Assembly: GCA_051294375.1 (NCBI GenBank)
Contig: JBJCIZ010000239.1
Span: forward strand, 5,723,074-5,787,073
From: Paraspadella gotoi
Lineage: Eukaryota; Animalia; Chaetognatha
Length of the DNA stretch: 64,000 nucleotides
Reading direction: 5' to 3'
Part shown: positions 1 through 64,000 of the stretch, one piece after another
How the letters are laid out: every line of letters begins with the position of its first letter
How positions within the stretch are numbered: the stretch's first letter is position 1
The notes under the pieces: generated by a model
Database searches by the model: none
What the model saw: the letters and a program-made list of their open reading frames with translations, nothing else
What the model was told of the DNA's origin: nothing
Made by a program: the position numbers and the translations under genes

Positions 1-147
1 CGATCCTAAATTTAATCCATTCTCAGAACAGACGTGTGAGTTCCGTCGCTCGATAAAAAAAAAATTCATTAACAAAAACAAAAACAAAAAAATAAAAAAA
101 AATAAACAGGAAAAAAATTAACAAATAAACTTTAAATATCAAAGAAA

Positions 148-484
148 ATGGCGGCCGAAGATATTTTCTACGAGGACGAGGCTGAGACGACGGCAGCGCC
201 GCCGCCGACCGAAGATGTCATTAAATTATCAGCGTCGGCGATAGACAATCTTCTCGTGGGCAAAGAGATGATACTGAGGTGAGCACTTTAAAGGGAGAGT
301 TGGAAGTGATACTGCAGGTGATACTACAAGTGATACTGTTGGTTATTAAGAAGATACTAATGTGAGGTAGGGTTGGCGATTGAGGTGATACTGCAGTGAG
401 ACTGCGGTAGGAGTTTAGATGATGCTGCGGCGAAGCAGAGTTGGTGATTTAGATGATGCTGAGAATTTCTGAGAAATCAAAAAT

Positions 485-517
<33 letters not shown>

Positions 518-3500
518 NNNNNNNNNNNNNNNNNNNNNNNNNGAGGAAGCTCCAATATTGACCGCGGGCAACTTCGCTGCGATCTATTTGAGAACTCCAT
601 TCTGCGCCGGTTTGTTCGTTCCCTTTCCTGGAGGGACACCACCCATGCACACCAAATTGTTCTCATAACTCGTGCTTTTAAAACATTAATATACTTCCCA
701 AATACTTGTAAAAGATTTACAAAAAGTAAATAACATAAAAAACTCCAATCTATCGCGCGACTTTGAAATATGAGTGTGCAATGTCATTACTAACTAAGTA
801 TACTTAATAATTAATAATTAATAATTAATAATAATAATATTAATAATAATATAGACACATAACAATAGTAGTATAGTAGTTATGGTTATTCTTTTCTTCA
901 TTCATTCATTCATTCATTTCAATTCATTTCATTCGATTCATTCATTCATGCTTAATTAATTTCAAATTGATTCAGAAAATTCGACATGTTTTCGCTATCT
1001 ATATTGTTAACGAGAAACATTACGTTTGCCGACAACAGCCAGCGCACCCAATGTGTCAATTGCGGTAGAAAAGTACACAAACAAGTAATGGATGCTATGG
1101 GTAAATGGTGCGGGATGTGGCGTATGGTCTTTGTCCATCCAAAAATCATTCATGATGGTATATACCAGATGTCCTGCAGAAAAAGAAAAAATGGCCAGTA
1201 AATCTCACCTTTGTGGGGCATTAAAATCCCACAAAGTACATGAACTCAAATTTTTGGGCTGCAACCATAGATAGATAGTCTTCTCTGGTCAAGTCAAATA
1301 ATAAATTATTAATAAAGTCAACATAAAATATATGCCATAAAATAAACTTTGCAAAATTTTGCAATGGCAATAACAAATATTGAAAGTAATGCGCCTATTT
1401 TGACAGGCTTAATATCTCTAACCTTGCTTATTCAGCACCTGCATACCTTGCCATGAGCGGGTCCATCTGGGAAAAAATTGACCGAATGTTCATGAAGCAT
1501 ACAAAAAGTTCATTAAAGTTCCCCAACCAAACTGAAAATCAAGCAGTACTTGATGCGATCGACGGGATTATGTTATCAGCTACTTGAAAGAACGCGCAAA
1601 AGAAGAGGATTTTTAACATTGTGAAGCACACAGAAGTTTTCGGAGAATATATTGCAAAAATAAGGGAAAGGGACCCACATCAACATCAATCTATTCTAGA
1701 CTCAATTTTTACGAGAAGACAATATTGATATTAGGGAATGCCTTATGTGTTATTTTTAAGATGAAGCATTGTTGCGTCCACGCATTTTTAGGAATTACCC
1801 TTTGAGAATCAAGTATTTGTGTGGTTTTCTATTTTTTATTTCCTCTTTTTTCTGGAATTTTACTAAAATATTTTTATAGATACACATTTTTTTTTTTCTG
1901 TGTAGTTAAAAAAAAAAAGTTCGCTTCTCCTGTAAATACAGAACAATACGAATCAATAAATGAACGGACCCATCGTTACTCTTATAGGTCCTTCTTGGCA
2001 GAGGGTACCTAGGTCCATGTATAACCATATCTATCTATCTATCTATCTCAGATGCGCCAAAGCCGACGCCAAGACTCTCGAAGGAGACTGGGATTGGGAA
2101 TGCCTCTCCCTTCTCGCCGTCGGCTGCAGCGGAGCCTTCCTCTTCGCGGTTCTACTGCTCTGCGGCTGCAGGCTGCTGTTCAAGGGATGCAGGTACTCGT
2201 GCGAATTTTTGATTAGCTTTTACCGAAACTCAAATATTGATTGCTAGCAACTCATTAAAAACCAAAAAAATAGAAAAGGAAATTAATTAAAACCGGTGAC
2301 AAATGACATTAAAAAAAAACTCCCCAAAAAACCACTCAAAAGGGACGCAAAAACGAAGTCAAAGACATAAATCACTAAAATGGCAATTAAATTAAAAAAA
2401 TAAAAAATATAAAATACATTAGTAAAAAAAAACAATAATAATCAAATCAAATCAATCATCATCATCAATCCAATCAATATACAATCAATCAATCAATCAT
2501 CAATCAATCAATCAATCAATCAAGTCAATCAATCAATCAAAAAAAAAACTGAATTGCAAATATCATAAATCTTATTCGACTGATTTGTATTATATTTTTT
2601 TAATGAAATATTGTTTCATTTTATTTTATTAACCCCTTCATCGTCTCTCTTCTCTGCTTCGTCTTCCTCTTCCTCCCTTTTCTCAACCCTTCCTACCCCC
2701 TCTACCCCCCTTTACCCCCCTCATACCCCCCAACCAGATTCGGACTGGCGCAGTCCGCAAAAGACCCCAACGCTTCAAATATCCATTACGACTTTGGGAA
2801 CCGAAGAGAATTCAGGTACACCGGAAATCAAATCAATGTTCAAAATAATGTTAAATTGTATATTGTAATTGTGTTAAAAAACATTCTTAAAAAAAAAAAC
2901 CCAAAAAATCAACTGTTCTGAACCATTGGGTAATAGCGTAATTGACTAAATATAATCATTACGGTACTACATGGTGACCATTTGAAACCCGCCGCTATAT
3001 ATTTGTTGGTATATATTTCCACGACGTTTTATTTTTAAAAAAAATGTTATTACAACTTTTTAAAACAATTTAGACAATTTTATTACTGAAAATTGGCAAA
3101 ACTATCTAAACCGGGTCACGATTGAAGGTGTCACGCTTAGAATTTAGGCTTGGTGAACTTGTTGCAATGCCCGACTACAAATTTGTAGAGGTTTCCTTAA
3201 CTTCCGAACCCCACCCAATTGACATTCAGATTAGTCCTTTATATCAAATTAATAACTAATTAATTTAGGGCGAAGCTCGACGAGGAGTTGTTGGGAGTGT
3301 TTAAAGAGAGGGAGAGGAAGAGGAAGAGAACGGCGGAGAAGAGGAAGAGGGAGGCGAAGATAAAGAAGGAGGAGGAGGAAGAGGAGGAAGAGGAAGAAGA
3401 GACGGAGGAAGAGGAGGAGGAGGAAGATGCCGTATTGCCCAACGTGGAGACGGTGGGTAAGAAGAAGAAGGGAGGAAAGACGAGAGGGAGGATAAAGTCT

Positions 3501-3536
3501 CAGAGGACGATAGAGGTGAAGGAGAGGGAGGAAGAT

Positions 3537-3568
<32 letters not shown>

Positions 3569-5523
3569 AGAAGAGAGCGAGGAGAGCGAATCGGAAACCA
3601 GCGACGACAACCGAGTTCGAATGAATCCGCCCAACGTCGAGAAGTCCGAAGCTTTGGAGGAAGTGGACGAGGATGTGGACGAGGAAGAGGACGACACGTT
3701 GCCGGGGACGACGCCGAGGAAACGGTCGTCGTCCTCCTCTTCTTTTTCTTCGTCGTCGTCGTCGTCGTCGTCGAAAGAGGAGGATGAAAAAGAGAAAAGA
3801 AAAAGTAAAAAGAAAAATTCACAAAAACCGAAAAATGAAATCGAGACGGAAAAAATCGCCGACGCGAGGCCGGCTGCCGGTGAAGATCTTGCCAACGCAA
3901 ACATTGTCGTTGCAGACATTGCCGGGATAGATTCCGACGGAACCAACGAAGAAGAAGAGAAAGGAAACAGAAAGTCGGCAGCTGCATCGGCGTCGTCGGC
4001 TTCGGCCTCTGCGGCGCCGGAAATCAAAACCGAACTTTCTTCTTCTCCGGCTGCGGCGGCGGGGCCGCCGGATTTCGCCGCCGTCCGTCGCGTCGGCGTA
4101 CTCTTGGCGGCGACGAAGACGTCGCCGAGAAACGGGAAGCTGAGAGGCGAGGCGGGAGAGAGGGCGGCGCTGCAGTTACTGACGCCGCTGAAGTCGTCGC
4201 CGCCGACGACGCAGCAGCAGCCAAAACCCTCGACGATGGACTCTTGCGTGCAAACCGATCCGCCCAACTCCGCCGATTCTTCCGCCGGGTTTCCGGAAAA
4301 TACGCCGCCGACGACGACGACGACGACTACGCCCCTCTTAGCTCCGCTCCTCCTCGTTCAAGAACAGTTGTCCGCCGCCTCCACCGCCCCCGCCGCCTCG
4401 CCCTTTCCTCCCATCGATCTCCAGCGTCCCTTCAACCCTTACCTCGCCACGCTCGCTTCGCAGCATCGATTCCAACCGACTTACCCGGCGACGCCGCCGA
4501 GATTTCTCTCGGCGGCCGCGGCGGCCGCGGCGGTGTCGACCATCTCCGTCCAGGCGCAGATCCACGCGGCGGCGGACGGATCCGAGGCGGCTGCTGGGGC
4601 GGCGGCTGCGGCGTCTTTACCGGAAGTCGACGTCGACTCGAGATTAACGACGAATCCGATGATGCGTAAGTTTGTTTGTGTGTGTGTGTTTGTGTGTGTG
4701 AATCAAAAACGATCATGTCTAACTCCCCTTCCCCCCCGTTTTTTCCCCTCAATTAACGAACTAACAAATCACAATTAATAAACAAAACGAAACATACGAG
4801 CTTTATAATTAACAAACAAAAGGTACAAACGGACTCAAAACTAACCAAAAAAATGAAACAACGAACTCAAATAACGAACAAACGAACTTTAAAATTAACA
4901 AACAAACTTATAATTAATAAAACAATTTAAAAAAACGAACTCACGACTAACGAAAACGAACTCATTTAACAAACAAACAAAACAACAACAAAAGTAAAAA
5001 AAAAAACAACAAAAAAACTGAAGAGACAGAACCGTTCAATATAAACAGTCCCTGAGCTTTCGGATCAGGCTGTAACACCGCAGGAAGGTTAAGCGCCCCT
5101 CTTAACTGCTTGGCGACCCCTGACCTATGGGTTAGGAAGCTAATGACTTGGCTCCTGCACCAATGGCCGCTGATGAACAGTTGTTGGATTTGAGTTCACA
5201 ATTAAACTAAACCGAAACGACTTCCCTTCTCAGAACGTCTTCAAACTCGTCTCACCCCGACCCTCTTCACTCCCTCCGGATCCAAAGTGGCGCTGATGCG
5301 AGACCCGGATTCCGTCGGCGCTTGGACCGTCGCCGCGCCAAATCGAAGCGGCGCCGCCGGCGTCCAAGGGGCGGACGGGACGGGCGCCGGCGTCGTCGCG
5401 GGAGACAAGTCGGTGTCCGGCGCCGGGAAAGGAGAGGAGATGGTATTTCGAGGAGCTGGAAGACCGAAGAGGAGATGGCATCAGAGGCCGGCGGTTGTGG
5501 CACCGGGGGAGTGGCAAGGGTGA
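148..5523 (+). CDS. Single-pass membrane protein with long acidic/low-complexity C-terminal region; exons 148-278, 2052-2192, 2738-2815, 3269-4665, 5234-5523
   Basis: ATG at 148. All four introns are GT-AG with compatible phases (2,2,2,1). Exon 2 encodes a hydrophobic helix (LSLLAVGCSGAFLFAVLLLCGC) and exon 4 is Glu/Ser/Ala/Pro-rich. Stop TGA at 5521-5523. No family recognised. Confidence 0.72.
1197..1600 (+). mobile_element. Degenerate non-LTR retrotransposon ORF2 fragment (region just after the RT domain)
   Basis: Broken frames give ELKFLGC and then SNLAYSAPAYLAMSGSIWEKIDRMFMKHTKSSLKFPNQTEN, resembling the LINE KYLG and YxAPAW...P..T.N motifs. Stops and frameshifts are present. Confidence 0.5.
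3105..3179. mobile_element. Terminal part of a family-B-related LTR-like element (ends GCAATGCCCGACTACA)
   Basis: Same terminus as 42973-42988. CCGGGTCACGATTGAAGGTGTCACGC is shared, as reverse complement, with the copies at ~48750 and ~63290. Confidence 0.6.
5019..5203 (+). mobile_element. Family-C LTR-like element, degenerate copy
   Basis: Begins TGAAGAGACAG and is colinear with 25034-25267. Confidence 0.75.
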
Positions 5524-6688
5524 AAAAGAGAGGTGGGGAAGATTACCGCCGAGGGGGAGAGGGGGCAGTGGAGTGTTTTTTAGGGTTTGGATGGGGTTGG
5601 GGAGCACGATTATCTGAAAATACATAAACTCCTACATAATCCTTATCCCTTATTCCTAACCCTAATCCTTAATTCCAAACTCTAATCCCTAACATTATCC
5701 CCCTAACCAAAAACCCTAATCCCTAACACAAAATCTCTGGCTAAATCTCAAACCTCATCTCTAACCCTATTCCTTAACCTAACCTTAAATTAAAAACCAA
5801 TCTTATTCTGAATTTAAGTTGAAATGGGAGAATTTCCTGAAAATGTGGCCAGGAATATTTTCGAATTTTCGTCAAGAATGCAAGTAATAGAATTTTTAAA
5901 AGAGAAAGAATTAAACAATTTAATAGATTACAACCCTTGACTCCAAATGTATATCCGTCTTTATAAATTTACATTTTTGCCACTTATTTATTTATACATT
6001 GATTTCTTGAATATGCATTATCATCAAATGTCCCGCACAAAGAATCACAAAAATTATATCTTTTTATATCAACTTTTGTCTAATATTGTTACGTTTTTAC
6101 TGAATACTAAAAATAAAATCATTTTGGCGGTTTACAATCGAGTACTTTAAGAGAATATTAAAGTGAAAAAACAAAGTAACACTAGAAAAATGGAACCAGT
6201 AGAAAAATCCGCGGCGCCCTCTTGTCAAACTATTGAGATGTTCAGTTTCTCCAAAGAAACAAAAGGCGCTCAAGGAGTTTAAAATCAAAGTAGCACAAAG
6301 TAGCAGTTTTAACTTTTCGCAAATGTTACTTACGATTAAATTATTAAATAAAAAGAAGCTGTACAATTGAAAAGATCATATCTCTTTGATATATTATTGA
6401 GATTTTAAAAGAAAATGTAACATTTCGTTAAAAAAGGTGTTTTATAAATAATAATTGGCATTGGGTTAAAACTTAAATTAACAGCTAAATTTTTAAAGAT
6501 ATAGACCAAAGATTTAAATTGTAACCTAAGTAAAACTGATTACAGAAAATAAAAAAAAAGTTAAAAAAGTTGAATTTCAAGTTAAAACAACCGGAATAAG
6601 AGGATGAAAATTACGGAACAATAATAAGTTGACTCGTAATTGATTAAACGTTGTAGTTCAGGTAATGGAAAGCTATCTCTATCGATCG

Positions 6689-6784
<96 letters not shown>

Positions 6785-7296
6785 GGTTGGTACGGGCTTA
6801 CTGTAACAGAATAAAGTAAAGAGAAAAGGAGGGAAAAATAGAAAAGAAAAACGCCACATTTTATTTTCAATTAGAAATTAAATTATTTTAAGGAATAGGT
6901 TTAAAGTTTATGGATTAGATTATTGATGAGTTTAAGGATTAAGGTAAGAGATTTGGTTAGTGATTAGGGTTAATGACTAAGGTTTAGGGTTTGGGCTTAC
7001 GGTTAAAGTTTAGGTATTAGAGTTTAGAGTTTTGGGTTAAAGATTAGGTAAAGGTAAAGTAATAAATTTGGTAACAAGATTAAGGTTAAATATTAAGGTT
7101 AAAATCAAATTGAAGAAATTTATGAGAGGTGGTTCGTAAAAAGGTTTAAGTCAATTAAATATATTCTTTCAAACATATTTAACACAACCCCCCCTGTTTT
7201 CGAAGGAACAGAAATGGGGCGTTTTGGGAATAGAGAGCCCGTAATTCTTCTCTATCACCCCCTTTTGATCCAGATTCTCTCCCTTTTCTCGTCTCC

Positions 7297-8029
7297 ATGT
7301 TCCCGTCGCGCATCGTCGTCGTCGTCGTCGTCGTCGTCGCCATCGTCGTCGACGTCGACGCCAAGTGCGACTGCAGCGCAGAGATGTCCTGCGTCACGTG
7401 CGCTCTGCAGGGCGTGCGCTGCGTCAAGACGGAGGAATGCCCCGCGGTGAGGATCGAATAGAGTGGAAGAGGGGAAGGGGGGGGACAGTTGACTTTGTGA
7501 TTTTAAAATCTGTGTTCGTTGTTATACTACCCCGTTGCCATACTTTCAACTTATTCGAGTTATTGCTAATCTTAAAAAATATTCAGGGAGTTCGAAAGAT
7601 TTCCATTTTTATTTTCGTATTGTACCTTAAGTTTGAACTCTTTTTTTTAATAATAACAAATACGATATTAAAAAGACTGGAGCTGTATTAATAAATTATT
7701 AAATTATTATTAATTATTATTAAACTATCTTCAATTGCTACACTAATGACAAGAGTGAATTCGCGAGATGAGACCCAGCAATAGAACTTATGACTTGTCA
7801 AAGTATTCACGACAATATGCAAATGAGATTGATGAGATCAATCTCTTTTTCGGTTGAGTCAAAAGTTCATCTCTTATACTCGTCCTAACCATTTACCCCC
7901 CCCCTACCCCAGGCCGTCAGGGAGGAAGAAAGGAGGACCAACTTCCAATGCCGCTGCAACGGCGTCGTCGGTCTTCTGGCGTCGGCGCCGCTAGCGACGG
8001 TTGGCGTGGTGGCGGCGCTGTTGGCGTAG
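7297..8029 (+). CDS. Small secreted 8-cysteine protein, probably GPI-anchored; exons 7297-7446 and 7913-8029
   Basis: MFPSRIVVVVVVVVAIVVDVDA-KCDCSAEMSCVTCALQGVRCVKTEECPA|AVREEERRTNFQCRCN-GVVGLLASAPLATVGVVAALLA*. Phase-0 GTGAG...CAG intron, signal peptide, terminal CN followed by a hydrophobic tail, GC3-rich codons. Confidence 0.75.
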
Positions 8030-9228
8030 CGGGGAACGATGGCGGCGATAGGCGGCTGAGCGGCGAGGGGCAGACGGCGGGCGTATTAACGAGGAGGAAC
8101 TAAAAACCCAATAACGAAAAATAAAATCGTTCTCACATTTTCGTCTCAAAAATTTGACGATTTCCGCCAAATATTCCTCCGGAACTTACCTTTTTCGGTC
8201 TTTTTCATCGCTCAGACACCTTACCCTTTGTATGTATTTAATTTAATCTTTTGGTTTTTTATATATATATATTTTTTTTTTATTGAAAGTAGAGGCGAAA
8301 CAAGAAATCATCTCTCTCTTGCCTTTTCGTAATTATCGTCGTTGTGGCAAATTACATTATTCTTTCGCTTGCTTAATGCTTGCTCGCTTGCATGCTTGCT
8401 CAATGGCGCTTGGATAATTCATCAGCTTTCATTCGAATTCTAGCTCCAACTTAAAAGTTGTAATGTATGAAAATAAAATGGGGGGAAAAGGCAACAATGT
8501 AATGATGTATATTTTTCGGTCTTTTTTTTTTACATAAAATTTTTTTTTTTACAATAATTTCCATTCACCTTTGATAATTGTAGCCAAAACGCCTACATCC
8601 GTACGAAAGTTAGTACAGTCATGTATCCCACTGCATATGTAAATTTTTTACAGGTTTGTGCGCGATAAAGTTTGCACTACAAAAAATAAAGGCAATCGAT
8701 GAGGGAGTAAAAAAATAGTGGACATCTGTAGAGAGGATCCGGTCTGAACTATTTTTTTCCGGTTGATCTTACGAGACGGGGGGAAAAAACCGGGAATGGT
8801 TACATTAAAGTGGCCAATGTCTTTAAAAAAAATGTACAGAAGACAATACGTGTGGGTAGCGATCGAAAAGTTGGGTTAAATTCGTGACGTTTCTAATGTT
8901 TATAGTATAAAAATATAAAAAACTTTTAGTTTAAAGTATATAAAAAACTAGAGCTCAAAAGTTAACCACTAATACAACCAATTATCTGGGGTTTTTTTCT
9001 TTTTTTTTTATTTTCTGGATGAAAAACAAAATATTGCAAAAAAAAAATAAATAACAATAAACTCTGATTACTTGAAACCTGAGAAACCTCGTGACCTATG
9101 TGAAGACTCGAAACTCTATGAAACCATTGGAACTTATGCCACTTTTAAAGTTTCGATTCCAACTCTGCTCCAATCATCACCCCCAACGGTTCCATCCACC
9201 CCCACCCATCCTCCCCCACGTAACATCT

Positions 9229-18068
<8,840 letters not shown>

Positions 18069-19728
18069 CTTCCTCTGTTTTGTTTTGTTAGTTAGATTGG
18101 TTTTGTTTTGTATTTAAAGTATTATGTTAATGTTTATTTAATGTGGTTTGAATCTTCCGAGGCGGAATCTTTAAACAACATCGTCTATTTGTGAGATGTG
18201 TTTCCTTAATTTTTTATGTTTCGATTTTATGTTTCCTTGTTTTGGGGTCGTTTTGTGTTTTTTTTTTTTTAATTTTTCAGCCAGTGGTCATTTCCGGTTC
18301 GGTAGGGCGCTCCAGCGACTCCTCTCTCTGTCTTCCGCTCCTGTCTTTTTTGCTCCTGTCTTTAGCTCCAATCGACCGCAACCTTTTCTCTGATTTTTCT
18401 TCCGTTTGTGTCACAAACGACCACAACAACGACAACAACGACGACGACAAAATTCACACTTTGAGTGACTTTTTTGGTTTCGACTCGAAAGAGTCGCTTC
18501 GATTTTTAACGGAAATCCAAATCTGGAAATAAGAAAATGTGTACATATGTGTTATAATTATTTATTCTCAATTTCTCATTTATATTCACACTTCGGTAAA
18601 CAATAACTAGAATGAACAAAAAAGCGGTTTGCCCAAAGAGAAATCTTGGCAATGAATTCAGTGGCCAAGCAACTTCTAATTTTCTCTCTTGATATTAAGA
18701 TTAGAATATACGTACAATTAAACAATCGAAACATTCTTAGAAAGATTATACCACTTCATAGATAGGGAAGTGAATAAAAAAAAACTATAATAGAGTCTTA
18801 ATTGAAAGCTTACAGGGACCTGTTATGTTATTGTCGTGTGAGAGTGATAGGGGGCATAATTCAAGGCAAGATAGCTTATTTTTTAAATTAATGGATAATC
18901 TTTATATTAGTAATACCAATTTCATATCACTTTGGAGAGATCGGGTCTTTTTTTCCTCAGTTTAGTTGGAGGATGTAGTAGGCGTAATTAATGCAAATGA
19001 TACGATCACGCGAATCAGAAAATTAAACTGAATCAATTTTGTGTTATAGAATAAACGAATGATTCTAGTATTGGGTTTTAGCTGCAGGAAATAACTAAAA
19101 AAAAATATTTTTTATTAAAGAAATAAATCTTAAAACTGACAGAATCGTAAGATCGAAACAACAACAGCAGGTTAAAGAAAAACAACTATTTTTTTTCGAT
19201 TTGTTTTGATTTTAAATTTTATCAAAAATTCAAGATTCGAGTGTTTATTTTACCCTCGCGATGAAAAATTCGCGATAAGAAAGGAACTTTGATTTTATCG
19301 AGTCTTGTTTCAGTTTATTTGTACGAAAACGTTTAAAAAACAACAACAACAACAACAACAAAATCATAAACGTAGTAAAAATAACAAATCGGCAACTAAT
19401 GTCAGCGAGCGTTTATTGCTCGCTTATTCTCACTTTTCACTTAACGAGTCATGACTCAAAATTGAAAAAAAAATGTCGTCTTTTTTTTTCGTCGTTCCAA
19501 CGTTAAAAATTAAAATCTTTTAAAAAAATGTATTCATGATCAAGAAAATAATTATGAAAATCAAATCGGTCGCAACGTCGACTGTTCAAACTGGTTTTTG
19601 CGAGACCAATTTTTTTTTTCATCGAAATTCTGACCCAACGGTTTTTTTTTAGTTCTACCTTTAGTTTTCTCTTCTTTCATTTTTTATGTTCAGACATTTT
19701 TACAGTTTAAAAACACAGACAGAAAAGG

Positions 19729-19835
<107 letters not shown>

Positions 19836-19838
19836 CAC

Positions 19839-20160
19839 CTTCCCTCCACTAAACCTTCTCTCCCGTCACGAAACCCGTTTCCCGACCAATCACCGCCCGA
19901 GGTGAGTAAGATCGATCGACCAATCAGAATCCGTCGTAGATTCAGGTAAGTGCCTCTTTCGCCAGGTGAGGTAATAGGATCGGCCGACCAATCGCCAGCC
20001 GTTCGATGCCATTTTCTGGCCAATAGAAACGCGCGGGTGGGGCTAAACGTCACGTAAAATTCTCTCGGCCAATCAGTGCGAAAAAGTGAATTTGGTCCAA
20101 TCAGAGTTCTATAAATCTTGACCAATCAGCGTCCGCGATGAACGATGAACGTGACGCGGG
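19839..20160 (-). promoter_or_regulatory. Putative promoter and first non-coding exon of the FERM gene, with a CCAAT-box cluster
   Basis: CCAAT at 19886, 19920, 19988, 20020, 20069, 20097 and 20122. CRE-like CGTCACGT at ~20048. Minus-strand donor AAG|GTGAG at 19839/19838. Confidence 0.5.
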
Positions 20161-20242
20161 GATCGAAAAGAGAGAATGAGAAATGGATGTCGGATAAAAG
20201 ATTTTAAATGTGGGTAAGTTTGTCTCTCTCTCGTCTCCATCG

Positions 20243-20320
<78 letters not shown>

Positions 20321-20669
20321 AGTTAATCGTCGAGAAAGGACGAGAGATCGACTCGAAAACAGGAAAGTCAACCAACGGCGGATTCGATGATGACGATGAC
20401 ATTGATGATGACAATGATCATGACAAAATCGATGGCAGTGACAGTATGACTCCGACAGTATTTCAAAAAGCAACGAAAACGACGAAAATTGACGGAAATA
20501 ATAATAACGAAAATAACAATGAATAAATAATTCGGAAAATGTACGTAATAACAGTAATAACGTAATAACCTAATGCGTAATAACAAATTAATAAAAACAA
20601 TATTTAACAACAGAAAATCGATTGAAAGGGAAACCTGAGGGACACATCGCATCTCCCGCTCTTTTGCCT

Positions 20670-20775
<106 letters not shown>

Positions 20776-20986
20776 TCGAAATGCGTGTTCAAAATGCAAA
20801 TACCTTGAGATCGGATGTCTTTAAATTTTAATTGTGAAAATTACTTAGACAAATTATGTCATACCTTTAAGGTTTGATTTAACATTCACAATTTCTAGTT
20901 GAATAATAGAATCAACGAGACAGTGATTGCTTTGCTCCTATCAGGAATAATAGTTTGTCATTAATTAATTGTTAAAAAAAGTCATT

Positions 20987-21141
20987 TGTGGAGGATAAAA
21001 AAGAACGAAACGTACCAAACCCTTTTGTCCGCTAGTCTATCCCCGTGGCTGCCTAGCAGTTTTGTGGGAAGCGGGGCGCTTTACCCCTCAGCAGCGTGGA
21101 GCCTTGTCCGAACCTCAGGAACTGTTAATTTATGAACAGTT
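20987..21141 (-). mobile_element. Diverged family-C copy
   Basis: GCTGCCTAGCAGTT...GGGGCGCTT...GCCTTGTCCGAACCTCAGGAACTG aligns to 56220-56300. Confidence 0.55.
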
Positions 21142-22477
21142 AATTAATTATTTAATTACTTTTTTCTTTATTTAATTTTGTTTTTTACCCTTACCTTAGT
21201 GGCAAACCTTTACCTTTGTTTTTTTTTTAATCTTTCTTAATCTTTTTTTTAACTTTATAACTATACATTTGTTTTTTTTAATATTTTTTAATCTTTATAA
21301 CTATAACATTGTTTTTTTAATATTTTTTAATATTTTTTTTAATCTTTATAACTATAACTTTGTTTTGTTTTTTTTTTAATCTTTTTTTTTAAATTTTGGG
21401 TATAATTATTCCACGCTCTCTTAACTCTCGGCTTCCGCTTTCAAACATTCAATCTGATGAGAACTTGTTTTAGAATATGCTCAACTTGAAAAAATTTACC
21501 CATTACCCACCGTATTATTGAGTGATGGTATATTAAGACTAAAATTACCTCTTGAAGAAACAGTAATAATTGTTATGAGTTAGTGAGAGTAGCGTTCTAT
21601 AGGCCGTAACGGAACTACTTATTTCTTATCTTTGATATCTAAATATACTTTGAACTTTAATATATAACTATAATCTTTATAATCCAAAGGCTAATCTTCA
21701 CCCAAAATCGCTAATCTTAATCCTTCAACCCCAACCCTAATATTTTGTTTTCCGACAATTGTTTTGTTTTGTTTTGTCGGTAAATAAGTTTCGTAAATAA
21801 ATTCGTCGTCTGAAATTTGAAAACAAAGCAAAAAATTGTCTCATTTAATGTTACATACGCAAACGATAAGAAAGAATCTAAATTTTATCTGAAATAAGGC
21901 TCGTTTGGAAAATACAGCCCTTTACTTTTTTTTTAGCAAAAATTTGAACCGCTCTTCTCCTCTTGACTCTCCGGCCAACGTCGAGAAATAAGTTATCGAT
22001 CTCAAAAACAGTAAGTGATAAAACGTGACAAAAAAGGGAAGATAATGACTTCTTAAAAAGAAAAGAGATGAATCACTCAAAAGTATATCGCTGGAGAAAT
22101 TCTCGCTGTGGGGCAAACAAATGGACAACCTAGACTCGGATTTATGGAAGAAAAAAAATTAGAATTAGATTTATTGACGGAGTAATTTATTTTAAATGTA
22201 TGTAAATTTTCGCTGATTTCGTTTATATATTGAACGATTTATCTGAATGAAATCAAAATTCATGACTAAAATGAGGGAGCAAAAGACTTTAGTCTTTCAT
22301 TCATATTTGTACGTAGGAATTTTATAATTGTTTAAAGTTTAAATTATAAAGTTTATAGAGGAAGAGTCGAATCGCTCGTTTGGCCCAGGGTCAAAATCGA
22401 TTAAAAATTGAACAATAAACTTGGGAGATATCTTAAAACGTGACTCGGATTTAGGGAGTCGAACTCACGTGTAAAAC

Positions 22478-22586
<109 letters not shown>

Positions 22587-22713
22587 TTCCGTTCTTGACC
22601 CATAGATTCCTACCCGAGTCCAAAAAATTGGAAACAATCCAAACTTAAAAACAAAACAATTCTCAGCCAAATATTTTAATCGCATAAAAAAACATGAAAC
22701 CCAATATCGAAAT

Positions 22714-22871
22714 GGGCTCTCTTTTCTGAGAGTGCCCCATTTCTGTTTGTATACAGATCTTTAACCTATTCTTAACCAATTAAGCATAACCTCCAACCAA
22801 AATTTTAATTTAAAAAAATTAACATAATTCCGAATTTAAGATGAAATGGGTTGTTTTGTGAAAATAAGTCC
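22714..22871. mobile_element. Short GG...CC TIR MITE, same TIR family as the element forming intron 51747-54867
   Basis: GGGCTCTCTTTTCTGAGAGTGCCCCATTTC ... GAAATGGGTTGTTTTGTGAAAATAAGTCC. Related ends at ~5821-5850, 7211-7240, 44168-44206, 49369-49405 and 62421-62452, usually beside GGGTTA/TAACCC-rich DNA. Confidence 0.55.
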
Positions 22872-23307
22872 TGGAAGGGGCCTTATAAAAAGGAGAAGAG
22901 AAAAAGGAAATGTATCTCAGTTTTAAAAAATAAATTCATTTTTTCGTAAAATCTTCAAAAGGACATTATGCATCCGTCAATCTACAAAAACGGGCATATC
23001 ATGTCAATGTCGAAAGACCGACACGTTCTGATGTCAATTTCAAAAAGCCGACATGTCGCTAACAGCGTCAAATTCCCAACCGACATGTCGGTTCCCAGTT
23101 TTCGACTCCACGTCGCGTTTTTGTGCTGCTACTTTTTTTCCTTCATGGAAGCATCGAGATTTTTTCCGAGTAAGATTCTTTTTATTATTAAATTAAATTA
23201 CTAAATTAAAAAATAAATATAAAAATTAATACAATTTTACAATTACCCAAACCTGAAACTCGATTTAACCTGCGTGTTTTATATTTAATTTATTTATCCT
23301 ACTTCAT

Positions 23308-23662
23308 ATGAAATTGGGTAACCAATATAAAAAATCCATTTTAATATAAAAAACTAACTTAAGTCGCCCCTGACTTTTGACAGACATCCTGCATTCATCC
23401 TTCTTACAAGATTATAAAATAAAATTATCATTTCATTCAATAAATCTTACAAGATTATAAAATAAAATTATCATTTCATTCAATAAATCAGCTTTATTGT
23501 CCAGACTTTGGCTATTGTGGTTTACGGCCTTCATTCCTCTTACATTATATGAAATTGGTACAACCAATATAAAAATTATCCATTCATTTAATAAATAAGC
23601 TATCTTGCCCTTGACTTTGGACAGGCTTTGGTGGTTTAAGGTCCTCCATCACTCTTACAAGA
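23308..23662. mobile_element. Family-E ~115-bp repeat, tandem and degenerate copies
   Basis: TATGAAATTGGTACAACC...GGACAGGCTTTGGTGGTTTAAGGCCTCCATCACTCTTACA. Other copies at ~27980-28071, 56463-56573, 56788-56898 and 58387-58500. Confidence 0.8.
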
Positions 23663-24415
23663 TATAGTAGACTTATTTTGAAACAAATATACATATAAAT
23701 ATAATACATATCGCATTGTCCCTTCCAAGTCCACTCCTGCGAATCTCTCAAACGATTTCCCAAAGTGAGTCAATGCTGCGAATTCCGCTGGAATTGTTCG
23801 CAGAAGATCGAGCCTCACTCATTCGGAAGGCAGGGTCTCTTTAACGGAGACCGCGTCGGGTTGGGAAGTGAGTTTCCTCTTGAAGGCAGCGGATGAAGAA
23901 AGTTTAAAGCGAAAGTTTGCTCAAGTGTATCGTAGTAGTTTGGTTGTGCCTCGGTTGTAATACGAGCAGAAAACTAGAAGTTGTATCTTTTGTCAAATTA
24001 ATCAATACGTGTTTTCTGCGGGGCAATTTTTCTCGAAACAAACGCCAAGAAACAAAAGATGTTTCTTTAGAAATCATTCGTGATTCATAAATATTTAATA
24101 ATTGATAAGACATTATTCAAGACGAATCCCAGGTACAAATAGTCACAAAACGGTACAAATTACATACTTACATACTTACATACTTACATTCGTACATACT
24201 TAGTTAAAGAAAAAAACGTGTTTATCTTTTAAAATGTAATTACGAAACAGAAATTACTACGAGTATCATTTGTTTGTTTTTTCTCTCAGCCACTCGCTAC
24301 CTCTGCGACTGCGACGCCCCTTTCGCCCGCTGCCTAAAACTGGCGAAAACAATAGAGACTCACGTTTTGGGTCACATTAACTTCAACGTTCAACGAAGGC
24401 GTTGTTTCAAAGAGG

Positions 24416-24498
<83 letters not shown>

Positions 24499-25033
24499 TA
24501 TTGATTGATTTATTGATTTATTGATTGATTGATTGGTTGATTGATTGTTTGTGAAGGTTTTTTGGATGAGTCGGTATAAAGTTTCAAAGCTACAAGATTT
24601 TGTCTAAAAAATTGGACATTGAGAGTGAGTTTCATTCCAACAAAAAAAATTTAAAACAATATTTAAGATATTTTCCAAAAAAAAAAAACCCGGTGCGTCT
24701 CTAACGACTTTTTCCGACCCATTTCTCTAACCCCTTCCCCTCATTATCTCCCTCCGACCGAACCTTTCCGACCGCTTCCAAGGGTCGCCCCCAAGTTTGC
24801 CTAGAGGAGCGAGTCCTCCCAACTCCTCGCTGGAGCCGGCCCAGTTGGAGCCGCTCCAGTTCGATCGGCAAGGACTGCGTCCGGTGGGGAGAGAGCGAAA
24901 ATGGTGAGGTCAAATGGAGATTCTACGATCAAAACACTTATCCTTATTGAAGAGTGAATAACTTACCATTTTTGGGAGAAGAGTCGCCATGACTACTGTT
25001 GTTTAATTATTATGATTTATGAATATAGATATT

Positions 25034-25267
25034 TGAAGAGACAGTAATTATTGTTATGAGTTAGTGATAGAACCGTTCAATATAAGCAGTCCCTGAGCTT
25101 CGGATCAGGCTGTAACACCATGTTACAGGCGAGTTAAGCGCCCCGTCCCTCTTAACTGCCAGACGACCACCGGGCTAGAACCCCGGACCTTTGGGTTGGG
25201 AGGCGAATGACTTGCCTCCGGCACCAATGGCCGCTGATGAACGGTTGGTGGATTTTAGTCCACCATA
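25034..25267 (+). mobile_element. Family-C solo-LTR-like element (TG...TA, 4-bp TSD TATT) with internal tRNA-like cassette on the minus strand
   Basis: TATT|TGAAGAGAC...GTCCACCATA|TATT. The reverse strand reads GCGGCCATTGGTGCCGG...GGTTCTAGCCCGGTGGTCG. Confidence 0.8.
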
Positions 25268-25945
25268 TATTGTTTAAAAATTTATAGACGAAAGATGCTA
25301 TGGCCGTTTGTTTAAATCGTCCACACGTTTGAACAATGTCAGCCAAACGATGATAACTCGTGTGATAACGGAGAATTCAAAAGGGTTGTCAACGTTCATT
25401 TTAATGACAGCCACGAATTAGATAACAAAAATGATTATAACGACGAAATTAATGACACCAGCGATAACAACGATAATTTTAAGGACAGAGATAATCGAGA
25501 TGTCAACAATTGTTGTGATAACAACAACCATTTTAATGACAGCGACGAACTAGACGACCGTAATTTTTATGATGATGAGACGAAACGTGATCAAGTTACC
25601 GATGTCCATTTTGAAATCATTTTGACGACGACGACGACGACGACGACGACAATAACAAGGAATTATGTAATTTAACGCGATTTTCTCATTCATTTTTAGA
25701 TACTTAACTGTCCTCATTTGTTCGTTTATACTGCTTGTTTAATTTTTGACGCATTGTACACTTCTTCGTCAGGGGACCATGAAATTTGGCTTGGATTGAA
25801 AATTTTGATTGATTTTCAATATTTTCAGATTGACTTTACAATCGTTATTCGCCATTTTTTTTCTTTTTCTGCTCATGAAATAAATATTTTGAACGTCTTA
25901 TGTTGTTCAAATATTATTTTAAACCAATGTAAATTGTTCTCCTCC

Positions 25946-26042
<97 letters not shown>

Positions 26043-26751
26043 GCTTTTTATAGCGATATATCTAACTTTCTCACTGAACGTTTTTAATTGAACAGAAAAT
26101 TCACCAGGCAATGACGACGTTATTATTAATTCGTAAAAAGGTAAGAAAATACAATATCAGATATTAGATATCGGATATCGATCAAAATGTAATAAAATAC
26201 TTTATCAGATACGTAAGCGCCGCTTCGATAGAAAAATCCGAATTAAATTAAGTGAAACCGAACTGGGATAATTAGAAATTGCGGAAAAAAACCGTGAGAG
26301 GATTCATTCGTTCATTCGTTCATTCGTTCATTCGTTCATTCATTCATTCATTCATTCATTCATTCATTCATTCATTCATTCACTCTTTCGTTATTCTTCT
26401 TTTCTATTTGTCAGTCTATCCTCGTTCACTAATTTTCTGTCACCATTACTTTAGAAATTAGTTCATTCATTCACTAGTTCATTCTTTGACAGTATTTCGT
26501 TCATTCTTTGACAGTCTTTCGTTCATTCTTTGACAGTATATCGTTCGTTCTTTCGACCTCTTTTATCTTCGCTCTTTCGCGGTGATTTTTTTTCCTTCAT
26601 GTTCTTCGAAGAAATTGACTCTCCACTTTGTAGATGTGAATCTAAAGGGGGAAAAAATTAGAGTGAAATCAATTTTAATATTTAAAGTTCTGATAAAATT
26701 CTTACTATTATTATTTTCTCGTCATCATTTTTATGTCTGGACAGCTGTAAA

Positions 26752-27810
26752 TTTTGTATGTAGTCCTATGGAAATGTCTTTTCCCTTTTGTATGTAGTCA
26801 TATGGGAAATTGGGTTGGGTTCCCCTTTTTGTGATGTTAGTTCGTATGGAAATGGCTGTTCCTTTTTGTATGTAGTCCTATGAAAATGGCTGTTCTCTTT
26901 GTATGTAGTCGTATGGAAAATGGCTGTTCCTTTTGTATGTAGTCTAATGGAAATGGCTGTTCATTTTGTATGTAGTTCGTATGGAAATGGATGTCCTTTT
27001 GAATGTAGTCATATGGAAATGGCTGTTCCCTTTTGTATGTAGTCGTATGGAAATGGCTTGTTCCCTTTTTGTATGTAGTCATTATGGAATGGCTGTTCCC
27101 TTTTGTAATGTAGTCGTATGGAAATGGCTGTTCCCTTTTGTATGTAGTCGTATGGAAATGGCTGTTCCCTTTTTGTATGTAGTCATATGGAAATGGTTGT
27201 TCCCTTTTGTATGTAGTCGTATGGAAATGGTTGTTCCTTTTGTATGTAGCATATGAAAATGGCTGTTTCTCTTTGTATGTAGTCGTATGGAAATGGTTGT
27301 TCCCTTTTTAATATGTTAGTCATATGGAATGGCTTTTCCCTTTTGTATGTAGTCGTATGGAAATGGCTGTTCTTTTTGTATGTAGTCATATGGAAATGGC
27401 TGTTCCCTTTTGTATGTAGTCGTATGGAAATGGCTGTTCCCTTTTGTATGTAGTCATATGGAAATGGTTGTTCCCTTTTGTATGTAGTCGTATGGAAATG
27501 GTTGTTTTCCCTTTTGTATGTAGTCATATGAAAATGGCTGTTTCTCTTTTGTATGTAGTCGTATGGAAATGGTTTGTTCCCTTTTGATGTAGTCATATGG
27601 AAATGGCTTTTCCCTTTTGTAATGTAGTAGTATATATGGAAATGGATGTTCCCTTTTGTAATGTAGTCATATGGAAATGGCTGTTTCCCTTTTTTTCTTG
27701 GGGTTAAATTGTAGTGCATATTTGGATAGATATGGTGTTCCCTTTTGTATGTAGTCATACGGAAATGGCTGTTCCCTTTTGTATGCAGTCGTATGGAAAT
27801 GGCTGTTCCC
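26752..27810. repeat. Minisatellite, ~34-35-bp unit, ~30 copies
   Basis: TCCCTTTTGTATGTAGTC(G/A)TATGGAAATGGCTGT head-to-tail with no unique spacers. Confidence 0.95.
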
Positions 27811-28135
27811 TTCTCAATTTTTTTCAATGAGGGTTAGGGACGAGGGTTTAAGGTTTCAAATTAGAGATAAAGTTTGAGGTTTAGGGTTTAAGATAAGGTT
27901 TTGGTTCAAGATTAGAATTAGGTATAAGCTTTAGGGGTTCGGTAAAAAGTTATGAGAATTTGTGAAATTGCTACGACCGATATAAAAATTATCCATTCAT
28001 TTAATAAATAAGCTAGCTTGCCCTTGGCTTTGGACAGGCTTTGGTGGTTTAAGGCCTTCATAACTCTTACAAGCTAATGACATAGAAGTCTCTGCAAGCT
28101 TTCAGTCGTTTTCAATCGTTTTAAATATTTAAGTT

Positions 28136-28384
28136 TGTGGCAGCAAGACTTAAAGCTGCCTCACTGCCTCAGCTTCGTCTCAATGGCTGAGCAGGCTAAA
28201 TCATCTCATTCCATCCGTGCGTCCCGGGTTCAATCCCTGGGTATCCCGGTTCTGGCTTAAATGTGACGGTGCCGGTATAAACATGCCAGTGACAGGAGGC
28301 GGTCACTGAGGGTCCGCAGCCCCTACGCCAGTTGGTGAGATACCCCGCGCCCCGGGTATCACAGGCTATCCTCCCGTTGCCATA
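28136..28384 (+). mobile_element. Family-A solo-LTR-like element with tRNA-like A/B boxes, TSD AGTT
   Basis: AGTT|TGTGGCAGC...GTTGCCATA|AGTT. TGGCTGAGCAGG is A-box-like and GGTTCAATCCC is a B box. Near-identical to 48960-49216. Confidence 0.85.
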
Positions 28385-28851
28385 AGTTTAATATTAAAGT
28401 TAGAAATAAAATTAAAGAACAGAAATCGCTTTTGAAAAAGGAAATCGATAATCAGTTTAACCCTGACTCACCAAGGAGACGGCATACAAGAGGCAAACGA
28501 AGGGAAAGACTCTTCGCGACATAAAACGACAAAATTGGAATTCTTTGTCCACGCAGATAGAGAGGGCGCCTTTTGGGGGGGGGGAACAAAATGGCGGACG
28601 ATAAAAAATGGGGAAATTAGAAAATGTACGATGGGGAAACTGACGAGGGTTTAATGAAAGGGCGAAAACTATGAGATTTTTGTTCATCAAAACGAAATAG
28701 TTTATTTTTAATATTCTTAATGAAGAAGAAATTTTATAAGTTTGAAAATAGTAAAAAAAAAATATGATCTTCATGGAAATAAATATGTTTATTTACGATT
28801 TGTTGACTAAACCATTATTTATTTACATTTAATGACAAAAAATAGTCATAG

Positions 28852-28889
<38 letters not shown>

Positions 28890-28919
28890 NNNNNNNNNNN
28901 NNNNNNNNNNNNNNCTTCT

Positions 28920-28951
<32 letters not shown>

Positions 28952-29259
28952 CTCTTCTCACCGAAGAAGTGAAAAATATTACAGGATCCACAACAGCCAA
29001 TTCGTGAAGACCATTCGTAAACGCCGACCGACTGCAGCATCTCGGCTAAACGCGACCGCCGCCCGCCACAGCTCCGACCCGCCCTGGCGCCGCGGCACCC
29101 GTCCGACCGCCCGTAAGGATGACCATGGCAGCAGATGATTACAAAACCGGAAATGAAAGAAGAAAAAGGAGTATAATGTCCCGAATTCCCAGAGGGCTTG
29201 ATCCTCAGGGAGCTGAACGCGTGCGGCGGTTGTCAGAATAGGAAAAAAAAGCGCGAATA

Positions 29260-30548
29260 CTAGGAAAAATCTCGAACCCCATGAAGATGGCTAGTGAAAA
29301 CGTCCCTTTCTTGGGCCGCGACTGCCGGTCGGCCTCGACGAGACGACTTACGGCGCGTCTCGCTGCACTCCAAAATCGCCGCCCGGAGTTGACCGAGTCT
29401 AAAACTCCATGCAAAAGCGATTCGGTTGGGGTTTTCGACCCTTGGTCCGAATGCATGTCCCAGTTTTTGCATTCTTCGGGATTCGTCTTTTTGGTCTGTT
29501 TTGCTAGTTCGGCACGACTGTCTCGGATTCCAGCTTTCGGCACGGACGAGACGATCCCGGGGTCGTCGTTGTTTTTGTATGGAGTGCCCGATGTGACAGG
29601 GAGAAGGCGGCCTTATCTGTGCCTGACTGTTTAACGAAAAAATGAAAGGTTGTTTGACCGCCGCTCCGACCGCCGACGCCGCGGCCGCCGCCGCCGCGTA
29701 AGGATGCATGGCGCGATGATACAAAACGGAATGAAAGAAGAAAAAGAGTCCGAATTCCCAGGCGGCCAGGGAGCTGCGGCGCGGTTGGCGGGCCGAGTGG
29801 CGTCCCTCCTTGGCGGACTGGAACGGCGACGAGGACGACGACGGCGTCTCGGTCGACGCCTCGATGGAATCCTCCATCAAAAGTTTCGCGGTTCCATTTT
29901 TTGATTCTCGGGATTCGTCGTCGTCGTTGGCGTTGGATTCCAGGCGGACGAGGTCGTCGTTGGGAGGAGAAGCGGAATCGCCTCTGGAGATGAGGAGGAG
30001 GAGGAAGAGGAGGAGGAGGAGGAGGGGTGTTTTAAAAGAGGGAGTGAGATGAAATAGAAATTGGACGAAATCGGAGTTCCACGCTCCAATAGGTTTGATT
30101 ACGGTTGTACTCGTGATTTTCCGCAAAGTAGGTACCTTTGAGAGTCGATTTCGGAACCTGACGGTCACAAGCTGGTAGTGATATTCTATGAGCCACAGTC
30201 TCACGATATAGGTGATCTGCTTACGCCTTACGGGCGGGGTAAACTTCTATGCATCTACCCCCCCCTCTTTCATCTTTCTCTCTCAAGATTTCATCGACTT
30301 TCCTCAACGGACCTGGCGTTCTTCCAGTTGCAGAATCCCCATCCGCTCTTCCATTTGGCCATGCAAGCGAAGCCAAAGACCCAAGCGGCGACGGAATCCG
30401 CGACGCCGTCCAACACGTAGGCGATCTGCTGCTGTCGCTCGGACACGAGCGGCTCCGGAGCGGCGCTGCTGCTGGCGGCGCCGGTGACGCTGGTGGCGAC
30501 GCTGGACGCCAAACGACGCCGCGTCATCTCGAGACGTTGACGAGCGAC
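29260..30548 (-). CDS. Partial gene of unknown function (exons 30548-30313 and 29983-~29600); 5' part lost in a gap, 3' part noisy
   Basis: GC3-rich exons joined by a phase-2 GT-AG intron (..WKNAR|GDSASPPNDD..). Contains an HPYAAAAAAA tract. No domain recognised. Confidence 0.45.
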
Positions 30549-32178
30549 NNNNNNNNNNNNNNNNNNNNNNNNNNNNNNNNNNNNNNNNNNNNNNNNNNNN
30601 NNNNNNNNNNNNNNNNNNNNNNNNNNNNNNNNNNNNNNNNNNNNNNNNNNNNNNNNNNNNNNNNNNNNNNNNNNNNNNNNNNNNNNNNNNNNNNNNNNNN
30701 NNNNNNNNNNNNNNNNNNNNNNNNNNNTCTCTCATTACCGAATGATAAAGAGAAGCAGCCCCACCCATCTCCACGAGACGTTTGGCGACTTGAGGCAGAA
30801 GTAAGCGAGAAGGCAGAGGAGGACCCCGACTGGAACCAATCAAAGGAAGCAAGCAATCAGTCGGTCGATTCGAGGGAAGCAATCATCCAGTCGAGCGACC
30901 GATGAGTTTATTTCATAATGTAGTGAAAGCTTAGAACGAAACATTTAACGAAACTTCATCTTAGTATATTACAGAAATAAACTTTTGAAGTTCCTCTTTC
31001 AAATAAAATCAAAACACAACAAAACAAACCCCCNNNNNNNNNNNNNNNNNNNNNNNNNNNNNNNNNNNNNNNNNNNNNNNNNNNNNNNNNNNNNNNNNNN
31101 NNNNNNNNNNNNNNNNNNNNNNNNNNNNNNNNNNNNNNNNNNNNNNNNNNNNNNNNNNNNNNNNNNNNNNNNNNNNNNNNNNNNNNNNNNNNNNNNNNNN
31201 NNNNNNNNNNNNNNNNNNNNNNNNNNNNNNNNNNNNNNNNNNNNNNNNNNNNNNNNNNNNNNNNNNNNNNNNNNNNNNNNNNNNNNNNNNNNNNNNNNNN
31301 NNNNNNNNNNNNNNNNNNNNNNNNNNNNNNNNNNNNNNNNNNNNNNNNNNNNNNNNNNNNNNNNNNNNNNNNNNNNNNNNNNNNNNNNNNNNNNNNNNNN
31401 NNNNNNNNNNNNNNNNNNNNNNNNNNNNNNNNNNNNNNNNNNNNNNNNNNNNNNNNNNNNNNNNNNNNNNNNNNNNNNNNNNNNNNNNNNNNNNNNNNNN
31501 NNNNNNNNNNNNNNNNNNNNNNNNNNNNNNNNNNNNNNNNNNNNNNNNNNNNNNNNNNNNNNNNNNNNNNNNNNNNNNNNNNNNNNNNNNNNNNNNNNNN
31601 NNNNNNGCGATAAATTTAGGGGTCCCCTTAATAAAGGGATAATCGCCGAGAAGGATTTCATTTGAAAAAATGTTCTTCATGCATCCTTTTATAAACCAGC
31701 AACTTTTAAAATATTATATTAATTTTTACTGTTTCGAATGAATTGATTGATTTATTGCCAAATTCGCTGGAAGACCCTGTAAGATAAAACTTTTTTGTTT
31801 TAAATGAACGGCATGAAAATAAGAAACTATGAAATTGGATAAATATGAGACAATATTTATTAGAACTTATGTATTATATAGAAATTCGTACTGAGAAAAT
31901 AGTCAAGTAACCAACTTTCTCGAATTAAAGCTACATTTTTTAATTATTCATTTAAACAAAGTTTGAAAAATATTTTCATCAACGATTTTATTTATTGATA
32001 TACGGACATGTTTCGACTCTTTATTTTCGAGTCTTCATTGTTTAAATCTCTACACTCAACGAAGCTGAAAGGATTAATACAATGGCTAATTATTCATTTA
32101 TACTTTCTCAAACAAAACGTGATTTTTATATATTGAAAATGCGTGGCTGATTAAGATTAATATCTTCTAAGATTGTTG

Positions 32179-32282
<104 letters not shown>

Positions 32283-32855
32283 CATATATATAATTCACTT
32301 TCTCTGCCGTCTCTAAATAAGAAATATACGTATTAATTTTGTTTCTATCTTTTATAATTAAAAAAAAATAATACTCAGGAACCGTACACCAACTGGGTAT
32401 TATCGCTAATACACCGCAGCAGACTTCTTTTGGACTAGAGCTACTGCTGCTGCTCTGCAGCAGCTGATATGCCGCAGTTGCTGCTACTGATTTTATCTCG
32501 TAAAGGAAAAACTGAAAATTCGAGCAGAGGTCGATATCACGTGACAATTGATAATTCTTTCGCGAGTTAAACAAGGTGTTTTAAAGTTTAGGTTAAGTTT
32601 AAGTTTAAGTTTTGTTTAAATTAAACAAAGTCGTTTTACTAATCTTACCTTCACTTCTTTACTCTGAAATGTCTCGTTCGGTTTCATGTCCTGAGGGAAA
32701 AAAAAACCAACTGAGTTATAACTTGAATATCATTTAACGTACATACAATATTTTAAACTTTTTATATATTCATTTTAAAATCTCTCATCGAGTAAAACAA
32801 GTAATGCGGCAACTGTTTTTAAATATCATAACTAATTTTCAACTAAGTAACACAA

Positions 32856-33090
32856 TATGGTTGACTAAAATCCAACAATCGTTCATCAGCGACCGTTGGT
32901 TCAGGAGGCAAGTCATTCCCCTCCGCAACCCAAAGGACCGGGTTTCTAGCCCGGTGGTCGCCTAGCAGTTAAGAGGGCTGGGGCGGTTAACCCGCCTGTA
33001 ACACGGTGTTACAGCCTGATCCGAAGCCCAGGGACTGCTTATATTGAACGGTTCTGTCACTAACGCATAACAATGATTACTGTCTCTTCA
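32856..33090 (-). mobile_element. Family-C solo-LTR-like element
   Basis: Reverse complement of 25034-25267. Flanks ACAA/ACAC match at 3 of 4 positions. Confidence 0.85.
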
Positions 33091-33178
33091 ACACTTTTAA
33101 AAATGTAATGTCCGAGAATGACGAACTTCGTCACTTTCCGTCCGATAAACAATCCAGGTATCAAATTTCGGAACGGAC

Positions 33179-33334
33179 TGTAGTCCGGGACTATTGGTGG
33201 ATTAAGTCACCCCGTTGCGCGTTCATGCGGCAATCAGCAGGGCGCGAACCCGAGTCCTTTGGGTTGGGAGGAGCACACGCAACGACGGGACCCTGAGGAA
33301 ATTCATTATGAAATGTTTTCCAGGCTGTACTACA
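33179..33334. mobile_element. Family-D TG...CA element with tRNA-like core
   Basis: TGTAGT...ACTACA inverted termini. Minus strand CTCCTCCCAACCCAAAGGACTCGGGTTCGCGCCC resembles the family-C tRNA-like core. No clear TSD. Confidence 0.5.
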
Positions 33335-35412
33335 ACAACAAAATTGTTAAATAGGAAAAAAAATTTCATAGTTATAATTCTACAGTCAACATAAAAGTGA
33401 AAAAAGTAAAAAACGGACGCATATCCAAGATATATATATATATATATGTAAATACGAAATCCACTTTATAGCACTTCAGGTAAAAAATTATTTTAAGCAC
33501 CAAAAGATTCTACTTATCAAAAATTCAAAATGTAATTGAGGAACGTTGACAACTTTTTCTGAGTATTTTTCAAACCGGTTTCTCCCCTTTTGGTTTCACA
33601 TTCCTACTTAAGAAATTCCTTGTTTTAACATGCCATGCCATGCCGTTCTATCTCAATTCCAGTTTGTAAGATGCACTGAGCCTAGGAAGGGTAATCACAT
33701 GGCCCAAGCTTCTGTGAACCCCTGTGTCCGTACAAGTCCCATAGCAACCCTCCCACCCTGATCACTTGTACGCTCTCTTGTACGCATCACCTGTATCAAT
33801 CTGCAGAGGACGAGGTCTCCCCTGTAAGCGACCACGAAGACGAAAAGGGTCGCGACGAAAATCCCCGCATTTTTGTCCAAAGTTATCATCGTTTTTGTTT
33901 TGTTTTTTTGTTTTTTTGTATTGTTTTTGTTTTGTTTTATGGTTTTATAGTAATAAATATTTTTAGAGTGTCGTAAAATTATAATTTAAAATAGTTTTTG
34001 CGGTTTTTTTTAACTTTTTCAGTACATTCAGTTTTTTTTTTATTATTTTATGAATTTTTTAAATTTTGTTTGCATTTTTTAAAAATATATTTTTCTTTTG
34101 CGTTTTCTGATCTAATCTCCAGAGATCGCGAAACAACAGATGAAGTATATTTAATATATACCGCGGTGTGTTCAGTTTAAATTCGTAGAGTCTTCCAGAG
34201 AAGCCGGGTCGGGTGGTCACCGGGGGGGGGGGAGCGATAGCGGATTAACAGCGAGATCGATTTAAAGTTTTACAGTAAAGACGGCATTGTTTTTTCTTCT
34301 CCAAAGGCACGCAGTTTCCTTCAAAGTACGAAGAAATACGAAGATATATTTTGAAAATATATTCCTTTTGAAAATCTTTCTTCGAAAAGAGTATTTTTCG
34401 ATCCGTTTAATACCGGACCAGGTAACGGGTTTTTTTTTTTTTTTCTTTTCTTTTTCTTTCTTTTTTTTTTCTTTTTTTTACCGACCAACCGTCGATATCA
34501 ACGACCAGCGCGAGTGTGAATGTACCGACCCGCGTCGCGAGATCATCGTATAGTGAGAGAGNNNNNNNNNNAGAGAGAGAGTGAAAAAAGCCGGATCGTA
34601 ATTGTTTCACTTTTTTTTTTTCTTTCTTGGCTGCGCTCGACGCCGGGTTTAATCTAATTTCCGACGATCGTTTATGATGCCGAGTTTTTAAGAAGAAGTT
34701 TGAACTTGTCCACAACCAGCGGCTTGGCGAGGCTGTAAAACAGAAGATATTGTAAAACAAAAGGAAAATTAATGGGTTTTGTTAAGAAATAGTTTTATGA
34801 GACACGTTAAACTTTTAATAAAAACCCATGTTGGTATTTATTTTTTGGTATGTACATCAAAAAGTTTAATGTCCAAATCGGGGTTTAGTTTAGTTTCCCC
34901 CCCATTAAAAAAAATTGGTTTAGTATATACAAAGTGTACTCCCCAAAGTTTGAGTTCAAATAATACAGTTAGATACCAGAGTTCATGGTCTTAATTTATA
35001 ATTATTTCTCAAAAAAGAGTTTAACCCTATTTATACTCGAATCTTGAATATTTTTTACCAATATTTTTTTATTGGTTTGTAGTTTACTTTTTTTTTAACC
35101 AAAAAATGTTTGTTTGATTCGTTTCTTCTTTTGAAGGTATTTTTACAAATGCGGGTTTTTTTTTCTGATTTTTCTCCGTTTTTTTTATTTTCTTTCGATC
35201 TTTTTTTCTNNNNNNNNNNTGTTCGATTCGTTTCTACTTTTGAAGGTTTTTTTACGCATGCGGGTTTTTTTCTGATTTTTTATTTTCTTTTTTTAACTTT
35301 CAATCGGTCTCGACTAATTTTTCTTTTGAGCTGTTGTACAATGTAATCAGTCACATATGTAATGACTGTGAATGGTCTTTTGGCTTGTATTCATAGCTGA
35401 AATGAAGGGAAG

Positions 35413-35508
<96 letters not shown>

Positions 35509-35743
35509 CAAAGAAAAGGAAGGTAAAAAAAATATGTACAATTGTATTTAGTCGAATCCGATTTCAATTCAAATTCTAAAAAAACGCTAAATTTATGGAT
35601 AATAAAATAGGGAAATTTGTTTTGAAAGCTTCCTCCATAATAAAGATTTAAAATGTCCGCCGATGATTTTCGACGGACACAATTTTCAACAAAAATCGAT
35701 CCGCTTAGACGGAAGGCGAATCCCGGTGCCAGTAAAAACGAAT

Positions 35744-35840
<97 letters not shown>

Positions 35841-35947
35841 AAGAATTATTTGCCTGTGCCACATTTTTAAACTCGTGATGTTGTCGAGTTTTTTGATCGA
35901 GATAAGAAGATAACGAAACCCACATTGAGTTTTCTAAAGGAAGGAAA

Positions 35948-36342
35948 AAACAAGATGGGTCCATCCAATGTGTTGCGCCGCAGTGACTTTCTTTTCGCGT
36001 GTATTTCCCTGTGATCGCATGACTATACGATTAGGAAATATATGTATAACAAATGTCTTATGGTTGATCACAACTCTGCAAAGTTTCATTTCAAACAACC
36101 AGACATTACATAATATATGCCGCATTTACTTTATGATCGCACTGCATTGGAATTCCGTCTTTTATTCTCTATAGTTTTAGGATTTCCTGAGGGCGACGCC
36201 AGCCGTCAAAAAATTTGAAGTTTTTTCCTGTCCTAACAAATGAGCAACCAAATATAAGAAAGTTACGATCATTTTTAAAATAAATGTGACAGACCGACCG
36301 ACTGAATAGTTGCTCCGCGAGAATTCGCGGCGCAACTAAAAA
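35948..36342 (+). mobile_element. DINE-1/HINE-like non-autonomous Helentron
   Basis: Starts AAACAAG, has a GACC/GACA microsatellite, and ends in hairpin TAGTTGCTCCGCG-AGAATT-CGCGGCGCAACTA plus an A run. The 5' part is shared with 45010-45170. Confidence 0.6.
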
Positions 36343-36683
36343 CTGTACGGAGCGAAGGAAATAGTTTTTTGTTTATAATATAATATATTTTGGTTCCTCG
36401 TGTGAGTTTTTATATTCGAATTGAGAATAAACGTAACATTTTAATAATAAAAAATTATGATTTAATGAAAGAAGCACTTTCAGGAATTTAAAAAACAATT
36501 TTAAAAATGAAAATTTAATTAAAAAAAAATATTATTAATATCTTACAACTGTCAAAAAACTACAATCAAAATTTGGGATCAGAATTTAAAATATCTCGAT
36601 GAAAAGTAGAAGAAAAATGGGAGTGTTTGATCAACGAGTCAAAGTTGAAAACTGGTTTTGAGAGTGAGACTTTTGGGACTTTT

Positions 36684-36745
<62 letters not shown>

Positions 36746-37420
36746 AAAAAAATTGGTGGTTTTGAGTTGGGCCGCGAGTACTCGCGAAACGACTCTCAAA
36801 GTCGCTTGGGTGTCGTTTGGGTTATGTATGTCGCTCTCTCCGTCGGGACTATTACCTATAAAATTTAAATAACTTTGGTAATACTATATAGTATATACTA
36901 TATAATTTTAGTTAGAATTAGTAAAAAAAATTCCGATGTACCATGAGATGCTTTACGCGGTCACGTGATCAGGAGATGCAAAAAGGAAATTGATTGAATA
37001 ATTTAACTAAACAATTTTTTTTTTAAATATGGCACAAATCGGGTACGAGATCGAAATGATCAACTCATAAAAATATGAGGATGAGTTTCGATTGTAATAA
37101 ATCTTCTTTTTTTTTTAATTCGACGGTTAATGGTTTTTGAAACGCATGTATGTATGTATGGATGTATCTGATATGATTGCGTAAATTAAAATCTTCAAAA
37201 AAGTTAAACAAATTAACGAATGACGACAAAATAACAAACGTATAATAAACAACGATGATGAACATTTTCCTGAGAACAACCATGAAAAATGGGCTGGTTA
37301 CACGGAACTCTTTTTGGAAAAAGGCGGTTCTTGTTTATATGACGAAACGTAACTGGAAGTAGGAAATGAGAGAGAGGATGAGAGAGACGAGAGAGATGAG
37401 GAGAGGACGGAGACGAGCAG

Positions 37421-37486
<66 letters not shown>

Positions 37487-37548
37487 CGAGAGAGAGAGAA
37501 AAAAAACCCGGCGTTGGTTCTGAATCAGAGCAAACAAAAGCCGGGGCT

Positions 37549-37614
<66 letters not shown>

Positions 37615-39049
37615 CGAGAGAGCGAGAGAGTCGACGCGGCTGCTTCTCGCACGATCGATCGGCTTCTGATATAGATTGAGTTTTTTTTTTCGCTAAAAAA
37701 AAAATGGTCGTATTTATATTTATATTCATGGTATTTCGATTGCATTTGATTGCATTTTGATATAAAATATTAATCAGATTATACTTGTTTTGTTAACTGT
37801 TGGCGTTTTAATGACGTTCGCCGATTTAAAATTTAACATTTAAATCTCATGGAAAAATTTTTTTCAGGTTCAATTTTTTTATAATCAATTTTTAAAATAA
37901 GAAAATTTTTCAATAACATTATTATCACAGACCTTAGACTCTTAGATTACGATGGCCATGAATTTTTATAGATAAATGATCGAAATAAACGTAAGACGAA
38001 TGACGTAATAAATTAAGAAAGAATAGAGATGAATACAGAAGAATTAATCGTTCTGAATAAATAAATAAATAAATAAATAAATAAAAAAATAAATAGAAAA
38101 ATAGATAAACAAATAAATAAACAAATAAATAAACAAATAAATAAACAAATAAATAAATAAATAAATAGATAAATAAAAAATGAATAAATAAATAAATAAA
38201 TAAAAAAAACAAATAAACAAACAAACAAATAAATAAATAAATAGATAAATATATAAACAAATAAATAAATAATTAAATAAATAAATAATTAAATAAATAA
38301 ATAAATAAATAATCAAAAGATCCATAAACAAAGGCTGTATTGACGAATCCACGCACATCAAAGGAAAAAAAAAACTGGTATTTTCTTATTCAAGAATGAC
38401 GCAATCGAGGACAGACGGACGGACGGACGGACGGACGGACCTTGCGTGACCAGGTGGCGTCGCATTCCCCCCGGTCAGTCGATGACTCTTTTTCGCGGAA
38501 GAAAACTAATTTCGTGGAGAAAAAAAAGAAAAAGAAAAAAAAAGAAAAAAATAATATCACGCGAAGAATTTTTGGAGTCGAAGAAAAAATTAGGAAATAA
38601 GGAAAGAAAACAAAGACAAAGACAAACAAATAAAACAAAAAAGTTTGTTTATATTATATTTAAAAAAAAACAAAAAAAAACAACTATCCATTAATTTAAT
38701 GATAATTATTCCTTAAACGCGGGATAAAAAACTAATAATCGCAGTACAAATAAATAAATAAATAAAAACAAGTGAATATTAAGTTATTAAACTAAGAACA
38801 AAATCATTAAAAAAAAAATAATTAAAAAAAAATTAGGGTGAAAGGGGTTTGTCAATTAATTAATTATGTGAATAACTACAAATTAATATGAATAAAACAA
38901 TGGAAAGAAGTCCGAGGTATAAAAATATTGCATAATGGGACAAAAGAACAGCGAAAAAGAAACATGAGAAGAGAAAGAGGAGGGGCGGTCCGGAGCGGAG
39001 ATAAAAAAATCCCAGAAATGCCTCATCGTAAAAAAAAAGGGGAAAAAAA

Positions 39050-39141
<92 letters not shown>

Positions 39142-39388
39142 AGGAAGGAGGATGACACTTTGATCTTTTTCCTTCTGTTTTGGTTTCGAAGGGACGAAAG
39201 AAAGCAGACGATGACAGAGACGATGACAGAGACGATGACAGAGACGAGAGATTTAAGGAGCGGAACGACAACGAAGAATAGAACGGAAGATTGAAACCGT
39301 TTTTTTTTAAAATTCGGAAAAAAATAGTCAATTTCTTGAAAATGATGTGGCGGATGTCGACGTAATATCGGTACCCATTCGATACGAC

Positions 39389-39468
39389 TTTTCCGTAATA
39401 GCGTAATGGGCTTACGCGTTCTTCTCTGTAAGCCTGATGGGACCCGGGTTATTAACCCTGGCTGGGAA
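39389..39468 (+). mobile_element. tRNA-derived sequence (SINE or LTR-borne), not a functional tRNA
   Basis: TTCCGTAATAGCGTAATGG...GACCCGGGTTATTAACCCTGGCTGGGAA gives degenerate A/B boxes and acceptor-like ends. Confidence 0.4.
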
Positions 39469-39582
39469 TCTTATTAGTATAACAATCGAGGGCTAGTTGA
39501 TTGAAAAAAGTTTTCTGTCAAATCGGTCAGCCCCTTTGTGATGTAAATGATATGAAGTAAATTTAATTTTTTATTATGATAC

Positions 39583-39726
39583 TGAAGAGCCTGTAACTAC
39601 GGTTATGTGTAAGTGACAGAATAGTTCATTATTAGCAGTCGCTGAGCATCGGATCAAGCTGTAACACCGTATTACAGGAGGGTTAAGCGCCTCTGATGAA
39701 AGGTTGGTGGATTTTAGTCCACCATA
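39583..39726 (+). mobile_element. Family-C element with the tRNA-like cassette deleted
   Basis: TGAAGAG start and GTCCACCATA end. GTTAAGCGCC is joined directly to CTGATGAA. Confidence 0.7.
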
Positions 39727-41230
39727 ACTAGGGGGAGCCTTACTCAGTAAGGTGGTTAAGAAATTTGAATAAATCACTTGCTCAAACGAAAATTTAAACA
39801 TTTTTACAAAAAATTGAATAGACAAAAAATTTTAATATTACACCTTACATTAATTTTTTAATATTTAGTTACAAATAGGAAAGGCTAAAACTTTTTTTTA
39901 GGATTTTTTTTATTTTTAAGATCAGATTCAGTTAGCTTGCAAAAAGTTGTTTTCACAAATTATAATTTTTTTTTGATCTTTCAATAATTTTATTCCTTTT
40001 TCTTAATTTTGATCCATAAAACAGTTCCGAGTGTAAACAATTTTTTTGGAGTCGCCCATGGTCGATGGTTGTCTTTATTGACGTGTTCCACCCAAAAGAA
40101 AAATATGATTGCTCTCGGATTGTAATTGTAATTGTAAATTAACATAAAAAAAATGGTCATGAGATTAAATTCAGTTAAATCCTCGTGTGTTTTTTTTTTC
40201 CAACAGAATTCTATCTCGAGGCAAAAAAATAACAAATGTTTAATTTGTTTATAGAAATTCATTAAAAATTTACCCCAAAAAAAATATATTTTTTTTTCTT
40301 CTGAAAATAAGGGATTCCAGTTTCGATTCGGGGTCGCAACTCGCGGGTCTACGCGTCCGACAACCTGTTTTTTTTGTATTTTTAATTTCCTCGTGAAGTT
40401 ACTTTGGTGTCGATATTGGTCCGTCTGTCCGTCTGATTATTCTTTTTACATTAATGAATAACTAACCGTTTATTTGATAGATGAGAAATATGCCAAGAGA
40501 GTTTGGTACTCGTGCGCACTCTGAACTCGCGTAATAACTCGGAAAGAAACATTAAACTATCATCGTTATCTTTTTTTTAAAACAATTTTCAAACTGAAGT
40601 GAGTAAAAGAAAACAAAAGATCTTTCCAATAATTAACGCGACCTCTAGGAAATTTTTGTCTCTTTTGTTTCTGATCCGAAATCAGCTTCAATATAGCGTG
40701 GAAGTCTTTTTTTCGTTTTTAGATCCTTGAGATTCGAGTCCCTCGCAAAATTAATTTTTGAAAATTCATTTAATTAATTTTTTTTTCTCATATATTTTCG
40801 TCGGTTTTTTTTGTTCTCTTTTGATTAACGGTAATAAAATGAAAAGTTCCACGCATGAAATTTAAAAACTACGAGCGAAGAATATCCTGCTTCTTCTAAG
40901 CAAAAAAAAAAAGCGACTGCGTAAAAAATACTAAGAAGGTCCACCGAATATTTTCCCTTTTAAAAGTATGTTTGGTTTGTCGCCTCGCTCTTGTTTGAGG
41001 ATCAAATATTCAATTCTTTGACGCGAATAATTGAACTTAAGAACATTTTGTTTTATTCGACAGTTTATGAAATTACAAGCTTAGCAAGTGCTCAAATGAA
41101 TTTCATTTAACCAGTGAAATTATTTTTTTATTAAAAAAAAAATTAATTTTAATGTTTCTCATCGGAAAAAAACTTATGTGCAGTTTAAATGATTTGTGAA
41201 AAAAGCATGAGAGAGAGAGCTGAGAGAGAG

Positions 41231-41284
<54 letters not shown>

Positions 41285-41514
41285 TGTCTAAGATAAAGTT
41301 AATGTAGAAAAGAGAGAGAGAAAGCTGAAAGAGAGGGAGAGAGAAAGAAAGAGAGATTAACCAGAGAGAGAGAGAGAAGACGAGAGAGAGGCAGAGAGAA
41401 GAGAGGAGAGAGAGAGCTGAGAAGAAAGAGAGATGCTGCCTAAGATAAAGTTAATGTAGAAAAGAGAGAGAGAAAGCCGAAAGAGAGGGAGAGAGAAAGA
41501 AAGAGAGATTAACA

Positions 41515-44500
41515 TCAAGTTCCATCCCGACGCCTCTCCACTTCCCCCACGACGGAGATCAACGCCTCCGGCTTCAGCCAATGACGGGATCGTCCCCCAA
41601 CGCTGCGCCGTCGTGCAGAGAAGCGTCAGGGAGGCGGCGCGGGCGTTCCTAACACCCACGCCTTCCAAGATGGCGTCCTTAGATAGAGGGCGGCGCCGCT
41701 GGTGGCGCTACAGTAGGTCGAGACCTCCCCGATCGATGGATAACGACAATCGAAAGTCGGTCTGAAAAAAAAACAAGTTTGAGCAAACAATGTCGAATCT
41801 GCCTACGATAATTTCGCGGTAATCAGTTAAACAGATGATAATCACGATAATTCTTTGTGATCTCTACAGATCATAACAGATCATAACAAAACAAATCATA
41901 ACAGACTTATTAATAAATCGATGAAAATATCTATCAATCAATTGAACAATAAGTAAAAGAACCTGTGGCTGCGCTTTTAGCGGATTAGACTGAACTTTTA
42001 CTGCAGCACAATTAATATTTTATAATTTAAAAAAATATTTTATCAATAAATATAATATTTTAAACATTTTGTTCATTATTTTTTCTTGCATAATTTTTTT
42101 TTAATTTACAAAATTTTTTTTAACTTGCATTATTTTTTCAACTTATTCAGCCAATCCATCATTTTATCTCAGTGAGAGAGAGAAACATTAAAATTTTAAA
42201 AAAATTCAAGTAAAAGTAATGTTTGCTTTTTTCAATTTAAACTCATTTCCAATGGCACGATTCCATCAAAACTTCAGTTCAATCAGTTCAATCACCTACT
42301 TTCCCACACGCACACTAAATTTAATCTCTATCCATTTATCTAATTATGAGTAATTAGAGTAATTATGAAGTAATATAAGCAAAAAGATTTAAGTAAACCT
42401 GACTTATGATTTTTTCCATTTAAACTCATTTCCACTAGTACGATTCCATCAAAACTTTATATCCAGCTCAATCACACAGGTTCCTACCCAACCACAAAAT
42501 TTCATTCCAATCCAACCATCCAATCACAAGTAATTGGAGTTATTTGCTAGGGTGGGACAGACGGACTGAAGAGAAAAGGCCGGGACCGACGGAGATGGCC
42601 AGATTTGACCCGTTCGACCGATTGACCGATCGACCGGACCGGGACTGACCTGACTCTCTCTCCTCTCTCCCTTTCCCTCTCTCTCTTTTTTTCTATCTCT
42701 CTCCAAACCTTACCTGGACAGACTTTGACAAAACCAAGATCTGTGGATAAGGCGCTACGTGGGCTGAAGAAGACTATCCGTAACTTCTATAACCCCCTCT
42801 AGCAGCCATGGAACGGGTCCCTGGGCTTGGAACCAGGCTTGAGGGTTTGCCATGCCCCCAAGGCGGCTTACGGCCGTCCTCACGCTTCCCGCAGGGTAGG
42901 TACCGGGTTGGGATTGAACCTGGTACCTAGTGGTCATGAGCTGATGGCTGATTCTAGGCGGGGTGAACCTAGGCAATGCCCGACTACAGATCAGATTCAC
43001 TGGATCACTCTCTAGAACGCAAACTACTTTCTTACAAAGTTTTCTACTACGTTGTTACTGAAGATTCCTGATTCCTGATTTCTCTACGACATTTGATTCC
43101 TCTTTGATTGATCTCAATTTTTTCTACGGATTTCGTCTCGTCTTTTACAATTTATTATTTACATTTCGAGCTTCAGTTACATAAAACGTTTTGGGATTCT
43201 TTTCGTCAAGACTAAGTTGCGGCCAAGTGGACCATTCTCACCTCAAGAGGCGCAGAGAGTCAAGCTTCTCTACACGGACGGACATCTTTTTTTTTTTTTT
43301 TGCATAATTTATCATAATTCGATATTCTGACAAGAAATAAATTAATGACCGACAATATTGAGGATGTGGACCGACGGACCGACAAAGTGGATTATAGAGC
43401 CGACTAAAAAAATAAAATCAATTAAAGTTAAATACCTACTTCCATTGTTGATACAATTGGATCAAAAAATAAAATAACACAATCTTAAAAGTATAATAGT
43501 AGTTAAACAACATCATTGCAACTTTCAAAAATAGGAAGATCATGAAATCTATGTACCAGATACACAAACGAATGGAACAAAACAACTTTTTTGCTCAAAT
43601 TTTAAATCTTTTTGATTAATAGAATTAAAGTCAAAACAAAGGAGAACTTTATATTAGTCAGTCTCTGTCAGTCGTAGAGAATTGTTTTAACACCAGTAAA
43701 TATTGTTATCGATATATGGCATCTATCATATATCATCAATTCATCATTATGATAAAGATCACACACTTTACACTCTTGCTTTTTATGTCCCCAGACGTCT
43801 AAAAAACTAAAACCTTATTAAAAAAAAAAAAAACAACACAATTTTTTTCCCCTTTTCAACCTGGATAAGGTAAATACGGCCTCGTTGCTTGGCAACACCA
43901 TCGCGGCGTCCTCCAATCGCGGCCCGAGATTCGGCAACGGACGCAGTGACACGAGATCCACGTCGCAAGGAAACGGCGTCGCGCGTTTCACCGTCAACGC
44001 CGCCGGCGTCTTAGTATCGGCCTGGTCAGGGATTATTAGGTTATTAGGGTTATGGTTTTAAATCCAAAATTGAGAATTAGGGTTTGGATCATAAAGTAGG
44101 TGAGGGTTAGAATAGATATAGATTAGGATTTAAAAAAATAGGGTTAAATCTAAGGGATTATGGTCCAGAAAAGGGCGCTTTTTTTTAAAAAAAAAAGAGA
44201 GAGCCGCAAATAGAACGTACGAACATTTTCTTTTGATTGATTGACTTAATTGATTGATTGTTTTATTGATTTGGTTATTTTACTGATTCGATTTGATCAG
44301 ATTTATTTACTGATTCGATTTGATCAGATTTATTTACTGATTAGAATCTATCAGATTTATTTACTGATTCAATTTTATCAGGTTTTGTTACTGATTTGAT
44401 TTGATCAGATTTATTTACTGATTCGATTCGATGAGATTTATTTACTGATTCGATTCGATGAGATTTATTTAGTGATTCCATTCGATGAGATTTATTTACT

Positions 44501-45647
44501 GATTCGATTTGATCAGATTTATTTACTGATTCGATTCCATCAGATTTATTTACTGATTCAAATTGATCAGATTTATTTATCGATGGATCGACATCAAAAC
44601 AGCTTCCTGTTCACCGCGCGTTTTGCAGTAAAGAAAACTTCCACGGGCGAATTGAGGCGTCGACGGAGTTGATGAGCGCCGACAGAAAGGAGCGGAATCG
44701 CTGGAGCCTTTGTCTCATCCCTTCCGCGCTCCTCCAAGGACAAGTCGTACCGAAGAGTCGAGAGAACATTGTCCTCGACGCCCTCTCCCATCCCGCGGGA
44801 GTCGTCGTTATGCAGGCGCCGATCCTGCATCACCTCCAGGCTGCCGTTGTGCTGCGACGAGGCGCCCTGAGGCTGCGCGGACAGCAGCGTCAAGCGTCTT
44901 CTGCCGCGGGCGCTGATTTGATCTTCAATGAACGCCGCCGATGACATCGGGTAAAAGTTGGCCTGGATGGAAAGCCACAGACCGAAGTTGAAATTATAAA
45001 AAGACCGTTTCATCCAATGTGTTGCGCCGCAGTGACTTTATTTTTATGTGTATTTCTTGTGAAAAGACATGACATGACGTGACATGACATGACTACAATA
45101 ACTTTTTTTGCCTGTGTTTTTATGACACGCACTGCATCAGAATTTCATTTTTTATTTGTTATAGTTTTAGGATTAGGCGTTTAATGCTAAGGGGGAATGG
45201 ACAGACGGACGGACGGCTGGACGGGCGGACTGATGGAAGGACGGACAAGACTTCATTTTTTTGCAGTATTTATCATAATTCGAGTTATTGATATGATAAA
45301 AATGATTTACCGACAAGATTTTTGGGTGGGACCTAGACGAACCCGACAAAGTGAATTATAGAGTCGGAATCTGCTGATAAGCAGATCCGACTAAAAATTT
45401 TTTAAAAAAAAAAAAAAACGTTTTCACTTCTCCCAACGCACAATTTACTGACCTGAATCGGGAGTTTGGCCAATCGTCGTCGCCTCATCATCGCCAGGAC
45501 CTTGGCGTCAGTGAAAAAGTGGGAGCCAGAGTCGATATCTGTATCGATGCGCATCACGGGCTCGAGATTGGTGAATCTCTGTATGAAGTTAAAGTCTTTA
45601 ACTCCAATATAATAAATAATAATAATTAATAATAATAATATAATAAT

Positions 45648-45683
<36 letters not shown>

Positions 45684-47283
45684 AAATAATAATAATAATA
45701 ATAATAATATTATAATAATAATATAATAATAATATTTATATAAATATTAATTTAATTTTATAATATAATATAATAATATTAATATATATATAATAATAAT
45801 AATAATTTTTATAAATTATATTAATGTACCCAAATATACTAATTTACTACTAGCTGCTATTTTTTTTTAATAAGATTAGTTTGTTTTTTATTAAAAATAT
45901 GTCTAGGGTTTAAATTAATTTAATGTCAATGTTATACAAAGTTTTATATTTTAAAAAAGATTTATAGTTTAAAAATTTATTCCTTAAAATATTCAATTTT
46001 TTTAATTTAAGAATTAAATTTAATTTAATTTATTATCAATTTGTTTGAATTTATTGTAAATAATGTTTCTCTTCTTAATTTTAGCAAATTAGATCATAAA
46101 ATTGTCTGCTATATTTCTGTTTTAAAGCTATTTTCGTTAATTAAAAATTGCCTACTTTTATTCAGTTAACTACTAGGTAAACAAACAAAAAATTGTCTAT
46201 TACCTATAAGAAAATATCTTTACCTAAGTTCTATCTTCCAACCTCTTTCTTTTGTTATCATTCTATCCAACCATCCTTCTCTCCCACTATCTTTTTATCC
46301 TTCAACCCTAACAAACCCTTTGAGCAAAACGCGGTTGGTGATGCGAAGGGATCGACGCAACACAGAGTCTTCGCAGGATTGAGGCGATAAAGAGGACAGC
46401 TCGCCGTCCACCCTCCGCCCTCCCACCATTTCTACAAAGTGCTCGATCATGGGAAACACGACTCTGACCGTCGTCACCAATGGACCCGCAATGATCACGG
46501 CCATCAGCGGTGAAGAACTTTTATTTGCAAGGCCCGAAGGTTGGAATAGATACGCGCCGCCTCTGACTGACGGATACCACAAAAACCTATAAGAGATAAA
46601 CTTCTCAACTTTTGTCTGTCTGTCTGTTTGTCCGTCCGTCCGTCCGTCCGTCCCACCTTAGCAAAAAACACCAATTAATTGTGATTGGATCGATGGATTA
46701 GAATTAGATTTTGTGTGTGGGTAGGGAAGTGTGTGATTGATCCGGATATGAAGTTTCGATGGAATCGTGCGAGTGGAAATGAGTTTAAATGGGAAAAACA
46801 AAAAAATATATTTCACTATTTGAATGCCAATTACTCGTGAGTGGATGCGGCGATTGACTTGATATTTTGTATATGGGTAGGAGAGTGTGTGATTAAGCTG
46901 AAAATCAATTTTTGATGGAATCGTCTGAGTGGAAATGAGTTTAAATGGAAAAAGCAAAAAACCTGTTTCACTAATTAATTATGCCTTTTTTCCTTTTATA
47001 ATAAGTGTAAATGCAAGATGTATTAATTAATCAAATATTAGTCAGTTTATTAATCAATTAGTCAATTAATTAATCAATAATTTATTAATCAGTCAATTAA
47101 TCAATCAGTTAATTATTCAATCAATCAATTTATTTATATATTAATTAATTATTCAATCAATCAATTTATTTATTAATTAATTAATTATTTAATCAATCAA
47201 TCAAGTCAATCGTTATCGGCATTATTGTCATCGTCGCCATCATCGTTGCTTTTGTCGGGTCAAGAGCGTTTATATTGTTTGGT

Positions 47284-47333
<50 letters not shown>

Positions 47334-50300
47334 AAACGAAATAAAAACATGATGTTGCGATTGCAAAATGATAACATGCACAAATGCGATGCCTAATTTT
47401 ACGAGTTGCAAAATGATGCAAAATGATGCAAGTTGAAAAAATGAAGCGAATTGTAAAAATAATGCAAATTTAAAAAATTATGTGAGTTGAAAAAATGATG
47501 TGTGGAAAAAATGATGCGAGTTGAAAAATTCATGCGAGTTGAAAAAATGATGCGAGTTAAAAAAATTTTTACAAAAATTGTGATTTATCATCTGATTAGC
47601 TGATTACCGCTTAATTATCGTAGGCAGATCCGACATTGTTTGCTCAAACTTGTTATAAAAATTTTATTAAGTTTTAGATTTAAAAAAAAAAAAATTCAAA
47701 TCATTTTAGTTACGTTATGGGATTGTTCGTGTAGTCTTCTAGAAATAGAAGGAGCATCTTTATAGGTTGTTTATGCTCATTGTATATCTGTAGTATATAA
47801 ATTAACATTCTGTTACTGCAATTTACGATCTCTTTCAGTAGTAATTAATATTTTGTATTCGTCAAGTAGGTATATTAATTAGTTCAGCTAAGTGTGCTAT
47901 TATTCAGGAACCCGGGATTACTCCCTCTTACAAACCCTATTTGCGCCACGAGATTCGACCGTCCCTCCGACGTCGCTACGATCATTCGTCTCAACAGCCC
48001 CCGGGGCCAGTCGAATTCGGCCGCTAGACAACCGTTGGTCAGCGTGATGCGGCTTCTGACGGGCCAACGGTTCAGGGATATGGGAAACTCGGTTGATTTA
48101 TTTGTGAGTTTTTCGTGGCCGACATCGTTTAAAACGGTAAGAGCAGCTAAGTGAAACTTGGAAACGTTCTCTCTCGATGAGGACGTGATAATGGAATGAA
48201 TGTACAGCCTCTTTATTTCAAAAGGTTCCATCTCTGCTTCGAAGACCAACTCATAGAGACCCGCCTGAGGTTTCCCTAGATTTGACCAGACCGGGTCGAT
48301 CTGGTGGCGCAAGATCTTCGCCGTCGTCTTAACTTCGACGTCAAACCGATTGATCCGCAGTCGAATTATCTCCCGTCGTGCAAAGGGAAGCGCGTTGGCC
48401 AATATGATAACAGTAATAGAGGGAGCCAAGCCTCGGATGTCCACGATGACGGGTTCCACTCCCACCGACTTTTGATTGGCCAAAAGGGTCACTCGAAGCG
48501 GCTCATCAACATCGCCTCCTTCCCGAAAAGTCCTTGATTCCATAAGCGACCAAACGGCCCCCACCAGCGCCCTCTGCGCCTTGACGAAACCTTCACAAAG
48601 GCGTCGCGCAATGTCGGCGGCATTGTGTTCCTTGGAAGTGCCGGTAACATCGTCGTGGTGTTGGAAAAGGGCGAGCTCTTGATGGGCGGAGCGGAGATCT
48701 TGAAATTCGCGGACCTGTGGTCGGGTAATGCAGCCAGTTCACCCCGCCCTTAAGCATGACACCTTCGGTTATGACCCCGATTGTTTATTGAGTAAATCTC
48801 ATAAGGTACCGGCATCGATACCCAAAGGTAACTAACTACCCAATGGGAAGCGTGAGGACACCCGGAATCCAACCAAGCCTGGTTCCAAGCCCAGGATATA
48901 TGTTCCTTTACTGGTGACTGGTGAGGGTCGTTAAGCGAGTTAAGGATGATTTATCCATGTGTGGCAGCAAGACTTAAAGCTGCCTCACTGCTGTCCGTCC
49001 TCAGCCTCGTCTCAATGGCTGAGCAGGCTAAATCATCTCATTCCATCCGTGCATCCCGGGTTCAATCCCTGGGTATCCCGGTTCTGGCTTAAATGTGACG
49101 GTGCCGGTATAAACATGCCAGTGACAGGAGGCGGTCACTGAGGGTCCGCAGCCCCTACGCCAGTTGGTGAGATACCCCGCGCCCCGGGTATCACAGGCTA
49201 TCCTCCCGTTGCCATACATGTACCTTTTTGTCACGGCGTGAGGGAGGACCGTCGCGGGCGCCGGCAGCGAGAGTGAAGAATACATCGGCTGCGCGGAGGA
49301 GGGACTCGAGGCGGCGGCCGAGGACTTTCCAAGCCATTCGGGAAGTGAAGTAGCTGCGGAAGAAGAATGGCCTTTTTTTTTTTTACAAAAATGCCTCATT
49401 TCGTCTTTAATTTAGATTTAGTTCTTCAGCATTAACCTTAAAAGGCTAAGGATTTAATTAAAGATTTGGTTAGGGATAGGTTAAGAGTAGGGGGAAGTGA
49501 AAGTTTAGTTTAGTTTAGCAGTTATATCTTGAAAACTATCCTATTGGTGAATACTAATCTGTAATTATTTTTTTTTTTACAAATATGGTAGCCTGGTCAG
49601 CTTATTTTATATATAGTATATTATTACCCTTATATAATATTAAAATTTCAAAATAGTTTATTTTTAAATTCTAAGAACAGATTCAGATTCCTTGTTAAAA
49701 GTTGATAAAGGAAAATATAAATCTTTTTCAAAAATTATGTCATTAAAAAGGTTAAAATTACAAAAAACTATATTTTGAAACTAAAAATTGAAAATCGGAG
49801 TCTTAAATATAGTTTTTTACATTTTTGACCAACTTAATGAAAAATTTTTTAAAAAAGAATTATACTTTCTTTTATCAACTTTTTGCAAGAAATCCAAATC
49901 CGATCTTAAATTTAAAAAAATTGTATTTTAAAATTTTAGCTTATTATACAGGGTTCGGACTTAAAACTTACCCCCATAAGAAAAATTATTATTTACTTTA
50001 ATTATTTGTACTTAATGATATATCTGAAAAATTTAGTTTTATCAATTATTTGATTGGTCATTTTAGTACATGTTTACCTTATGTCAGCTACTCGTTTATG
50101 AAGTATACCTTACTTAGGACCCTTCCAAAGATGAGTAGACGATATGAAAAATTCTTTACATTTTTGCTACCATTGTATATTCAATAATGGGTCAAGATTG
50201 ATGTAATTCCGGTTACAAGTACTGTTGAGTGTTACATTTAATTCGCCCCATACTGCAATACCCAAATGATTTTAGATTTTGCATTATATGGGGCATAATG

Positions 50301-53300
50301 CCCTGAGGCCAAAATTTAGAGAAATTATATTAAAAAAAATCTTACTTTATACTAGTAGCTGAGCATATTATATTGTATAAATAATATAGATATACCTCAA
50401 ATTACTGCAGCATACTGCAGCTTTAATTTTCTTTTAAGAAATAAAATTATAAAGTACTAACTGATTTATATTGTGTGCTATACAGTTTTGGCTTATGCTA
50501 ATAATTTGATTTTTTGGTTGAGAATTCCTTTTAAGGTATTTTAATAGCGCACAAGGTACAAATTTTTTATCTCATTAACTACAAAAGTTAGATGAAAGTT
50601 ATCATTACAACTTTTTGACATTTTAATAATTTATCTATGATAATTAACAAAAACTATAAAATTTAATGAATGATGATGATGATGATTTTTTAAGGGTTTT
50701 TCAAATTTTAGCCCATTTATCATTACATTTTTTTAAATTTGTAGTAATAACCTTTATCTAACTTTTTAATCTTTATCAGAATTCATTTAAAAAAATTTAA
50801 ATTTCCTAAAAAATTTTTTAAGCATTTCTTATATATTGTTAAATATTAATATGCTTCCATGAGGAAAATTAATTTAATCAAAATTTAACATCATAAGTCA
50901 ATTTGGTTGTAAAAAGACAAAATACTTTTATCGCAGACTTTTTCATATTGTAAAAAAATGTTAAATTCTGGCCCGCCTTACTACTTACCCACTCCAATAA
51001 TCGTCGTCGAAATCACTGTATGTGAAGAAATCTCCGCCAAATATCTTCAGCTGAGAAACCTCCCCCAAGTCCTCGTCAGCCATTTGAAAGTATTCCGACA
51101 GTGTCCCGAACTTAGCCGTCGCGCCCATTTCCTCAGAGCGGGCATTGATATAATTGAAGATCTTGTTCCAGTTTTCAAACTGCCGATCAAACTGAGATGA
51201 TTGAATGAAGCGAAAATCATCGCCAAATATCACCAGCACAACATTGTGCTTAAACCACAGCGACTTTTTTCTAAGTTGATCAAGCAGCTTGATTGCCTGA
51301 TCATGAATGTTTACAGGCCCAATGGTTGGTGCTGAATTTGGTCTCCAAAAATCATATTCTACGCAAATCCAATAGTAAGGGCCGCAAGAATGTTTGATGG
51401 TGTAGGTATAGAGAGGGTTCAATGAAACCCGAAGATCGTCAATGCCCTCAACATCCCACTCTTGGCGCCAAACAAACTCAGCGTCTGCATTTTTATCCAA
51501 AAACTCTTTTATCTTGTAGTGGATTCGATTTATGAAGGAACGCTTGAGACCAGCTAATGATCTAATCCTAGCCGCTGTCGCTGAATGACCAAAAGGGTCA
51601 ATGTTAAAGCTCGTCTTTGGCGCAAATCCCAATTTTTGTCTGAGAAAAAGATGGCCTTCCAGCATCTGGTCAATGAGCGAGTAGACTGTGGGGTTAGCTT
51701 CGTCCGGCATTACCCAACCTCCACCAACGATCTCAAATCGGCCCTCCTTTATTGGCATGATTTTTTTTAAAAGCGCCCCCCTGTTTGTTCCATAATCTTT
51801 AAATCTATATTTAATCCTAATATCTAACCCTAATATTTAACTACCCCGTGTCCGTTCGAGAGTGACACCAAAAAAATCTTTACTATACTTTAAATATTTA
51901 GTAAACATAATTCATAAGTATATCATTAGTTGCAGAACTACTTGAAGTTTGTTATGTATAAGTTTCATTTCGTTTTTAATTTACTATTCTTTGTTTAATT
52001 TTTTATCTAACACAGTAAAATTAGCAAAAAAAGACAATTTTAGGCGTGTTCTTGATTGAATTTTAAAAATATTTTATATCATAAGAAATCCCTATTAATG
52101 GTCTAATCAATGAATTATCGTAATGTTGAGTAATTTTTCAGTAATGATTTTTCATTGATTTTTTTAATTGTTAATCTTAAGTTTTCTTTATACAATTCGT
52201 CCAATTAGAAAAAAATGCTATCCTGACCATGTTCTTGACTGTTTTGAATAATTATTTTATATTGTAAGGATTCCCAGATAATTATTAATTTAATGGCGTA
52301 AATGAATTTTAATAATTTTAAGTATTTAATGAATAATAAATTTATAATGATTTTCTTTTTTTAAAAGATTCAGTTCTTTACTGAAGATGAAATTGGATGA
52401 CCATATTTAAGGAAATATCAAATTAATCTTATGAAATTAAAATATAATAAACGTCAAGTACTTTGCTACAGAATGAAGAAAAAAAATTTAAAAAATATTT
52501 ATCCAATGAGAAATGGTACGCATTTTTTTGGTGTCACTCGCGAACCCTACCCTGAATCCCTCAACCTGTACAGTAGGGTGGATTGATGAAAAGATTGAGT
52601 GATTGAACATTATTTTTTTGCTGCCTATGGACATGTAAATAATAAATTTTAAATCATTTTAAAAACAATTTTAACATAACATATAGTAAATTCAATTATT
52701 TATGTAGTAATATCCTTATAAAATCGTTAAATTTTAAAATTTTTATTTTTATTTTTAAGAACAGATTTGGATTCGCCGTAAAAAACTAAGAAACTTTTAT
52801 AAAATATGTCATATGATATTTTAATGTTTGGATCACAAAAAATGACTAAAACATTTTAACATATATAAGTTTCTACAACAAAGAATAAAAAAGTCATAAA
52901 TTTTAACCTTTTTTCCGGTTTTAAACGCTGATGATGACAGAATTTTTGATAAGATGTTTTATATTTTTGATTCAACTTTTCATAAAGAATCTGAATCTTT
53001 ATAAAAAGTTTTTAAAAATTTTTTTTAAAAATTTATTATTTTATAAGAATATTACTACAAATTTATTATATTTTACTATTCTGTTCCCGAGACAATATGA
53101 ATAAAATATTTTTTGTACTAGTTAATCATAATATCTCACATCTAAATATCCTTGTTCGATCATTCAAATAAATTTTTTTGTTCTTGAGTGTTCCACTCTA
53201 CTATACAGAACCCTAATCCCTAATATAGTCCCCAGCAAATTCCTAACTTTAAACCCTATCCATAATTTTTAACCTTATCGCCTAACTTAACTTTAGACAT

Positions 53301-53873
53301 AACAAGTTTGAGCAAACAATGTTGGATCTGCCTACGATAATTAGGCGGTAATAAGCTAATCCGATGATAAATCACGGTAATATTTTCTGACTTTCATAAC
53401 AAATTGTAACATAACAAATTATAACAGACTTCTTAATAAATCTATAAATCAATTGACCTATCAATCATTACCATTAGCTGCGCCAATACCAACTTGCATA
53501 ATTTAGTCAAATTGCATAATTTGGTAATTTTGCATAATTTTGTCAATTTGCATAATTTGGTCAGATTGAATAATTGCATAATTTAATTAAGTTGCATTAT
53601 TTGGTAAACTGGTATAATTTGGTAAACTGGCATAATTTGGTCAACTGGCATAATTTGGTCAACTGACATAATTTGGTCAACTGGCATAATTTGGTCAACT
53701 GGCATAATTTGCTCAACTGGTATAATTTGGTCAACTGGCATAATTTGCTCAACTGGCAAAATTTTGTCAACCGGCATAATTTGCTCAGCTGGCATAATTT
53801 GCTCAACTGGCATAATTTGGTCAACTTGCAGAATTTGGTCATTTGAATAATTTTGTCAACTTCCATAATTTGG

Positions 53874-53906
<33 letters not shown>

Positions 53907-56900
53907 CAGAGAGAGATAGAGAGAGGGAAACTTTTAAAAATTAAAATAAATGTGTCTTTTAGTTTTCTAATTTAAACTCTTTTCCACTTTCATTTCCTTT
54001 TATCTATCAAATTTTTAATGAATTTAATAATTATGAGTAAATATAAGTAAAAATACTTCAAGTAAATATAACTTTTGTTTTTTTCATTTAAACTCGCGCG
54101 ATTTCTTCGAAACTTTATATCCACCTCAATCATACACTTTCCTACCCACACAGAAAATTTCATTCCAATCCAATCCAATCACGAGTAATTAAAGTTTAAT
54201 GAAAAGTTGGGACGGACCGACAGACAATGTTCTGATATGATAAAAATTATTTACCGACAAGATTTTGGGGTGGGACCGACGGACCGACAAAGTGAATTAT
54301 ACAGTAAGGCGTAGTAAAATTTCTAAATTTAACTTTAATTAAAATTTTAAAAGTGAGGAACGAACAACATTATACTAATGAACATTTATGTATAAAAAAA
54401 ATTTTAATAAATTTTACAATTTACGCAGTAGGCTATATTTATACTAGTACTAATGCAATAAATGTTAAAATTTTAAAACAGTTTTTTCTCAGATTTTTTT
54501 GCAGATTTGTATTCGTCATAAAAAGTTGATAAAAAGAAATATAACTCTTTCTGAAAAATTGGAAAAACCTATATTTTAAGCTGAAAATTCAAATTTTATA
54601 TATTAATATTTAATTTTTAACCAACTTAATGAAAGAATTTTTAAAAATGATTTATATTTTCTTTTCTCAACTTTTGACGAGGAATTCAAATCTGCAATCA
54701 AAATTAAGAAAAGCCTATTTTGAAATTTTTCGAATATATAAAAATACTATTCTAAGTTTTGATTCACTATCCTGTAGAGTCGAGATCTGCTGATAAGCAG
54801 ATCCGACTAAAAACTAAATCAACCTAAAATTTAGGCTGAAATGGGGCGCTTTCGGAAAATATGATCCCTTGATTAAAGTTTTCATCATGTCGCGCATCGT
54901 CGTGTTTGCAATATCCCACCACCAGGAAAGGTAAATCGACTCGGCCCAGATGAAAGTCAATTTTTTATATTGATGGAGTTTGACAACCGCGTTGGTGATG
55001 ACGTGAAACGAGTCCTCGAAAGCAGGGGGCGTGTAAAGAAATGGCGACTCCTTCCCTCCCCACCACAAATGATTTGGTGGGCTGCCTTTAAAAGGCAAAG
55101 TGATATCAAGACCCCTCTATTAGCAAAGAAAATTGCTATAGAATAGATCAAGTAATTATAGACTTAAAATTAACATTATTTGAGTCGGTATTTTGCTTTC
55201 CCATGGAATCGCGATTTTAAAATTATCAAATAATTTTTTTTTTTATGTAGACTGATAAAAATTATCTCTCTCTTAACGGCCTCTTCTTTTTGGTTTTTCT
55301 TTGTTTGCGCTATACATTGGAACCATGAAAACAAAAAAAGTTGACCGGAATATGACTCACAAGAGCGATCAAATGATAACTAAAAAATTATAGGAACTTT
55401 TCAGATAAAATCGATTTTAATCATATATTTTAGATAATTATAGTATAAATTTTTAAATAGTATAATAGTTTTTATCATTATTAATATTTATTTCAATAAT
55501 ATTATTAATAATAACATTATTATTATACTGATTGAATTTAATTAAACTTGCTTATTAACCTATTTATTCGTAAATTTTTTTGTTATTTGGCTTAACCTTA
55601 ACCCTATCTCATATTAAATGTGGCCAGTCAGTTTAGCCTTTTTAACTTAAAAAAGTTTTATTAAACAAACTTTTATAATATTTAATATAAGAGGCTAATA
55701 AGTAATAATTCATTCCAATCCATCCATCCAATCACGAGTAATTGGAGTTTTTTTTTCTAAAGTGGGACGGATGGACGAACGGACGGACAGACAGACGGAC
55801 GGACATCGTTCTTTTGTATAATTTATCATAATTCGATGTTCTGACATGATTTAAGTGAATGCCCAACAAGATTGAGGGGGCGGACCGATGGACCGACAAA
55901 GTGAATTATAAGCAGATCCGACTAAAATATTGCTTATATTGAACGGTTCTGTCACTAACACATAACAATAATTACTGTCTCTTCATTGGTGAGCCCGACT
56001 TCCGAACAGAACAGCAACAACAACACTTTCAGGCGACATGCCTCAACCTGGCGATGCACTTTCCGCCAACAACAATTCACAGAAGAGACGCAACAGACTT
56101 CTTCCTACAGGAGGGGGGGATGTATGGAGGACTAAAATCCACCAACCGTTCATCAGCGGCCATTGGTGCCGGAGCCAAGTCATTCGCCTCCCAACCCAAA
56201 GGTCCGGGGTTCTAGCCCAGTGGTTGCCTAGCAGTTAAGAGGGACGGGGCGCTTAACCCGTCTGTAACACGTTACAGCCTGATCCGAAGCTCAGGGACTG
56301 CTTATATTGAACGGTTTTGTCACTAACACATAACAATAATTACTGTCCAATGTACTGTCCAATGTATAGAGCAAACAAAAAAAAAATTAGAAGAGGTTGT
56401 TAAGAGAGAACTAATGTGGTTATTGATTTTTGGTAGATCTATTGATTATCGCAGGATAACAGTATGAAATTGGTACAACCAAAATAAAAATTATCTATTC
56501 ATTTAATAAATAAGCTATCTTGTCCCTGACTTTGGACAGGCTTTGGTAGTTTAAGGCCTCCATCACTCTTACAAGATAATGACTTGGCAGGTCCTTGCAA
56601 GCTTTCAATCAAGACTCTCTCACAGTCTCGTTTATTCACTCCCAAAGTACCTGGCTTCCCTATCAATGAAGTGGTATAATATTTCAAAGAATGTTTCAAT
56701 TGTATGAAAAGACCACTCTCTCAAGTATTAGATCGGGGAATACTTATTGTACTCCGCACTAGCATCAAAATACAAGGAGCTGAATTTTATGATATTGGTA
56801 CAACCATTATAAAAAATATCCATTTATTTAATAAATAAGCTATCTTGCCCTTGATTTTGGGCAGGCTTTGGTGGTTTAAGGCCTCCATCACTCTTACAAG

Positions 56901-57475
56901 ATGAGATTTTTTTGTGGAGGTTCTCAACCCCTCTACACGCCCTGCGTCAGACCCTCTACACGCCCCTGCCTCGAAAAAGTGTTCCGCGGCCGTCTTGTGC
57001 CATCCCGGGTCCGTGTGTGAAAAAGGCACGAGAACGATACGCAACGGGTCATCCCGCCGTCGCGAATCGCTGTAGTTCATGTCAACTTTGTCCCAGTCTT
57101 TATCTCCGCCCCCGCGTCCAGGCATTCGAAGTGACTCGTAAAGTCGAAGGCTTGAAATGTCGACGGAGGCTTTGCGTAGATCGTTGGAGCATTTCATCGA
57201 TTCCTCCTAGACCATTGAGGAAATTTATTTGAAGCAAATAGACCGGGCATTGTAAACTACTCTTTACTGTATATGCTAAATTGAGGTCCCCTTTAGGCTT
57301 TACTCTTAGTTACCCGTTTGGCGACCTTGGTTAAACTGGAATATCCGTCATTGGCCAGAGGAAAATTCCATAAGCAATACCAGTAGACTAGGAGGAACAG
57401 TAGGAAGGTGAGAAGCACCCAGCGATAGTAAATCTTGATTCGGAGGAGCATTAAAACGAATCTTGAGCGAATCAT
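41515..57475 (-). CDS. MAN2A: Golgi alpha-mannosidase II (GH38, MAN2A-like); exons 57475-57314, 57206-56970, 55014-54868, 51746-50989, 49353-49224, 48714-47936, 46586-46317, 45576-45453, 44962-44615, 44021-43861, 41761-~41515
   Basis: N-terminal type II anchor. Motifs VPFSHTDPGW, FIWAE, EIVGGGWVMPDEA, IDPFGHS, RIHY, GDDFR, YWSGYFTSR, LFQHHDDVTGT, GAYLF, QANFYPM, DRRLHNDDSRGMGEGV. The last exon has apparent indels. The symbol is family-level. Confidence 0.92.
42742..42988. mobile_element. Family-B solo-LTR-like element, intact, TSD GATC
   Basis: GATC|TGTGGATAAGG...CCCGACTACA|GATC, 247 bp. The reverse strand carries GGTTCAATCCC and GGTTCCAAGCCC T-arm-like hairpins. Confidence 0.88.
44280..44580. 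repeat. Minisatellite, ~27-bp unit
   Basis: TTTACTGATTCGATTTGATCAGATTTA repeated. Confidence 0.9.
45010..45396 (+). mobile_element. DINE-1/HINE-like Helentron-associated repeat
   Basis: GGAC/AGAC microsatellite, core TTTATCATAATTCG...GACAAAGTGAATTATAG, and 3' hairpin AGTCGGAATCTGC-TGATAA-GCAGATCCGACT plus an A run. Further copies at ~42240-42570, 43270-43410, 46615-46970, 54030-54300, 55710-55925 and 60590-60950. Confidence 0.65.
46588..47932 (-). mobile_element. TG...TA element (TGTAAGAG/CTCTTATA), TSD GGTT, coextensive with intron 46587-47935
   Basis: Minus strand: ATA G GGTT TGTAAGAG ... CTCTTATA GGTT TTTG TGG. Confidence 0.75.
48716..49220 (-). mobile_element. Family-B-related LTR-like element filling intron 48715-49223, with family A nested at 48960-49216 (TSD CATG)
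   Basis: Ends CCCGACCACA|GGTC on the minus strand. Shares GGAAGCGTGAGGACA and CAAGCCTGGTTCCAAGCCCAGGA with 42742-42988. Confidence 0.82.
51843..52554. mobile_element. Nested MITE
   Basis: GTTCGAGAGTGACACCAAAAAAAT ... ATTTTTTTGGTGTCACTCGCGAAC inverted repeats around an AT-rich interior. Confidence 0.7.
52569..53205. mobile_element. Nested Tc1/mariner-like MITE
   Basis: TA-CAGTAGGGTGGA ... TCCACTCTACTA-TA. Confidence 0.5.
53490..53878. repeat. Minisatellite, 18-bp unit
   Basis: CATAATTTGGTCAACTGG, about 20 copies. Confidence 0.92.
55022..56969. mobile_element. TIR element (GCAGGGG(G)CGTGTA.AG) with perfect 7-bp TSD TTTCGAG, coextensive with intron 55015-56969
   Basis: Minus strand: TTTCGAG|GCAGGGGCGTGTAGAG ... 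CTTTACACGCCCCCTGC TTTCGAG|GAC. Confidence 0.85.
56123..56347 (-). mobile_element. Family-C element (tRNA-like cassette on + strand, ~56156-56227); partial second copy at 55931-55986
   Basis: Reverse complement of 25034-25267. Confidence 0.85.
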
Positions 57476-59770
57476 CGCAACGGAGACGAATAGTTTATTT
57501 GGTAGCGGAAGTGGTTAAGTTTATAAAAAGGAAATCGATTGTTTTAAAGATTTAAAAAAAAACTTTACAGGAGTTTTCTACGTCCATTTTATTCGAGAGA
57601 GATATTGATATTGAAAAACGAAAGTGCAAGCTTTGGGCTAGGACTTAAAAATGCCCTAAAAAGCTACCTTATCTTATCATTTGTAATTATTGACGGTTTT
57701 CTTGAGTTTTAATAATTGGTACTGAACAACTGAACGATTCTAATTTTCTAGTGGACAATAGGCATGGGCTCTTTCTAACTTACAATTTAAGCAGACTTTT
57801 TTGTTGGAAATCCGATGCCACCCCAACAAGCGTTCTATAAAAACTATTAATCGCAATGTTTTTTTAAGATACTATCAAATAATGAGTTAGTTTTTATAAT
57901 TTGTTTTTTTCTTTGTACCGATATATTTTGTATGTATTCGGTAAGTGGGATCATGCCGGCAGCATCCAAGGCAATATTTTAATCTATATGAATTATTGAA
58001 TATCTATCGAGTAGGAAACTTATGAAAGACTTTAATTGCTCGTAATTGTAATTTATAAAATTTTCCCAGTGATAAGAACCAGCAGATAAAAAACATGGTG
58101 ATGAATACAAAACCAATGAAACAACAAGTGATGAAAATAGTTGATGAACTAATTTAAAATTATATCCTGTAATATAAAGAGAAATTATATTAATTGCTAA
58201 TATTTTCGACTTTGCTTTAAAAAATAAGTCATTGATATGGGTTGTCCATGTAAGTTTCTGGTCAATTGTACATTAAAGCGTAGCAAAAATATTAAAATCA
58301 AGTAGAATCAAAATCAAAATCAAAATCTTTTTTTTAAATAAAAAAAATAATTTTTTGTCATTTTTCGCTTACGCCCATATTTATACATGAAATTGGTACA
58401 ACCAATATATAAATTATCCATTCATTTAATAAATAAGCTATTTTGTCCGTGACTTTGGACAGACAGGCTTTGGTGGTTTAAGGCCTCCATCACTTTTACA
58501 TAACATTACTCTTAATGATTGAATTTTTTAGGTTTCTTTACTGCCCCCATTACTCAAGGCATAAAAGGTCATTATTATCATGTCACTACGTACAGATTAT
58601 CTCTACCCTTTATGCCACCTGCATTCTGAATTTTCTTTGTTTCCCTTTCAAATGTATTAAATAAAAAAAAATATTTGAGAGAACGATCAGCATGTTTTAT
58701 TCGACAGTTTATGAAATACAGCTAGCAGTGTAAATAATTTCATTTAACCAGTGAAATTTTTTTTTATTAAAAAAAAACCAAAATTTTAATTTTAATGTTT
58801 TTCATCGGAAAAAAACTTATGTGCAGTTAAATGACTTGAAAGATTTTCGCGTCATGTATTCCAAAAGCCATCAGTTTGAGTTTATACTTTATCGTACAAA
58901 ATTTTAGCTTTGTTAAAATTATTGGGCGGCCTCCTGTTGACAGACGTTTCGAAGTGTCAATACTGTGAGGTAGTTACTTAATTGGAAGAGAACAACATGC
59001 ATTCTCTCTTTCCCTCTCTCTCTCTCTCTCTCCCTCCCTTTTCTTAGTTTCTATAATCTCCTTTTTTGGTTACGTTTCTCTTCACTAACAATAAAAAACA
59101 TATTTTTTAGAATTTCAATCAGGAAGTGAATTTCTTTTCCGTTTATATTATTATGTTTATAACATCAGACAGCGGCTCCTTCTCGGTTATCTTTATTACT
59201 TTCTCGTTTGCGGAGAAAAAAATAAAATTTTGAGTAAATATAGGAGAGAAAAAAAGAGAGAAAAAGAATATGATATCAAGGTTAACATAGTTTTGTAGCA
59301 TAAAACAAAACTTTGTCGAATATTTATAGACCTTTAAAATACCTGGTATTCACTAAAATCTGTAACTATATAAAAAAAAGAAAGAATAAAAAGAAAAGAA
59401 AAAAAAGAAAGAAAATTTGGCCCAAAAAAAATCAAGGAAAAAGCACGTTCTCCGCAGAGGAATAAGGAGGAGTAAAAACTATTGCAATTCCATTGGGAGA
59501 AGGAAGAGGAAGAAGATAAAGAATCTAGAATGAAAAAAAAAAAAAGAGGCAACTAATTTGGGCGAAAGGGAGAAAGGGGGAGAGAGATGGAGAAATAGAG
59601 AGTGTACGAGGGAAAAGAGGAAAATTTAAGAAGAAAGACAATGAGAAGAGAGGAAAAAAAACATTAAGGGGAGAGCAGAGAGAGAGAGAAAAGAGAAAGA
59701 CAGACAGACAGACAATCAGAGAGAGAGAGAGAGGGGGAGGAAGGAGAAAGAAAGAGAGAGAGAGAAAAAG

Positions 59771-59819
<49 letters not shown>

Positions 59820-60045
59820 GTAGAAAGAGAAAGAGATAGAGAGAGAGAGAAGGAGAAAGATAGATAGAAAAAGTGAAAGAGACAGAGAGAAGGTTGGGGA
59901 GATGGAGAAAGATAGAAAAAGAAAAATAAAGAGAGAGAGTAGAGAGGGAAAGTGAGTGAGAGAGATAAACATTGAATTCATTTTCTCCCTGAAATAAGAT
60001 CTTAAAGGAAGGCGAATCTCCCTTCTGTGAAGGATCAACGAGAGA

Positions 60046-60099
<54 letters not shown>

Positions 60100-60171
60100 C
60101 TCAAAGATGTGAGAGAGAAATCTCCATCGGCGGAAATCGAGGTCGAGGAAAAGAAAATTTCGCGCGTGCGT

Positions 60172-60572
60172 GGTTGTGGATATCTTTGTGGACATCGTTG
60201 TGAACATCGTTGTGGATATCTTTGTGGACATCGTTGTAGATATCTTTGTGGACATTATTGTGAACATCGTTGTGGATATCTTTGTGGACATCGTTGTGAA
60301 TATTTTTGTGGATATCGGTATGTTGACTATCTTTGTGGACATCTTTGTGGACATCGTTGTGGATATCTTTTGGAGGACATCGTTGTGGATATCTTTGTGG
60401 ACATCTTTGTGGACATCGTTGTGGATATCTTTGAGGACATCGTTGTGGATATCTTTGTGACATCATTGTGGACATCGTATGTGGATATCTTTTTTTTTTT
60501 TTTTTTTTTTTTTCTAAGACATCGTTGTGGATATCTTTGTGGACATCTTTGTGGACATTGTTGTGGATATCT
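60172..60572. repeat. Minisatellite, 12-bp units (GTGGATATCTTT / GTGGACATCGTT)
   Basis: Direct tandem array. Confidence 0.92.
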
Positions 60573-61386
60573 TTTTTTTATTGCTTAAAATTGCAGATTC
60601 CGACTCTATAATTCACTTGGTCGGTCCGTCGGTCCCACCCCAAAATCTTGTCGGTCAATAATTTATATCATATCAAAAGGATCATTATGATAAATTATGC
60701 AAAAAAAAAATGATGTCCGTCTGTCCATTCGTCCGTCCGTCTTTCTGTAGGTCCGTCCGTCCCCCCCTTATCAAAAAACTCCAATTACTCGTGATTGGAT
60801 CGGGAGAAACGTGTGTGATTGAGCTGGATATAAAGTTTCGAATAGTTTATCATAATTCGATGTTCTGTCAATGATTTAAGTCAATGACCGACAACATTGT
60901 TGGGGGCGAACCGACGGACCGACAAAGTGCTGATAAGCGGATCTGACAAATAATATTCCTTAACTTCCAAGAACGACGGAGACTCCTCGCTCTCCCGCGG
61001 GACTTTTGCTATAAAAAGTGAAAGTTTTCTCGAAATATGTCTTCTCTTATAAAATGGTCTTTTTTTCTGTAATCGGGTATTGTCAAACTAACTAATGCTT
61101 GAGCAAAAAAATGTCAATACCCTGAGTAAATACAAGGTGAATATTATTAGAAACCAGCGGTTTTATAACATTAAATTTGTCATTTTTTTTTCATTCAACT
61201 TGTGATTTTTCTATTTGTAATTCAAACACAACGAAAGAAACTGATTCTCCTCCTCCTCCTCCTCTTCCTCCTTCCTATCCTCTTTGGTCTTTATTTTCTC
61301 CTTATCTATCCCCTTCTTCTATCCCCTTCTTCTATCAAAACAAATCTTTTCCCCTTGGCCTCTATCTTTAAGAGATATTCTTCCTC

Positions 61387-62020
61387 TTAGTCCTTCCATT
61401 CTTCCTCCTTCTCCCTAATCTGCTTCAACTCCTCCTTCTCCTCTTCATTCTTCCCTTCCTCCTTCTCTTCATTCTTAACTTCCTCCTTCTCTTCATTCTT
61501 CCCCTCCTCTTTCTCTTCACTCTTCCCTTCCTCCTCCTCTTCATTCTTAACTTCCTCCTCCTCATCCTCCTCCTTCTTTACGTCTTTCTCTTCATTCTTC
61601 CATTCCTTCTTCTCTTCATTCTTCCCTTCATCCTTCTCCTCTTCATACTTAACTTCCTCCTGCTCATCATCCTTCTCCTTCTTCACGTCTTTCTCCTCTT
61701 CATTCTTCCCTTCCTCCTTCTCTTCATTCTTCCCTTCCTCCATCTCTTCAATCTTCCCTTCCTCTTTCTCTTCACTCTTCCCTTCCTCGTTCTCCTCTTC
61801 ATTCTTCCCTTCCTCCTCCTCATCCTCCTTCTTCTTCTTCACGTCTCTTTCCTCTTCATTCTTAACTTCCTCCTTCTCCTCTTCATTCTTAACTTCCTCC
61901 TTCTCCTCTGCCTTCTTAACTTCCTCATTCTACTCCTTTTCCTTCTCCACTTCCTCCTCCTATCGCTTCTTCTTATCATTCTTCTCCTATTCATTCTTCC
62001 CTTCCTCCTTCTCCTTCCTC
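61387..62020. repeat. Pyrimidine-rich degenerate 24/27-bp tandem repeat
   Basis: TTCATTCTTCCCTTCCTCCTTCTC units, giving a likely spurious E/K ORF. Confidence 0.75.
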
Positions 62021-62033
62021 TTTTTATTTTTTT

Positions 62034-63168
62034 TTAATTAATTAAGGGCAAATATTCATGCTTGTCCATGGGCCTCATGTAGTCCTTTCCCAGCAACACC
62101 TGCAACATCTCGACAATCTTCTCGTCCTCGCACGGCACGTGCACCAGGAAACCGTGGAGATCGGACGAGCAGACCCGGACGGTAAAGTCGTAGGACAGGA
62201 CGCCTGTACTTTGCGAGACCGTGCCATGGGGTCGCCCCGAGGCCACGAGCCAAACGTCGGTGGACACGTTCGCGATTCTGTATCTGTAGAAAAATCCGTT
62301 GTTCCCGTATTCGGGGAGATTCGGGTCTTTTTCTTCGACGCTGTAGTCTCTGGCTTTGACATCGGATCGTGAGGCCCCTAAGCGGATCATCTCTGGAAAA
62401 CTGGGTTGAGAAAGAAAATAGGCCTTGTTTTGCCAAAGCACCCCCCGTTTCGTCTTAAATACGAAATTAAGCCAGTTTCAAGGTTTAAGGATTAAGGTAA
62501 AAGTTAGGGTTAGAGATCAGGTCGGGGATTAGGTTAAGGATTAGGGTTGGGAGTTAGGGTCAAATAATAAGTTAGGTTTTGGGATTAAGGCTGGGGATTA
62601 GGGTTAGGGATTGGGTTATTGATTAAGGCTGGGGATTAGGGTTAGGGATTGGGTTATGGATTAAGGCTGGGGATTGGATTATGGATTAAGGCTTGGATTA
62701 GGTTTAGAGATTGGGTTATGGATTAAGGCTGGGTAGGGATTAGGTTATGGTAAAGGATGGGGATTAGGGTTAGAGATTGGGTTATGGATTAAGGCTGGGG
62801 ATTAGGGATTAGGTTATGGATTAAGGCTGGGATTAGGGTTTGGATTGGGTTATGGATTAAGGCTGGGGATTAGGGTTAGGGATTGGGTTTTGGGTTCAAT
62901 AAAACTTTCAGGTTAAACGTTAAAATAAAAATCAAATAAAGAGATGATGTCACAGATGATGCTACAGTTAGACAAAGCTATCTCACTCACTCTTATATTC
63001 TCTCTCTCGCTCTCTCTATCTATCCTCCACTCCCCCTTGCACTCCTCTTACTCACGCTTCGACTCGACTGTATCCAAAAAAGTCCACATCGCTATCTTCG
63101 GGCAAAATGCTGCACTGACGCCACCAACCGAGCAGAGTCCCGCTGCGGAGGAAAGGACGAATACGAAC
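62034..63168 (-). CDS. Fukutin-like / LicD-family phosphotransferase, last two exons (63168-63056, 62400-62034); 5' exons lie in the terminal gap
   Basis: PFLRSGTLLGWWRQCSILPEDSDVD matches the LicD/fukutin GT.LGW.R...IP..DxD motif. VCSSDLHGFLVHVPCE...LLGKDYMRP matches the fukutin C-terminus. The intron is phase-2 GT-AG. Confidence 0.8.
62480..62897. repeat. Interstitial degenerate TTAGGG-like array inside a MITE
   Basis: GGATTAGGGTTAGGGATTGGGTTATGGATTAAGGCTGG units following a GGCC...CCCCCCGTTTC TIR-like end. Confidence 0.7.
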
Positions 63169-63242
63169 CTTGGCAAACAATGATTAATTTTTTTTAAAAA
63201 GCGCTACATTTCAGTAGCTTAATACCTGAAATTATTTAAAAC

Positions 63243-63345
63243 TGTAGTCGAGCATTGCCTAATTTGACTCCGCCTATAACTTATAGTATAAGCGTGATAC
63301 CTTCAGTCGTGACCCGGTGGCTTATTGAGTAAAGCCATCAGCCAT
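63243..63345. mobile_element. Family-B-related element terminus
   Basis: TGTAGTCGAGCATTGCC is the reverse complement of the family-B end. Shares TTATTGAGTAAA with 48785. Confidence 0.6.
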
Positions 63346-64000
63346 ATTGTTAATAATAATTTTTAAAAATACAATTGTTTATTTTTATAAAATATATATA
63401 TTTAAGCGATTAAATCATGTCTTTATTTATANNNNNNNNNNNNNNNNNNNNNNNNNNNNNNNNNNNNNNNNNNNNNNNNNNNNNNNNNNNNNNNNNNNNN
63501 NNNNNNNNNNNNNNNNNNNNNNNNNNNNNNNNNNNNNNNNNNNNNNNNNNNNNNNNNNNNNNNNNNNNNNNNNNNNNNNNNNNNNNNNNNNNNNNNNNNN
63601 NNNNNNNNNNNNNNNNNNNNNNNNNNNNNNNNNNNNNNNNNNNNNNNNNNNNNNNNNNNNNNNNNNNNNNNNNNNNNNNNNNNNNNNNNNNNNNNNNNNN
63701 NNNNNNNNNNNNNNNNNNNNNNNNNNNNNNNNNNNNNNNNNNNNNNNNNNNNNNNNNNNNNNNNNNNNNNNNNNNNNNNNNNNNNNNNNNNNNNNNNNNN
63801 NNNNNNNNNNNNNNNNNNNNNNNNNNNNNNNNNNNNNNNNNNNNNNNNNNNNNNNNNNNNNNNNNNNNNNNNNNNNNNNNNNNNNNNNNNNNNNNNNNNN
63901 NNNNNNNNNNNNNNNNNNNNNNNNNNNNNNNNNNNNNNNNNNNNNNNNNNNNNNNNNNNNNNNNNNNNNNNNNNNNNNNNNNNNNNNNNNNNNNNNNAAA

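What the first reader, a model, noticed from the sequence alone, without database searches (positions are those of the whole stretch)
28132..28388. Solo-LTR-like family A carries an internal tRNA-type Pol III promoter
Seen: two near-identical ~250-bp copies (28136, 48960) with different 4-bp TSDs (AGTT, CATG), inverted ends TGTGGCAGC/GTTGCCATA, and internal A-box-like and B-box motifs. There is no poly-A tail and the tRNA part is internal, unlike a SINE. Known: Cassandra TRIMs carry 5S rRNA in their LTRs, and tRNA-bearing non-autonomous LTR elements (Ajax, as I recall) have been reported from few animals. Inference: this is a recently active element of that type.
Basis: partly seen in the sequence, partly recalled or inferred. 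Interest (0 to 1): 0.7.

Follow-up and report, generated by a model that had tools for sequence, protein, structure and literature searches.

The report
Twister-ribozyme LTR with tRNA promoter
Two near-identical copies of a short mobile DNA, likely the left-over ends of a miniature retrotransposon, carry tRNA-type promoter boxes followed by a predicted self-cutting twister RNA, a pairing we did not find in print, which would let the element cut, and perhaps circularise, its own transcript.

Summary
In detail: two copies (28136-28384, 48960-49216; 2 substitutions, one 8-nt indel), each with its own perfect 4-bp TSD, 7/9 inverted ends, and A and B boxes 43 nt apart with a T-arm. There is no tRNA covariance-model hit. 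The matching known group is Helenus (tRNA-like LTRs, 4-bp TSD in animals), not Ajax (5S, 5-bp TSD). A generic descriptor finds only these two copies (0 of 99,231 element shuffles). Three more repeat families in the window carry the same fold with compensatory changes in both pseudoknots; a model built from them alone finds this element (E 0.004). In all four the P1 segment is a loop-less 6-8-nt palindrome, hinting at pairing between two copies. Best reading: solo LTRs of a Pol III-driven, Helenus-like TRIM that works like a plant LTR retrozyme but with a twister. Not shown: paired LTRs with PBS/PPT, transcription, cleavage. Rfam and a phage-trained model score this twister below significance.

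The parts
28132..28135 (+). left TSD AGTT of copy 1
28136..28384 (+). family A copy 1, 249-bp solo-LTR-like unit, ends TGT...ATA, 7/9 terminal inverted repeat
28385..28388 (+). right TSD AGTT of copy 1
28184..28195 (+). A box (fits TRGCY..YGG of Helenus LTRs)
   Evidence: motif from PMC10886601
28224..28240 (+). T-arm hairpin holding the B box (28227-28237)
   Evidence: pair probabilities 0.63-0.98
28252..28331 (+). predicted type-P5 twister ribozyme: P5 28252-28256/28327-28331; P2 28261-28264/28281-28284; L1 28265-28269 with predicted general base G28265; P3 28288-28293/28302-28307; P4 28309-28312/28321-28324; T1 28267-28269/28314-28316; T2 28285-28286/28319-28320
28270..28277 (+). P1 segment: 8-nt self-complementary stretch with no loop (one G-U pair); cannot fold alone, self-duplex -10.9 kcal/mol
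28278..28280 (+). UAA; predicted cleavage between 28278 and 28279
   Evidence: site from PMC8501958
48960..49216 (+). family A copy 2, 257 bp, TSD CATG (48956-48959, 49217-49220); twister 49084-49163, predicted cut 49110^49111; antisense in an intron of a GH38 mannosidase gene, nested at the end of a family C copy
42742..42988 (-). related family C, complete 247-bp unit with TGT...ACA ends, 4-bp TSD GATC, B box and P5 twister fold (T1 UCC/GGA)
16115..16320 (-). family C copy, 5'-truncated, with twister fold
48716..48959 (+). older family C copy (degenerate twister 48838-48901), TSD 3 of 4 matching
25034..25266 (-). related family B: tRNA-like head (weak ARAGORN call at relaxed score) plus P5 twister fold; further copies 32857-33090 +, 56118-56347 +, fragments near 5044, 21052, 39634; ends and TSD not clean
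56463..56703 (-). related family D: P5 twister fold with T1 CCA/UGG and T2 AC/GU; further copies near 18830, 23494, 23602, 28015, 56842, 58440; many start near P5, some in tandem

Best explanation
The two copies are likely solo LTRs of a small non-autonomous LTR retrotransposon whose LTR joins tRNA-type promoter boxes to a predicted type-P5 twister ribozyme. Shown in the sequence: fixed 4-bp TSDs, TG-starting short inverted ends, A/B boxes, and a twister fold with every helix, both pseudoknots and both catalytic residues in place. Inferred: in the full element (LTR-PBS-internal-PPT-LTR, not seen here) Pol III would start just before the A box of the 5' LTR and read on (no T4 run in the unit); the twister in each LTR would cut at the same U^A, releasing a unit-length RNA with 5'-OH and cyclic-phosphate ends that a host ligase would circularise; a Gypsy-type partner would reverse-transcribe and integrate it with a 4-bp TSD, as modelled for plant LTR retrozymes. 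The ribozyme would replace a terminator, which a Pol III LTR element cannot easily use because the same signal sits in both LTRs. The loop-less palindromic P1 would pair between the two LTR copies, favouring cutting in two-LTR transcripts.
For: Twister: generic strict descriptor hits only the 2 copies, 0 hits in 355 window shuffles, 0 of 99,231 element shuffles. Model trained on families B, C, D only aligns A end to end, 15.1 bits, E 0.0044 in the window. Across 10 copies of 4 families 93% of cells pair and 8 of 10 pairs, T1 and T2 included, change on both sides; slid controls at most 47%. A's motif pattern retrieves 51 phage loci; of 20 sent to Rfam 12 pass the Twister-P5 gathering score at the site, with the same CCG/CGG pseudoknot. 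0 of 45 chance motif matches in metagenomes pass the descriptor. A's one core deviation (A-to-C at the trans A.A pair) and weak P1 are tolerated in tested natural twisters (PMC11662667). LTR nature: 4-bp TSDs at both A copies and at the complete C copy with TGT...ACA ends; animal Helenus make 4-bp TSDs and are linked to Gypsy; unit length within the Helenus LTR range. Parallel: two published Helenus-2 LTRs from Synergus show, by eye, a tRNA-like head then a type III hammerhead core, with PBS/PPT internal parts. P1 palindrome: 6-8 nt and self-complementary in all 4 families, three different inner tetramers, against 14-27 nt in 60 of 61 phage parses.
Against: No paired LTRs, PBS, PPT or partner gene in the window; no genome; no RNA data. 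Rfam scores A's twister at 17.6 bits against a cut-off of 67.2 and gives no Twister-P5 hit for it; the phage-trained model gives 10.3 bits, E 1.3. In the full unit the twister helices are not the minimum-energy fold (about 9 kcal/mol above it, pseudoknots not counted; P2 and P5 probability 0.0). The four families are related, so covariation rests on about four independent lineages. 3' end is ATA, not ACA. Families B and D lack clean 4-bp TSDs, and D shows 5'-short and tandem copies more like non-LTR retrozymes. Absence of T4 is not significant (expected in 59-94% of shuffles). P1 is dispensable in other twisters, so dimer dependence may not hold.
Confidence: 0.62

Rival explanations
1. The ~250-bp unit is the whole element: an LTR-only or circle-derived retro-unit integrated directly by an LTR-type integrase, with no internal region.
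For: All complete copies seen (A1, A2, C2, C3) are single units with their own TSDs; the retrozyme model allows solo-LTR-sized cDNAs from a circle (PMC4918200).
Against: No PBS seen in or beside the unit (by eye); solo LTRs commonly outnumber full elements in Helenus, so four solos in 64 kb are expected under the best explanation too.
Confidence: 0.15
2. A SINE-like or non-LTR retrozyme with a tRNA promoter and a ribozyme, like the hammerhead SINEs of Schistosoma, spread by a LINE or Penelope partner.
For: Pol III promoter plus ribozyme is known in Schistosoma repeats (PMC6765202); family D has 5'-short and tandem copies; family B has no clean 4-bp TSD.
Against: Both A copies and C2 have exact ends and 4-bp TSDs; metazoan non-LTR retrozymes have larger TSDs and tandem arrays (PMC7229834); about 40 nt with a TG start lie upstream of the tRNA-like part; no tail.
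Confidence: 0.1
3. Ordinary Helenus-type solo LTR in which the twister is a captured passenger, inactive or irrelevant to transposition.
For: Low model scores; fold not favoured in context; no activity data.
Against: Four diverged families that share little other sequence keep the fold with compensatory changes in both pseudoknots, which points to selection at the RNA level.
Confidence: 0.08
4. Non-autonomous Ginger-type DNA transposon (TGT ends, 4-bp TSD) that carries the RNA module.
For: Ginger ends follow TGTNR and TSDs are 4 bp (PMC2836005).
Against: Ginger TIRs are 40-270 bp; here 9 bp and imperfect; promoter plus ribozyme imply an RNA intermediate.
Confidence: 0.05

Closest known systems
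Helenus TRIMs / TRIMp3 (Kojima 2024, PMC10886601; read main text parts 1-4 and 6 of 6, supplement parts 1 and 5-9 of 11)
   Same: Short LTR-like unit with tRNA-type A and B boxes, TG start, 4-bp TSD as in animal Helenus, solo copies.
   Different: In most animal Helenus LTRs read, the tRNA-like part lies near the 3' end and is usually followed by a T run; here it is in the 5' half, followed by a twister and no T run. Five twister L4 motifs gave no twister-like hit in the supplement (line breaks can hide motifs). The main text never mentions a ribozyme in Helenus. PBS/PPT not seen here.
Helenus-2_SyJa and Helenus-2_SyUm (same supplement)
   Same: By eye: tRNA-like head in the 5' half of the LTR, self-cleaving ribozyme core in the 3' half; full elements have PBS and PPT.
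   Different: Type III hammerhead, not twister; the ribozyme is my reading by eye, not computed and not noted in the paper's main text.
Plant LTR retrozymes (Cervera et al. 2016, PMC4918200; review PMC7761336; passages read)
   Same: Non-coding LTR element with a self-cleaving ribozyme in each LTR, 4-bp TSD, solo LTRs, Gypsy partner, ribozyme in a blocked fold.
   Different: Plants, type III hammerhead, no tRNA-type promoter described in the passages read; circles shown there, untested here.
Type-P5 twister ribozymes (Rfam RF02684; PMC5408937 parts 1-2 of 7; PMC11662667 sections 31, 32, 35)
   Same: Strand order, UAA site, general base G, P2, P4, T1, T2, optional P3 and P5.
   Different: P1 is a 6-8-nt loop-less palindrome instead of a 14-27-nt hairpin; families B-D have a 3-bp P2 with a bulge; setting is an animal mobile element, not a phage.
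T-variant twisters of Perere-3 RTE elements (Liu et al. 2021, PMC8501958, parts 1 and 3 of 9)
   Same: Twister tied to an animal retrotransposon.
   Different: Type P1 at the 5' end of an autonomous non-LTR element, TSD abutting the cut site; here internal, type P5, in an LTR-like unit.
Dimeric minimal hammerheads of Penelope elements and metazoan retrozymes (PMC4209133, PMC7229834; passages read)
   Same: A stem cut down to a palindrome that can form only between two copies.
   Different: Hammerhead helix III rather than twister P1; non-LTR elements.

Membership tests
Helenus (TRIMp3) | tRNA-like sequence with boxes A and B inside the LTR | tested here: met
   A/B boxes 43 nt apart with T-arm, 0 of 40,000 shuffles; no covariance-model tRNA hit, so met at motif level only
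Helenus (TRIMp3) | 4-bp TSD (animal members) | tested here: met
   AGTT and CATG, both perfect
Helenus (TRIMp3) | LTR termini TG...CA | tested here: inconclusive
   A ends TGT...ATA; some Helenus LTRs also end in ATA; family C copy ends TGT...ACA
Helenus (TRIMp3) | two LTRs around a short internal part with PBS and PPT | tested here: inconclusive
   none in the 64-kb window; no genome held
Helenus (TRIMp3) | transcription by Pol III | not testable with these tools
   no RNA data obtained; not validated for Helenus either
Ajax / Cassandra | 5S rRNA-derived promoter, 5-bp TSD (Ajax) | tested here: not met
   no 5S match in Rfam scans; TSD 4 bp
Twister ribozyme, type P5 | P2, P4, T1, T2 pairing in P5 order, closed by P5 | tested here: met
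Twister ribozyme, type P5 | catalytic residues: G of L1 3' strand, UAA at the cut | tested here: met
   G28265, U28278-A28279-A28280; one A-to-C change at the trans A.A pair, tolerated in PMC11662667
Twister ribozyme, type P5 | Rfam gathering score | tested here: not met
   17.6 bits to twister-P1 (cut-off 67.2), no P5 hit for A; best window hit is a D copy, 30.6 against 37.6
Twister ribozyme, type P5 | self-cleavage | not testable with these tools
   needs an assay
LTR retrozymes | type III hammerhead in the LTR | tested here: not met
   no hammerhead match in Rfam scans; a twister fold is present instead
LTR retrozymes | circular RNA intermediate | not testable with these tools
   no RNA data
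tRNA-derived SINE | tRNA head at the 5' end, simple-repeat tail, variable TSD | tested here: not met
   head internal, no tail, 4-bp TSD in 2 of 2 copies
Ginger DNA transposons | TIRs of 40-270 bp | tested here: not met
   9-bp imperfect inverted ends; range from PMC2836005

The most novel reading that the evidence does not exclude
An animal lineage of LTR retrozymes built on a twister instead of a hammerhead and driven by a captured tRNA promoter, whose twister has lost its P1 hairpin and completes it by pairing with the copy in the other LTR (a natural dimeric twister). With the hammerhead-bearing Synergus Helenus-2 LTRs, this would make promoter-plus-ribozyme LTRs a recurrent, overlooked design that makes circular RNA in animals.
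Probability: 0.35. Interest if true: 0.86.

Novelty: new variant of a known kind. Interest (0 to 1): 0.72.

Why it matters
It joins two groups treated as separate: Pol III-promoter TRIMs (Helenus, Cassandra) and ribozyme-bearing LTR retrozymes, which recent papers place mainly in plants and define by hammerheads. It offers a testable answer to how a Pol III transcript can start in one LTR and be ended in an identical one. It gives twister ribozymes a role in LTR-type elements, where I found none in print, and a reduced P1 form that standard Rfam thresholds miss altogether: 18 loci in this 64-kb window score E<0.005 with a local model while Rfam gathering finds 0.

Tried and rejected
One 21-kb element bounded by the two copies: rejected, each copy has its own TSD and host exons lie between them. 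Functional tRNA gene: no ARAGORN or Rfam call; at -ps70 ARAGORN also calls the twister a tRNA, so those calls carry no weight. Type-P1 twister as Rfam aligned it: lacks a T1 partner downstream; the P5 order supplies it upstream. Lack of T runs as evidence for Pol III read-through: not significant. Whole-unit folding energy: z -1.5, not informative. Phage-trained model R1: A not significant. Relatives in JGI metagenomes: 45 motif matches, 0 of 45 pass the descriptor, no BLAST match to families A-D. A loose L4 pattern in viral contigs gave mostly chance matches (1 of 120 passes). RT, integrase or gag partner in the window: no convincing motif in six frames, and none of 10 ORFs scanned has such a Pfam family. 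Host taxon: not determined (protein search timed out; Atlas gave only family-level hits). Sequencing-run evidence was not obtained, so expression, copy number and two-LTR copies stay open. Roth 2014 and Ren 2014 were not held; the twister consensus comes. Supplement parts 2-4, 10 and 11 of PMC10886601 were not read in full; bioRxiv supplements were not seen.

Full report
Observation. They differ by two substitutions and one 8-nt indel and have no third copy in the window. The ends are TGT...ATA with 7 of 9 inverted matches. An A box (28184-28195) and a B box (28227-28237) lie 43 nt apart, the B box inside a 5-bp T-arm; 0 of 40,000 shuffles give such a pair (pattern partly fitted). No tRNA is called by ARAGORN or Rfam, so this is a promoter remnant. 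The host is an animal-like genome with FERM and GH38 mannosidase exons; its taxon was not determined.

Known group. Kojima 2024 (PMC10886601) defines Helenus as TRIMs with tRNA-like LTRs, 4-bp TSDs in animals and a likely Gypsy partner; Ajax has 5S sequence and 5-bp TSDs. The element therefore resembles a Helenus solo LTR. In most animal Helenus consensus LTRs I read the tRNA-like part sits near the 3' end with a T run behind it. Here about 145 nt follow the B box.

What fills the 3' half. Rfam gave a weak twister-P1 match (17.6 bits, E 0.59). Read in the circularly permuted P5 order the fold is complete: P5, a 4-bp P2, the L1 strand with the general-base G28265, a short P1 segment, UAA, T2, a 6-bp P3, a 4-bp P4 and L4, with T1 as CCG/CGG in place of the usual CCC/GGG (segments from PMC8501958; coordinates). 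A descriptor using only published features, with T1 free but complementary, hits these two copies and nothing else in the window, with 0 hits in 355 window shuffles and 0 of 99,231 element shuffles (written after I had seen the sequence). The motif pattern of A retrieves 51 phage loci; I sent 20 of the 51 to Rfam, and 12 pass the Twister-P5 gathering score at the site, 1 falls just under, 2 give weak twister-P1 matches, 5 give none. In metagenomes the pattern gave 45 matches and 0 pass the pairing descriptor, so motif matches alone do not bring the stems. The single core deviation, C for A at the trans A.A pair, and a poor P1 had no significant effect among natural twisters tested in vitro (PMC11662667; type P1 constructs).

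Sister families. Three other repeat families in the window, which share little sequence with A, carry the same fold: B (tRNA-like head, T1 CCG/CGG), C (B box, T1 UCC/GGA) and D (T1 CCA/UGG, T2 AC/GU; one copy is the best Rfam hit of the window, Twister-P5 30.6 bits, E 0.018). On 10 copies, 93% of cells pair and 8 of 10 pairs change on both sides, against at most 47% when partners are slid; the copies stand for about four lineages. A model trained on B, C and D only finds both A copies end to end at 15.1 bits, E 0.0044, and 18 loci at E<0.005, 9 of them training rows. The complete C copy is 247 bp with TGT...ACA ends and a 4-bp TSD, which supports the LTR reading. B has no clean 4-bp TSD and D has 5'-short and tandem copies, which does not.

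Against. A phage-trained model scores A at 10.3 bits, E 1.3, losing score on the P3 insertion and the missing P1 loop. In the whole unit the twister is not the minimum-energy fold (about 9 kcal/mol above, 3.4 for the core alone, pseudoknots not counted). No PBS, PPT, paired LTR or partner gene lies in the window, no genome is held, and there is no RNA evidence.

P1. In 60 of 61 distinct phage parses the P1 segment is 14-27 nt (the other is an alternative parse). In the four window families it is 6-8 nt, self-complementary and without a loop; it cannot fold alone but forms a self-duplex of -8.3 to -10.9 kcal/mol, and only 2-5% of equal-length words in these elements are self-complementary. The inner tetramer is palindromic in three different sequences. 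This mirrors hammerheads whose helix III is cut to a palindrome and which work as dimers (PMC4209133). Dimer dependence is inferred; P1 is dispensable in other twisters.

Mechanism. Shown: ends, TSDs, boxes, fold, covariation. Inferred from Helenus and from plant LTR retrozymes (PMC4918200, PMC7761336): Pol III starts before the A box of the 5' LTR, both LTR ribozymes cut at the same site, the unit-length RNA is circularised by a host ligase and copied by a Gypsy-type partner; solo LTRs arise by recombination or from short cDNAs. My odds: fold real 0.93, active 0.75, LTR-TRIM 0.75, circle route 0.5. A parallel supports the design: Helenus-2_SyJa and Helenus-2_SyUm in the paper's supplement show by eye a tRNA-like head and a type III hammerhead core in the LTR of a full PBS/PPT element, which the main text does not mention.

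Novelty. Ten searches of the held library showed no LTR or TRIM element with a twister and no natural dimeric twister; twisters in retroelements appear only at 5' ends of RTE LINEs. Most subscription papers are not held. Earlier scan findings hold no look-alike; one concerns an RTE-type twister element. Each part is known; the combination and the loop-less P1 appear new. Verdict: new variant of a known kind; works like an LTR retrozyme with a Helenus-type promoter; membership of Helenus is likely but not shown.

Noticed in passing
window 48715-49223 (- strand intron): A 509-bp intron of the GH38 mannosidase gene consists wholly of the old family C copy plus nested A copy 2. The donor comes from one TSD and the acceptor from the element end plus the other TSD (3 of 4 matching); the flanking exons join in frame and match Pfam Alpha-mann_mid positions 2-34 and 43-87. 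Likely intron gain by a solo LTR, a route reported for other elements (PMC12130899).
   Followed up: partly
PMC10886601 supplement, Helenus-2_SyJa-LTR and Helenus-2_SyUm-LTR: By eye a type III hammerhead core with complementary loops lies 3' of the tRNA-like part; not mentioned in the paper's main text.
   Followed up: partly
window 23310-23665 (-) and 56463-56905 (-): Family D occurs as degenerate head-to-tail units of about 120 bp and as two copies 325 bp apart; several copies start near the P5 stem. May be multimeric products or an LTR-internal-LTR remnant.
   Followed up: partly
window 27959-28135 and 48716-48959: Both A copies sit right beside another twister-bearing family (D, 28 bp away; C, at its very end). 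Possibly a target preference; two cases only.
   Followed up: no
families B, C, D: P2 is 3 bp with a one-base bulge on the 5'-lying strand in all three, against 4 bp in A and in all 61 phage parses (the phage patterns fixed a 4-nt P2).
   Followed up: partly
L035:1-56 and 498-554; L146, L147, L158; L139, L140, L161: Several phage contigs hold two or three P5 twisters within a few kb of each other.
   Followed up: no
window 26732-27833, 44214-44638, 53442-53881, 60156-60601: Tandem arrays with units of about 34, 27, 18 and 12 bp.
   Followed up: no
window 41772-41940, 47577-47656, 53299-53467; 42198-42569, 46613-47010, 54002-54305; 43274-43409, 45176-45374, 55709-55936, 60593-60962: Further dispersed repeat families without a twister hit, not examined.
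   Followed up: no

Follow-up and report, generated by a model that had tools for sequence, protein, structure and literature searches.

Transposable elements (TEs) are an established source of new introns, and the animal cases are few. A survey of 835 genomes of animals and plants reported introners in two groups of animals (PMC9860276), and a sea urchin family has been added to these (PMC12130899). As the two surveys describe their approach, they depend on families of similar, recent introns, and TIR elements, solo LTRs and Helenus elements are already given in them as intron sources. In TIR/MITE introners of Micromonas, Aureococcus and dinoflagellates, one splice site is carried by the element and the other comes from the target duplication (TSD) (Gozashti 2022, PMC9860276; Roy 2020, bioRxiv 2020.10.14.339549; PMC11282704). 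Among LTR-type introners, entries of Gozashti 2025 (PMC12130899) include Copia solo LTRs in switchgrass and Helenus-labelled families in Paxillus and Polarella. New animal introns with odd donors are described for the MITE introns of Fritillaria borealis (PMC11282704; PMC13326754), the GA and GG donors of Eurytemora (PMC5714493) and the sea urchin introner family (PMC12130899), as far as these accounts go.

The window analysed here is a whole stretch of 64 kb from Paraspadella gotoi. Its minus strand holds a Golgi alpha-mannosidase II-like (GH38) gene (41600..57475) of 11 exons and ten introns, numbered 0 to 9, with a start codon at 57475 and an uncertain 3′ end. The GH38 N, middle and C domains are present in that order, and the closest solved structure is mannosidase II (E 1.4e-55, versus 5.6e-17 for the lysosomal enzyme). 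An earlier sequence-only reading had proposed that introns 1, 2, 4, 5 and 6 are exact TE insertions. Its five pairs of coordinates proved exact to the base. Taking out the five stretches leaves the frame open and yields the junction peptides it had given (HFFE/DSF, LIK/EGRF, DKK/VRE, QIG/FLW and LKG/FTN). The alignment of MAN2A homologues (n = 12; P0031 is truncated near junction 6) is free of gaps at junctions 1, 2, 5 and 6, junction 4 is situated in a variable loop, and the positions of the Pfam GH38N profile continue from 71 to 72 over junction 2.

The position of these introns was compared with 15 intron-bearing homologous loci, several of them near-duplicates. None of the nine alignable positions is shared by any of these loci, and the gene lacks the conserved introns of MAN2A homologues. 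Among the loci covering each site, the sequence is uninterrupted in 14 of 14 for intron 1, 15 of 15 for intron 2, 7 of 7 for intron 4 and 5 of 5 for intron 5, one of the last having an intron three codons away. The TE intron positions are thus not ancestral, the outcome of a comparison with MAN2A orthologues that the sequence-only reading had itself suggested. In a tree whose bootstrap was not fully converged, the gene forms a 100/99 clade with the ORFs P0129 and P0163, and no named sister to this clade was found there. The sister-clade ORFs P0129 and P0279 (52-53% identical) run unbroken across the site of the GG-AG intron 2. They end exactly at the start of intron 3 (49354..50988, minus strand, GT-AG, phase 2), as genomic read-through would, and from this end point P0129 is probably genomic. 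The position of intron 3 is non-ancestral and apparently common to the sister-clade ORFs; the intron carries no TE signature. A search of longer proteins with exon 3 gave relatives of 41-45% only (best 120 of 227 matches), and none of the 18 loci from a metagenome search was a close relative across the whole exon. The exon 5 search returned no relatives among 631 candidates; therefore, introns 4 and 5 lack a close empty site.

Intron boundaries were scored for TSD plus TIR in 16 introns, from the mannosidase gene and the neighbouring protein 4.1 gene, against two null sets: 240 cross-paired real junctions and 3977 random constrained pairs. Short direct repeats of 3-4 nt are common at ordinary junctions here and occur in several introns. 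All six protein 4.1 introns examined are GT-AG, one of them with a possible TE-like boundary; of eight matches to an exon of that gene, seven come from named animals. Since 14 of the 16 introns are GT-AG, nothing points to a reshaped spliceosome, in contrast to the animal cases with odd donors, which otherwise resemble this locus in having recent, position-specific introns and non-GT donors.

Intron 1 (55015..56969, minus strand; GC-AG, phase 0) consists of a TIR element (55022-56969) and one copy (55015-55021) of a perfect 7-bp TSD, the other copy of which lies in the exon (56970-56976). Directly inside the TSD is a 16/17-nt inverted repeat with one mismatch and one homopolymer gap; its first two bases are the GC donor, and the end of the TSD is the AG acceptor. 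The score of 19 was matched by none of the 240 cross pairs and none of the 3977 random pairs. The intron holds later nested insertions. Intron 2 (51747..54867, minus strand; GG-AG, phase 0) is a MITE with TIRs at 51754-51779 and 54843-54867 together with one TSD copy (51747-51753). The exon copy (54868-54874) is a 6/7 direct repeat (a length of 8 bp is possible at 6/8), and the imperfect inverted repeat of 25/26 nt has a perfect core of 11 nt. Its score of 18 was likewise reached by 0/240 cross pairs and 0/3977 random pairs. Excluding at least four nested insertions, about 270 nt of the host element remain. Superfamilies considered for the two elements were hAT, P, Merlin and Mutator, judged by TSD length and a matching transposase; no transposase ORF was recognised inside either intron. 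A short element at 22714..22871 (plus strand), outside any recognised exon, has ends that are related to the TIR of intron 2.

The GG donor of intron 2 is the first two TIR bases. It follows an exon-end AG and has A at +3, the pattern of the RNA-verified GG donors of copepods as presented in PMC5714493. In that account, so far as it treats their origin, the copepod donors are not traced to TE ends, whereas the GG here belongs to a TIR. It is very unlikely that the GC and GG donors go unused and that splicing of the two elements takes place at canonical GT sites within or next to them, with a short in-frame scar left behind. Frame-keeping GT-AG pairs do exist in the searched range (39 for intron 1 and 10 for intron 2), but even the closest alternatives with GT donors throughout would lengthen the protein by 11 residues at intron 1 and 25 at intron 2, within the catalytic domain and where 12 of 12 homologues are free of indels. 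We regard as more improbable still that the insertions are assembly products or alleles that are young and polymorphic, with an uninterrupted allele elsewhere in the species. In favour of this are gaps and local noise in the assembly and the perfect TSD of intron 1; against this stand the multi-layer nesting and the decayed TIR and TSD of intron 2, and the presence of four separate sites on one haplotype.

Introns 1 and 2 resemble TIR/MITE introners in that they carry the 5′ site and co-opt the 3′ site: the end of the element supplies the donor (GC for intron 1), the AG comes from the TSD, and mRNA length is unchanged. They differ in being single copies of two families, where introners form a family of similar introns, and in their 7-bp TSD, GG donor, animal host and swelling to 2-3 kb by nesting. 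A keyword search for the string '7bp TSD' gave no hit in the family table of Gozashti 2025, which also gives lengths numerically, so that its absence is no proof.

Intron 4 (48715..49223, minus strand; GT-AG, phase 0) is filled by a different kind of element. A repeat of a family that we call A (48716-49220, antisense to the gene) and one copy of a 4-bp TSD (48712-48715 and 49221-49224, 3/4 identical) make up the intron, and just 4 nt lie outside the element. The GT comes from the TSD, and the AG is formed by the terminal A of the element and the first G of the TSD. The 5′ end of family A lies one base in from the acceptor. Three further copies, in different flanking sequence, fix this end, and its register is the same in all four copies that hold it. 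The 3′ end, three bases inside the donor, matches at 7 of 9 positions; its last two bases differ, and a deletion precedes it. The copy is about 63-64% identical to the others. Both family ends are defined by a complete copy in intron 9 (42742..42988, minus strand), an ordinary insertion with TG...CA ends, a perfect 4-bp TSD and a box B. At the end of the intron 4 copy is nested a family B element (48960..49216, plus strand) with a perfect 4-bp TSD and box A/box B tRNA-like promoter motifs; a second copy at 28136-28384 is 96% identical and has its own 4-bp TSD. Family C is represented by a TRIM-like structure nested in intron 1 (55931..56347, plus strand). It comprises an LTR 3′ end reaching 55985, a PBS-like start, an interior of about 135 nt, a purine tract (56109-56120) and a second LTR from 56121; both LTRs are truncated, and the second has a tRNA-Gly-like stretch. 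A core motif is common to families C and A.

These three families resemble the Helenus TRIMs described in Kojima 2024 (PMC10886601). They share the TG start, the length of about 230-260 nt and the box B; families A and B have 4-bp TSDs, and family C has the LTR-PBS-interior-PPT-LTR layout. The 4-bp TSD that characterises animal Helenus is present in family A, perfect in the intron 9 copy and at 3/4 in intron 4. Its possible tRNA-like signal consists of the box B in the 42.7k copy and relaxed-threshold ARAGORN calls in that copy and the 16k copy, relaxed ARAGORN having given 12 calls window-wide that are most likely noise. Unlike Helenus TRIMs as outlined in that paper, family A has no two-LTR copy in the window, and its intron 4 copy carries neither a box B nor an ARAGORN call. 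An Rfam search of positions 1-58000 gave no tRNA match. Families A and C also have a weak twister-ribozyme-like core, a feature not mentioned for Helenus TRIMs in the parts of PMC10886601 that describe them. Twister-P5 matches in Rfam scored 17 bits in family A and 30.6 bits in another repeat; both fell below the cut-off of 37.6 and were rejected. The intron 4 element is likely a Helenus-like solo LTR.

Intron 5 (46587..47935, minus strand; GT-AG, phase 2) probably holds a solo-LTR-like element at 46588-47932, which shrinks to about 300 nt once the nested repeat at 46613-47656 is removed. It has a perfect 4-bp TSD (46584-46587 and 47933-47936) and inverted ends matching at 7 of 8 positions; no second copy was found in the window. 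Its score of 10 was reached by 8/240 cross pairs and 38/3977 random pairs (corrected p near 0.15). With such frequencies among 16 introns tested, the signal is only suggestive, and we regard intron 5 as probably TE-derived. Intron 6 (45577..46316, minus strand; GT-AG, phase 2) scored 3, not above chance (191/240 cross pairs). Its acceptor lies two bases past the supposed element end, and an alternative GT-AG pair would add two codons; a competing GT four bases downstream is found in both introns 5 and 6. A TE origin of intron 6 is not supported, its boundary scoring at background, and the preferred reading is an ordinary intron gained at a proto-splice site. Thus the proposal of five exact insertions holds for introns 1, 2 and 4 and probably for intron 5, and the suggested share of about half the gene's introns becomes three solid cases and one probable case in ten.

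Introns 4 and 5 also recall Ginger DNA transposons (PMC2836005) in their TGTNR ends and 4-bp TSD. Ginger elements have TIRs of 40-270 bp and CCGG/CCGT or AT-rich targets, whereas the inverted ends here are at most 8-9 nt and the targets are different. A Ginger identity was ruled out by the absence of a long TIR, the inverted ends being no longer than 8 nt against a criterion of 40-270 bp. A broader doubt is that only introns 1 and 2 were made by TEs, introns 4-6 being ordinary gains at proto-splice sites whose repeats and TG/CA ends arose by chance or later TE fill-in. The frequent 3-4-nt repeats at ordinary junctions speak for it, as do the background scores of introns 4 (score 5, 103/240 cross pairs, TIR absent) and 6 and the value of about 1-3% for intron 5. 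Family A, however, leaves only 1 nt of intron 4 at the acceptor and 3 nt at the donor uncovered, precisely as a 4-bp TSD would have it, and we consider this doubt unlikely to be justified. Intron 4 and probably intron 5 compare with solo-LTR/Helenus introners, in which an LTR-type element is the whole intron. The three Helenus-labelled rows found in the introner table are from a fungus and a dinoflagellate, while the host here is an animal, and a TSD of 4 bp is needed for both splice sites. Keyword searches of open-access text returned no description of a GGTN/4-bp-TSD LTR route in an animal, which does not establish its absence from print.

The remaining introns are all GT-AG and on the minus strand. 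Intron 0 (57207..57313, 107 nt) has no TE signature, and introns 8 (44022..44614) and 9 (41762..43860) have no TE boundary signature. Intron 7 (44963..45452), at a non-ancestral position, has a borderline score (15/240, 80/3977). An Atlas search with the ORF at 62037-62477 gave no match.

The gene might be dead or dying, so that the elements are unspliced exonic insertions (the GG-AG one above all) and their splice-like ends a by-product of TSD and TIR bases. Intron 2 combines the GG donor with a poor acceptor, A-rich and without a pyrimidine tract. Homologues match the last exon in two frames, and the shift between them falls near 41690, next to an irregular GA repeat; this frameshift may be either genuine or an assembly error. 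The protein is divergent, with a long branch of 0.94 in the tree, and it keeps only 129 of 182 columns that are invariant in 11 homologues. Against decay, at least four later insertions are nested in intron 2, yet the ten-intron model gives 1038 codons free of stops up to the last exon. In a drift simulation, such a length remained stop-free in 32% of cases at 1% divergence, 2.5% at 3% and 0.4% at 5%; the first value makes the test weak if the insertions are young, and their age can be gauged directly only from the TSDs, in which 2 of 22 positions mismatch. Moreover, three to four independent insertions all lie at G..AG-compatible sites, which about 1-5% of sites would allow, and no exon is interrupted by an insertion lacking splice-compatible ends. 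A dead gene thus seems improbable to us.

Judging from the sequence, we think it likely that introns 1, 2 and 4, and probably 5, are single TE insertions into coding sequence. Exact splicing is likely because the element plus one target duplication begins with G(C/G/T) and ends with AG. Two geometries would account for this, and in both, removal would give back the original codons. In introns 1 and 2, the first two bases of a TIR DNA element would supply the GC or GG donor, and a 7-bp duplication with AG at its end would supply the acceptor. In introns 4 and 5, an LTR-type element with TG...CA/TA ends would duplicate a 4-bp GGTN site, the GT coming from the duplication and the AG from the element's last A and the duplication's first G. 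The boundary sequences of these introns bear out the earlier suggestion that TSD and terminal TE bases are co-opted as splice dinucleotides, and TIR DNA elements and TG-starting, 4-bp-TSD LTR-like elements filling whole introns agree with its claim of at least two unrelated TE classes. With 40 GGT sites in the 3114 coding nt, the second geometry would be expected for about 1% of 4-bp-TSD insertions at random sites. The conserved MAN2A introns may have been lost first in the lineage of the gene, by retroposition or wholesale loss. Intron 3 would then have been gained before, and intron 2 after, the split from the P0129/P0163 lineage, an order that is inferred. Introns of 250-500 nt, once tolerated, may have been enlarged through nested insertions.

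By the features that define introners, element and intron have the same ends, with exons untouched, in introns 1, 2 and 4 and suggestively in intron 5, and they do not in intron 6. The splice sites come from the element or the TSD. The positions are missing in orthologues, with a close empty site for intron 2 only. Where introner families comprise at least four similar introns in unrelated genes, each family here provides one intron within the 64 kb window, and its other copies, within introns or outside recognised exons, are ordinary insertions. The TE introns look like opportunistic products of ordinary TE families, with no dedicated introner family evident in the window.

At least three unrelated TE families have given rise to three or four introns of this gene, whose conserved introns were already lost, and these introns have had time to fill with nested repeats. 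The gene offers a simple rule, in which a TG...CA element with a 4-bp duplication of GGTN would equal an exact GT-AG intron, and it gives the GG donor a direct TE source. Taken as one gene, it would be a good example of a known process. A wider reading, which we hold only tentatively and with less than even confidence, is that the lineage gains introns genome-wide from any TE at a compatible site, through Gypsy-dependent Helenus-like (tRNA-promoter) solo LTRs at GGTN and TIR MITEs with GG/GC donor ends that later drift to GT, for which the protein 4.1 intron at 14832-15152 would be a candidate. If so, old, nested, single-copy TE introns would escape screens based on intron similarity, and published counts would therefore greatly understate TE-driven intron gain in animals. 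The origin of GG donors could be traced to TEs, which would have a wider part in the gain of animal introns.

The Golgi alpha-mannosidase II-like gene of the window (minus strand, 41600..57475) was modelled from the window sequence with ten introns, numbered 0 to 9, and a predicted N-terminal anchor. Along the gene, the exons matched first the N, then the middle and then the C domain of GH38; among solved structures, Golgi mannosidase II was the nearest to its product. The ten exons before the last exon comprised 1038 codons without a stop. In the last exon, the homologue match switched frame, pointing to a frameshift near 41690 beside an irregular GA repeat, which may be an assembly error. 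Noisy sequence that looks duplicated or uncorrected was found at 29000-30550 and 41450-41700 beside N gaps and GA repeats, and given these stretches indel errors in the assembly are plausible. From the genomic sequence, we infer splicing at all junctions of the gene, including those with GC and GG donors. In an alignment to 12 homologues, junctions 1, 2, 5 and 6 were gap-free and junction 4 fell within a variable loop. Within 18 nt, the sole frame-neutral donor was GC for intron 1 and GG for intron 2; all-GT alternatives would alter at least 11 and at least 25 residues, respectively.

Intron 1 (55015-56969) is made of a TIR element whose 7-bp target duplication is perfect and ends in AG; the first bases of the element provide the GC donor. 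Intron 2 (51747-54867) is a MITE with imperfect TIRs (25/26 nt), a 6/7 duplication (or, equally, 6/8) and a host of about 270 nt once nested inserts are set aside; its GG donor is formed by the first bases of the MITE. No transposase was recognised in either intron. Ends related to this MITE occurred at several further sites in the window, all outside recognised exons. One of them, at about 62420, adjoins the upstream boundary of a GC-rich open frame (62040-62420, minus strand), which had no match in Pfam or Atlas. The acceptor of intron 2 has no pyrimidine tract, and its donor has AG at the exon end and A at +3, as in the RNA-verified GG donors described for copepods (PMC5714493). Boundaries of 16 introns (ten of this gene and six of a neighbouring protein 4.1 gene) were scored for target duplication plus anchored inverted repeat, and compared with 240 cross-paired junctions and with 3977 random pairs drawn only from sites reading G^G(T/C/G) and AG^G. 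Introns 1 and 2, with scores of 19 and 18, exceeded every value in both null sets.

Intron 4 (48715-49223) has no TIR and its boundary score of 5 was at background. It is built on a copy of repeat family A, four copies of which (48716, 42988, 63243 and 3179) have an identical start motif and unrelated flanks. The 3′ end of the family is common to two other copies, and the complete copy within intron 9 is flanked by a 4-bp duplication without mismatches. In intron 4, the family A 5′ end is found one base in from the acceptor and a 7/9 match to the 3′ end three bases in from the donor, with a duplication of 3/4. At the end of this copy sits a family B element of 257 nt with box A and box B motifs and its own 4-bp duplication; a further family B copy at 28136 is 96% identical. 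Family C, in intron 1 (55931-56347), is TRIM-like (LTR end, PBS-like start, short interior, purine tract, LTR) and includes a tRNA-Gly-like stretch. Single LTR-like copies were seen at 25034-25270 and 32856-33090. The 4-bp duplications, box motifs and TRIM-like layout fit Helenus, a group of TRIMs that carry a tRNA promoter and, in animals, have TSDs of 4 bp (PMC10886601). Family A may belong to this group, but no two-LTR copy of it was seen in the window and its intron 4 copy has lost box B. A Ginger identity was excluded for the intron 4 element because it lacks long TIRs (PMC2836005).

A core motif common to families A and C resembles the conserved end of the twister ribozyme (about 17 bits in family A); it occurs at 42821-42884 (-), 48844-48894 (+), 16212, 33013, 56276, 25111 and 21100. 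The intron 9 copy and the one in a protein 4.1 intron run in the sense direction of their respective genes. Should the core be active, the two families would be TRIMs that combine a tRNA promoter with a ribozyme. A repeated element of about 115 nt gave a Twister-P5-like match at 56525-56567 (-) (30.6 bits, E 0.005, below the 37.6 cut-off), with copies near 56867, 28040 and 23627.

Intron 5 (46587-47935) has the geometry of intron 4, with a perfect 4-bp duplication, 7/8 inverted ends and a host of about 300 nt. Its boundary score of 10 was reached by 8/240 and 38/3977 null pairs, and no second copy of the element was found in the window; it is probably TE-made. The start motif is the same in intron 6 (45577-46316), where, however, the acceptor falls two bases past the supposed element end, the repeat matches at only 2-3 of 4-6 positions and the score of 3 was at background. 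The sequence-only reading had placed these five introns correctly and taken introns 1, 2, 4 and 5, and probably 6, as exact TE insertions, a view that stands for introns 1, 2 and 4, is probable for intron 5 and is unsupported for intron 6. Intron 7 scored 9 (15/240 and 80/3977). An abundant repeat with a GTCC/GTCT microsatellite was found at 41772-42569, 46613-47656, 53299-54305, 55709-55927, 60593-60962 and 45176-45397, which we take to resemble DINE-1/Helentron-type elements. In intron 9, the end of this repeat continues into the acceptor T tract.

The protein 4.1/FERM gene (14177-18068, minus strand, probably continuing to about 9200) had GT-AG in all six introns examined, three with weak GTT donors. 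Of eight hits to one of its exons, seven belong to named animals, which makes an animal host likely. Its intron 14832-15152 scored 14 (0/240 and 4/3977): the direct repeat is imperfect and 7-8 nt long, and the inverted repeat spans 10 nt. This may be a TIR intron of greater age in which the GG donor has turned into GT, or the inverted repeat, which pairs a purine-rich stretch with the pyrimidine tract, may be due to chance. P0122, an ORF related to this gene, crosses the first two 4.1 intron sites and stops just past the third. The window also contains an exon that matches the secreted phospholipase A2 family (PF05826; 24292-24417, plus strand, E 1e-8) and a short open frame (7297-7458, plus strand) with a hydrophobic start, six cysteines and no Pfam match.

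A metagenome scan yielded 18 homologous loci, of which three intronless ones were excluded and 15, several of them near-duplicates, bore introns. Their recurring intron positions coincide with mammalian isoform breakpoints wherever both are seen and agree with the human exon map. At ten such positions the window gene has no intron. Conversely, when its own positions were compared with homologues, as the sequence-only reading had proposed, none of the nine alignable ones was used in the loci covering them: uninterrupted sites numbered 14/14, 15/15 and 10/10 for introns 1 to 3 (the test window at intron 2 being narrowed for a conserved intron 10 nt upstream), 7/7, 5/5 and 3/3 for introns 4 to 6, 2/2 for intron 7 and 1/1 each for introns 8 and 9. 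In a tree of 31 rows hand-picked from about 280, with bootstrap not fully converged, the mannosidase II-like ORFs P0129 and P0163, from a search of representatives, clustered with the window protein at 100/99. Both, and P0279 of the P0129 cluster, have their last residue where intron 3 starts, and the intron 2 site is crossed without a break by P0129 and P0279; the ORFs are therefore read as probable genomic read-throughs. On that reading, intron 3 would be older and shared with the P0129/P0163 clade and intron 2 would be a later gain.

Changes at 53 of 182 invariant columns, the last-exon frameshift and the weak splice sites of intron 2 would suit a gene that no longer works. At 1, 2, 3, 5 and 9% divergence under simulated neutral drift (substitutions only, indels ignored), the 1038 codons stayed stop-free in 32%, 10%, 2.5%, 0.4% and 0% of 2000 runs. 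The insertions can be dated only within wide limits, from two mismatches in 22 TSD positions and from the several layers of nested inserts in intron 2. Every insertion into coding sequence has ends compatible with splicing, a property that about 1-5% of sites permit. The stop-free result and these ends together favour a working gene.

TIR introners with the geometry of introns 1 and 2 are standard in published accounts (PMC9860276; bioRxiv 2020.10.14.339549; PMC11282704). LTR elements, including solo LTRs, are given as about 12% of classified introner families in PMC12130899; a keyword search of its family table returned three Helenus-labelled rows, which come from a dinoflagellate and a fungus; the final classification places one of the three under Helitron. 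Few animal cases are named, in copepods, Fritillaria (the review PMC11282704; PMC13326754) and a sea urchin. No group of at least four similar introns, the number that defines an introner family, was found within the 64-kb window. We consider it likely that the TE-made introns of this gene arose opportunistically, from TEs of three or more unrelated families, after the gene had lost the conserved introns.

Follow-up and report, generated by a model that had tools for sequence, protein, structure and literature searches.

The window analysed here, i.e. the complete 64-kb stretch of DNA, harbours on its minus strand a gene for a Golgi alpha-mannosidase II of glycoside hydrolase family GH38, into which the intron of main concern, intron 5, is inserted (Table 1). 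Five of the seven frames tested gave Pfam matches, tblastn placed nine coding exons in order between about 57170 and 43860, and the best homologues share 45% identity with the encoded protein. The resulting gene model comprises 973 codons, is free of stops and contains SHxDPGW, IDPFGH, GDDF and FQHHD, which we take to be the catalytic motifs of GH38 mannosidases. A protein 4.1 (FERM) gene with about 12 GT-AG introns featuring weak donors is also encoded on the minus strand (7900-18070), and its protein matches are from animals. One of its exons, near 13180, is seemingly frameshifted, possibly by an assembly slip. An exon-sized frame at 24208-24417 specifies a phospholipase A2 domain (PF05826, E 1.7e-08). 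Further features are a dispersed repeat of about 240 nt, SINE-like by eye, whose copies at 25033-25274, 32849-33091, 56120-56347 and 5021-5202 are 77-93% alike, and a GC-rich segment that is duplicated locally (29071-29192 and 29663-29761) and yielded no Pfam match.

Table 1. Position, strand and basis of assignment of the mannosidase gene parts and mobile element copies discussed in the text.
Feature	Position	Strand	Basis
Family C copy, TG..TA, perfect AGTT TSD	28136-28384	+	sequence comparison
Family B copy, TGT..ACA ends, perfect GATC TSD	42742-42988	+	sequence comparison
Exon 6 (FLWY...GAYLF), two candidate donors at 3' end	46313-46586	-	tblastn, gene model
Downstream GGTT copy, first G completes acceptor	46584-46587	-	sequence
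Intron 5, 1,349 nt, GT-AG, phase 2, predicted	46587-47935	-	gene model
Right terminal 8-mer CTCTTATA, provides TA and pyrimidine tract for TAG acceptor	46588-46595	-	sequence
Nested non-autonomous Helentron (DINE-1/HINE type), single copy	46595-47656	+	window repeat comparison
Unique AT-rich residual, 268 nt, 28% GC, putative body of outer element	47657-47924	-	repeat comparison
Left terminal 8-mer TGTAAGAG, TGTNR type	47925-47932	-	sequence
Upstream GGTT copy, source of donor GT	47933-47936	-	sequence
Exon 5, Golgi alpha-mannosidase II (GH38)	47936-48714	-	Pfam Alpha-mann_mid, tblastn, gene model
Intron 4 element, family B relative, TSD GGTA/GGTC	48716-49220	-	alignment to 42742-42988
Family C copy, TG..TA, perfect CATG TSD, nested in intron 4	48960-49216	+	sequence comparison
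Intron 2, 7-8-nt repeat (one mismatch), ~25-nt imperfect inverted ends (18/25)	51747-54867	-	sequence
Intron 1, GC-AG, exact 7-8-nt direct repeat, ~16-nt inverted ends (one indel)	55015-56969	-	sequence

The introns of the mannosidase gene were compared with those of 18 homologous loci, 10 of which were taken as intron-bearing. The species compared are distant and the result therefore denotes non-conservation of position, not a dated gain. Recurrent breakpoints, each present in at least two loci, fall near reference residues 194, 251, 296, 352, 381, 413, 474, 514, 541 and 876. None of these ten ancestral positions is occupied in the window, where introns reside at residues 205, 254, 521, 564, 812, 893, 934 and 1048; intron 2 sits 2-4 residues from an ancestral intron. 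Each of the first seven sites is spanned in at least one homologous locus. At residue 812, the site of intron 5, all four readable loci are intron-free: L012 and L018 read through, and in L013 and L015 an intron follows three codons downstream, L012 being the only one that passed the automatic span test. Indels between mammalian isoforms weakly suggest that no intron is present at 812. Loss of the old intron set suggests that the mannosidase gene was retro-processed and then re-colonised by introns. In locus L012, two tandem versions of the FLWY-GAYLF exon are found (10068-10624) that are possibly mutually exclusive.

Read on the minus strand, the borders of intron 5 show GGTT followed by TGTAAGAG on one side and CTCTTATA followed by a second GGTT on the other. 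Both the exact GGTT flanks and the 8-nt terminal inverted repeats with a single mismatch (7/8), already noted in a first-pass annotation, are confirmed. The insert between the GGTT copies amounts to 1,345 nt (46588-47932), exon 5 ends on the first G of the upstream copy, and the inverted match does not extend beyond 8 nt. The longest exact direct repeat at the edges is 5 nt (GGTTT). We prefer to read the TSD as 4 nt because the inverted ends are then in register, and reject a 5-bp TSD, which would put them out of register. The annotation had also derived the donor from the TSD and the acceptor from the terminal TA plus G. This arrangement, with TSD bases 2-3 as donor and TA plus the TSD G as acceptor, is coherent as judged from the sequence, the junction itself being a prediction, and would yield a seamless mRNA in which one GGTT is kept. 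Removal as a GT-AG intron is predicted to restore the frame and to bring the F-L-W-Y motif into colinearity with the homologues. The predicted join of exons 5 and 6, IG^FLWY (the caret marks the junction), aligns gap-free with 16 homologues; FLWY is identical in two fish homologues and F-x-x-Y/F is aligned in most others. Retention of the intron leads to a stop 16 codons past the junction. A competing donor, GTAAGA, is located at +4 inside TGTAAGAG. Joining it to the TAG acceptor would shift the frame; the only acceptors that keep it are three AGs further upstream, all of which lack pyrimidine tracts.

Of the 1,345 nt inserted, about 1,060 belong to a Helentron. Enlargement of the intron by Helentron-like insertions had been proposed before; the type of element proved right, and there is one 5'-truncated copy and not several. 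About 140 nt of its 5' end including the 5' subTIR are missing, and it stops about 7 nt short of the right end of the insert. The copy carries a (GTCY)n microsatellite, an internal duplication and arrays, a 3' subTIR (47624-47634) and a weak 3' stem-loop (-1.9 kcal/mol). The 11-nt subTIR at its 3' end matches three of five intact 5' ends elsewhere in the window, where relatives are present at 42569-41772 and 54300-53299, and the family's 3' end terminates in TT in all three copies. The stretch 46595-46608 matches the part of the Helentron that lies upstream of the microsatellite, ranking within the top 23 of 125,035 positions, five of which are training copies. The independent sequence is therefore confined to about 7 nt at the acceptor end and 276 nt at the donor end. 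In intact copies, TAT immediately precedes GATAAA. At 41762-41850, a Helentron copy has its 3' end immediately before a probable acceptor, and this end provides the T tract. For the residual, no similar sequence was found within the 64-kb window, and its scores against families B, C and E and three other introns stay inside the shuffle range. Likewise, the window contains no second copy of the intron 5 element, the left 22 nt have no exact match in the metagenome contigs, and none of 716 candidates was an exon-5 homologue of similar length.

Elements that generate 4-bp duplications are at hand: the window holds one full copy of family B and two of family C, the latter 96% identical, with TGT..ATA ends and different 4-bp TSDs. 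The element residing in intron 4 (span 48715-49223; 244 nt when the nested family C copy is disregarded) is related to family B. It shares 154 of 201 aligned bases with the copy at 42742-42988, both ends are in register, and the alignment scores 98 compared with a shuffle maximum of -12. The splice geometry is G^GT ... CA+G, as in intron 5 (G^GT ... YA+G). From these comparisons, intron 4, with its dispersed TG..CA family and 4-bp duplications, is a stronger case of a transposon-made intron than intron 5. TG..CA ends together with a 4-bp TSD are found in the family B copy at 42742-42988, while intron 5 has TG..TA, and family B fits a solo LTR better than intron 5 does. A search of positions 42000-50000 against Rfam gave no match and hence no support for deriving families B and C from tRNA-like sequences. 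Pfam matches to transposases or integrases were absent from the 76 frames searched, 74 of which were drawn from 151 candidate non-exonic frames. Family E, with which the first-pass annotation had matched one end of intron 5, has to be dismissed as its source. All that the two have in common is TGTAAGAG, an 8-9-nt match that is internal in three of seven aligned family E copies, is not accompanied by a TSD and does not represent an element end.

Transposon origin seems to account for several neighbouring introns as well. Introns 1 and 2 look like a second element class. For intron 2, a join colinear with the homologues requires a non-canonical GG donor, the canonical alternative, a pair at 54823/51781, adding 26 residues. 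By eye, sequences like its inverted-repeat ends were also spotted at 62440-62477 and 49365-49400, 15-30 nt before probable acceptors of other introns. Intron 6 (45577-46316) allows two in-frame readings with donors 4 nt apart: in one, GTTTGT is paired with a GAG acceptor, in the other GTTAGG with a CAG acceptor.

We propose that intron 5 is probably the relic of a small non-autonomous TG..TA element with a 4-bp TSD, i.e. of an introner, with predicted seamless splicing. An integrase-type element of the class that gives 4-bp duplications here (families B and C) would have landed at an exonic GGTT. G^GT of the first TSD copy would have furnished the donor, and the acceptor would have arisen from the terminal TA and the second copy's G, the mRNA keeping one GGTT, and the element would have been spliced out from the start. 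Later, a Helentron may have inserted, and a deletion may have taken its 5' end along with the right arm of the outer element, sparing the 8 nt needed by the acceptor. Insertion followed by deletion would explain why the inverted match ends where Helentron similarity begins. Elements with 4-bp TSDs and TGT/TAT ends in the window and the adjoining intron 4 with the same geometry are consistent with a transposon origin; the resemblance of the 8-nt inverted match to native splice signals and the Helentron abutting the right 8-mer speak against it. On balance, the transposon mechanism put forward in the first-pass annotation is the one we favour for intron 5, though stripped of its support from family E and with no dispersed copy found in the window or the metagenome contigs.

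How far repeat and inverted ends exceed chance was assessed with nulls built from 28 donors and 25 acceptors, a small and unverified set annotated by hand in three genes. The score combines the repeat (4) and the inverted ends (8) in fixed register, with a maximum of 12. Intron 5 reaches 11, a value attained by none of 674 non-cognate donor/acceptor pairs, two of which score 10. When any register is allowed, a repeat of at least 4 nt coincides with 7/8 ends in one of 552 non-cognate pairs, and column resampling from 20 ordinary introns arrives at repeat plus 7/8 ends in 37 of 100,000 draws. Per approximately 24 introns, 0.01-0.04 such cases are therefore expected, and the combination seen in intron 5 is beyond chance. 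Both near misses scoring 10 involve intron 5's own ends, paired with an unrelated FERM donor or with the acceptor at 1987, the second CTCTTATAG acceptor in the window. G^GTTTGT, the donor type of intron 5, starts 4 of the 28 donors, and T is found at +3 in 10 of 28. Splice signals native to the window therefore imitate the pattern in part. The intron at 610-1987 has G^GTTTGT as well as CTCTTATAG^GT in common with intron 5, and a FERM-gene donor at 13079 reads GGTT-TGTAGGAG; these likenesses may stem from a bias in the native signals or mark older relics of intron 5's kind. Assignment of introns 610-1987 and 5 to one family is unsupported, as the left ends agree in 3/8 positions and the interiors are unrelated.

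It is on this mimicry that the foremost alternative builds, namely a lineage-specific intron devoid of transposon ends, for instance one formed when a staggered double-strand break took up filler DNA and a 4-5-nt repeat was left behind. In that case, the inverted ends would merely oppose a purine-rich donor region to a pyrimidine-rich acceptor. Exact junction repeats of at least 4 nt occur in 92 of the 552 non-cognate pairs, the GTTTGT donors and the second CTCTTATAG acceptor that give rise to the near misses are native here, and copies of the element turned up neither in the window nor in the metagenome contigs. In the part of the Daphnia study available to us, 4-12-bp repeats shared by intron and exon in neointrons are ascribed to staggered breaks (PMC4202315). 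We nonetheless consider this origin unlikely: under every null it is rare for a repeat to share its register with 7/8 ends, and 4-bp-TSD TG..TA elements are present, one of which appears to have built the neighbouring intron.

The acceptor could also have been rebuilt by a deletion in an older intron that brought the Helentron (TAT...GATAAA) up to its exon border. The right inverted repeat would then consist of Helentron sequence plus a 4-nt insertion and would be uninformative on the origin of the intron. Helentron similarity indeed starts at 46595 and thus overlaps the right 8-mer, intact copies have TAT before GATAAA, and the copy lacks its 5' part. By luck, however, the extra insertion would have to make the right end agree with the left in 7/8 positions, in register with the repeat, and the copy ending at 42569 is likewise 5'-truncated near the microsatellite, which makes this scenario quite improbable. 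Least probable of all is that the true donor is GTAAGA 4 nt downstream, combined with an in-frame AG upstream, at the price of 6, 7 or 11 extra residues, or with TAG, provided that the assembly contains a surplus T in the exon's run of five T (46585-46581): GTAAGA is nearer to the consensus at +3/+4, the sequence offers three in-frame AGs upstream and the seemingly frameshifted FERM exon indicates that assembly slips may occur, but GTTTGT has six matches to U1 versus five (consensus from general knowledge), the upstream AGs are without pyrimidine tracts and both variants disrupt the gap-free F-x-x-Y alignment.

Taking all introns of the gene together, it is conceivable, if rather doubtful, that several unrelated element classes act concurrently as introners here and have refilled an intron-stripped, probably retro-processed housekeeping gene with wholly new introns. 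On this tentative reading, TG..(C/T)A elements with 4-bp TSDs would make a seamless intron (G^GT, YA+G) out of any exonic GGTN, and TIR elements with 7-8-bp TSDs would make use of GC and even GG donors. If true, this would amount to genome-scale intron gain in a little-sampled animal. Well-supported transposon-made introns are fewer in animals than in protists and fungi, and three or four of them from at least two element classes, in one gene and at unshared positions, would render intron gain directly testable in the lineage. The geometry is general in that any element ending in CA or TA, combined with a 4-bp duplication, would leave a GGTN site with a clean intron. Taken by itself, intron 5 is no more than a probable example, old and overwritten, and greater weight falls on intron 4 and introns 1 and 2.

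Intron-making by introners, 4-nt TSDs and co-opted donors have already been described. The following comparisons draw on those parts of the cited papers that were accessible to us. Introner-like elements with 4-nt TSDs are known from Symbiodinium and Polarella glacialis (bioRxiv 10.1101/2020.10.14.339549; bioRxiv 10.1101/2022.06.06.494994, Fig. 2B). Like intron 5, they co-opt the TSD for the donor and leave mRNA length unchanged, and in class 9 the splice sites span the boundary between element and TSD. In the accounts at hand, their donor corresponds to TSD bases 1-2 (GHNN) with an acceptor lying entirely in the element, or both sites derive from an AGGH TSD, whereas intron 5 has its donor at TSD bases 2-3 and a TA+G acceptor. 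Moreover, the dinoflagellate families comprise hundreds of copies and intron 5 is a single old copy in an animal. The passages of the introner literature covered here contain no statement of the exact GGTN / YA+G rule, and we do not claim its absence from print.

As to the type of element, Ginger1, Ginger2 and Gypsy LTR termini are described with a 4-bp TSD and a TGTNR left terminus (PMC2836005). Intron 5 resembles Ginger1/Ginger2 in its 4-bp TSD and its left end TGTAA, which fits TGTNR. It differs in that the Ginger TIRs given there span 40-270 bp with TSDs of CCGG/CCGT or within RTATAY, compared with 8 nt and GGTT here; the right arm of the intron 5 element may have been deleted. The right end TATAA deviates from TGTNR, an asymmetry shared by both family C copies. 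The nested Helentron family matches DINE-1/HINE non-autonomous Helentrons, as far as these are portrayed in the part of PMC4067079 consulted, in 11-nt subTIRs, 3' stem-loop, microsatellite and T-rich ends, and the copy in intron 5 departs from them in lacking its own 5' subTIR. It is a passenger and not the maker of the intron.

Introners derived from LTRs and solo LTRs have been reported for Panicum virgatum, and others for sea urchin and Styela (PMC12130899, seen in part), indicating that introns can be formed by integrase-type elements, solo LTRs among them, and that animals possess introners. The MITE-derived introns of Fritillaria borealis, known to us from passages of a review (PMC11282704), resemble intron 5 in belonging to an animal, in having TSD and TIR and in occupying positions specific to the species. 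They are mostly non-canonical (AG-AC/AG-AT), in contrast to the GT-AG borders of intron 5. Intron 5 works like an introner and is a candidate member of this group.

What the first reader, a model, noticed from the sequence alone, without database searches (positions are those of the whole stretch)
48712..49224. A solo-LTR-like element forms a whole GT-AG intron (GGTN TSD plus terminal CA)
Seen on the minus strand: AAA AA-GGTA-[element ...CCCGACCACA]-GGTC-CGC. The donor GT comes from the left TSD, and the acceptor CAG is the element's terminal CA plus the first G of the right TSD, so splicing restores AAG GTC. A free relative with an ordinary GATC TSD sits at 42742-42988, and a second element (family A, CATG TSD) is nested near the donor end. 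The left TSD and terminus have diverged (GGTA CATGG versus expected GGTC TGTGG). Inference: any TG...CA/TA element with a 4-bp TSD that lands on GGTN becomes a frame-neutral intron. This integrase-type route differs from TIR introners, and I do not know it as well described.
Basis: partly seen in the sequence, partly recalled or inferred. Interest (0 to 1): 0.88.

Follow-up and report, generated by a model that had tools for sequence, protein, structure and literature searches.

The report
Ribozyme-bearing retroelement became an intron
A 509-base intron that is cleanly spliced out of a sugar-trimming enzyme gene in what is likely an animal consists end to end of two small mobile elements, so it was likely created when one of them landed in the exon; mobile elements making introns this way is already known, but intact relatives of this one carry a predicted self-cutting twister RNA behind a tRNA-like promoter, a pairing we did not find described.

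Summary
Bases 49223..48715 (minus) are a GT-AG intron of a GH38 alpha-mannosidase II gene; a transcript contig skips exactly these 509 nt. The intron is one old family-B element (154 of 201 aligned bases identical to the free copy, z 12) plus a young family-A element nested after intron base +7. An expressed paralog reads straight through the site in DNA and RNA contigs, so this is most likely an intron gain by insertion at G|GTN. The route is not new: solo LTRs, and LTR elements that co-opt both splice sites, are listed as introners in PMC12130899. 'Solo LTR' is unproven: no two-LTR copy, PBS or PPT was seen, and no genome was held. Two other introns of this gene also look transposon-made (7-bp TSD, TIRs), one with a GG donor.

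The parts
49224..49353 (-). GH38 alpha-mannosidase II exon upstream of the intron, ends ...DKK
48715..49223 (-). 509-nt GT-AG intron, phase 0, spliced
   Evidence: (X9 contig skips 509 nt)
49221..49224 (-). left copy of the inferred 4-bp target duplication (GGTA); supplies the GT donor
   Evidence: 3 of 4 letters match the right copy
48712..48715 (-). right copy of the inferred target duplication (GGTC); first G completes the CAG acceptor
48716..48959 (+). old family-B element, 244 bp, RNA-sense strand opposite to the host gene
   Evidence: single-copy at 80% over most of its length, 42-nt block shared with very many copies
48840..48904 (+). decayed twister-type ribozyme remnant (P4/L4 and L1 kept, UAA and T2 lost)
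   Evidence: Rfam Twister-P5 17.6 bits, below 37.6; 36.3 bits, not in the training set
48960..49216 (+). young family-A element, 257 bp, tRNA-like A and B boxes at about 49016-49027 and 49059-49069; flanked by CATG at 48956-48959 and 49217-49220
   Evidence: (loose ends at both termini in 31-49 contigs per run)
47936..48714 (-). GH38 exon downstream of the intron, starts VREF...
42742..42988 (-). free family-B copy with GATC duplication, twister-type fold at 42811-42895
16115..16330 (-). 5'-truncated family-B copy inside a FERM-gene intron
28136..28384 (+). free family-A copy with AGTT duplication; 2 substitutions and 8 gap columns from the nested copy
25034..25267 (-). family-C copy (AATA duplication), tRNA-like boxes and the same twister-type fold
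56463..56703 (-). family-D copy, best Rfam Twister-P5 score in the window (30.6 bits at 56525-56567)
55015..56969 (-). another intron of the same gene: GC-AG, perfect 7-bp duplication, terminal inverted repeats
   Evidence: boundaries inferred from protein homology, not covered by RNA
51747..54867 (-). another intron of the same gene: GG-AG, 7-bp duplication (6 of 7), terminal inverted repeats
   Evidence: X9 contig runs from the downstream exon into the upstream exon's letters (tables 7 and 8)

Best explanation
The 509-nt intron is spliced out and is built end to end from a family-B element and a nested family-A element, and it likely arose when B was inserted, likely by a retroviral-type integrase, into the four exon bases GGTN, so that the left duplicate gave the GT donor and B's terminal CA plus the first G of the right duplicate gave the acceptor. 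Removal of element plus 4 nt restores the codons exactly (arithmetic, shown). B lies antisense to the gene, so its predicted ribozyme and Pol III boxes are not in the pre-mRNA (shown); this would have made the insertion harmless (inferred). B then decayed by about 23% at aligned sites, including three bases at the donor end, and A inserted recently at the CATG left there, leaving the first seven intron bases unchanged (order inferred from the identical CATG copies and the 99% identity of A to its free copy). B itself is most likely the solo long terminal repeat of a small non-autonomous retroelement with a tRNA-derived promoter and a twister ribozyme, working like a Helenus TRIM crossed with an LTR retrozyme (inferred, about 0.6).
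For: Splicing. Colinearity of B from acceptor to intron +6, z 12 to 15 against three other B copies. Empty site: a paralog (8 of 42 bases different in the exon) continues past the junction with the same 30 letters in DNA run X6 and RNA run X9; by hand they translate YPSSRRERKV before REF, against GPPSRRDKKV here (tables 7 and 8). Element class: 4 of 6 copies with both ends intact have perfect 4-bp duplications and 2 of 6 have 3 of 4 letters; fixed TG/TA...CA/TA ends; tRNA-like boxes; no run of four T in the A, B or C copies checked. Twister fold over 9 free copies of B, C, D: 91% of 135 cells pair, 8 of 15 pairs change on both sides, including pseudoknot T1 (GGA:UCC, CGG:CCG, UGG:CCA) and T2; slid controls 16-57%. 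A metagenome locus with the same 19-nt core and the same L1 variant passes Rfam's Twister-P5 threshold (L012, 49.6 bits; 1 of 9 loci tested).
Against: The TSD's only informative letter mismatches and B's two terminal bases at the donor end differ from both free copies. The paralog could be a processed copy that lost its introns; its DNA contigs stop 187 and 211 nt beyond the site while its RNA contig runs 979 nt, which fits an upstream intron but does not prove it. No orthologue from another species was available. No two-LTR copy, PBS or PPT next to any of 10 ends or copies examined. Rfam scores are all below the 37.6-bit threshold (17.3, 17.6, 30.6) and family C gave no Twister hit. The 9 copies are three lineages, so the covariation is about three events per pair; P1 has no loop; MFE folding gives no significant z. 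Splicing rests on one run of one study whose RNA status is a tool guess.
Confidence: 0.8

Rival explanations
1. An older intron already stood here; B inserted at its acceptor (GGTC spanning the junction), and a deletion then removed all of the old intron except its first five bases, together with B's two terminal bases.
For: Explains the three mismatches at the donor end in one event; AG|GT on both sides is the ordinary intron context.
Against: Needs a deletion that leaves exactly the spacing expected from a simple insertion; the paralog has no intron here; three changes are unremarkable at 23% divergence, and the 4th TSD letter is free on both sides (intron +3, third base of a Val codon).
Confidence: 0.1
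2. Same intron gain, but B is a non-autonomous DNA transposon of Ginger type or a MITE with very short inverted ends, not an LTR.
For: Ends read TGT(A/G)G...CCACA, a 5-bp inverted repeat; all intact copies seen are single units with no internal region; family A has about 45 contigs per run ending at each terminus with unrelated flanks.
Against: tRNA-like promoter boxes and a conserved ribozyme fold on one strand only make sense for an RNA intermediate; animal Helenus LTRs have the same size range and 4-bp TSD and leave solo LTRs.
Confidence: 0.2
3. Same intron gain, but B is a SINE-like element moved by an RTE or Penelope reverse transcriptase, the known hosts of twister and minimal hammerhead ribozymes in animals.
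For: Twister variants sit at the 5' end of the RTE element Perere-3 (PMC8501958); schistosome SINEs join a Pol III promoter to a hammerhead (PMC6765202); several window copies are truncated.
Against: Both ends are fixed and duplications are always 4 bp where measurable; no tail repeat; the ribozyme is internal, not at the 5' end.
Confidence: 0.12

Closest known systems
LTR-derived introners (Gozashti et al. 2025, PMC12130899; passages and Dataset S2 rows seen)
   Same: LTR or solo-LTR DNA forms a whole intron; splice sites co-opted from the target duplication (P. bracteatum Copia family 'co-opt both'; Polarella solo LTRs; P. virgatum Copia solo LTRs).
   Different: Here one old copy, not a shown family of introns; likely an animal host; the element is a small non-coding unit with Pol III boxes and a ribozyme fold. 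'ribozyme' and 'SINE' occur 0 times in that main text.
Helenus TRIMs (Kojima 2024, PMC10886601; parts 1-4 of 6 and supplement searches seen)
   Same: TG...CA repeats of 120-320 bp with tRNA-like A and B boxes; 4-bp TSD in animals; solo LTRs common; thought to use Gypsy enzymes.
   Different: No internal region, PBS or PPT seen here; 'twister' occurs 0 times in that paper and two twister-core words were found 0 times in its sequence supplement; no intron formation reported in the passages seen.
Plant LTR retrozymes (Cervera et al. 2016, PMC4918200; review PMC7761336; passages seen)
   Same: Self-cleaving ribozyme inside an LTR, 4-bp TSD, solo LTRs.
   Different: Those carry type III hammerheads, have a tRNA-Met PBS and PPT, and are described as lacking promoters; animal retrozymes are described as non-LTR. 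Here twister-type, with tRNA-like boxes.
Type-P5 twister ribozyme (Rfam RF02684)
   Same: Order P5-P2-L1-P1-UAA-P2-GC-(P3)-P4/L4, with both pseudoknots covarying.
   Different: P1 is a self-complementary hexamer with no loop, like the short palindromic stem III of Penelope hammerheads that cleave as dimers (PMC6765202); scores below threshold.
GA/GG donors of Eurytemora affinis (PMC5714493; abstract start and passages seen)
   Same: GG donor after an exon ending in AG, A at +3, at a lineage-specific position (intron 54867..51747).
   Different: That paper has 0 occurrences of 'transpos'; here the GG is the first two bases of an element with inverted repeats and a 7-bp duplication.

Membership tests
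Introner | Element is removed exactly by splicing | tested here: met
Introner | Intron absent from a homologous gene | tested here: met
   paralog reads through in X6 DNA and X9 RNA; retrocopy not excluded
Introner | Many similar introns at unrelated sites in the genome | not testable with these tools
   no genome held; 1 of 32 terminal matches in the window sits on a GGT/GGC/GGG target
Helenus TRIM / solo LTR | TG...CA termini | tested here: met
   free B TG...CA; A TG...TA; C TA...CA; intron B changed at one end
Helenus TRIM / solo LTR | 4-bp TSD (animal type) | tested here: met
   4 of 6 perfect, 2 of 6 with 3 of 4 letters
Helenus TRIM / solo LTR | tRNA-derived A and B boxes in the repeat | tested here: inconclusive
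   pattern match finds both boxes in A and C, only the B box in free B and a degenerate one in the intron copy; ARAGORN 0 tRNAs; Rfam no tRNA hit
Helenus TRIM / solo LTR | Two LTRs around an internal region with PBS and PPT | tested here: inconclusive
   none beside 10 copies or ends in the window, as expected for solo copies; genome-wide search not possible
LTR retrozyme | Hammerhead ribozyme in the LTR | tested here: not met
   no hammerhead hit in Rfam scans; twister-type fold instead
LTR retrozyme | Abundant circular RNA between the two cleavage sites | not testable with these tools
   only contigs of one presumed RNA run were available
Twister ribozyme, type P5 | Rfam gathering score 37.6 | tested here: not met
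   17.3 (free B), 17.6 (intron B), 30.6 (D); no hit for C
Twister ribozyme, type P5 | P2, P4 and pseudoknots T1, T2 with covariation | tested here: met
   T1 96%, T2 89%, P2 100%, P4 81% of cells paired, with two-sided changes in each
Twister ribozyme, type P5 | Closed P1 hairpin | tested here: not met
   six-base palindrome without a loop in 8 of 9 copies, one extra base in the ninth
Twister ribozyme, type P5 | Self-cleavage at U-A in L1 | not testable with these tools
   needs an in vitro assay; the intron copy lacks the UAA and T2 bases
Ginger / integrase-type DNA transposon | Long terminal inverted repeats and a matching transposase gene | tested here: inconclusive
   only about 5 bp inverted; 0 of 13 window reading frames scanned (of 144 listed) hit an integrase or transposase family

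The most novel reading that the evidence does not exclude
This animal harbours several families of Pol III-driven, twister-cleaved miniature LTR retroelements, the first animal LTR retrozymes and the first with a twister that works through a loop-less palindromic P1 as a dimer, and they seed new spliceosomal introns genome-wide whenever they land on GG(T/C/G)N in an exon, tolerated only antisense because the ribozyme would otherwise cut the mRNA.
Probability: 0.3. Interest if true: 0.75.

Novelty: new variant of a known kind. Interest (0 to 1): 0.5.

Why it matters
As an intron, it is a clean, RNA-backed, datable case of intron gain in an animal-like genome, with an empty paralog beside it; the mechanism class is known. 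The element matters more: a tRNA-type promoter plus a twister fold inside an LTR-like unit would link three things studied separately (Helenus TRIMs, retrozymes, eukaryotic twisters of unknown role) and gives a sharp prediction, that such introns are strand-biased. The gene also shows 3 of 4 fully examined introns with transposon-type ends, one using a GG donor, which offers a testable origin for GG donors and marks the genome as worth an introner survey.

Tried and rejected
Whole genome: none held, so no count of introns, no search for two-LTR copies. No RNA holder is listed on record; X9 is RNA by guess. Second read-laying to learn the donor-side terminus of the intron copy's subfamily: no relative at 80% covers 48901-48972, so the original terminus stays open. 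Metagenome scan for the 19-nt core: 27 loci, 0 of 27 with homology to A, B, C or D beyond 24 nt; my model R1 matched essentially only the core in the 20 of 27 loci searched. Group II intron remnant, pistol, hammerhead and HDV ribozymes were considered by eye from recalled motifs; Rfam gave none. MFE folding of four ribozyme regions: z 0.18, -1.19, -1.30, 0.96, uninformative because pseudoknots are not modelled. An apparent inverted exon at 54814-55116 was my misreading and was withdrawn (note 2). The repeat finder did not list the short TIRs of the two other introns among its five longest pairs; they come. The D pair at 56463 and 56784 was examined as a possible two-LTR element and rejected: no PBS or PPT in the 80 bases between. 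Alternative TSD AGGT/AGGT (perfect) rejected because it would cut off B's terminal A. Earlier scan notes: 0 found in 3 look-ups.

Full report
Setting. The window is eukaryotic. The finding lies in a Golgi-type alpha-mannosidase II gene on the minus strand (Pfam Glyco_hydro_38N, Alpha-mann_mid and Glyco_hydro_38C). The 120 best relatives listed are 40-46% identical and those with names are animal MAN2A proteins, so the host is likely a divergent animal. No genome is held.

The intron is real. The minus strand reads GAC AAA AAG|GTACATG...CCCGACCACAG|GTC CGC. In run X9, which the tool guesses is RNA, one contig skips 509 nt here with CT..AC ends on the plus strand and also skips the 1635-nt upstream intron; 0 of 3 DNA runs show either joint. 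X1 and X3 may be the window's own source, so they are not independent. Five exons joined at the inferred junctions give 641 codons without a stop; the stretch from YWSG to FQHHD is 67 residues here against 68-69 in 8 of 9 homologues printed (the ninth did not match the pattern).

The intron is mobile DNA from end to end. Bases 49216..48960 are family A, 257 bp, 2 substitutions and 8 gap columns from the copy at 28136, with CATG on both sides; 31-49 contigs per DNA run break off at each of its ends into unrelated flanks. Without A the intron is 248 nt: GTA, 244 bp of family B, and G. B aligns to the free copy at 42742 at 154 of 201 aligned bases (z 12 against 300 shuffles) and to two 5' fragments at 76% and 81% (z 15, 14), while A and C give z about 1. 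The acceptor-side end matches free B at 9 of 10 bases; the donor-side end matches for 7 bases and then differs at the last two. At 80% identity the copy is unique over most of its length, but one 42-nt block has summed depth 77,000-91,000 against 90 in X1, and its loose ends continue as family B; the tool warns that this is no copy number, but B is plainly abundant and this copy is old.

Empty site. laid a second gene on the downstream exon (8 of 42 bases different; DNA contigs in X1 and X6, a 2037-nt contig in X9). Past the junction its loose letters are the same 30 bases in DNA run X6 and in X9, and translate by hand to YPSSRRERKV, against GPPSRRDKKV in the exon upstream of our intron. The paralog therefore has no intron here. 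Its DNA contigs end 187 and 211 nt on, shortly past where the upstream intron would begin, whereas the X9 contig runs 979 nt; this suggests an intron-bearing gene, but a processed copy is not excluded.

Mechanism. Shown: removing element plus 4 nt restores the codons; the donor lies in the left flank and the acceptor is terminal CA plus G. Inferred: integrase-type insertion at GGTN, decay, then insertion of A after intron base +7. The duplication itself is weak evidence, since G|GT is required by splicing and the fourth letter mismatches; that letter is unconstrained on both sides. The rival, an old intron trimmed by a deletion, needs an exact length coincidence and a loss in the paralog; I give it 0.1.

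What B is. Six copies of A, B and C with both ends intact have 4-bp duplications, 4 perfect and 2 with one mismatch. A and C have tRNA-like A and B boxes, free B a B box. Downstream of them B and C, and the AT-rich family D, share a fold that Rfam assigns, below threshold, to Twister-P5 (17.3, 17.6, 30.6 bits against 37.6; nothing for C). On 9 free copies, 91% of 135 cells pair, shuffles average 74%, slid partners 16-57%; both pseudoknots change on both sides between families. I derived this structure from Rfam's consensus and these copies, and they are three lineages, so it is good but not strong statistics. A metagenome locus with the same core and L1 passes Rfam's threshold (1 of 9 tested). 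P1 is a loop-less palindrome. A model from the 9 copies finds 19 matches at E up to 1 in the window, 15 at E below 0.001, among them the intron copy at 36 bits on the plus strand: antisense to the gene, with the UAA and T2 bases lost. No ribozyme was recognised in A. No PBS, PPT or two-LTR unit was seen.

Comparison with what is known. LTR and solo-LTR introners, including co-option of both splice sites, are in PMC12130899 (passages; Dataset S2 rows; supplementary files 13 and 14 were not searched, and 21 of 52 'Gypsy' places were seen, so animal LTR introners may be listed there). TSD co-option is also in 10.1101/2022.06.06.494994 (passages) and PMC11282704 (passages). The element works like a Helenus TRIM (PMC10886601, parts 1-4 of 6; supplement word searches) and like a plant LTR retrozyme (PMC4918200, PMC7761336, passages), but membership of either is not established: the two-LTR structure is untested and the ribozyme is not a hammerhead. 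Twisters are known from RTE elements (PMC8501958, passages; PMC7761336). Four searches for a twister in an LTR or TRIM, or with a palindromic P1, listed no such paper by title or abstract; subscription journals are not covered.

Context. Two more introns of this gene have transposon-type ends: 56969..55015, GC-AG, perfect 7-bp duplication, inverted repeats of about 13 bp; and 54867..51747, GG-AG, 6 of 7 duplication, inverted repeats of about 25 bp. The X9 contig crosses the second with the upstream exon's letters, which supports a GG donor if that animal has the same allele. The 1635-nt intron is ordinary GTAAGT...CAG, and the FERM gene's junctions looked ordinary by eye.

Verdict. Real feature, intron gain by insertion 0.8; known route; single old case. 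The element is a new-looking variant whose ribozyme activity and LTR nature are untested. Interest 0.5.

Noticed in passing
window 51747-54867 (-): GG-AG intron whose donor is the first two bases of an element with about 25-bp inverted repeats and a 7-bp duplication (6 of 7); crossed by the X9 contig. Possible transposon origin for a GG donor; an assembly error or allele difference at the second G is not excluded.
   Followed up: partly
window 55015-56969 (-): GC-AG intron with a perfect 7-bp duplication ending in AG and about 13-bp inverted repeats; contains nested C and D copies. Boundaries from protein homology only.
   Followed up: partly
window 5042-5112, 16184-16268, 21061-21128, 23600-23664, 25083-25162, 28013-28076, 32962-33041, 39632-39703, 42811-42895, 56228-56304, 56515-56578, 56840-56903, 58438-58505: Thirteen further twister-type motifs in 64 kb, in three families, with a loop-less palindromic P1 in the intact ones.
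   Followed up: partly
public runs X1, X6, X9 laid on window 48670-48711: An expressed paralogous GH38 gene, about 80% identical in this exon, without the intron.
   Followed up: partly
window 46587-47935 (-): Next intron of the gene has ATAG|G at both ends and its acceptor lies right after a (GGAC)n(AGAC)n repeat-bearing element end that recalls Helentron-type elements (recalled, untested); the same repeat family recurs at about 42222-42569, 54002-54305, 55709-55936, 60593-60962.
   Followed up: no
window 48736-48777: A 42-nt block of family B, upstream of the tRNA-like part, is far better conserved across copies than the rest and is missing from the copy at 42742; role unknown.
   Followed up: no
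window about 9000-18100 (-): FERM-domain (protein 4.1-like) gene with ordinary GT-AG junctions; a truncated B copy lies about 25 nt inside one intron in the sense orientation, ribozyme motif intact.
   Followed up: no
window 57979-58272 (-): Short frame that resembles the end of a LINE reverse transcriptase by eye (recalled); Pfam gives only a weak DUF7829 match.
   Followed up: partly
L016 765-1239 region and L013, L020-L026: Metagenome contigs with repeated twister-like motifs about 1.6 kb apart; L016 also has a Hairpin-meta1 ribozyme on the other strand (57.4 bits), as in viroid-like circular RNAs.
   Followed up: no
window 26744-27818, 53490-53877, 60173-60575, 62489-62896: Minisatellite arrays.
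   Followed up: no

Follow-up and report, generated by a model that had tools for sequence, protein, structure and literature searches.

When maize Ds/dSpm or nematode Tc1 insertions are spliced at sites in or near their ends, part of the element stays in the mRNA, and these cases are mostly mutant alleles. MITEs are short elements of a few hundred nucleotides. Introners with target site duplications (TSD) and terminal inverted repeats (TIR) carry the donor (GT or GC) in an element end and take the acceptor AG from the target duplication, and some introner families add codons, as in Aureococcus with four residues (10.1101/2022.06.06.494994; PMC11282704). The introner survey of Gozashti et al. 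(2022) places introners in only two animal groups and describes transposon-derived intron gain as rarely documented in animals (10.1101/2022.06.06.494994). The MITE-derived introns of Fritillaria borealis, according to a review, occupy new positions, have TIR and TSD, and are mostly of the non-canonical AG-AC and AG-AT types (PMC11282704). In Eurytemora affinis 36 of 297 recently gained introns have RNA-supported GA or GG donors (PMC5714493), and in the literature searched this is the only instance of frequent GG donors.

The locus compared here with these systems lies in a 64,000-nucleotide stretch of Paraspadella gotoi DNA, the whole of which was analyzed and is termed the window. A Golgi alpha-mannosidase II-type gene (GH38) occupies 43850..57475 of the minus strand (3' end approximate), with the GH38 N, middle and C domains found, motifs included that we take to have zinc-binding and catalytic roles, and the first 823 codons free of stops. 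The depth of this gene in run X5 is ~285 and two introns besides intron 2 are spliced in frame. Intron 0 (57207..57313, minus strand) is a 107-nt GT-AG intron with no terminal repeats, placed by an X5 joint and register analysis. It is followed on the same strand by exon 1 (56970..57206, seen in X5 record 15 and X9 record 25), exon 2 with its ancestral coding part (54868..55014, from contigs and homology) and exon 3 (50989..51746), which encodes the core of the GH38 N-terminal domain by domain and homologue match. The spliced product of the host itself is absent from three protein searches (the first with 0 matches, the second with a best identity of 45%, the third with 3 matches and a best identity of 53%), a metagenome scan returned two loci (40% and 31% identity), and an Atlas search gave generic GH38 clusters only. 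The window also carries a band 4.1-type FERM gene with an FA domain, a combination that makes an animal host likely.

The intron 2 insert comprises 3,121 nt (54867-51747, minus strand) and interrupts the GH38 domain, with coding restarting at 51746. It is flanked on the minus strand by a left target duplication of 7 nt (54868..54874; 6- and 8-nt readings also fit) and a right copy (51747..51753) whose AG is the acceptor for exact removal. The copies are identical at 6/7 nt, and the single mismatch is synonymous in the read-through frame, a point of weak support. The aligned left (54843..54868) and right (51754..51779) inverted ends, both on the minus strand, pair at 20/26 nt ungapped (54868-54843 against 51754-51779) around an exact core of 10 nt, and when intron pieces were paired at random, 0 of 3,000 trials gave as many as 20/26; the right end is open in the frame of exon 3. 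Nested within the insert, with no strand assigned, are an 18-nt tandem array of 21 copies located by repeat search (53490..53877) and a 692-nt element (51854..52545) with 33-nt inverted ends (85% complementary), which is the best MITE candidate here. A window scan for duplications with inverted ends gave six matches, namely intron 1, intron 2, the nested element and three others, and no second copy of the element ends of either intron is present within the 64-kb window. Intron 2 shows no transposase frame: its only stop-to-stop frames of at least 75 codons are a pair within the tandem array plus those that extend in from the exons, and the longest open frame within intron 1 is ~90 codons.

The site of intron 2 is uninterrupted in 5/5 close relatives (P0121, P0122, P0124-P0126; taken to be genomic from where the sequences stop), and L001 also runs across it uninterrupted, as DNA. 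Intron 2 was therefore gained, and is likely a DNA transposon, probably non-autonomous, turned intron within a once continuous exon. The preliminary description had named a MITE as the creator of the intron; the transposon origin holds on the inverted ends, the duplication and the uninterrupted relatives, and because the insert measures 3.1 kb with nested repeats it is not miniature, so that MITE is a loose label for it. The site of intron 1 is likewise uninterrupted in the 3/3 relatives reaching it. Relatives have introns at other new positions in the same ancestral exon, so that this clade would repay a survey of whole genomes.

Intron 1 (55015..56969, minus strand; 1,955 nt), absent from the preliminary description, adjoins intron 2 upstream, and the two split one ancestral exon with 146 nt between them. 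It is likely transposon-derived, with inverted ends at approximately 56969-56957 and 55035-55022. Its 7-nt target duplication, exonic on the left (56970..56976, minus strand) and providing the acceptor AG on the right (55015..55021, minus strand), is identical at 7/7 positions; in the 11 remaining local introns no terminal repeat exceeds 4 nt. A 10-nt exact inverted word lies at the extreme termini, and the ungapped test pairs only 15/26, a value matched by 163/3,000 controls. Contigs of two studies have the joint 55013/56969, X5 at a depth of 284.6 and X9 at 4.93. Eight letters fit either side of it, and GC-AG, with the acceptor GAG, is the sole near-canonical register. Intron 1 is cut out exactly.

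For intron 2 there is no GT-AG or GC-AG register that gives exact removal, and GG-AG is the sole one with a terminal AG. Upstream GC and GT donors were rejected, as they delete or replace conserved residues. The sequence motifs that the preliminary description quoted for intron 2 are all present where it placed them, and it was also right that exact removal restores the homologue spacing at the price of a GG donor. This candidate donor (54866..54867, minus strand; contigs and sequence) has real letters, an exonic AG before it and A at +3. A second donor, the internal GT (54822..54823, minus strand; phase 2, exonic AG before), lies at the end of an X9 contig. In a matrix built from 12 local introns and omitting +1/+2, 54823 scores 2.7 and 54867 scores 0.42. 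Two of these introns are RNA-supported and ten were placed via frame and homology, with two mannosidase introns of uncertain borders excluded; 11 have GT and one GC, all 12 have an exonic G before the donor, and 4/12 have T at +3, as at 54823.

The X9 contig (record 25; 463 nt, depth 4.93) includes the intron 1 joint and matches 55013-54824 with 0 differences, while 17 extra letters are unplaced. It crosses the GG site unbroken and ends at 54824, the last base ahead of the internal GT, keeping 44 nt of the element end in an open frame (54824..54867, minus strand). X9 has zero depth over unique intron 1 sequence (55077-55631) and ends at the intron 0 border, and therefore behaves as RNA; the run is labeled 'DNA?', and none of the runs listed as containing the sequence is on record as RNA, which says nothing about expression. 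A circular-RNA reading of the contig was rejected on the misfit of its length and upstream end. No junction at GG 54867 is found among the contigs at intron 2. The GG-AG intron that headed the preliminary description thus finds no backing in the only informative transcript-like contig, which passes GG and stops at GT. As the contig ends at the internal GT, the main product likely keeps the transposon ends.

Our preferred explanation, with a probability of roughly 0.58, is that intron 2 is a DNA transposon turned intron, spliced mainly from the GT at 54823 and not from the GG at 54867, leaving 26-38 residues in frame. Insertion would have created a target duplication ending in AG. The left element end may once have supplied GC as the donor of an exact excision, which that of intron 1 still does; the right inverted end, read inverted, predicts GC at the GG position, and two letters differ. 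Nested repeats probably enlarged intron 2 afterwards, and present splicing would run from the GT 44 nt inside the element to 51805, 51781 or 51817. Against this explanation, its transcript evidence is a single contig of low depth, taken from the run labeled 'DNA?', and the X9 product could instead join an out-of-frame or cryptic acceptor, of which many are present (cryptic ones such as 54551 and 52566). The spacing shared by homologues, the poor scores of the phase-2 acceptors and a piece missing from X5, all given below, also speak against it.

The predicted phase-2 acceptors (51781..51818, minus strand) in frame with donor 54823 are 51781, 51805 and 51817, adding 26, 34 and 38 residues. With a GT 44 nt inside the element and one of these three in-frame AGs, both element ends would therefore be translated. 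The preliminary description had anticipated such exonization of the TIRs by the pair 54823/51781, and its claim of a preserved frame with 26 extra residues is correct; its donor is the one seen in X9, and its acceptor is probably not exactly the one used, 51805 being a slightly better fit. Among 20,000 shuffles, ~3% produce a donor-acceptor pair that keeps the frame and has AG|GT at the donor, against ~30% when any GT is accepted (a post-hoc test). A model of the homologue P0031 places the intron 2 site at the end of helix 221-232, ahead of strand 236-238, so that the in-frame insert of 26-38 transposon-derived residues would likely fall in the helix-to-strand loop, whose length is nearly invariant among homologues and close relatives.

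Some GG-AG splicing alongside the GT route is possible. That exact GG-AG removal yields a normal-length enzyme in a sizeable share, with the GT route giving a longer or unproductive form, is a more doubtful proposition, though the one that best survives beside the preferred explanation. The exact acceptor 51747 scores -0.6, within the range of the 12 local introns, and outscores the other three acceptors close to exon 3; the three phase-2 acceptors score -7 to -10, under all 12 local introns, and are purine-rich (pyrimidine share 0.24-0.41 versus 0.53-0.88 locally). The exonic AG and the A at +3 of the GG site form the GA/GG donor pattern of Eurytemora (PMC5714493), the adjoining intron 1 pairs GC at its donor with GAG at its acceptor, and the near-invariant loop length also favors a normal-length product. 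A 132-nt piece (54824-54955) expected under a pure GT form is not among the eight pieces listed for X5, which is weak evidence because the DNA run X7 lacks the same piece. However, X9 is unbroken at 54867, where, on our understanding of contig building, a similarly abundant second form should branch, and GG or GA donors occur in 0/12 other local introns, a sample too small to set against a rate near 10%. The X5 depth sums (bin 54855-54965) are compatible with either splice form, and word shares of 0.83-1.00 across runs leave splice forms inseparable from allelic differences.

GG-AG as the main or sole productive splice, which would mean that this animal is less strict about its 5' splice sites, is improbable. 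It would restore the spacing found in 116/120 homologues (one longer by 15, three unscorable; a mostly vertebrate, redundant set) and in the 5/5 close relatives, its product has the best blastp score against P0125 (465 bits versus 451 and 448), and the GG letters are real. However, spacing among homologues shows the form of the ancestor and not how intron 2 is cut, the sole contig at the site passes GG to use GT, and no contig has a GG junction. Slightly less credible still is that the insertion crippled this copy, which would be transcribed and spliced into an unproductive or weak product while a paralogue does the work. All acceptors are weak, and the X1, X5 and X7 contigs all break at 54934, where the overlap in X1 would suit 38 nt in common with some other sequence, possibly a paralogue; against this stand the open codons, the metal and catalytic motifs, the X5 depth and the two other introns spliced in frame. 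That the assembly reads GG in error where the DNA has GT or GC, as the GC predicted by the right inverted end might suggest, is refuted for two samples and can practically be dismissed, since the letters at 54867-54866 that the preliminary description wished checked are GG with 0 differences in the contigs of X1 (54790-54955; X1 may be the window's own source) and X9 (54824-55013; another study), although other alleles may carry GC at the donor.

Introns derived from transposons have precedents, as do GG donors, and what is new here, namely kilobase length, occurrence in an animal and the many residues gained, is modest. Two transposon introns that share an ancestral exon, the one removed exactly and the other likely imperfectly, offer a testable case of splice-site settling and tolerated protein change, and if the GG route is true this is another animal with working GG donors. 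A broader scheme, offered tentatively and as rather unlikely in full, is that kilobase-size transposons supply introns to this animal lineage, because their spliceosomes depend largely on the exonic AG|G and accept poor matches at +2 to +6. Two stages would then stand 146 nt apart, intron 1 with exact GC-AG removal and intron 2 switching between exact GG-AG and the GT route with 26-38 residues in a length-invariant loop.

Compared with the introners, intron 1 fits the donor and acceptor arrangement exactly. Family medians there are 30-654 nt, whereas the introns here measure 1,955 and 3,121 nt and contain nested repeats, and Aureococcus gains four residues versus the 26-38 predicted for intron 2; in the 64-kb window each pair of element ends occurs once. 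Fritillaria borealis is likewise an animal with TIR/TSD introns, and the difference is that the local background here is GT-AG. Eurytemora affinis shares recent intron gain and, as at 54867, an exonic AG before the donor with A at +3 (PMC5714493), whereas the 36/297 GA/GG introns there contrast with 0/12 locally and with a GG that the single informative contig reads across. Unlike the maize Ds/dSpm and Tc1 insertions, which are mostly mutant alleles, the intron 2 insert occurs in samples of at least two studies.

The Golgi α-mannosidase II gene, on the minus strand, carries the 3,121-nt intron 2 (54867-51747) within its GH38 domain. Pfam identifies all three GH38 domains (N, middle and C), exon 3 (51746-50989) matches Drosophila mannosidase II with an E value of 2e-56, and the highest identity to a named homologue is 45%. 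The first 823 codons are open and include the metal and catalytic motifs. Contig breaks in three sequencing runs (X1, X5 and X7) suggest that a 38-nt coding stretch (54926-54963) also occurs in a second sequence, which may be a paralogue or a diverged allele. Intron 4 contains a GC-rich repeat (48715-49223) found again at about 28081-28387. Elsewhere in the window lies a band 4.1-type FERM-FA gene (9232-18113, minus strand), which points to an animal source; its FERM region is split by six GT-AG introns, with long Pro/Glu/Val/Lys-rich repeat frames downstream. A 147-codon frame (62037-62477, minus strand) looks protein-coding and has no Pfam match.

The ends of intron 2 form ungapped inverted repeats matching at 20 of 26 nt, equalled by none of 3,000 control pairs, and are enclosed by two direct 7-nt copies that differ at one position. 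The duplication can be read as 6, 7 or 8 nt with identical exact-removal length, and GG-AG is the only AG-ending register among those fitting exact removal; the motifs reported here in the preliminary description are all in place. The interior comprises an 18-nt array, a 692-nt element bearing its own inverted ends, and high-copy repeats with a depth of up to about a million versus about 90 in X1, and a frame scan of the insert reveals no transposase-size frame. The nested element (51854-52545) has 33-nt inverted ends and follows closely on a well-scoring, frame-preserving 15-nt candidate micro-exon (52565-52551). Several introns share a high-copy repeat that ends in a short hairpin and looks Helitron-like (54775-54813, 54200-54340, 55700-55930 and 45289-45400).

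Comparison with homologous sequences indicates that intron 2 is a gained intron. All five close relatives are continuous through the site, as is the more distant locus L001 at the DNA level, and the exact-removal spacing is found in 116 of 120 other homologues (one is longer by 15 and three are unscorable). Over exon 3, identity to this gene is 49% for P0121 and 53% for P0122, two of these relatives. P0121, P0124 and P0125 end where the window's own frame enters an intron at 50988, and P0125 stays in a single frame all the way there from its start codon, so all three, judged from their protein ends, look like genomic single exons. Two further positions in the region, continuous in the window and P0125, apparently carry introns in P0122 and P0126, where the protein begins with intron-like sequence ahead of the GH38 domain and terminates early. 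Intron gain in the clade may be ongoing. Typical mannosidase II genes have an older intron position about six codons upstream of the intron 2 site (561-1169 in locus L002), and the one longer homologue, P0069, has its 15 extra residues there.

Intron 1 (56969-55015) is likely a second transposon-derived intron. It has a perfect 7-nt duplication with AG at its end and short inverted ends that match less well than those of intron 2, with 10 nt matching exactly at the very termini and a 26-nt score reached by 163 of 3,000 controls. Three of three relatives reaching this site run through uninterrupted. Exactly 1,955 nt are skipped in X5 (depth 284.6) and X9 (depth 4.93), which come from two studies, and GC-AG is the only near-canonical register of nine, giving a GC donor and a GAG acceptor.

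Donor-side contigs of intron 2 were compared in four of the 11 listed runs. X5 behaves as RNA, as it also joins over the canonical intron 0 (57313-57207). X9, labelled "DNA?", also behaves as RNA, because it has zero depth in unique intron sequence, contains the intron 1 joint and ends at the intron 0 border. X9 contig 25 corresponds to 55013-54824 without difference; it crosses the GG at 54867 and stops at 54824, immediately ahead of the GT (54823), leaving 17 letters unmatched. Use of the GT donor is thereby supported directly, from the donor side of one contig of depth about 5, while its being the main form in the X9 sample is supported indirectly. The GT is a typical donor for this genome, since 11 of 12 local introns have GT, several are poor at +3 to +6 and all 12 follow an exonic G.

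At the other end of the X9 contig the alignment includes a single letter matched by chance (57207), yet here it was not extended to 54823, and the letter after 54824 is therefore probably not G. Accordingly, the predicted acceptor at 51805 (+34 residues) fits better than 51781 (+26) or 51817 (+38), but out-of-frame or cryptic acceptors are also compatible with a non-G letter. Use of both exact GG-AG removal and the GT route appears unlikely but keeps some weight because the GT evidence is a single shallow contig, all three in-frame acceptors score below the 12 local introns whereas the exact acceptor at 51747 lies within their range, and the 132-nt piece (54824-54955) expected from a pure GT form is missing from the eight listed pieces of X5, whose contig stops at 54934 (the DNA run X7 lacks it too, so this point is weak). 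The GG site also shares an exonic AG and +3 A with the GA/GG donors described in Eurytemora (PMC5714493). Of the two outcomes proposed in the preliminary description, GG-AG splicing is unproven and less likely, and exonisation is favored by the X9 contig reaching the GT. An assembly error at the GG is discounted because the X1 and X9 contigs match it with no differences.

For the GT route, an element with terminal inverted repeats would have inserted with duplication of 6-8 nt ending in AG. When its right end is read inverted, a GC donor like that of intron 1 is expected at the left end; the left end now departs from this at donor +2 and +5, and from one copy either end may be the changed one. 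Splicing would run from the GT 44 nt inside the element to an in-frame AG near its right end, and an in-frame pairing with an AG|GT donor arises in about 3% of shuffles (post hoc test). On a model of the homologue P0031 the extra residues would lie at a helix end ahead of a barrel strand. Loops at such a barrel position generally point away from the active site, and the insert may therefore be tolerable.

In a survey of introners (10.1101/2022.06.06.494994), target-site duplications, terminal inverted repeats, GC donors and added codons are already described, family median lengths are 30-654 nt, Aureococcus introners give a four-residue gain, and only two animal groups have introners; a later survey adds more taxa (PMC12130899). 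The literature searched, with thin coverage of subscription papers, contains no case of a TIR-derived residue gain as large as that predicted here. Intron 1 has the usual architecture of introners (PMC11282704), in that the element supplies the donor and the duplication supplies the acceptor. Intron 2, judged from a single copy, works like an introner.

Follow-up and report, generated by a model that had tools for sequence, protein, structure and literature searches.

A likely hAT-like transposon insert that appears to be spliced out as a GC-AG intron in a Golgi alpha-mannosidase II gene

Can a DNA transposon that lands in the coding sequence of a catalytic domain be removed from the transcript exactly, as an intron, so that the protein stays the same? 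The question arises from a gene for Golgi alpha-mannosidase II (GH38) on the minus strand at approximately 43850-57475 of the 64-kb stretch of DNA that was analysed, here called the window, where an insert with inverted ends separates exon A, which ends at 56970, from exon B, which starts at 55014 (Table 1). We are fairly confident that this insert is a DNA transposon, both old and non-autonomous and probably hAT-like, which landed in an exon and is likely excised exactly as a GC-AG intron. The window is animal-like, with AT-rich introns, microsatellites and one FERM-domain gene.

The interrupted mannosidase gene

Exon C matches the mannosidase structure 1hty in the PDB with an E-value of 7.5e-58, and the nearest database proteins to the gene product share 40-46% identity with it. 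As predicted from the sequence, the gene holds pieces of the GH38 N-terminal, middle and C-terminal domains, an N-terminal anchor and the catalytic motifs. Six exons joined together give 737 codons free of stops, in which the HTDPGW, IDPFGH, GDDF and QHHD motifs, which we take to have catalytic roles, are all kept. Three of the six coding differences among the samples were synonymous, as counted among 40 of the 292 differences.

The spacing of conserved motifs fits an exact removal of the insert. With intron 1 excised precisely, the distance from DPGW to the FxWxE-type motif is 30 residues, as in 102 of 111 homologs bearing DPGW, and the joined peptide thus keeps the spacing proposed in the original prediction; the distance is 29 residues in three of the others, and six were unmatched. 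These counts were made on 120 homologs, nine of which were left out for the want of DPGW. The distance from DPGW to GGWVM, which spans both intron 1 and intron 2, is 67 residues, again as in most homologs (107 of 111; 66 residues in three and 83 in one). The junction letters are as first quoted, with GC at 56969-56968 and GAG at 55017-55015 on the minus strand. Thirty other pairs of GT-AG sites would keep intron 1 in frame, and the smallest addition among them is 11 residues.

Table 1. Features of the mannosidase gene and of the intron 1 insert, in window positions
Feature	Positions	Strand	Basis and remarks
Exon 1	57314..57475	-	Predicted start codon; predicted type II membrane anchor; covered by X9 contig 30 according to depth
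Intron 0, GT-AG, 107 nt	57207..57313	-	Predicted from depth arithmetic
Exon A, bears HTDPGW metal-binding motif	56970..57206	-	Upstream TSD copy forms its last 7 nt; X9 contig 30
Intron 1 insert, 1,955 nt, GC donor, GAG acceptor	55015..56969	-	Junction letters; precise join predicted
Upstream 8-bp direct repeat copy	56969..56976	.	7 exonic nt and first intron base G
Donor-side TIR, starts CAG, hAT/Tip100-like	56953..56968	-	Sequence comparison
Subterminal second TIR copy	~56924..56942	-	Repeat family D9, 89%
Nested high-copy repeat, two related copies	56463..56902	.	56463-56703 and 56784-56902; twister-like motif in each, transcribed strand
Inner inverted repeat	55261..56415	.	Arms 55261-55321 and 56358-56415, 82%; encloses dispersed repeats 55709-56347
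Acceptor-side TIR	55023..55039	+	Most of the pyrimidine tract (16/20) on the transcribed strand
Downstream 8-bp direct repeat copy	55014..55021	.	Gives AG acceptor and first exon base
Exon B, GH38 N-terminal domain piece	54868..55014	-	PF01074, E 2e-05, slightly under curated cut-off
Intron 2, 3,121 nt, read as GG..AG	51747..54867	-	Joint 51745>54867 in X9, depth 353.5; 0 in three DNA runs
Exon C, catalytic core (IDPFGH, GDDF)	50989..51746	-	1hty match, X9 joints
Exon after GT-AG intron 3	49224..49353	-	X9 joints
Exon D (Alpha-mann_mid), after GT-AG intron 4	47936..48714	-	X9 joints, domain match
Later exons, same gene; GH38C match 44594-45037	43850..46590	-	Predicted boundaries

Removal of the insert from the transcript

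The stretch is present in nine sequencing runs, of which four were examined: X9, which is RNA-like, and the DNA runs X1, X5 and X8. No run is recorded as RNA, and the status of X9 was inferred from its joints. Its contig 25 carries two GT-AG joints (48712>49222 and 49353>50989) in addition to that of intron 2, all of which have a depth of 0 in X1, X5 and X8. X9 behaves as RNA because its exon joints are absent from all three DNA runs.

A second contig of X9 bears on intron 1. Contig 30 (562 nt, depth 284.6) agrees with 56969-57205 without differences and ends at 56969, and therefore does not enter the TIR. It leaves 80 letters, and the segment from 55013 to 54934, the position at which contigs of the DNA runs X1 and X5 break, holds exactly 80 letters. 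From this arithmetic in a single run we infer that the X9 transcript joins exon A precisely to exon B; the joint of intron 1 itself lies outside the 15 of 726 joints that were read. A check on the depth in the bin 57109-57400 gave (97+88) x 284.6 / 292 = 180.3, the observed value being reproduced exactly with exon 1 joined. About 27,000 depth-letters of X9 in the bin of the intron 1 junction are not accounted for by the two contigs, and our guess is that they represent a shared unitig of 38 nt. The original prediction of a TIR element that makes up a GC-AG intron, with GAG as its acceptor, and is likely spliced out exactly is borne out in so far as contig 30 stops at the donor, and neither use of the downstream GT with its 11 added residues nor retained element sequence is seen in that contig.

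We also considered whether the main transcript might use canonical GT/AG sites inside the element and keep residues encoded by the TIRs. Both TIRs are open in frame, the in-frame GT-AG options are numerous, and contigs drop rare forms, so that minor isoforms are possible. However, contig 30 stops at 56969 instead of running on into the TIR and the joint of intron 2 skips both of its TIR-like ends, which makes canonical splicing of the main transcript very improbable.

The main rival to precise splicing is that the insert is polymorphic, being either harmful or badly spliced, and that the donor of the RNA had an empty site, which would yield identical letters. X9 does come from a different individual than the DNA samples, with alleles of its own, and its depth of 1.06 in 55183-55503 may stem from related copies elsewhere. 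Yet the junctions between exon and element are crossed by DNA contigs in all three samples examined, both junctions in X1 and X5 and one in X8, and in X1 they are unbroken at a depth of 90-93 as compared to 98-107 in the exons, near that of a single copy. Moreover, X5 has the allele at 48329 in common with X9 and carries both insert junctions. The insertion also looks old, with diverged TIRs and nested repeats, and the reading frame is intact. We regard an empty site in X9 as improbable, and continue with precise splicing.

Ends of the insert and the class of the element

The inverted ends of the insert, as reported at the outset, match at 15 of 17 positions with one indel, a score that 13 of 200,000 pairs of positions drawn at random from the window also reached; the duplication of the TIR in a subterminal position was likewise recovered. 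The interior is a patchwork of repeats present elsewhere in the window. The inner inverted repeat and the repeats that it encloses are likely later nested insertions, to judge from their arrangement, and the insert looks old because its TIRs have diverged and repeats are nested inside it. No transposase was found among the listed ORFs of the insert, and neither terminus recurs in the 64-kb window. The depth in X1 at the acceptor-side end is 128 as compared to about 100, which is near single copy.

How often would such a structure be met by chance? A scan of the 64-kb window for a TIR with a 7-bp repeat found one, and ten local shuffles together gave four, which amounts to one such structure per two to three windows; a TIR with a 7-bp repeat is therefore not rare in itself. 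No other convincing 7-bp element of this type was found in the 64-kb window. For a TIR and repeat placed exactly at exon ends that are fixed by homology and RNA, the chance is about 6e-8, the product of about 1e-3 for the five free repeat bases and 6.5e-5 for the TIR.

These numbers bear on another explanation, namely that an older, ordinary intron had its ends overwritten by a transposon or has TIR- and TSD-like ends by chance. The frequency of chance structures in the window speaks for it, whereas the coincidence of TIRs and repeat with both splice sites and the match of the terminus to a transposon-like family over 17 nt, described below, speak against it. A nematode homolog (P0001) has a 16-residue insert about three codons before the position of intron 2, a weak hint in the protein sequences that an older intron may have lain at a different position. 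On balance, an older intron seems quite improbable to us, and a transposon that became the intron is the origin that we favor.

The target duplication can be read in three ways. The original prediction spoke of a perfect 7-bp TSD, but the eighth base also matches and the longest perfect direct repeat at the insert is 8 bp. Between this repeat and the acceptor-side TIR there is an offset of one base. The three readings that fit are a TSD of 7 bp with G..C ends, one of 8 bp with CAG..CTG ends plus an extra base, and one of 9 bp with a single mismatch in the intron, in which case both ends of the insert read CAG..CTG.

Related termini help to weigh these readings. Exact matches to the 17-nt terminus of the donor side were found at 106 metagenome loci, of which we kept the 23 with a GC content of up to 0.445; 19 of these form a MITE-like family at eight distinct sites on animal-like contigs. 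The 83 loci of higher GC content and four others (L040, L068, L097 and L105) were set aside as chance matches, and so were 15 matches to the terminus in viral contigs, three of them with a weak far inverted match, which had no target duplication. The family has CAG..CTG ends, and a G precedes the CAG at one of the eight sites. The other end was found at three sites (231, 905 and 1,112 nt), where 8 bp is the best-fitting repeat length (7/8, 6/8 and 5/8 matching, respectively), and was not found at the remaining five; none of the three complete elements has G..C flanks. The similarity between the family and the window is confined to the 17-nt terminus, and we therefore regard the family as a look-alike in another organism, not as copies from the host. 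One flank of a family locus has a weak GPCR match, and no transposase was found in 89 ORFs of eight related loci.

The first 8 of 11 bases of the donor-side TIR are equal to those of Tip100, a hAT element that makes 8-bp TSDs according to the accessible part of PMC12511174. Under the Repbase rule, a terminus is classified when its terminal 11 bases lie within one mismatch of a classified element; with three mismatches to Tip100, the sole classified terminus compared, the donor-side TIR exceeds this limit. Tip100-like hAT elements and the insert have in common a short TIR that starts with CAG, but the insert differs in being without a transposase and in its TSD, which can be read as 7 bp, as 8 bp with one extra base, or as 9 bp with a mismatch. 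The TIRs of 16-17 nt are within the 10-25 bp range given for hAT elements in the consulted passages of PMC3942097. The TSD of hAT elements is 8 bp, with 5, 6 and 7 bp in named subgroups, and families with 7 bp are described in the available parts of PMC4455052 and PMC12730594. A 7-bp TSD for the hATw subgroup found no confirmation in the literature searched, including the accessible text of PMC12905397, and no TSD length for hAT19 is given in the corresponding part of PMC9004415. The element in intron 1 is nevertheless a likely hAT, as far as its termini can tell. The initial exclusion of hAT by TSD length finds no support, given a repeat of 8 bp, relatives that best fit 8 bp and published 7-bp hATs.

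A tentative but credible alternative, which concerns the classification only and leaves the splicing as it is, has G..C ends and a 7-bp TSD, so that the whole GC donor lies in the TIR of an element that belongs to a 7-bp hAT subgroup or is unassigned. Its ends are symmetric, its 7-bp repeat is perfect and no later change is needed, while the 8-bp hAT model takes either one extra base next to the TIR on the acceptor side or a TSD of 9 bp in which one base has changed. Intron 2 likewise has G..C ends with a 6/7 repeat, and 7-bp hATs exist, as cited above. On the other side, the eighth base matches too, and the counts from the related family favor neither G..C flanks nor a G in front of CAG. The latter finding also weakens the original view that the TIR alone provides the GC donor. 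Judged by these letters, the G of the donor probably derives from the TSD.

In the mechanism that we propose, the target would have ended in AG followed by G, and the insertion would have duplicated it, so that the element came to lie between two copies. Together with the CAG of the TIR, the final G of the upstream copy would form a GC donor with an exonic AG, G at +1, A at +3 and G at +5, and the acceptor would be the AG of the downstream copy, with the pyrimidine tract supplied by the TIR. Splicing would then take out the element and exactly one copy of the target; the protein would therefore be unchanged and the insert could drift to high frequency. Further repeats may have accumulated inside it afterwards. 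The mechanism holds for all three TSD readings, which differ only in the origin of the donor G.

The neighbouring GG..AG intron and known transposon-derived introns

Intron 2 has TIR-like ends as well (54843-54867 and 51754-51779), matching at 20 of 25 positions, which 5 of 50,000 random pairs reach. They are flanked by a direct repeat of 6/7 (54868-54874 and 51747-51753) with the mismatch in the intronic copy, and the best-fitting TSD reading is 7 bp with G..C ends. Among the cuts that are possible for its joint, an AG end is obtained only with GG..AG. By eye, canonical GT-AG sites that would retain both TIR-like ends can be picked out, but the X9 contig does not use them. Intron 2 likely goes back to the insertion of a different TIR element by the same route, and likely uses GG as its donor. 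An exonic AG precedes this donor and A stands at +3, and the GG suggests that the spliceosome relies on the exonic AG and is permissive at +2. Of the five introns of the gene with RNA support, two look transposon-derived, with non-GT donors, and the other three are GT-AG without TIRs.

Introners are introns derived from TIR/TSD DNA transposons, with splice sites that come wholly or partly from the TSD, as described in the accessible parts of PMC9860276, PMC12130899 and PMC11282704. Those of Gozashti (2022, 2025), as far as the available sections go, resemble the insert in their TIRs and TSD at the intron ends, their TSD-derived splice sites and the unchanged mRNA length that is predicted for it. 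Unlike them, the present elements are single, old and 2-3 kb long, with nested repeats; two element types adjoin in one gene, one of the two has a GG donor, and no introner family is shown within a 64-kb window. Dataset file 8 of PMC12130899, in the part consulted, includes hAT introners in the tunicate Styela clava (fam1, approximately 1.6-2.6 kb, TSD 8, “co-opt both”) and in the clover Trifolium repens (fam4, gc 6/7). Introns that derive from hAT elements, with TSDs of 8 bp and with GC donors, have hence been catalogued before, and the insert in intron 1 would be a further case. Intron gain from transposons has rarely been documented in animals, in two groups according to the accessible part of PMC9860276 and in a few more according to that of PMC12130899, and our finding stands out because of the adjacent GG..AG intron.

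The closest parallel to the donor of intron 2 is in the copepod Eurytemora affinis, where introns with GA and GG donors have an exonic AG before the donor, A at +3 and lineage-specific positions (Robertson 2017, PMC5714493). The GG donors of this species thus have the same exonic AG and +3 A as intron 2, but no transposon origin is given for its GA/GG introns (PMC5714493), unlike the TIR-like ends seen here. The four Eurytemora introner families in Table 6 of Gozashti 2022 (PMC9860276) have GT donors and no GA or GG. No literature that ties GG-AG introns in an animal to transposons was found in the openly available papers searched. TIR/TSD introns with relaxed splice signals also occur as non-canonical introns derived from transposable elements in Fritillaria borealis and dinoflagellates, in the accessible text of PMC11282704. 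The present gene differs from these in that the G and the AG are kept, and in that GT-AG is found at the three remaining RNA-supported introns and at the junctions of the FERM-domain gene, which were read by eye.

One broader hypothesis, which we consider somewhat unlikely as it stands, is that the spliceosome of this lineage accepts almost any AG/G donor, and that, throughout the genome, ordinary TIR transposons inserted at AG-G targets turn into precise introns whose donors are GC and GG. If this were true, it would offer a transposon origin for the copepod-type GG and GA donors, which have hitherto been without a mechanism, and would mean that old, long elements are missed by similarity-based screens for introners. 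The origin of GG donors becomes testable by a survey of genome and RNA. That two neighbouring introns within a single catalytic domain are both likely derived from transposons, one of them with a GG donor, suggests that there are many more such introns in the genome, and that gene models relying on GT or GC donors may be wrong in it.

Exon A motif, a later intron and contig breaks in the mannosidase gene

The motif of exon A (57087-57060 region, minus strand) reads PFSHTDPGW, where the F position is occupied by H in all homologs with DPGW (111/111). Further along the gene, beyond the stretch that was compared with RNA, the intron at ~45580-46320 (minus strand), between two later mannosidase exons, has several candidate in-frame splice options; besides GT-AG, these include the use of GG as donor or of GAG as acceptor.

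At 54926-54963, both the DNA and the RNA contigs are interrupted at either side and the bin depth is raised, as if these 38 nt were held in common with a second locus, for example a paralog. No second copy of this stretch was found within the window.

Repeats in and around the introns

A candidate twister-P5-like motif lies within a very high-copy repeat (Table), with a score of 30.6 bits, below the gathering score of 37.6, and an E-value of 0.018 for the window. Intron 1 carries two such copies on the transcribed strand, one of them ~70 nt from the donor. The tandem array of intron 2 is akin to a stretch near 47411-47567. Separately, the 17-nt terminus (the donor-side TIR end of intron 1) occurs three times in L068 (12-120), inside a tandem repeat of 46 nt that lies where the contig ends; L068 is a metagenome locus set aside from the MITE-like family as a chance match.

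Table. Repeats, a further gene and an ORF in the window
Feature	Position	Strand
Twister-P5-like motif, candidate	56525-56567	-
Further twister-P5-like copy	56840-56902	
Further twister-P5-like copy	58438-58500	
Further twister-P5-like copy	28013-28081	
Further twister-P5-like copy	23600-23664	
Further twister-P5-like copy	23510-23544	
Tandem array, units ~18 nt, within intron 2	53490-53877	
Band 4.1/FERM-domain gene	~11700-18070	-
ORF, 147 codons, GC-richer	62034-62477	-

A further gene and an ORF in the window

The 147-codon ORF had no match in Pfam. Read by eye, the junctions of the FERM-domain gene are GT-AG; their donors are weak in the intronic bases and have a strong AG on the exon side.
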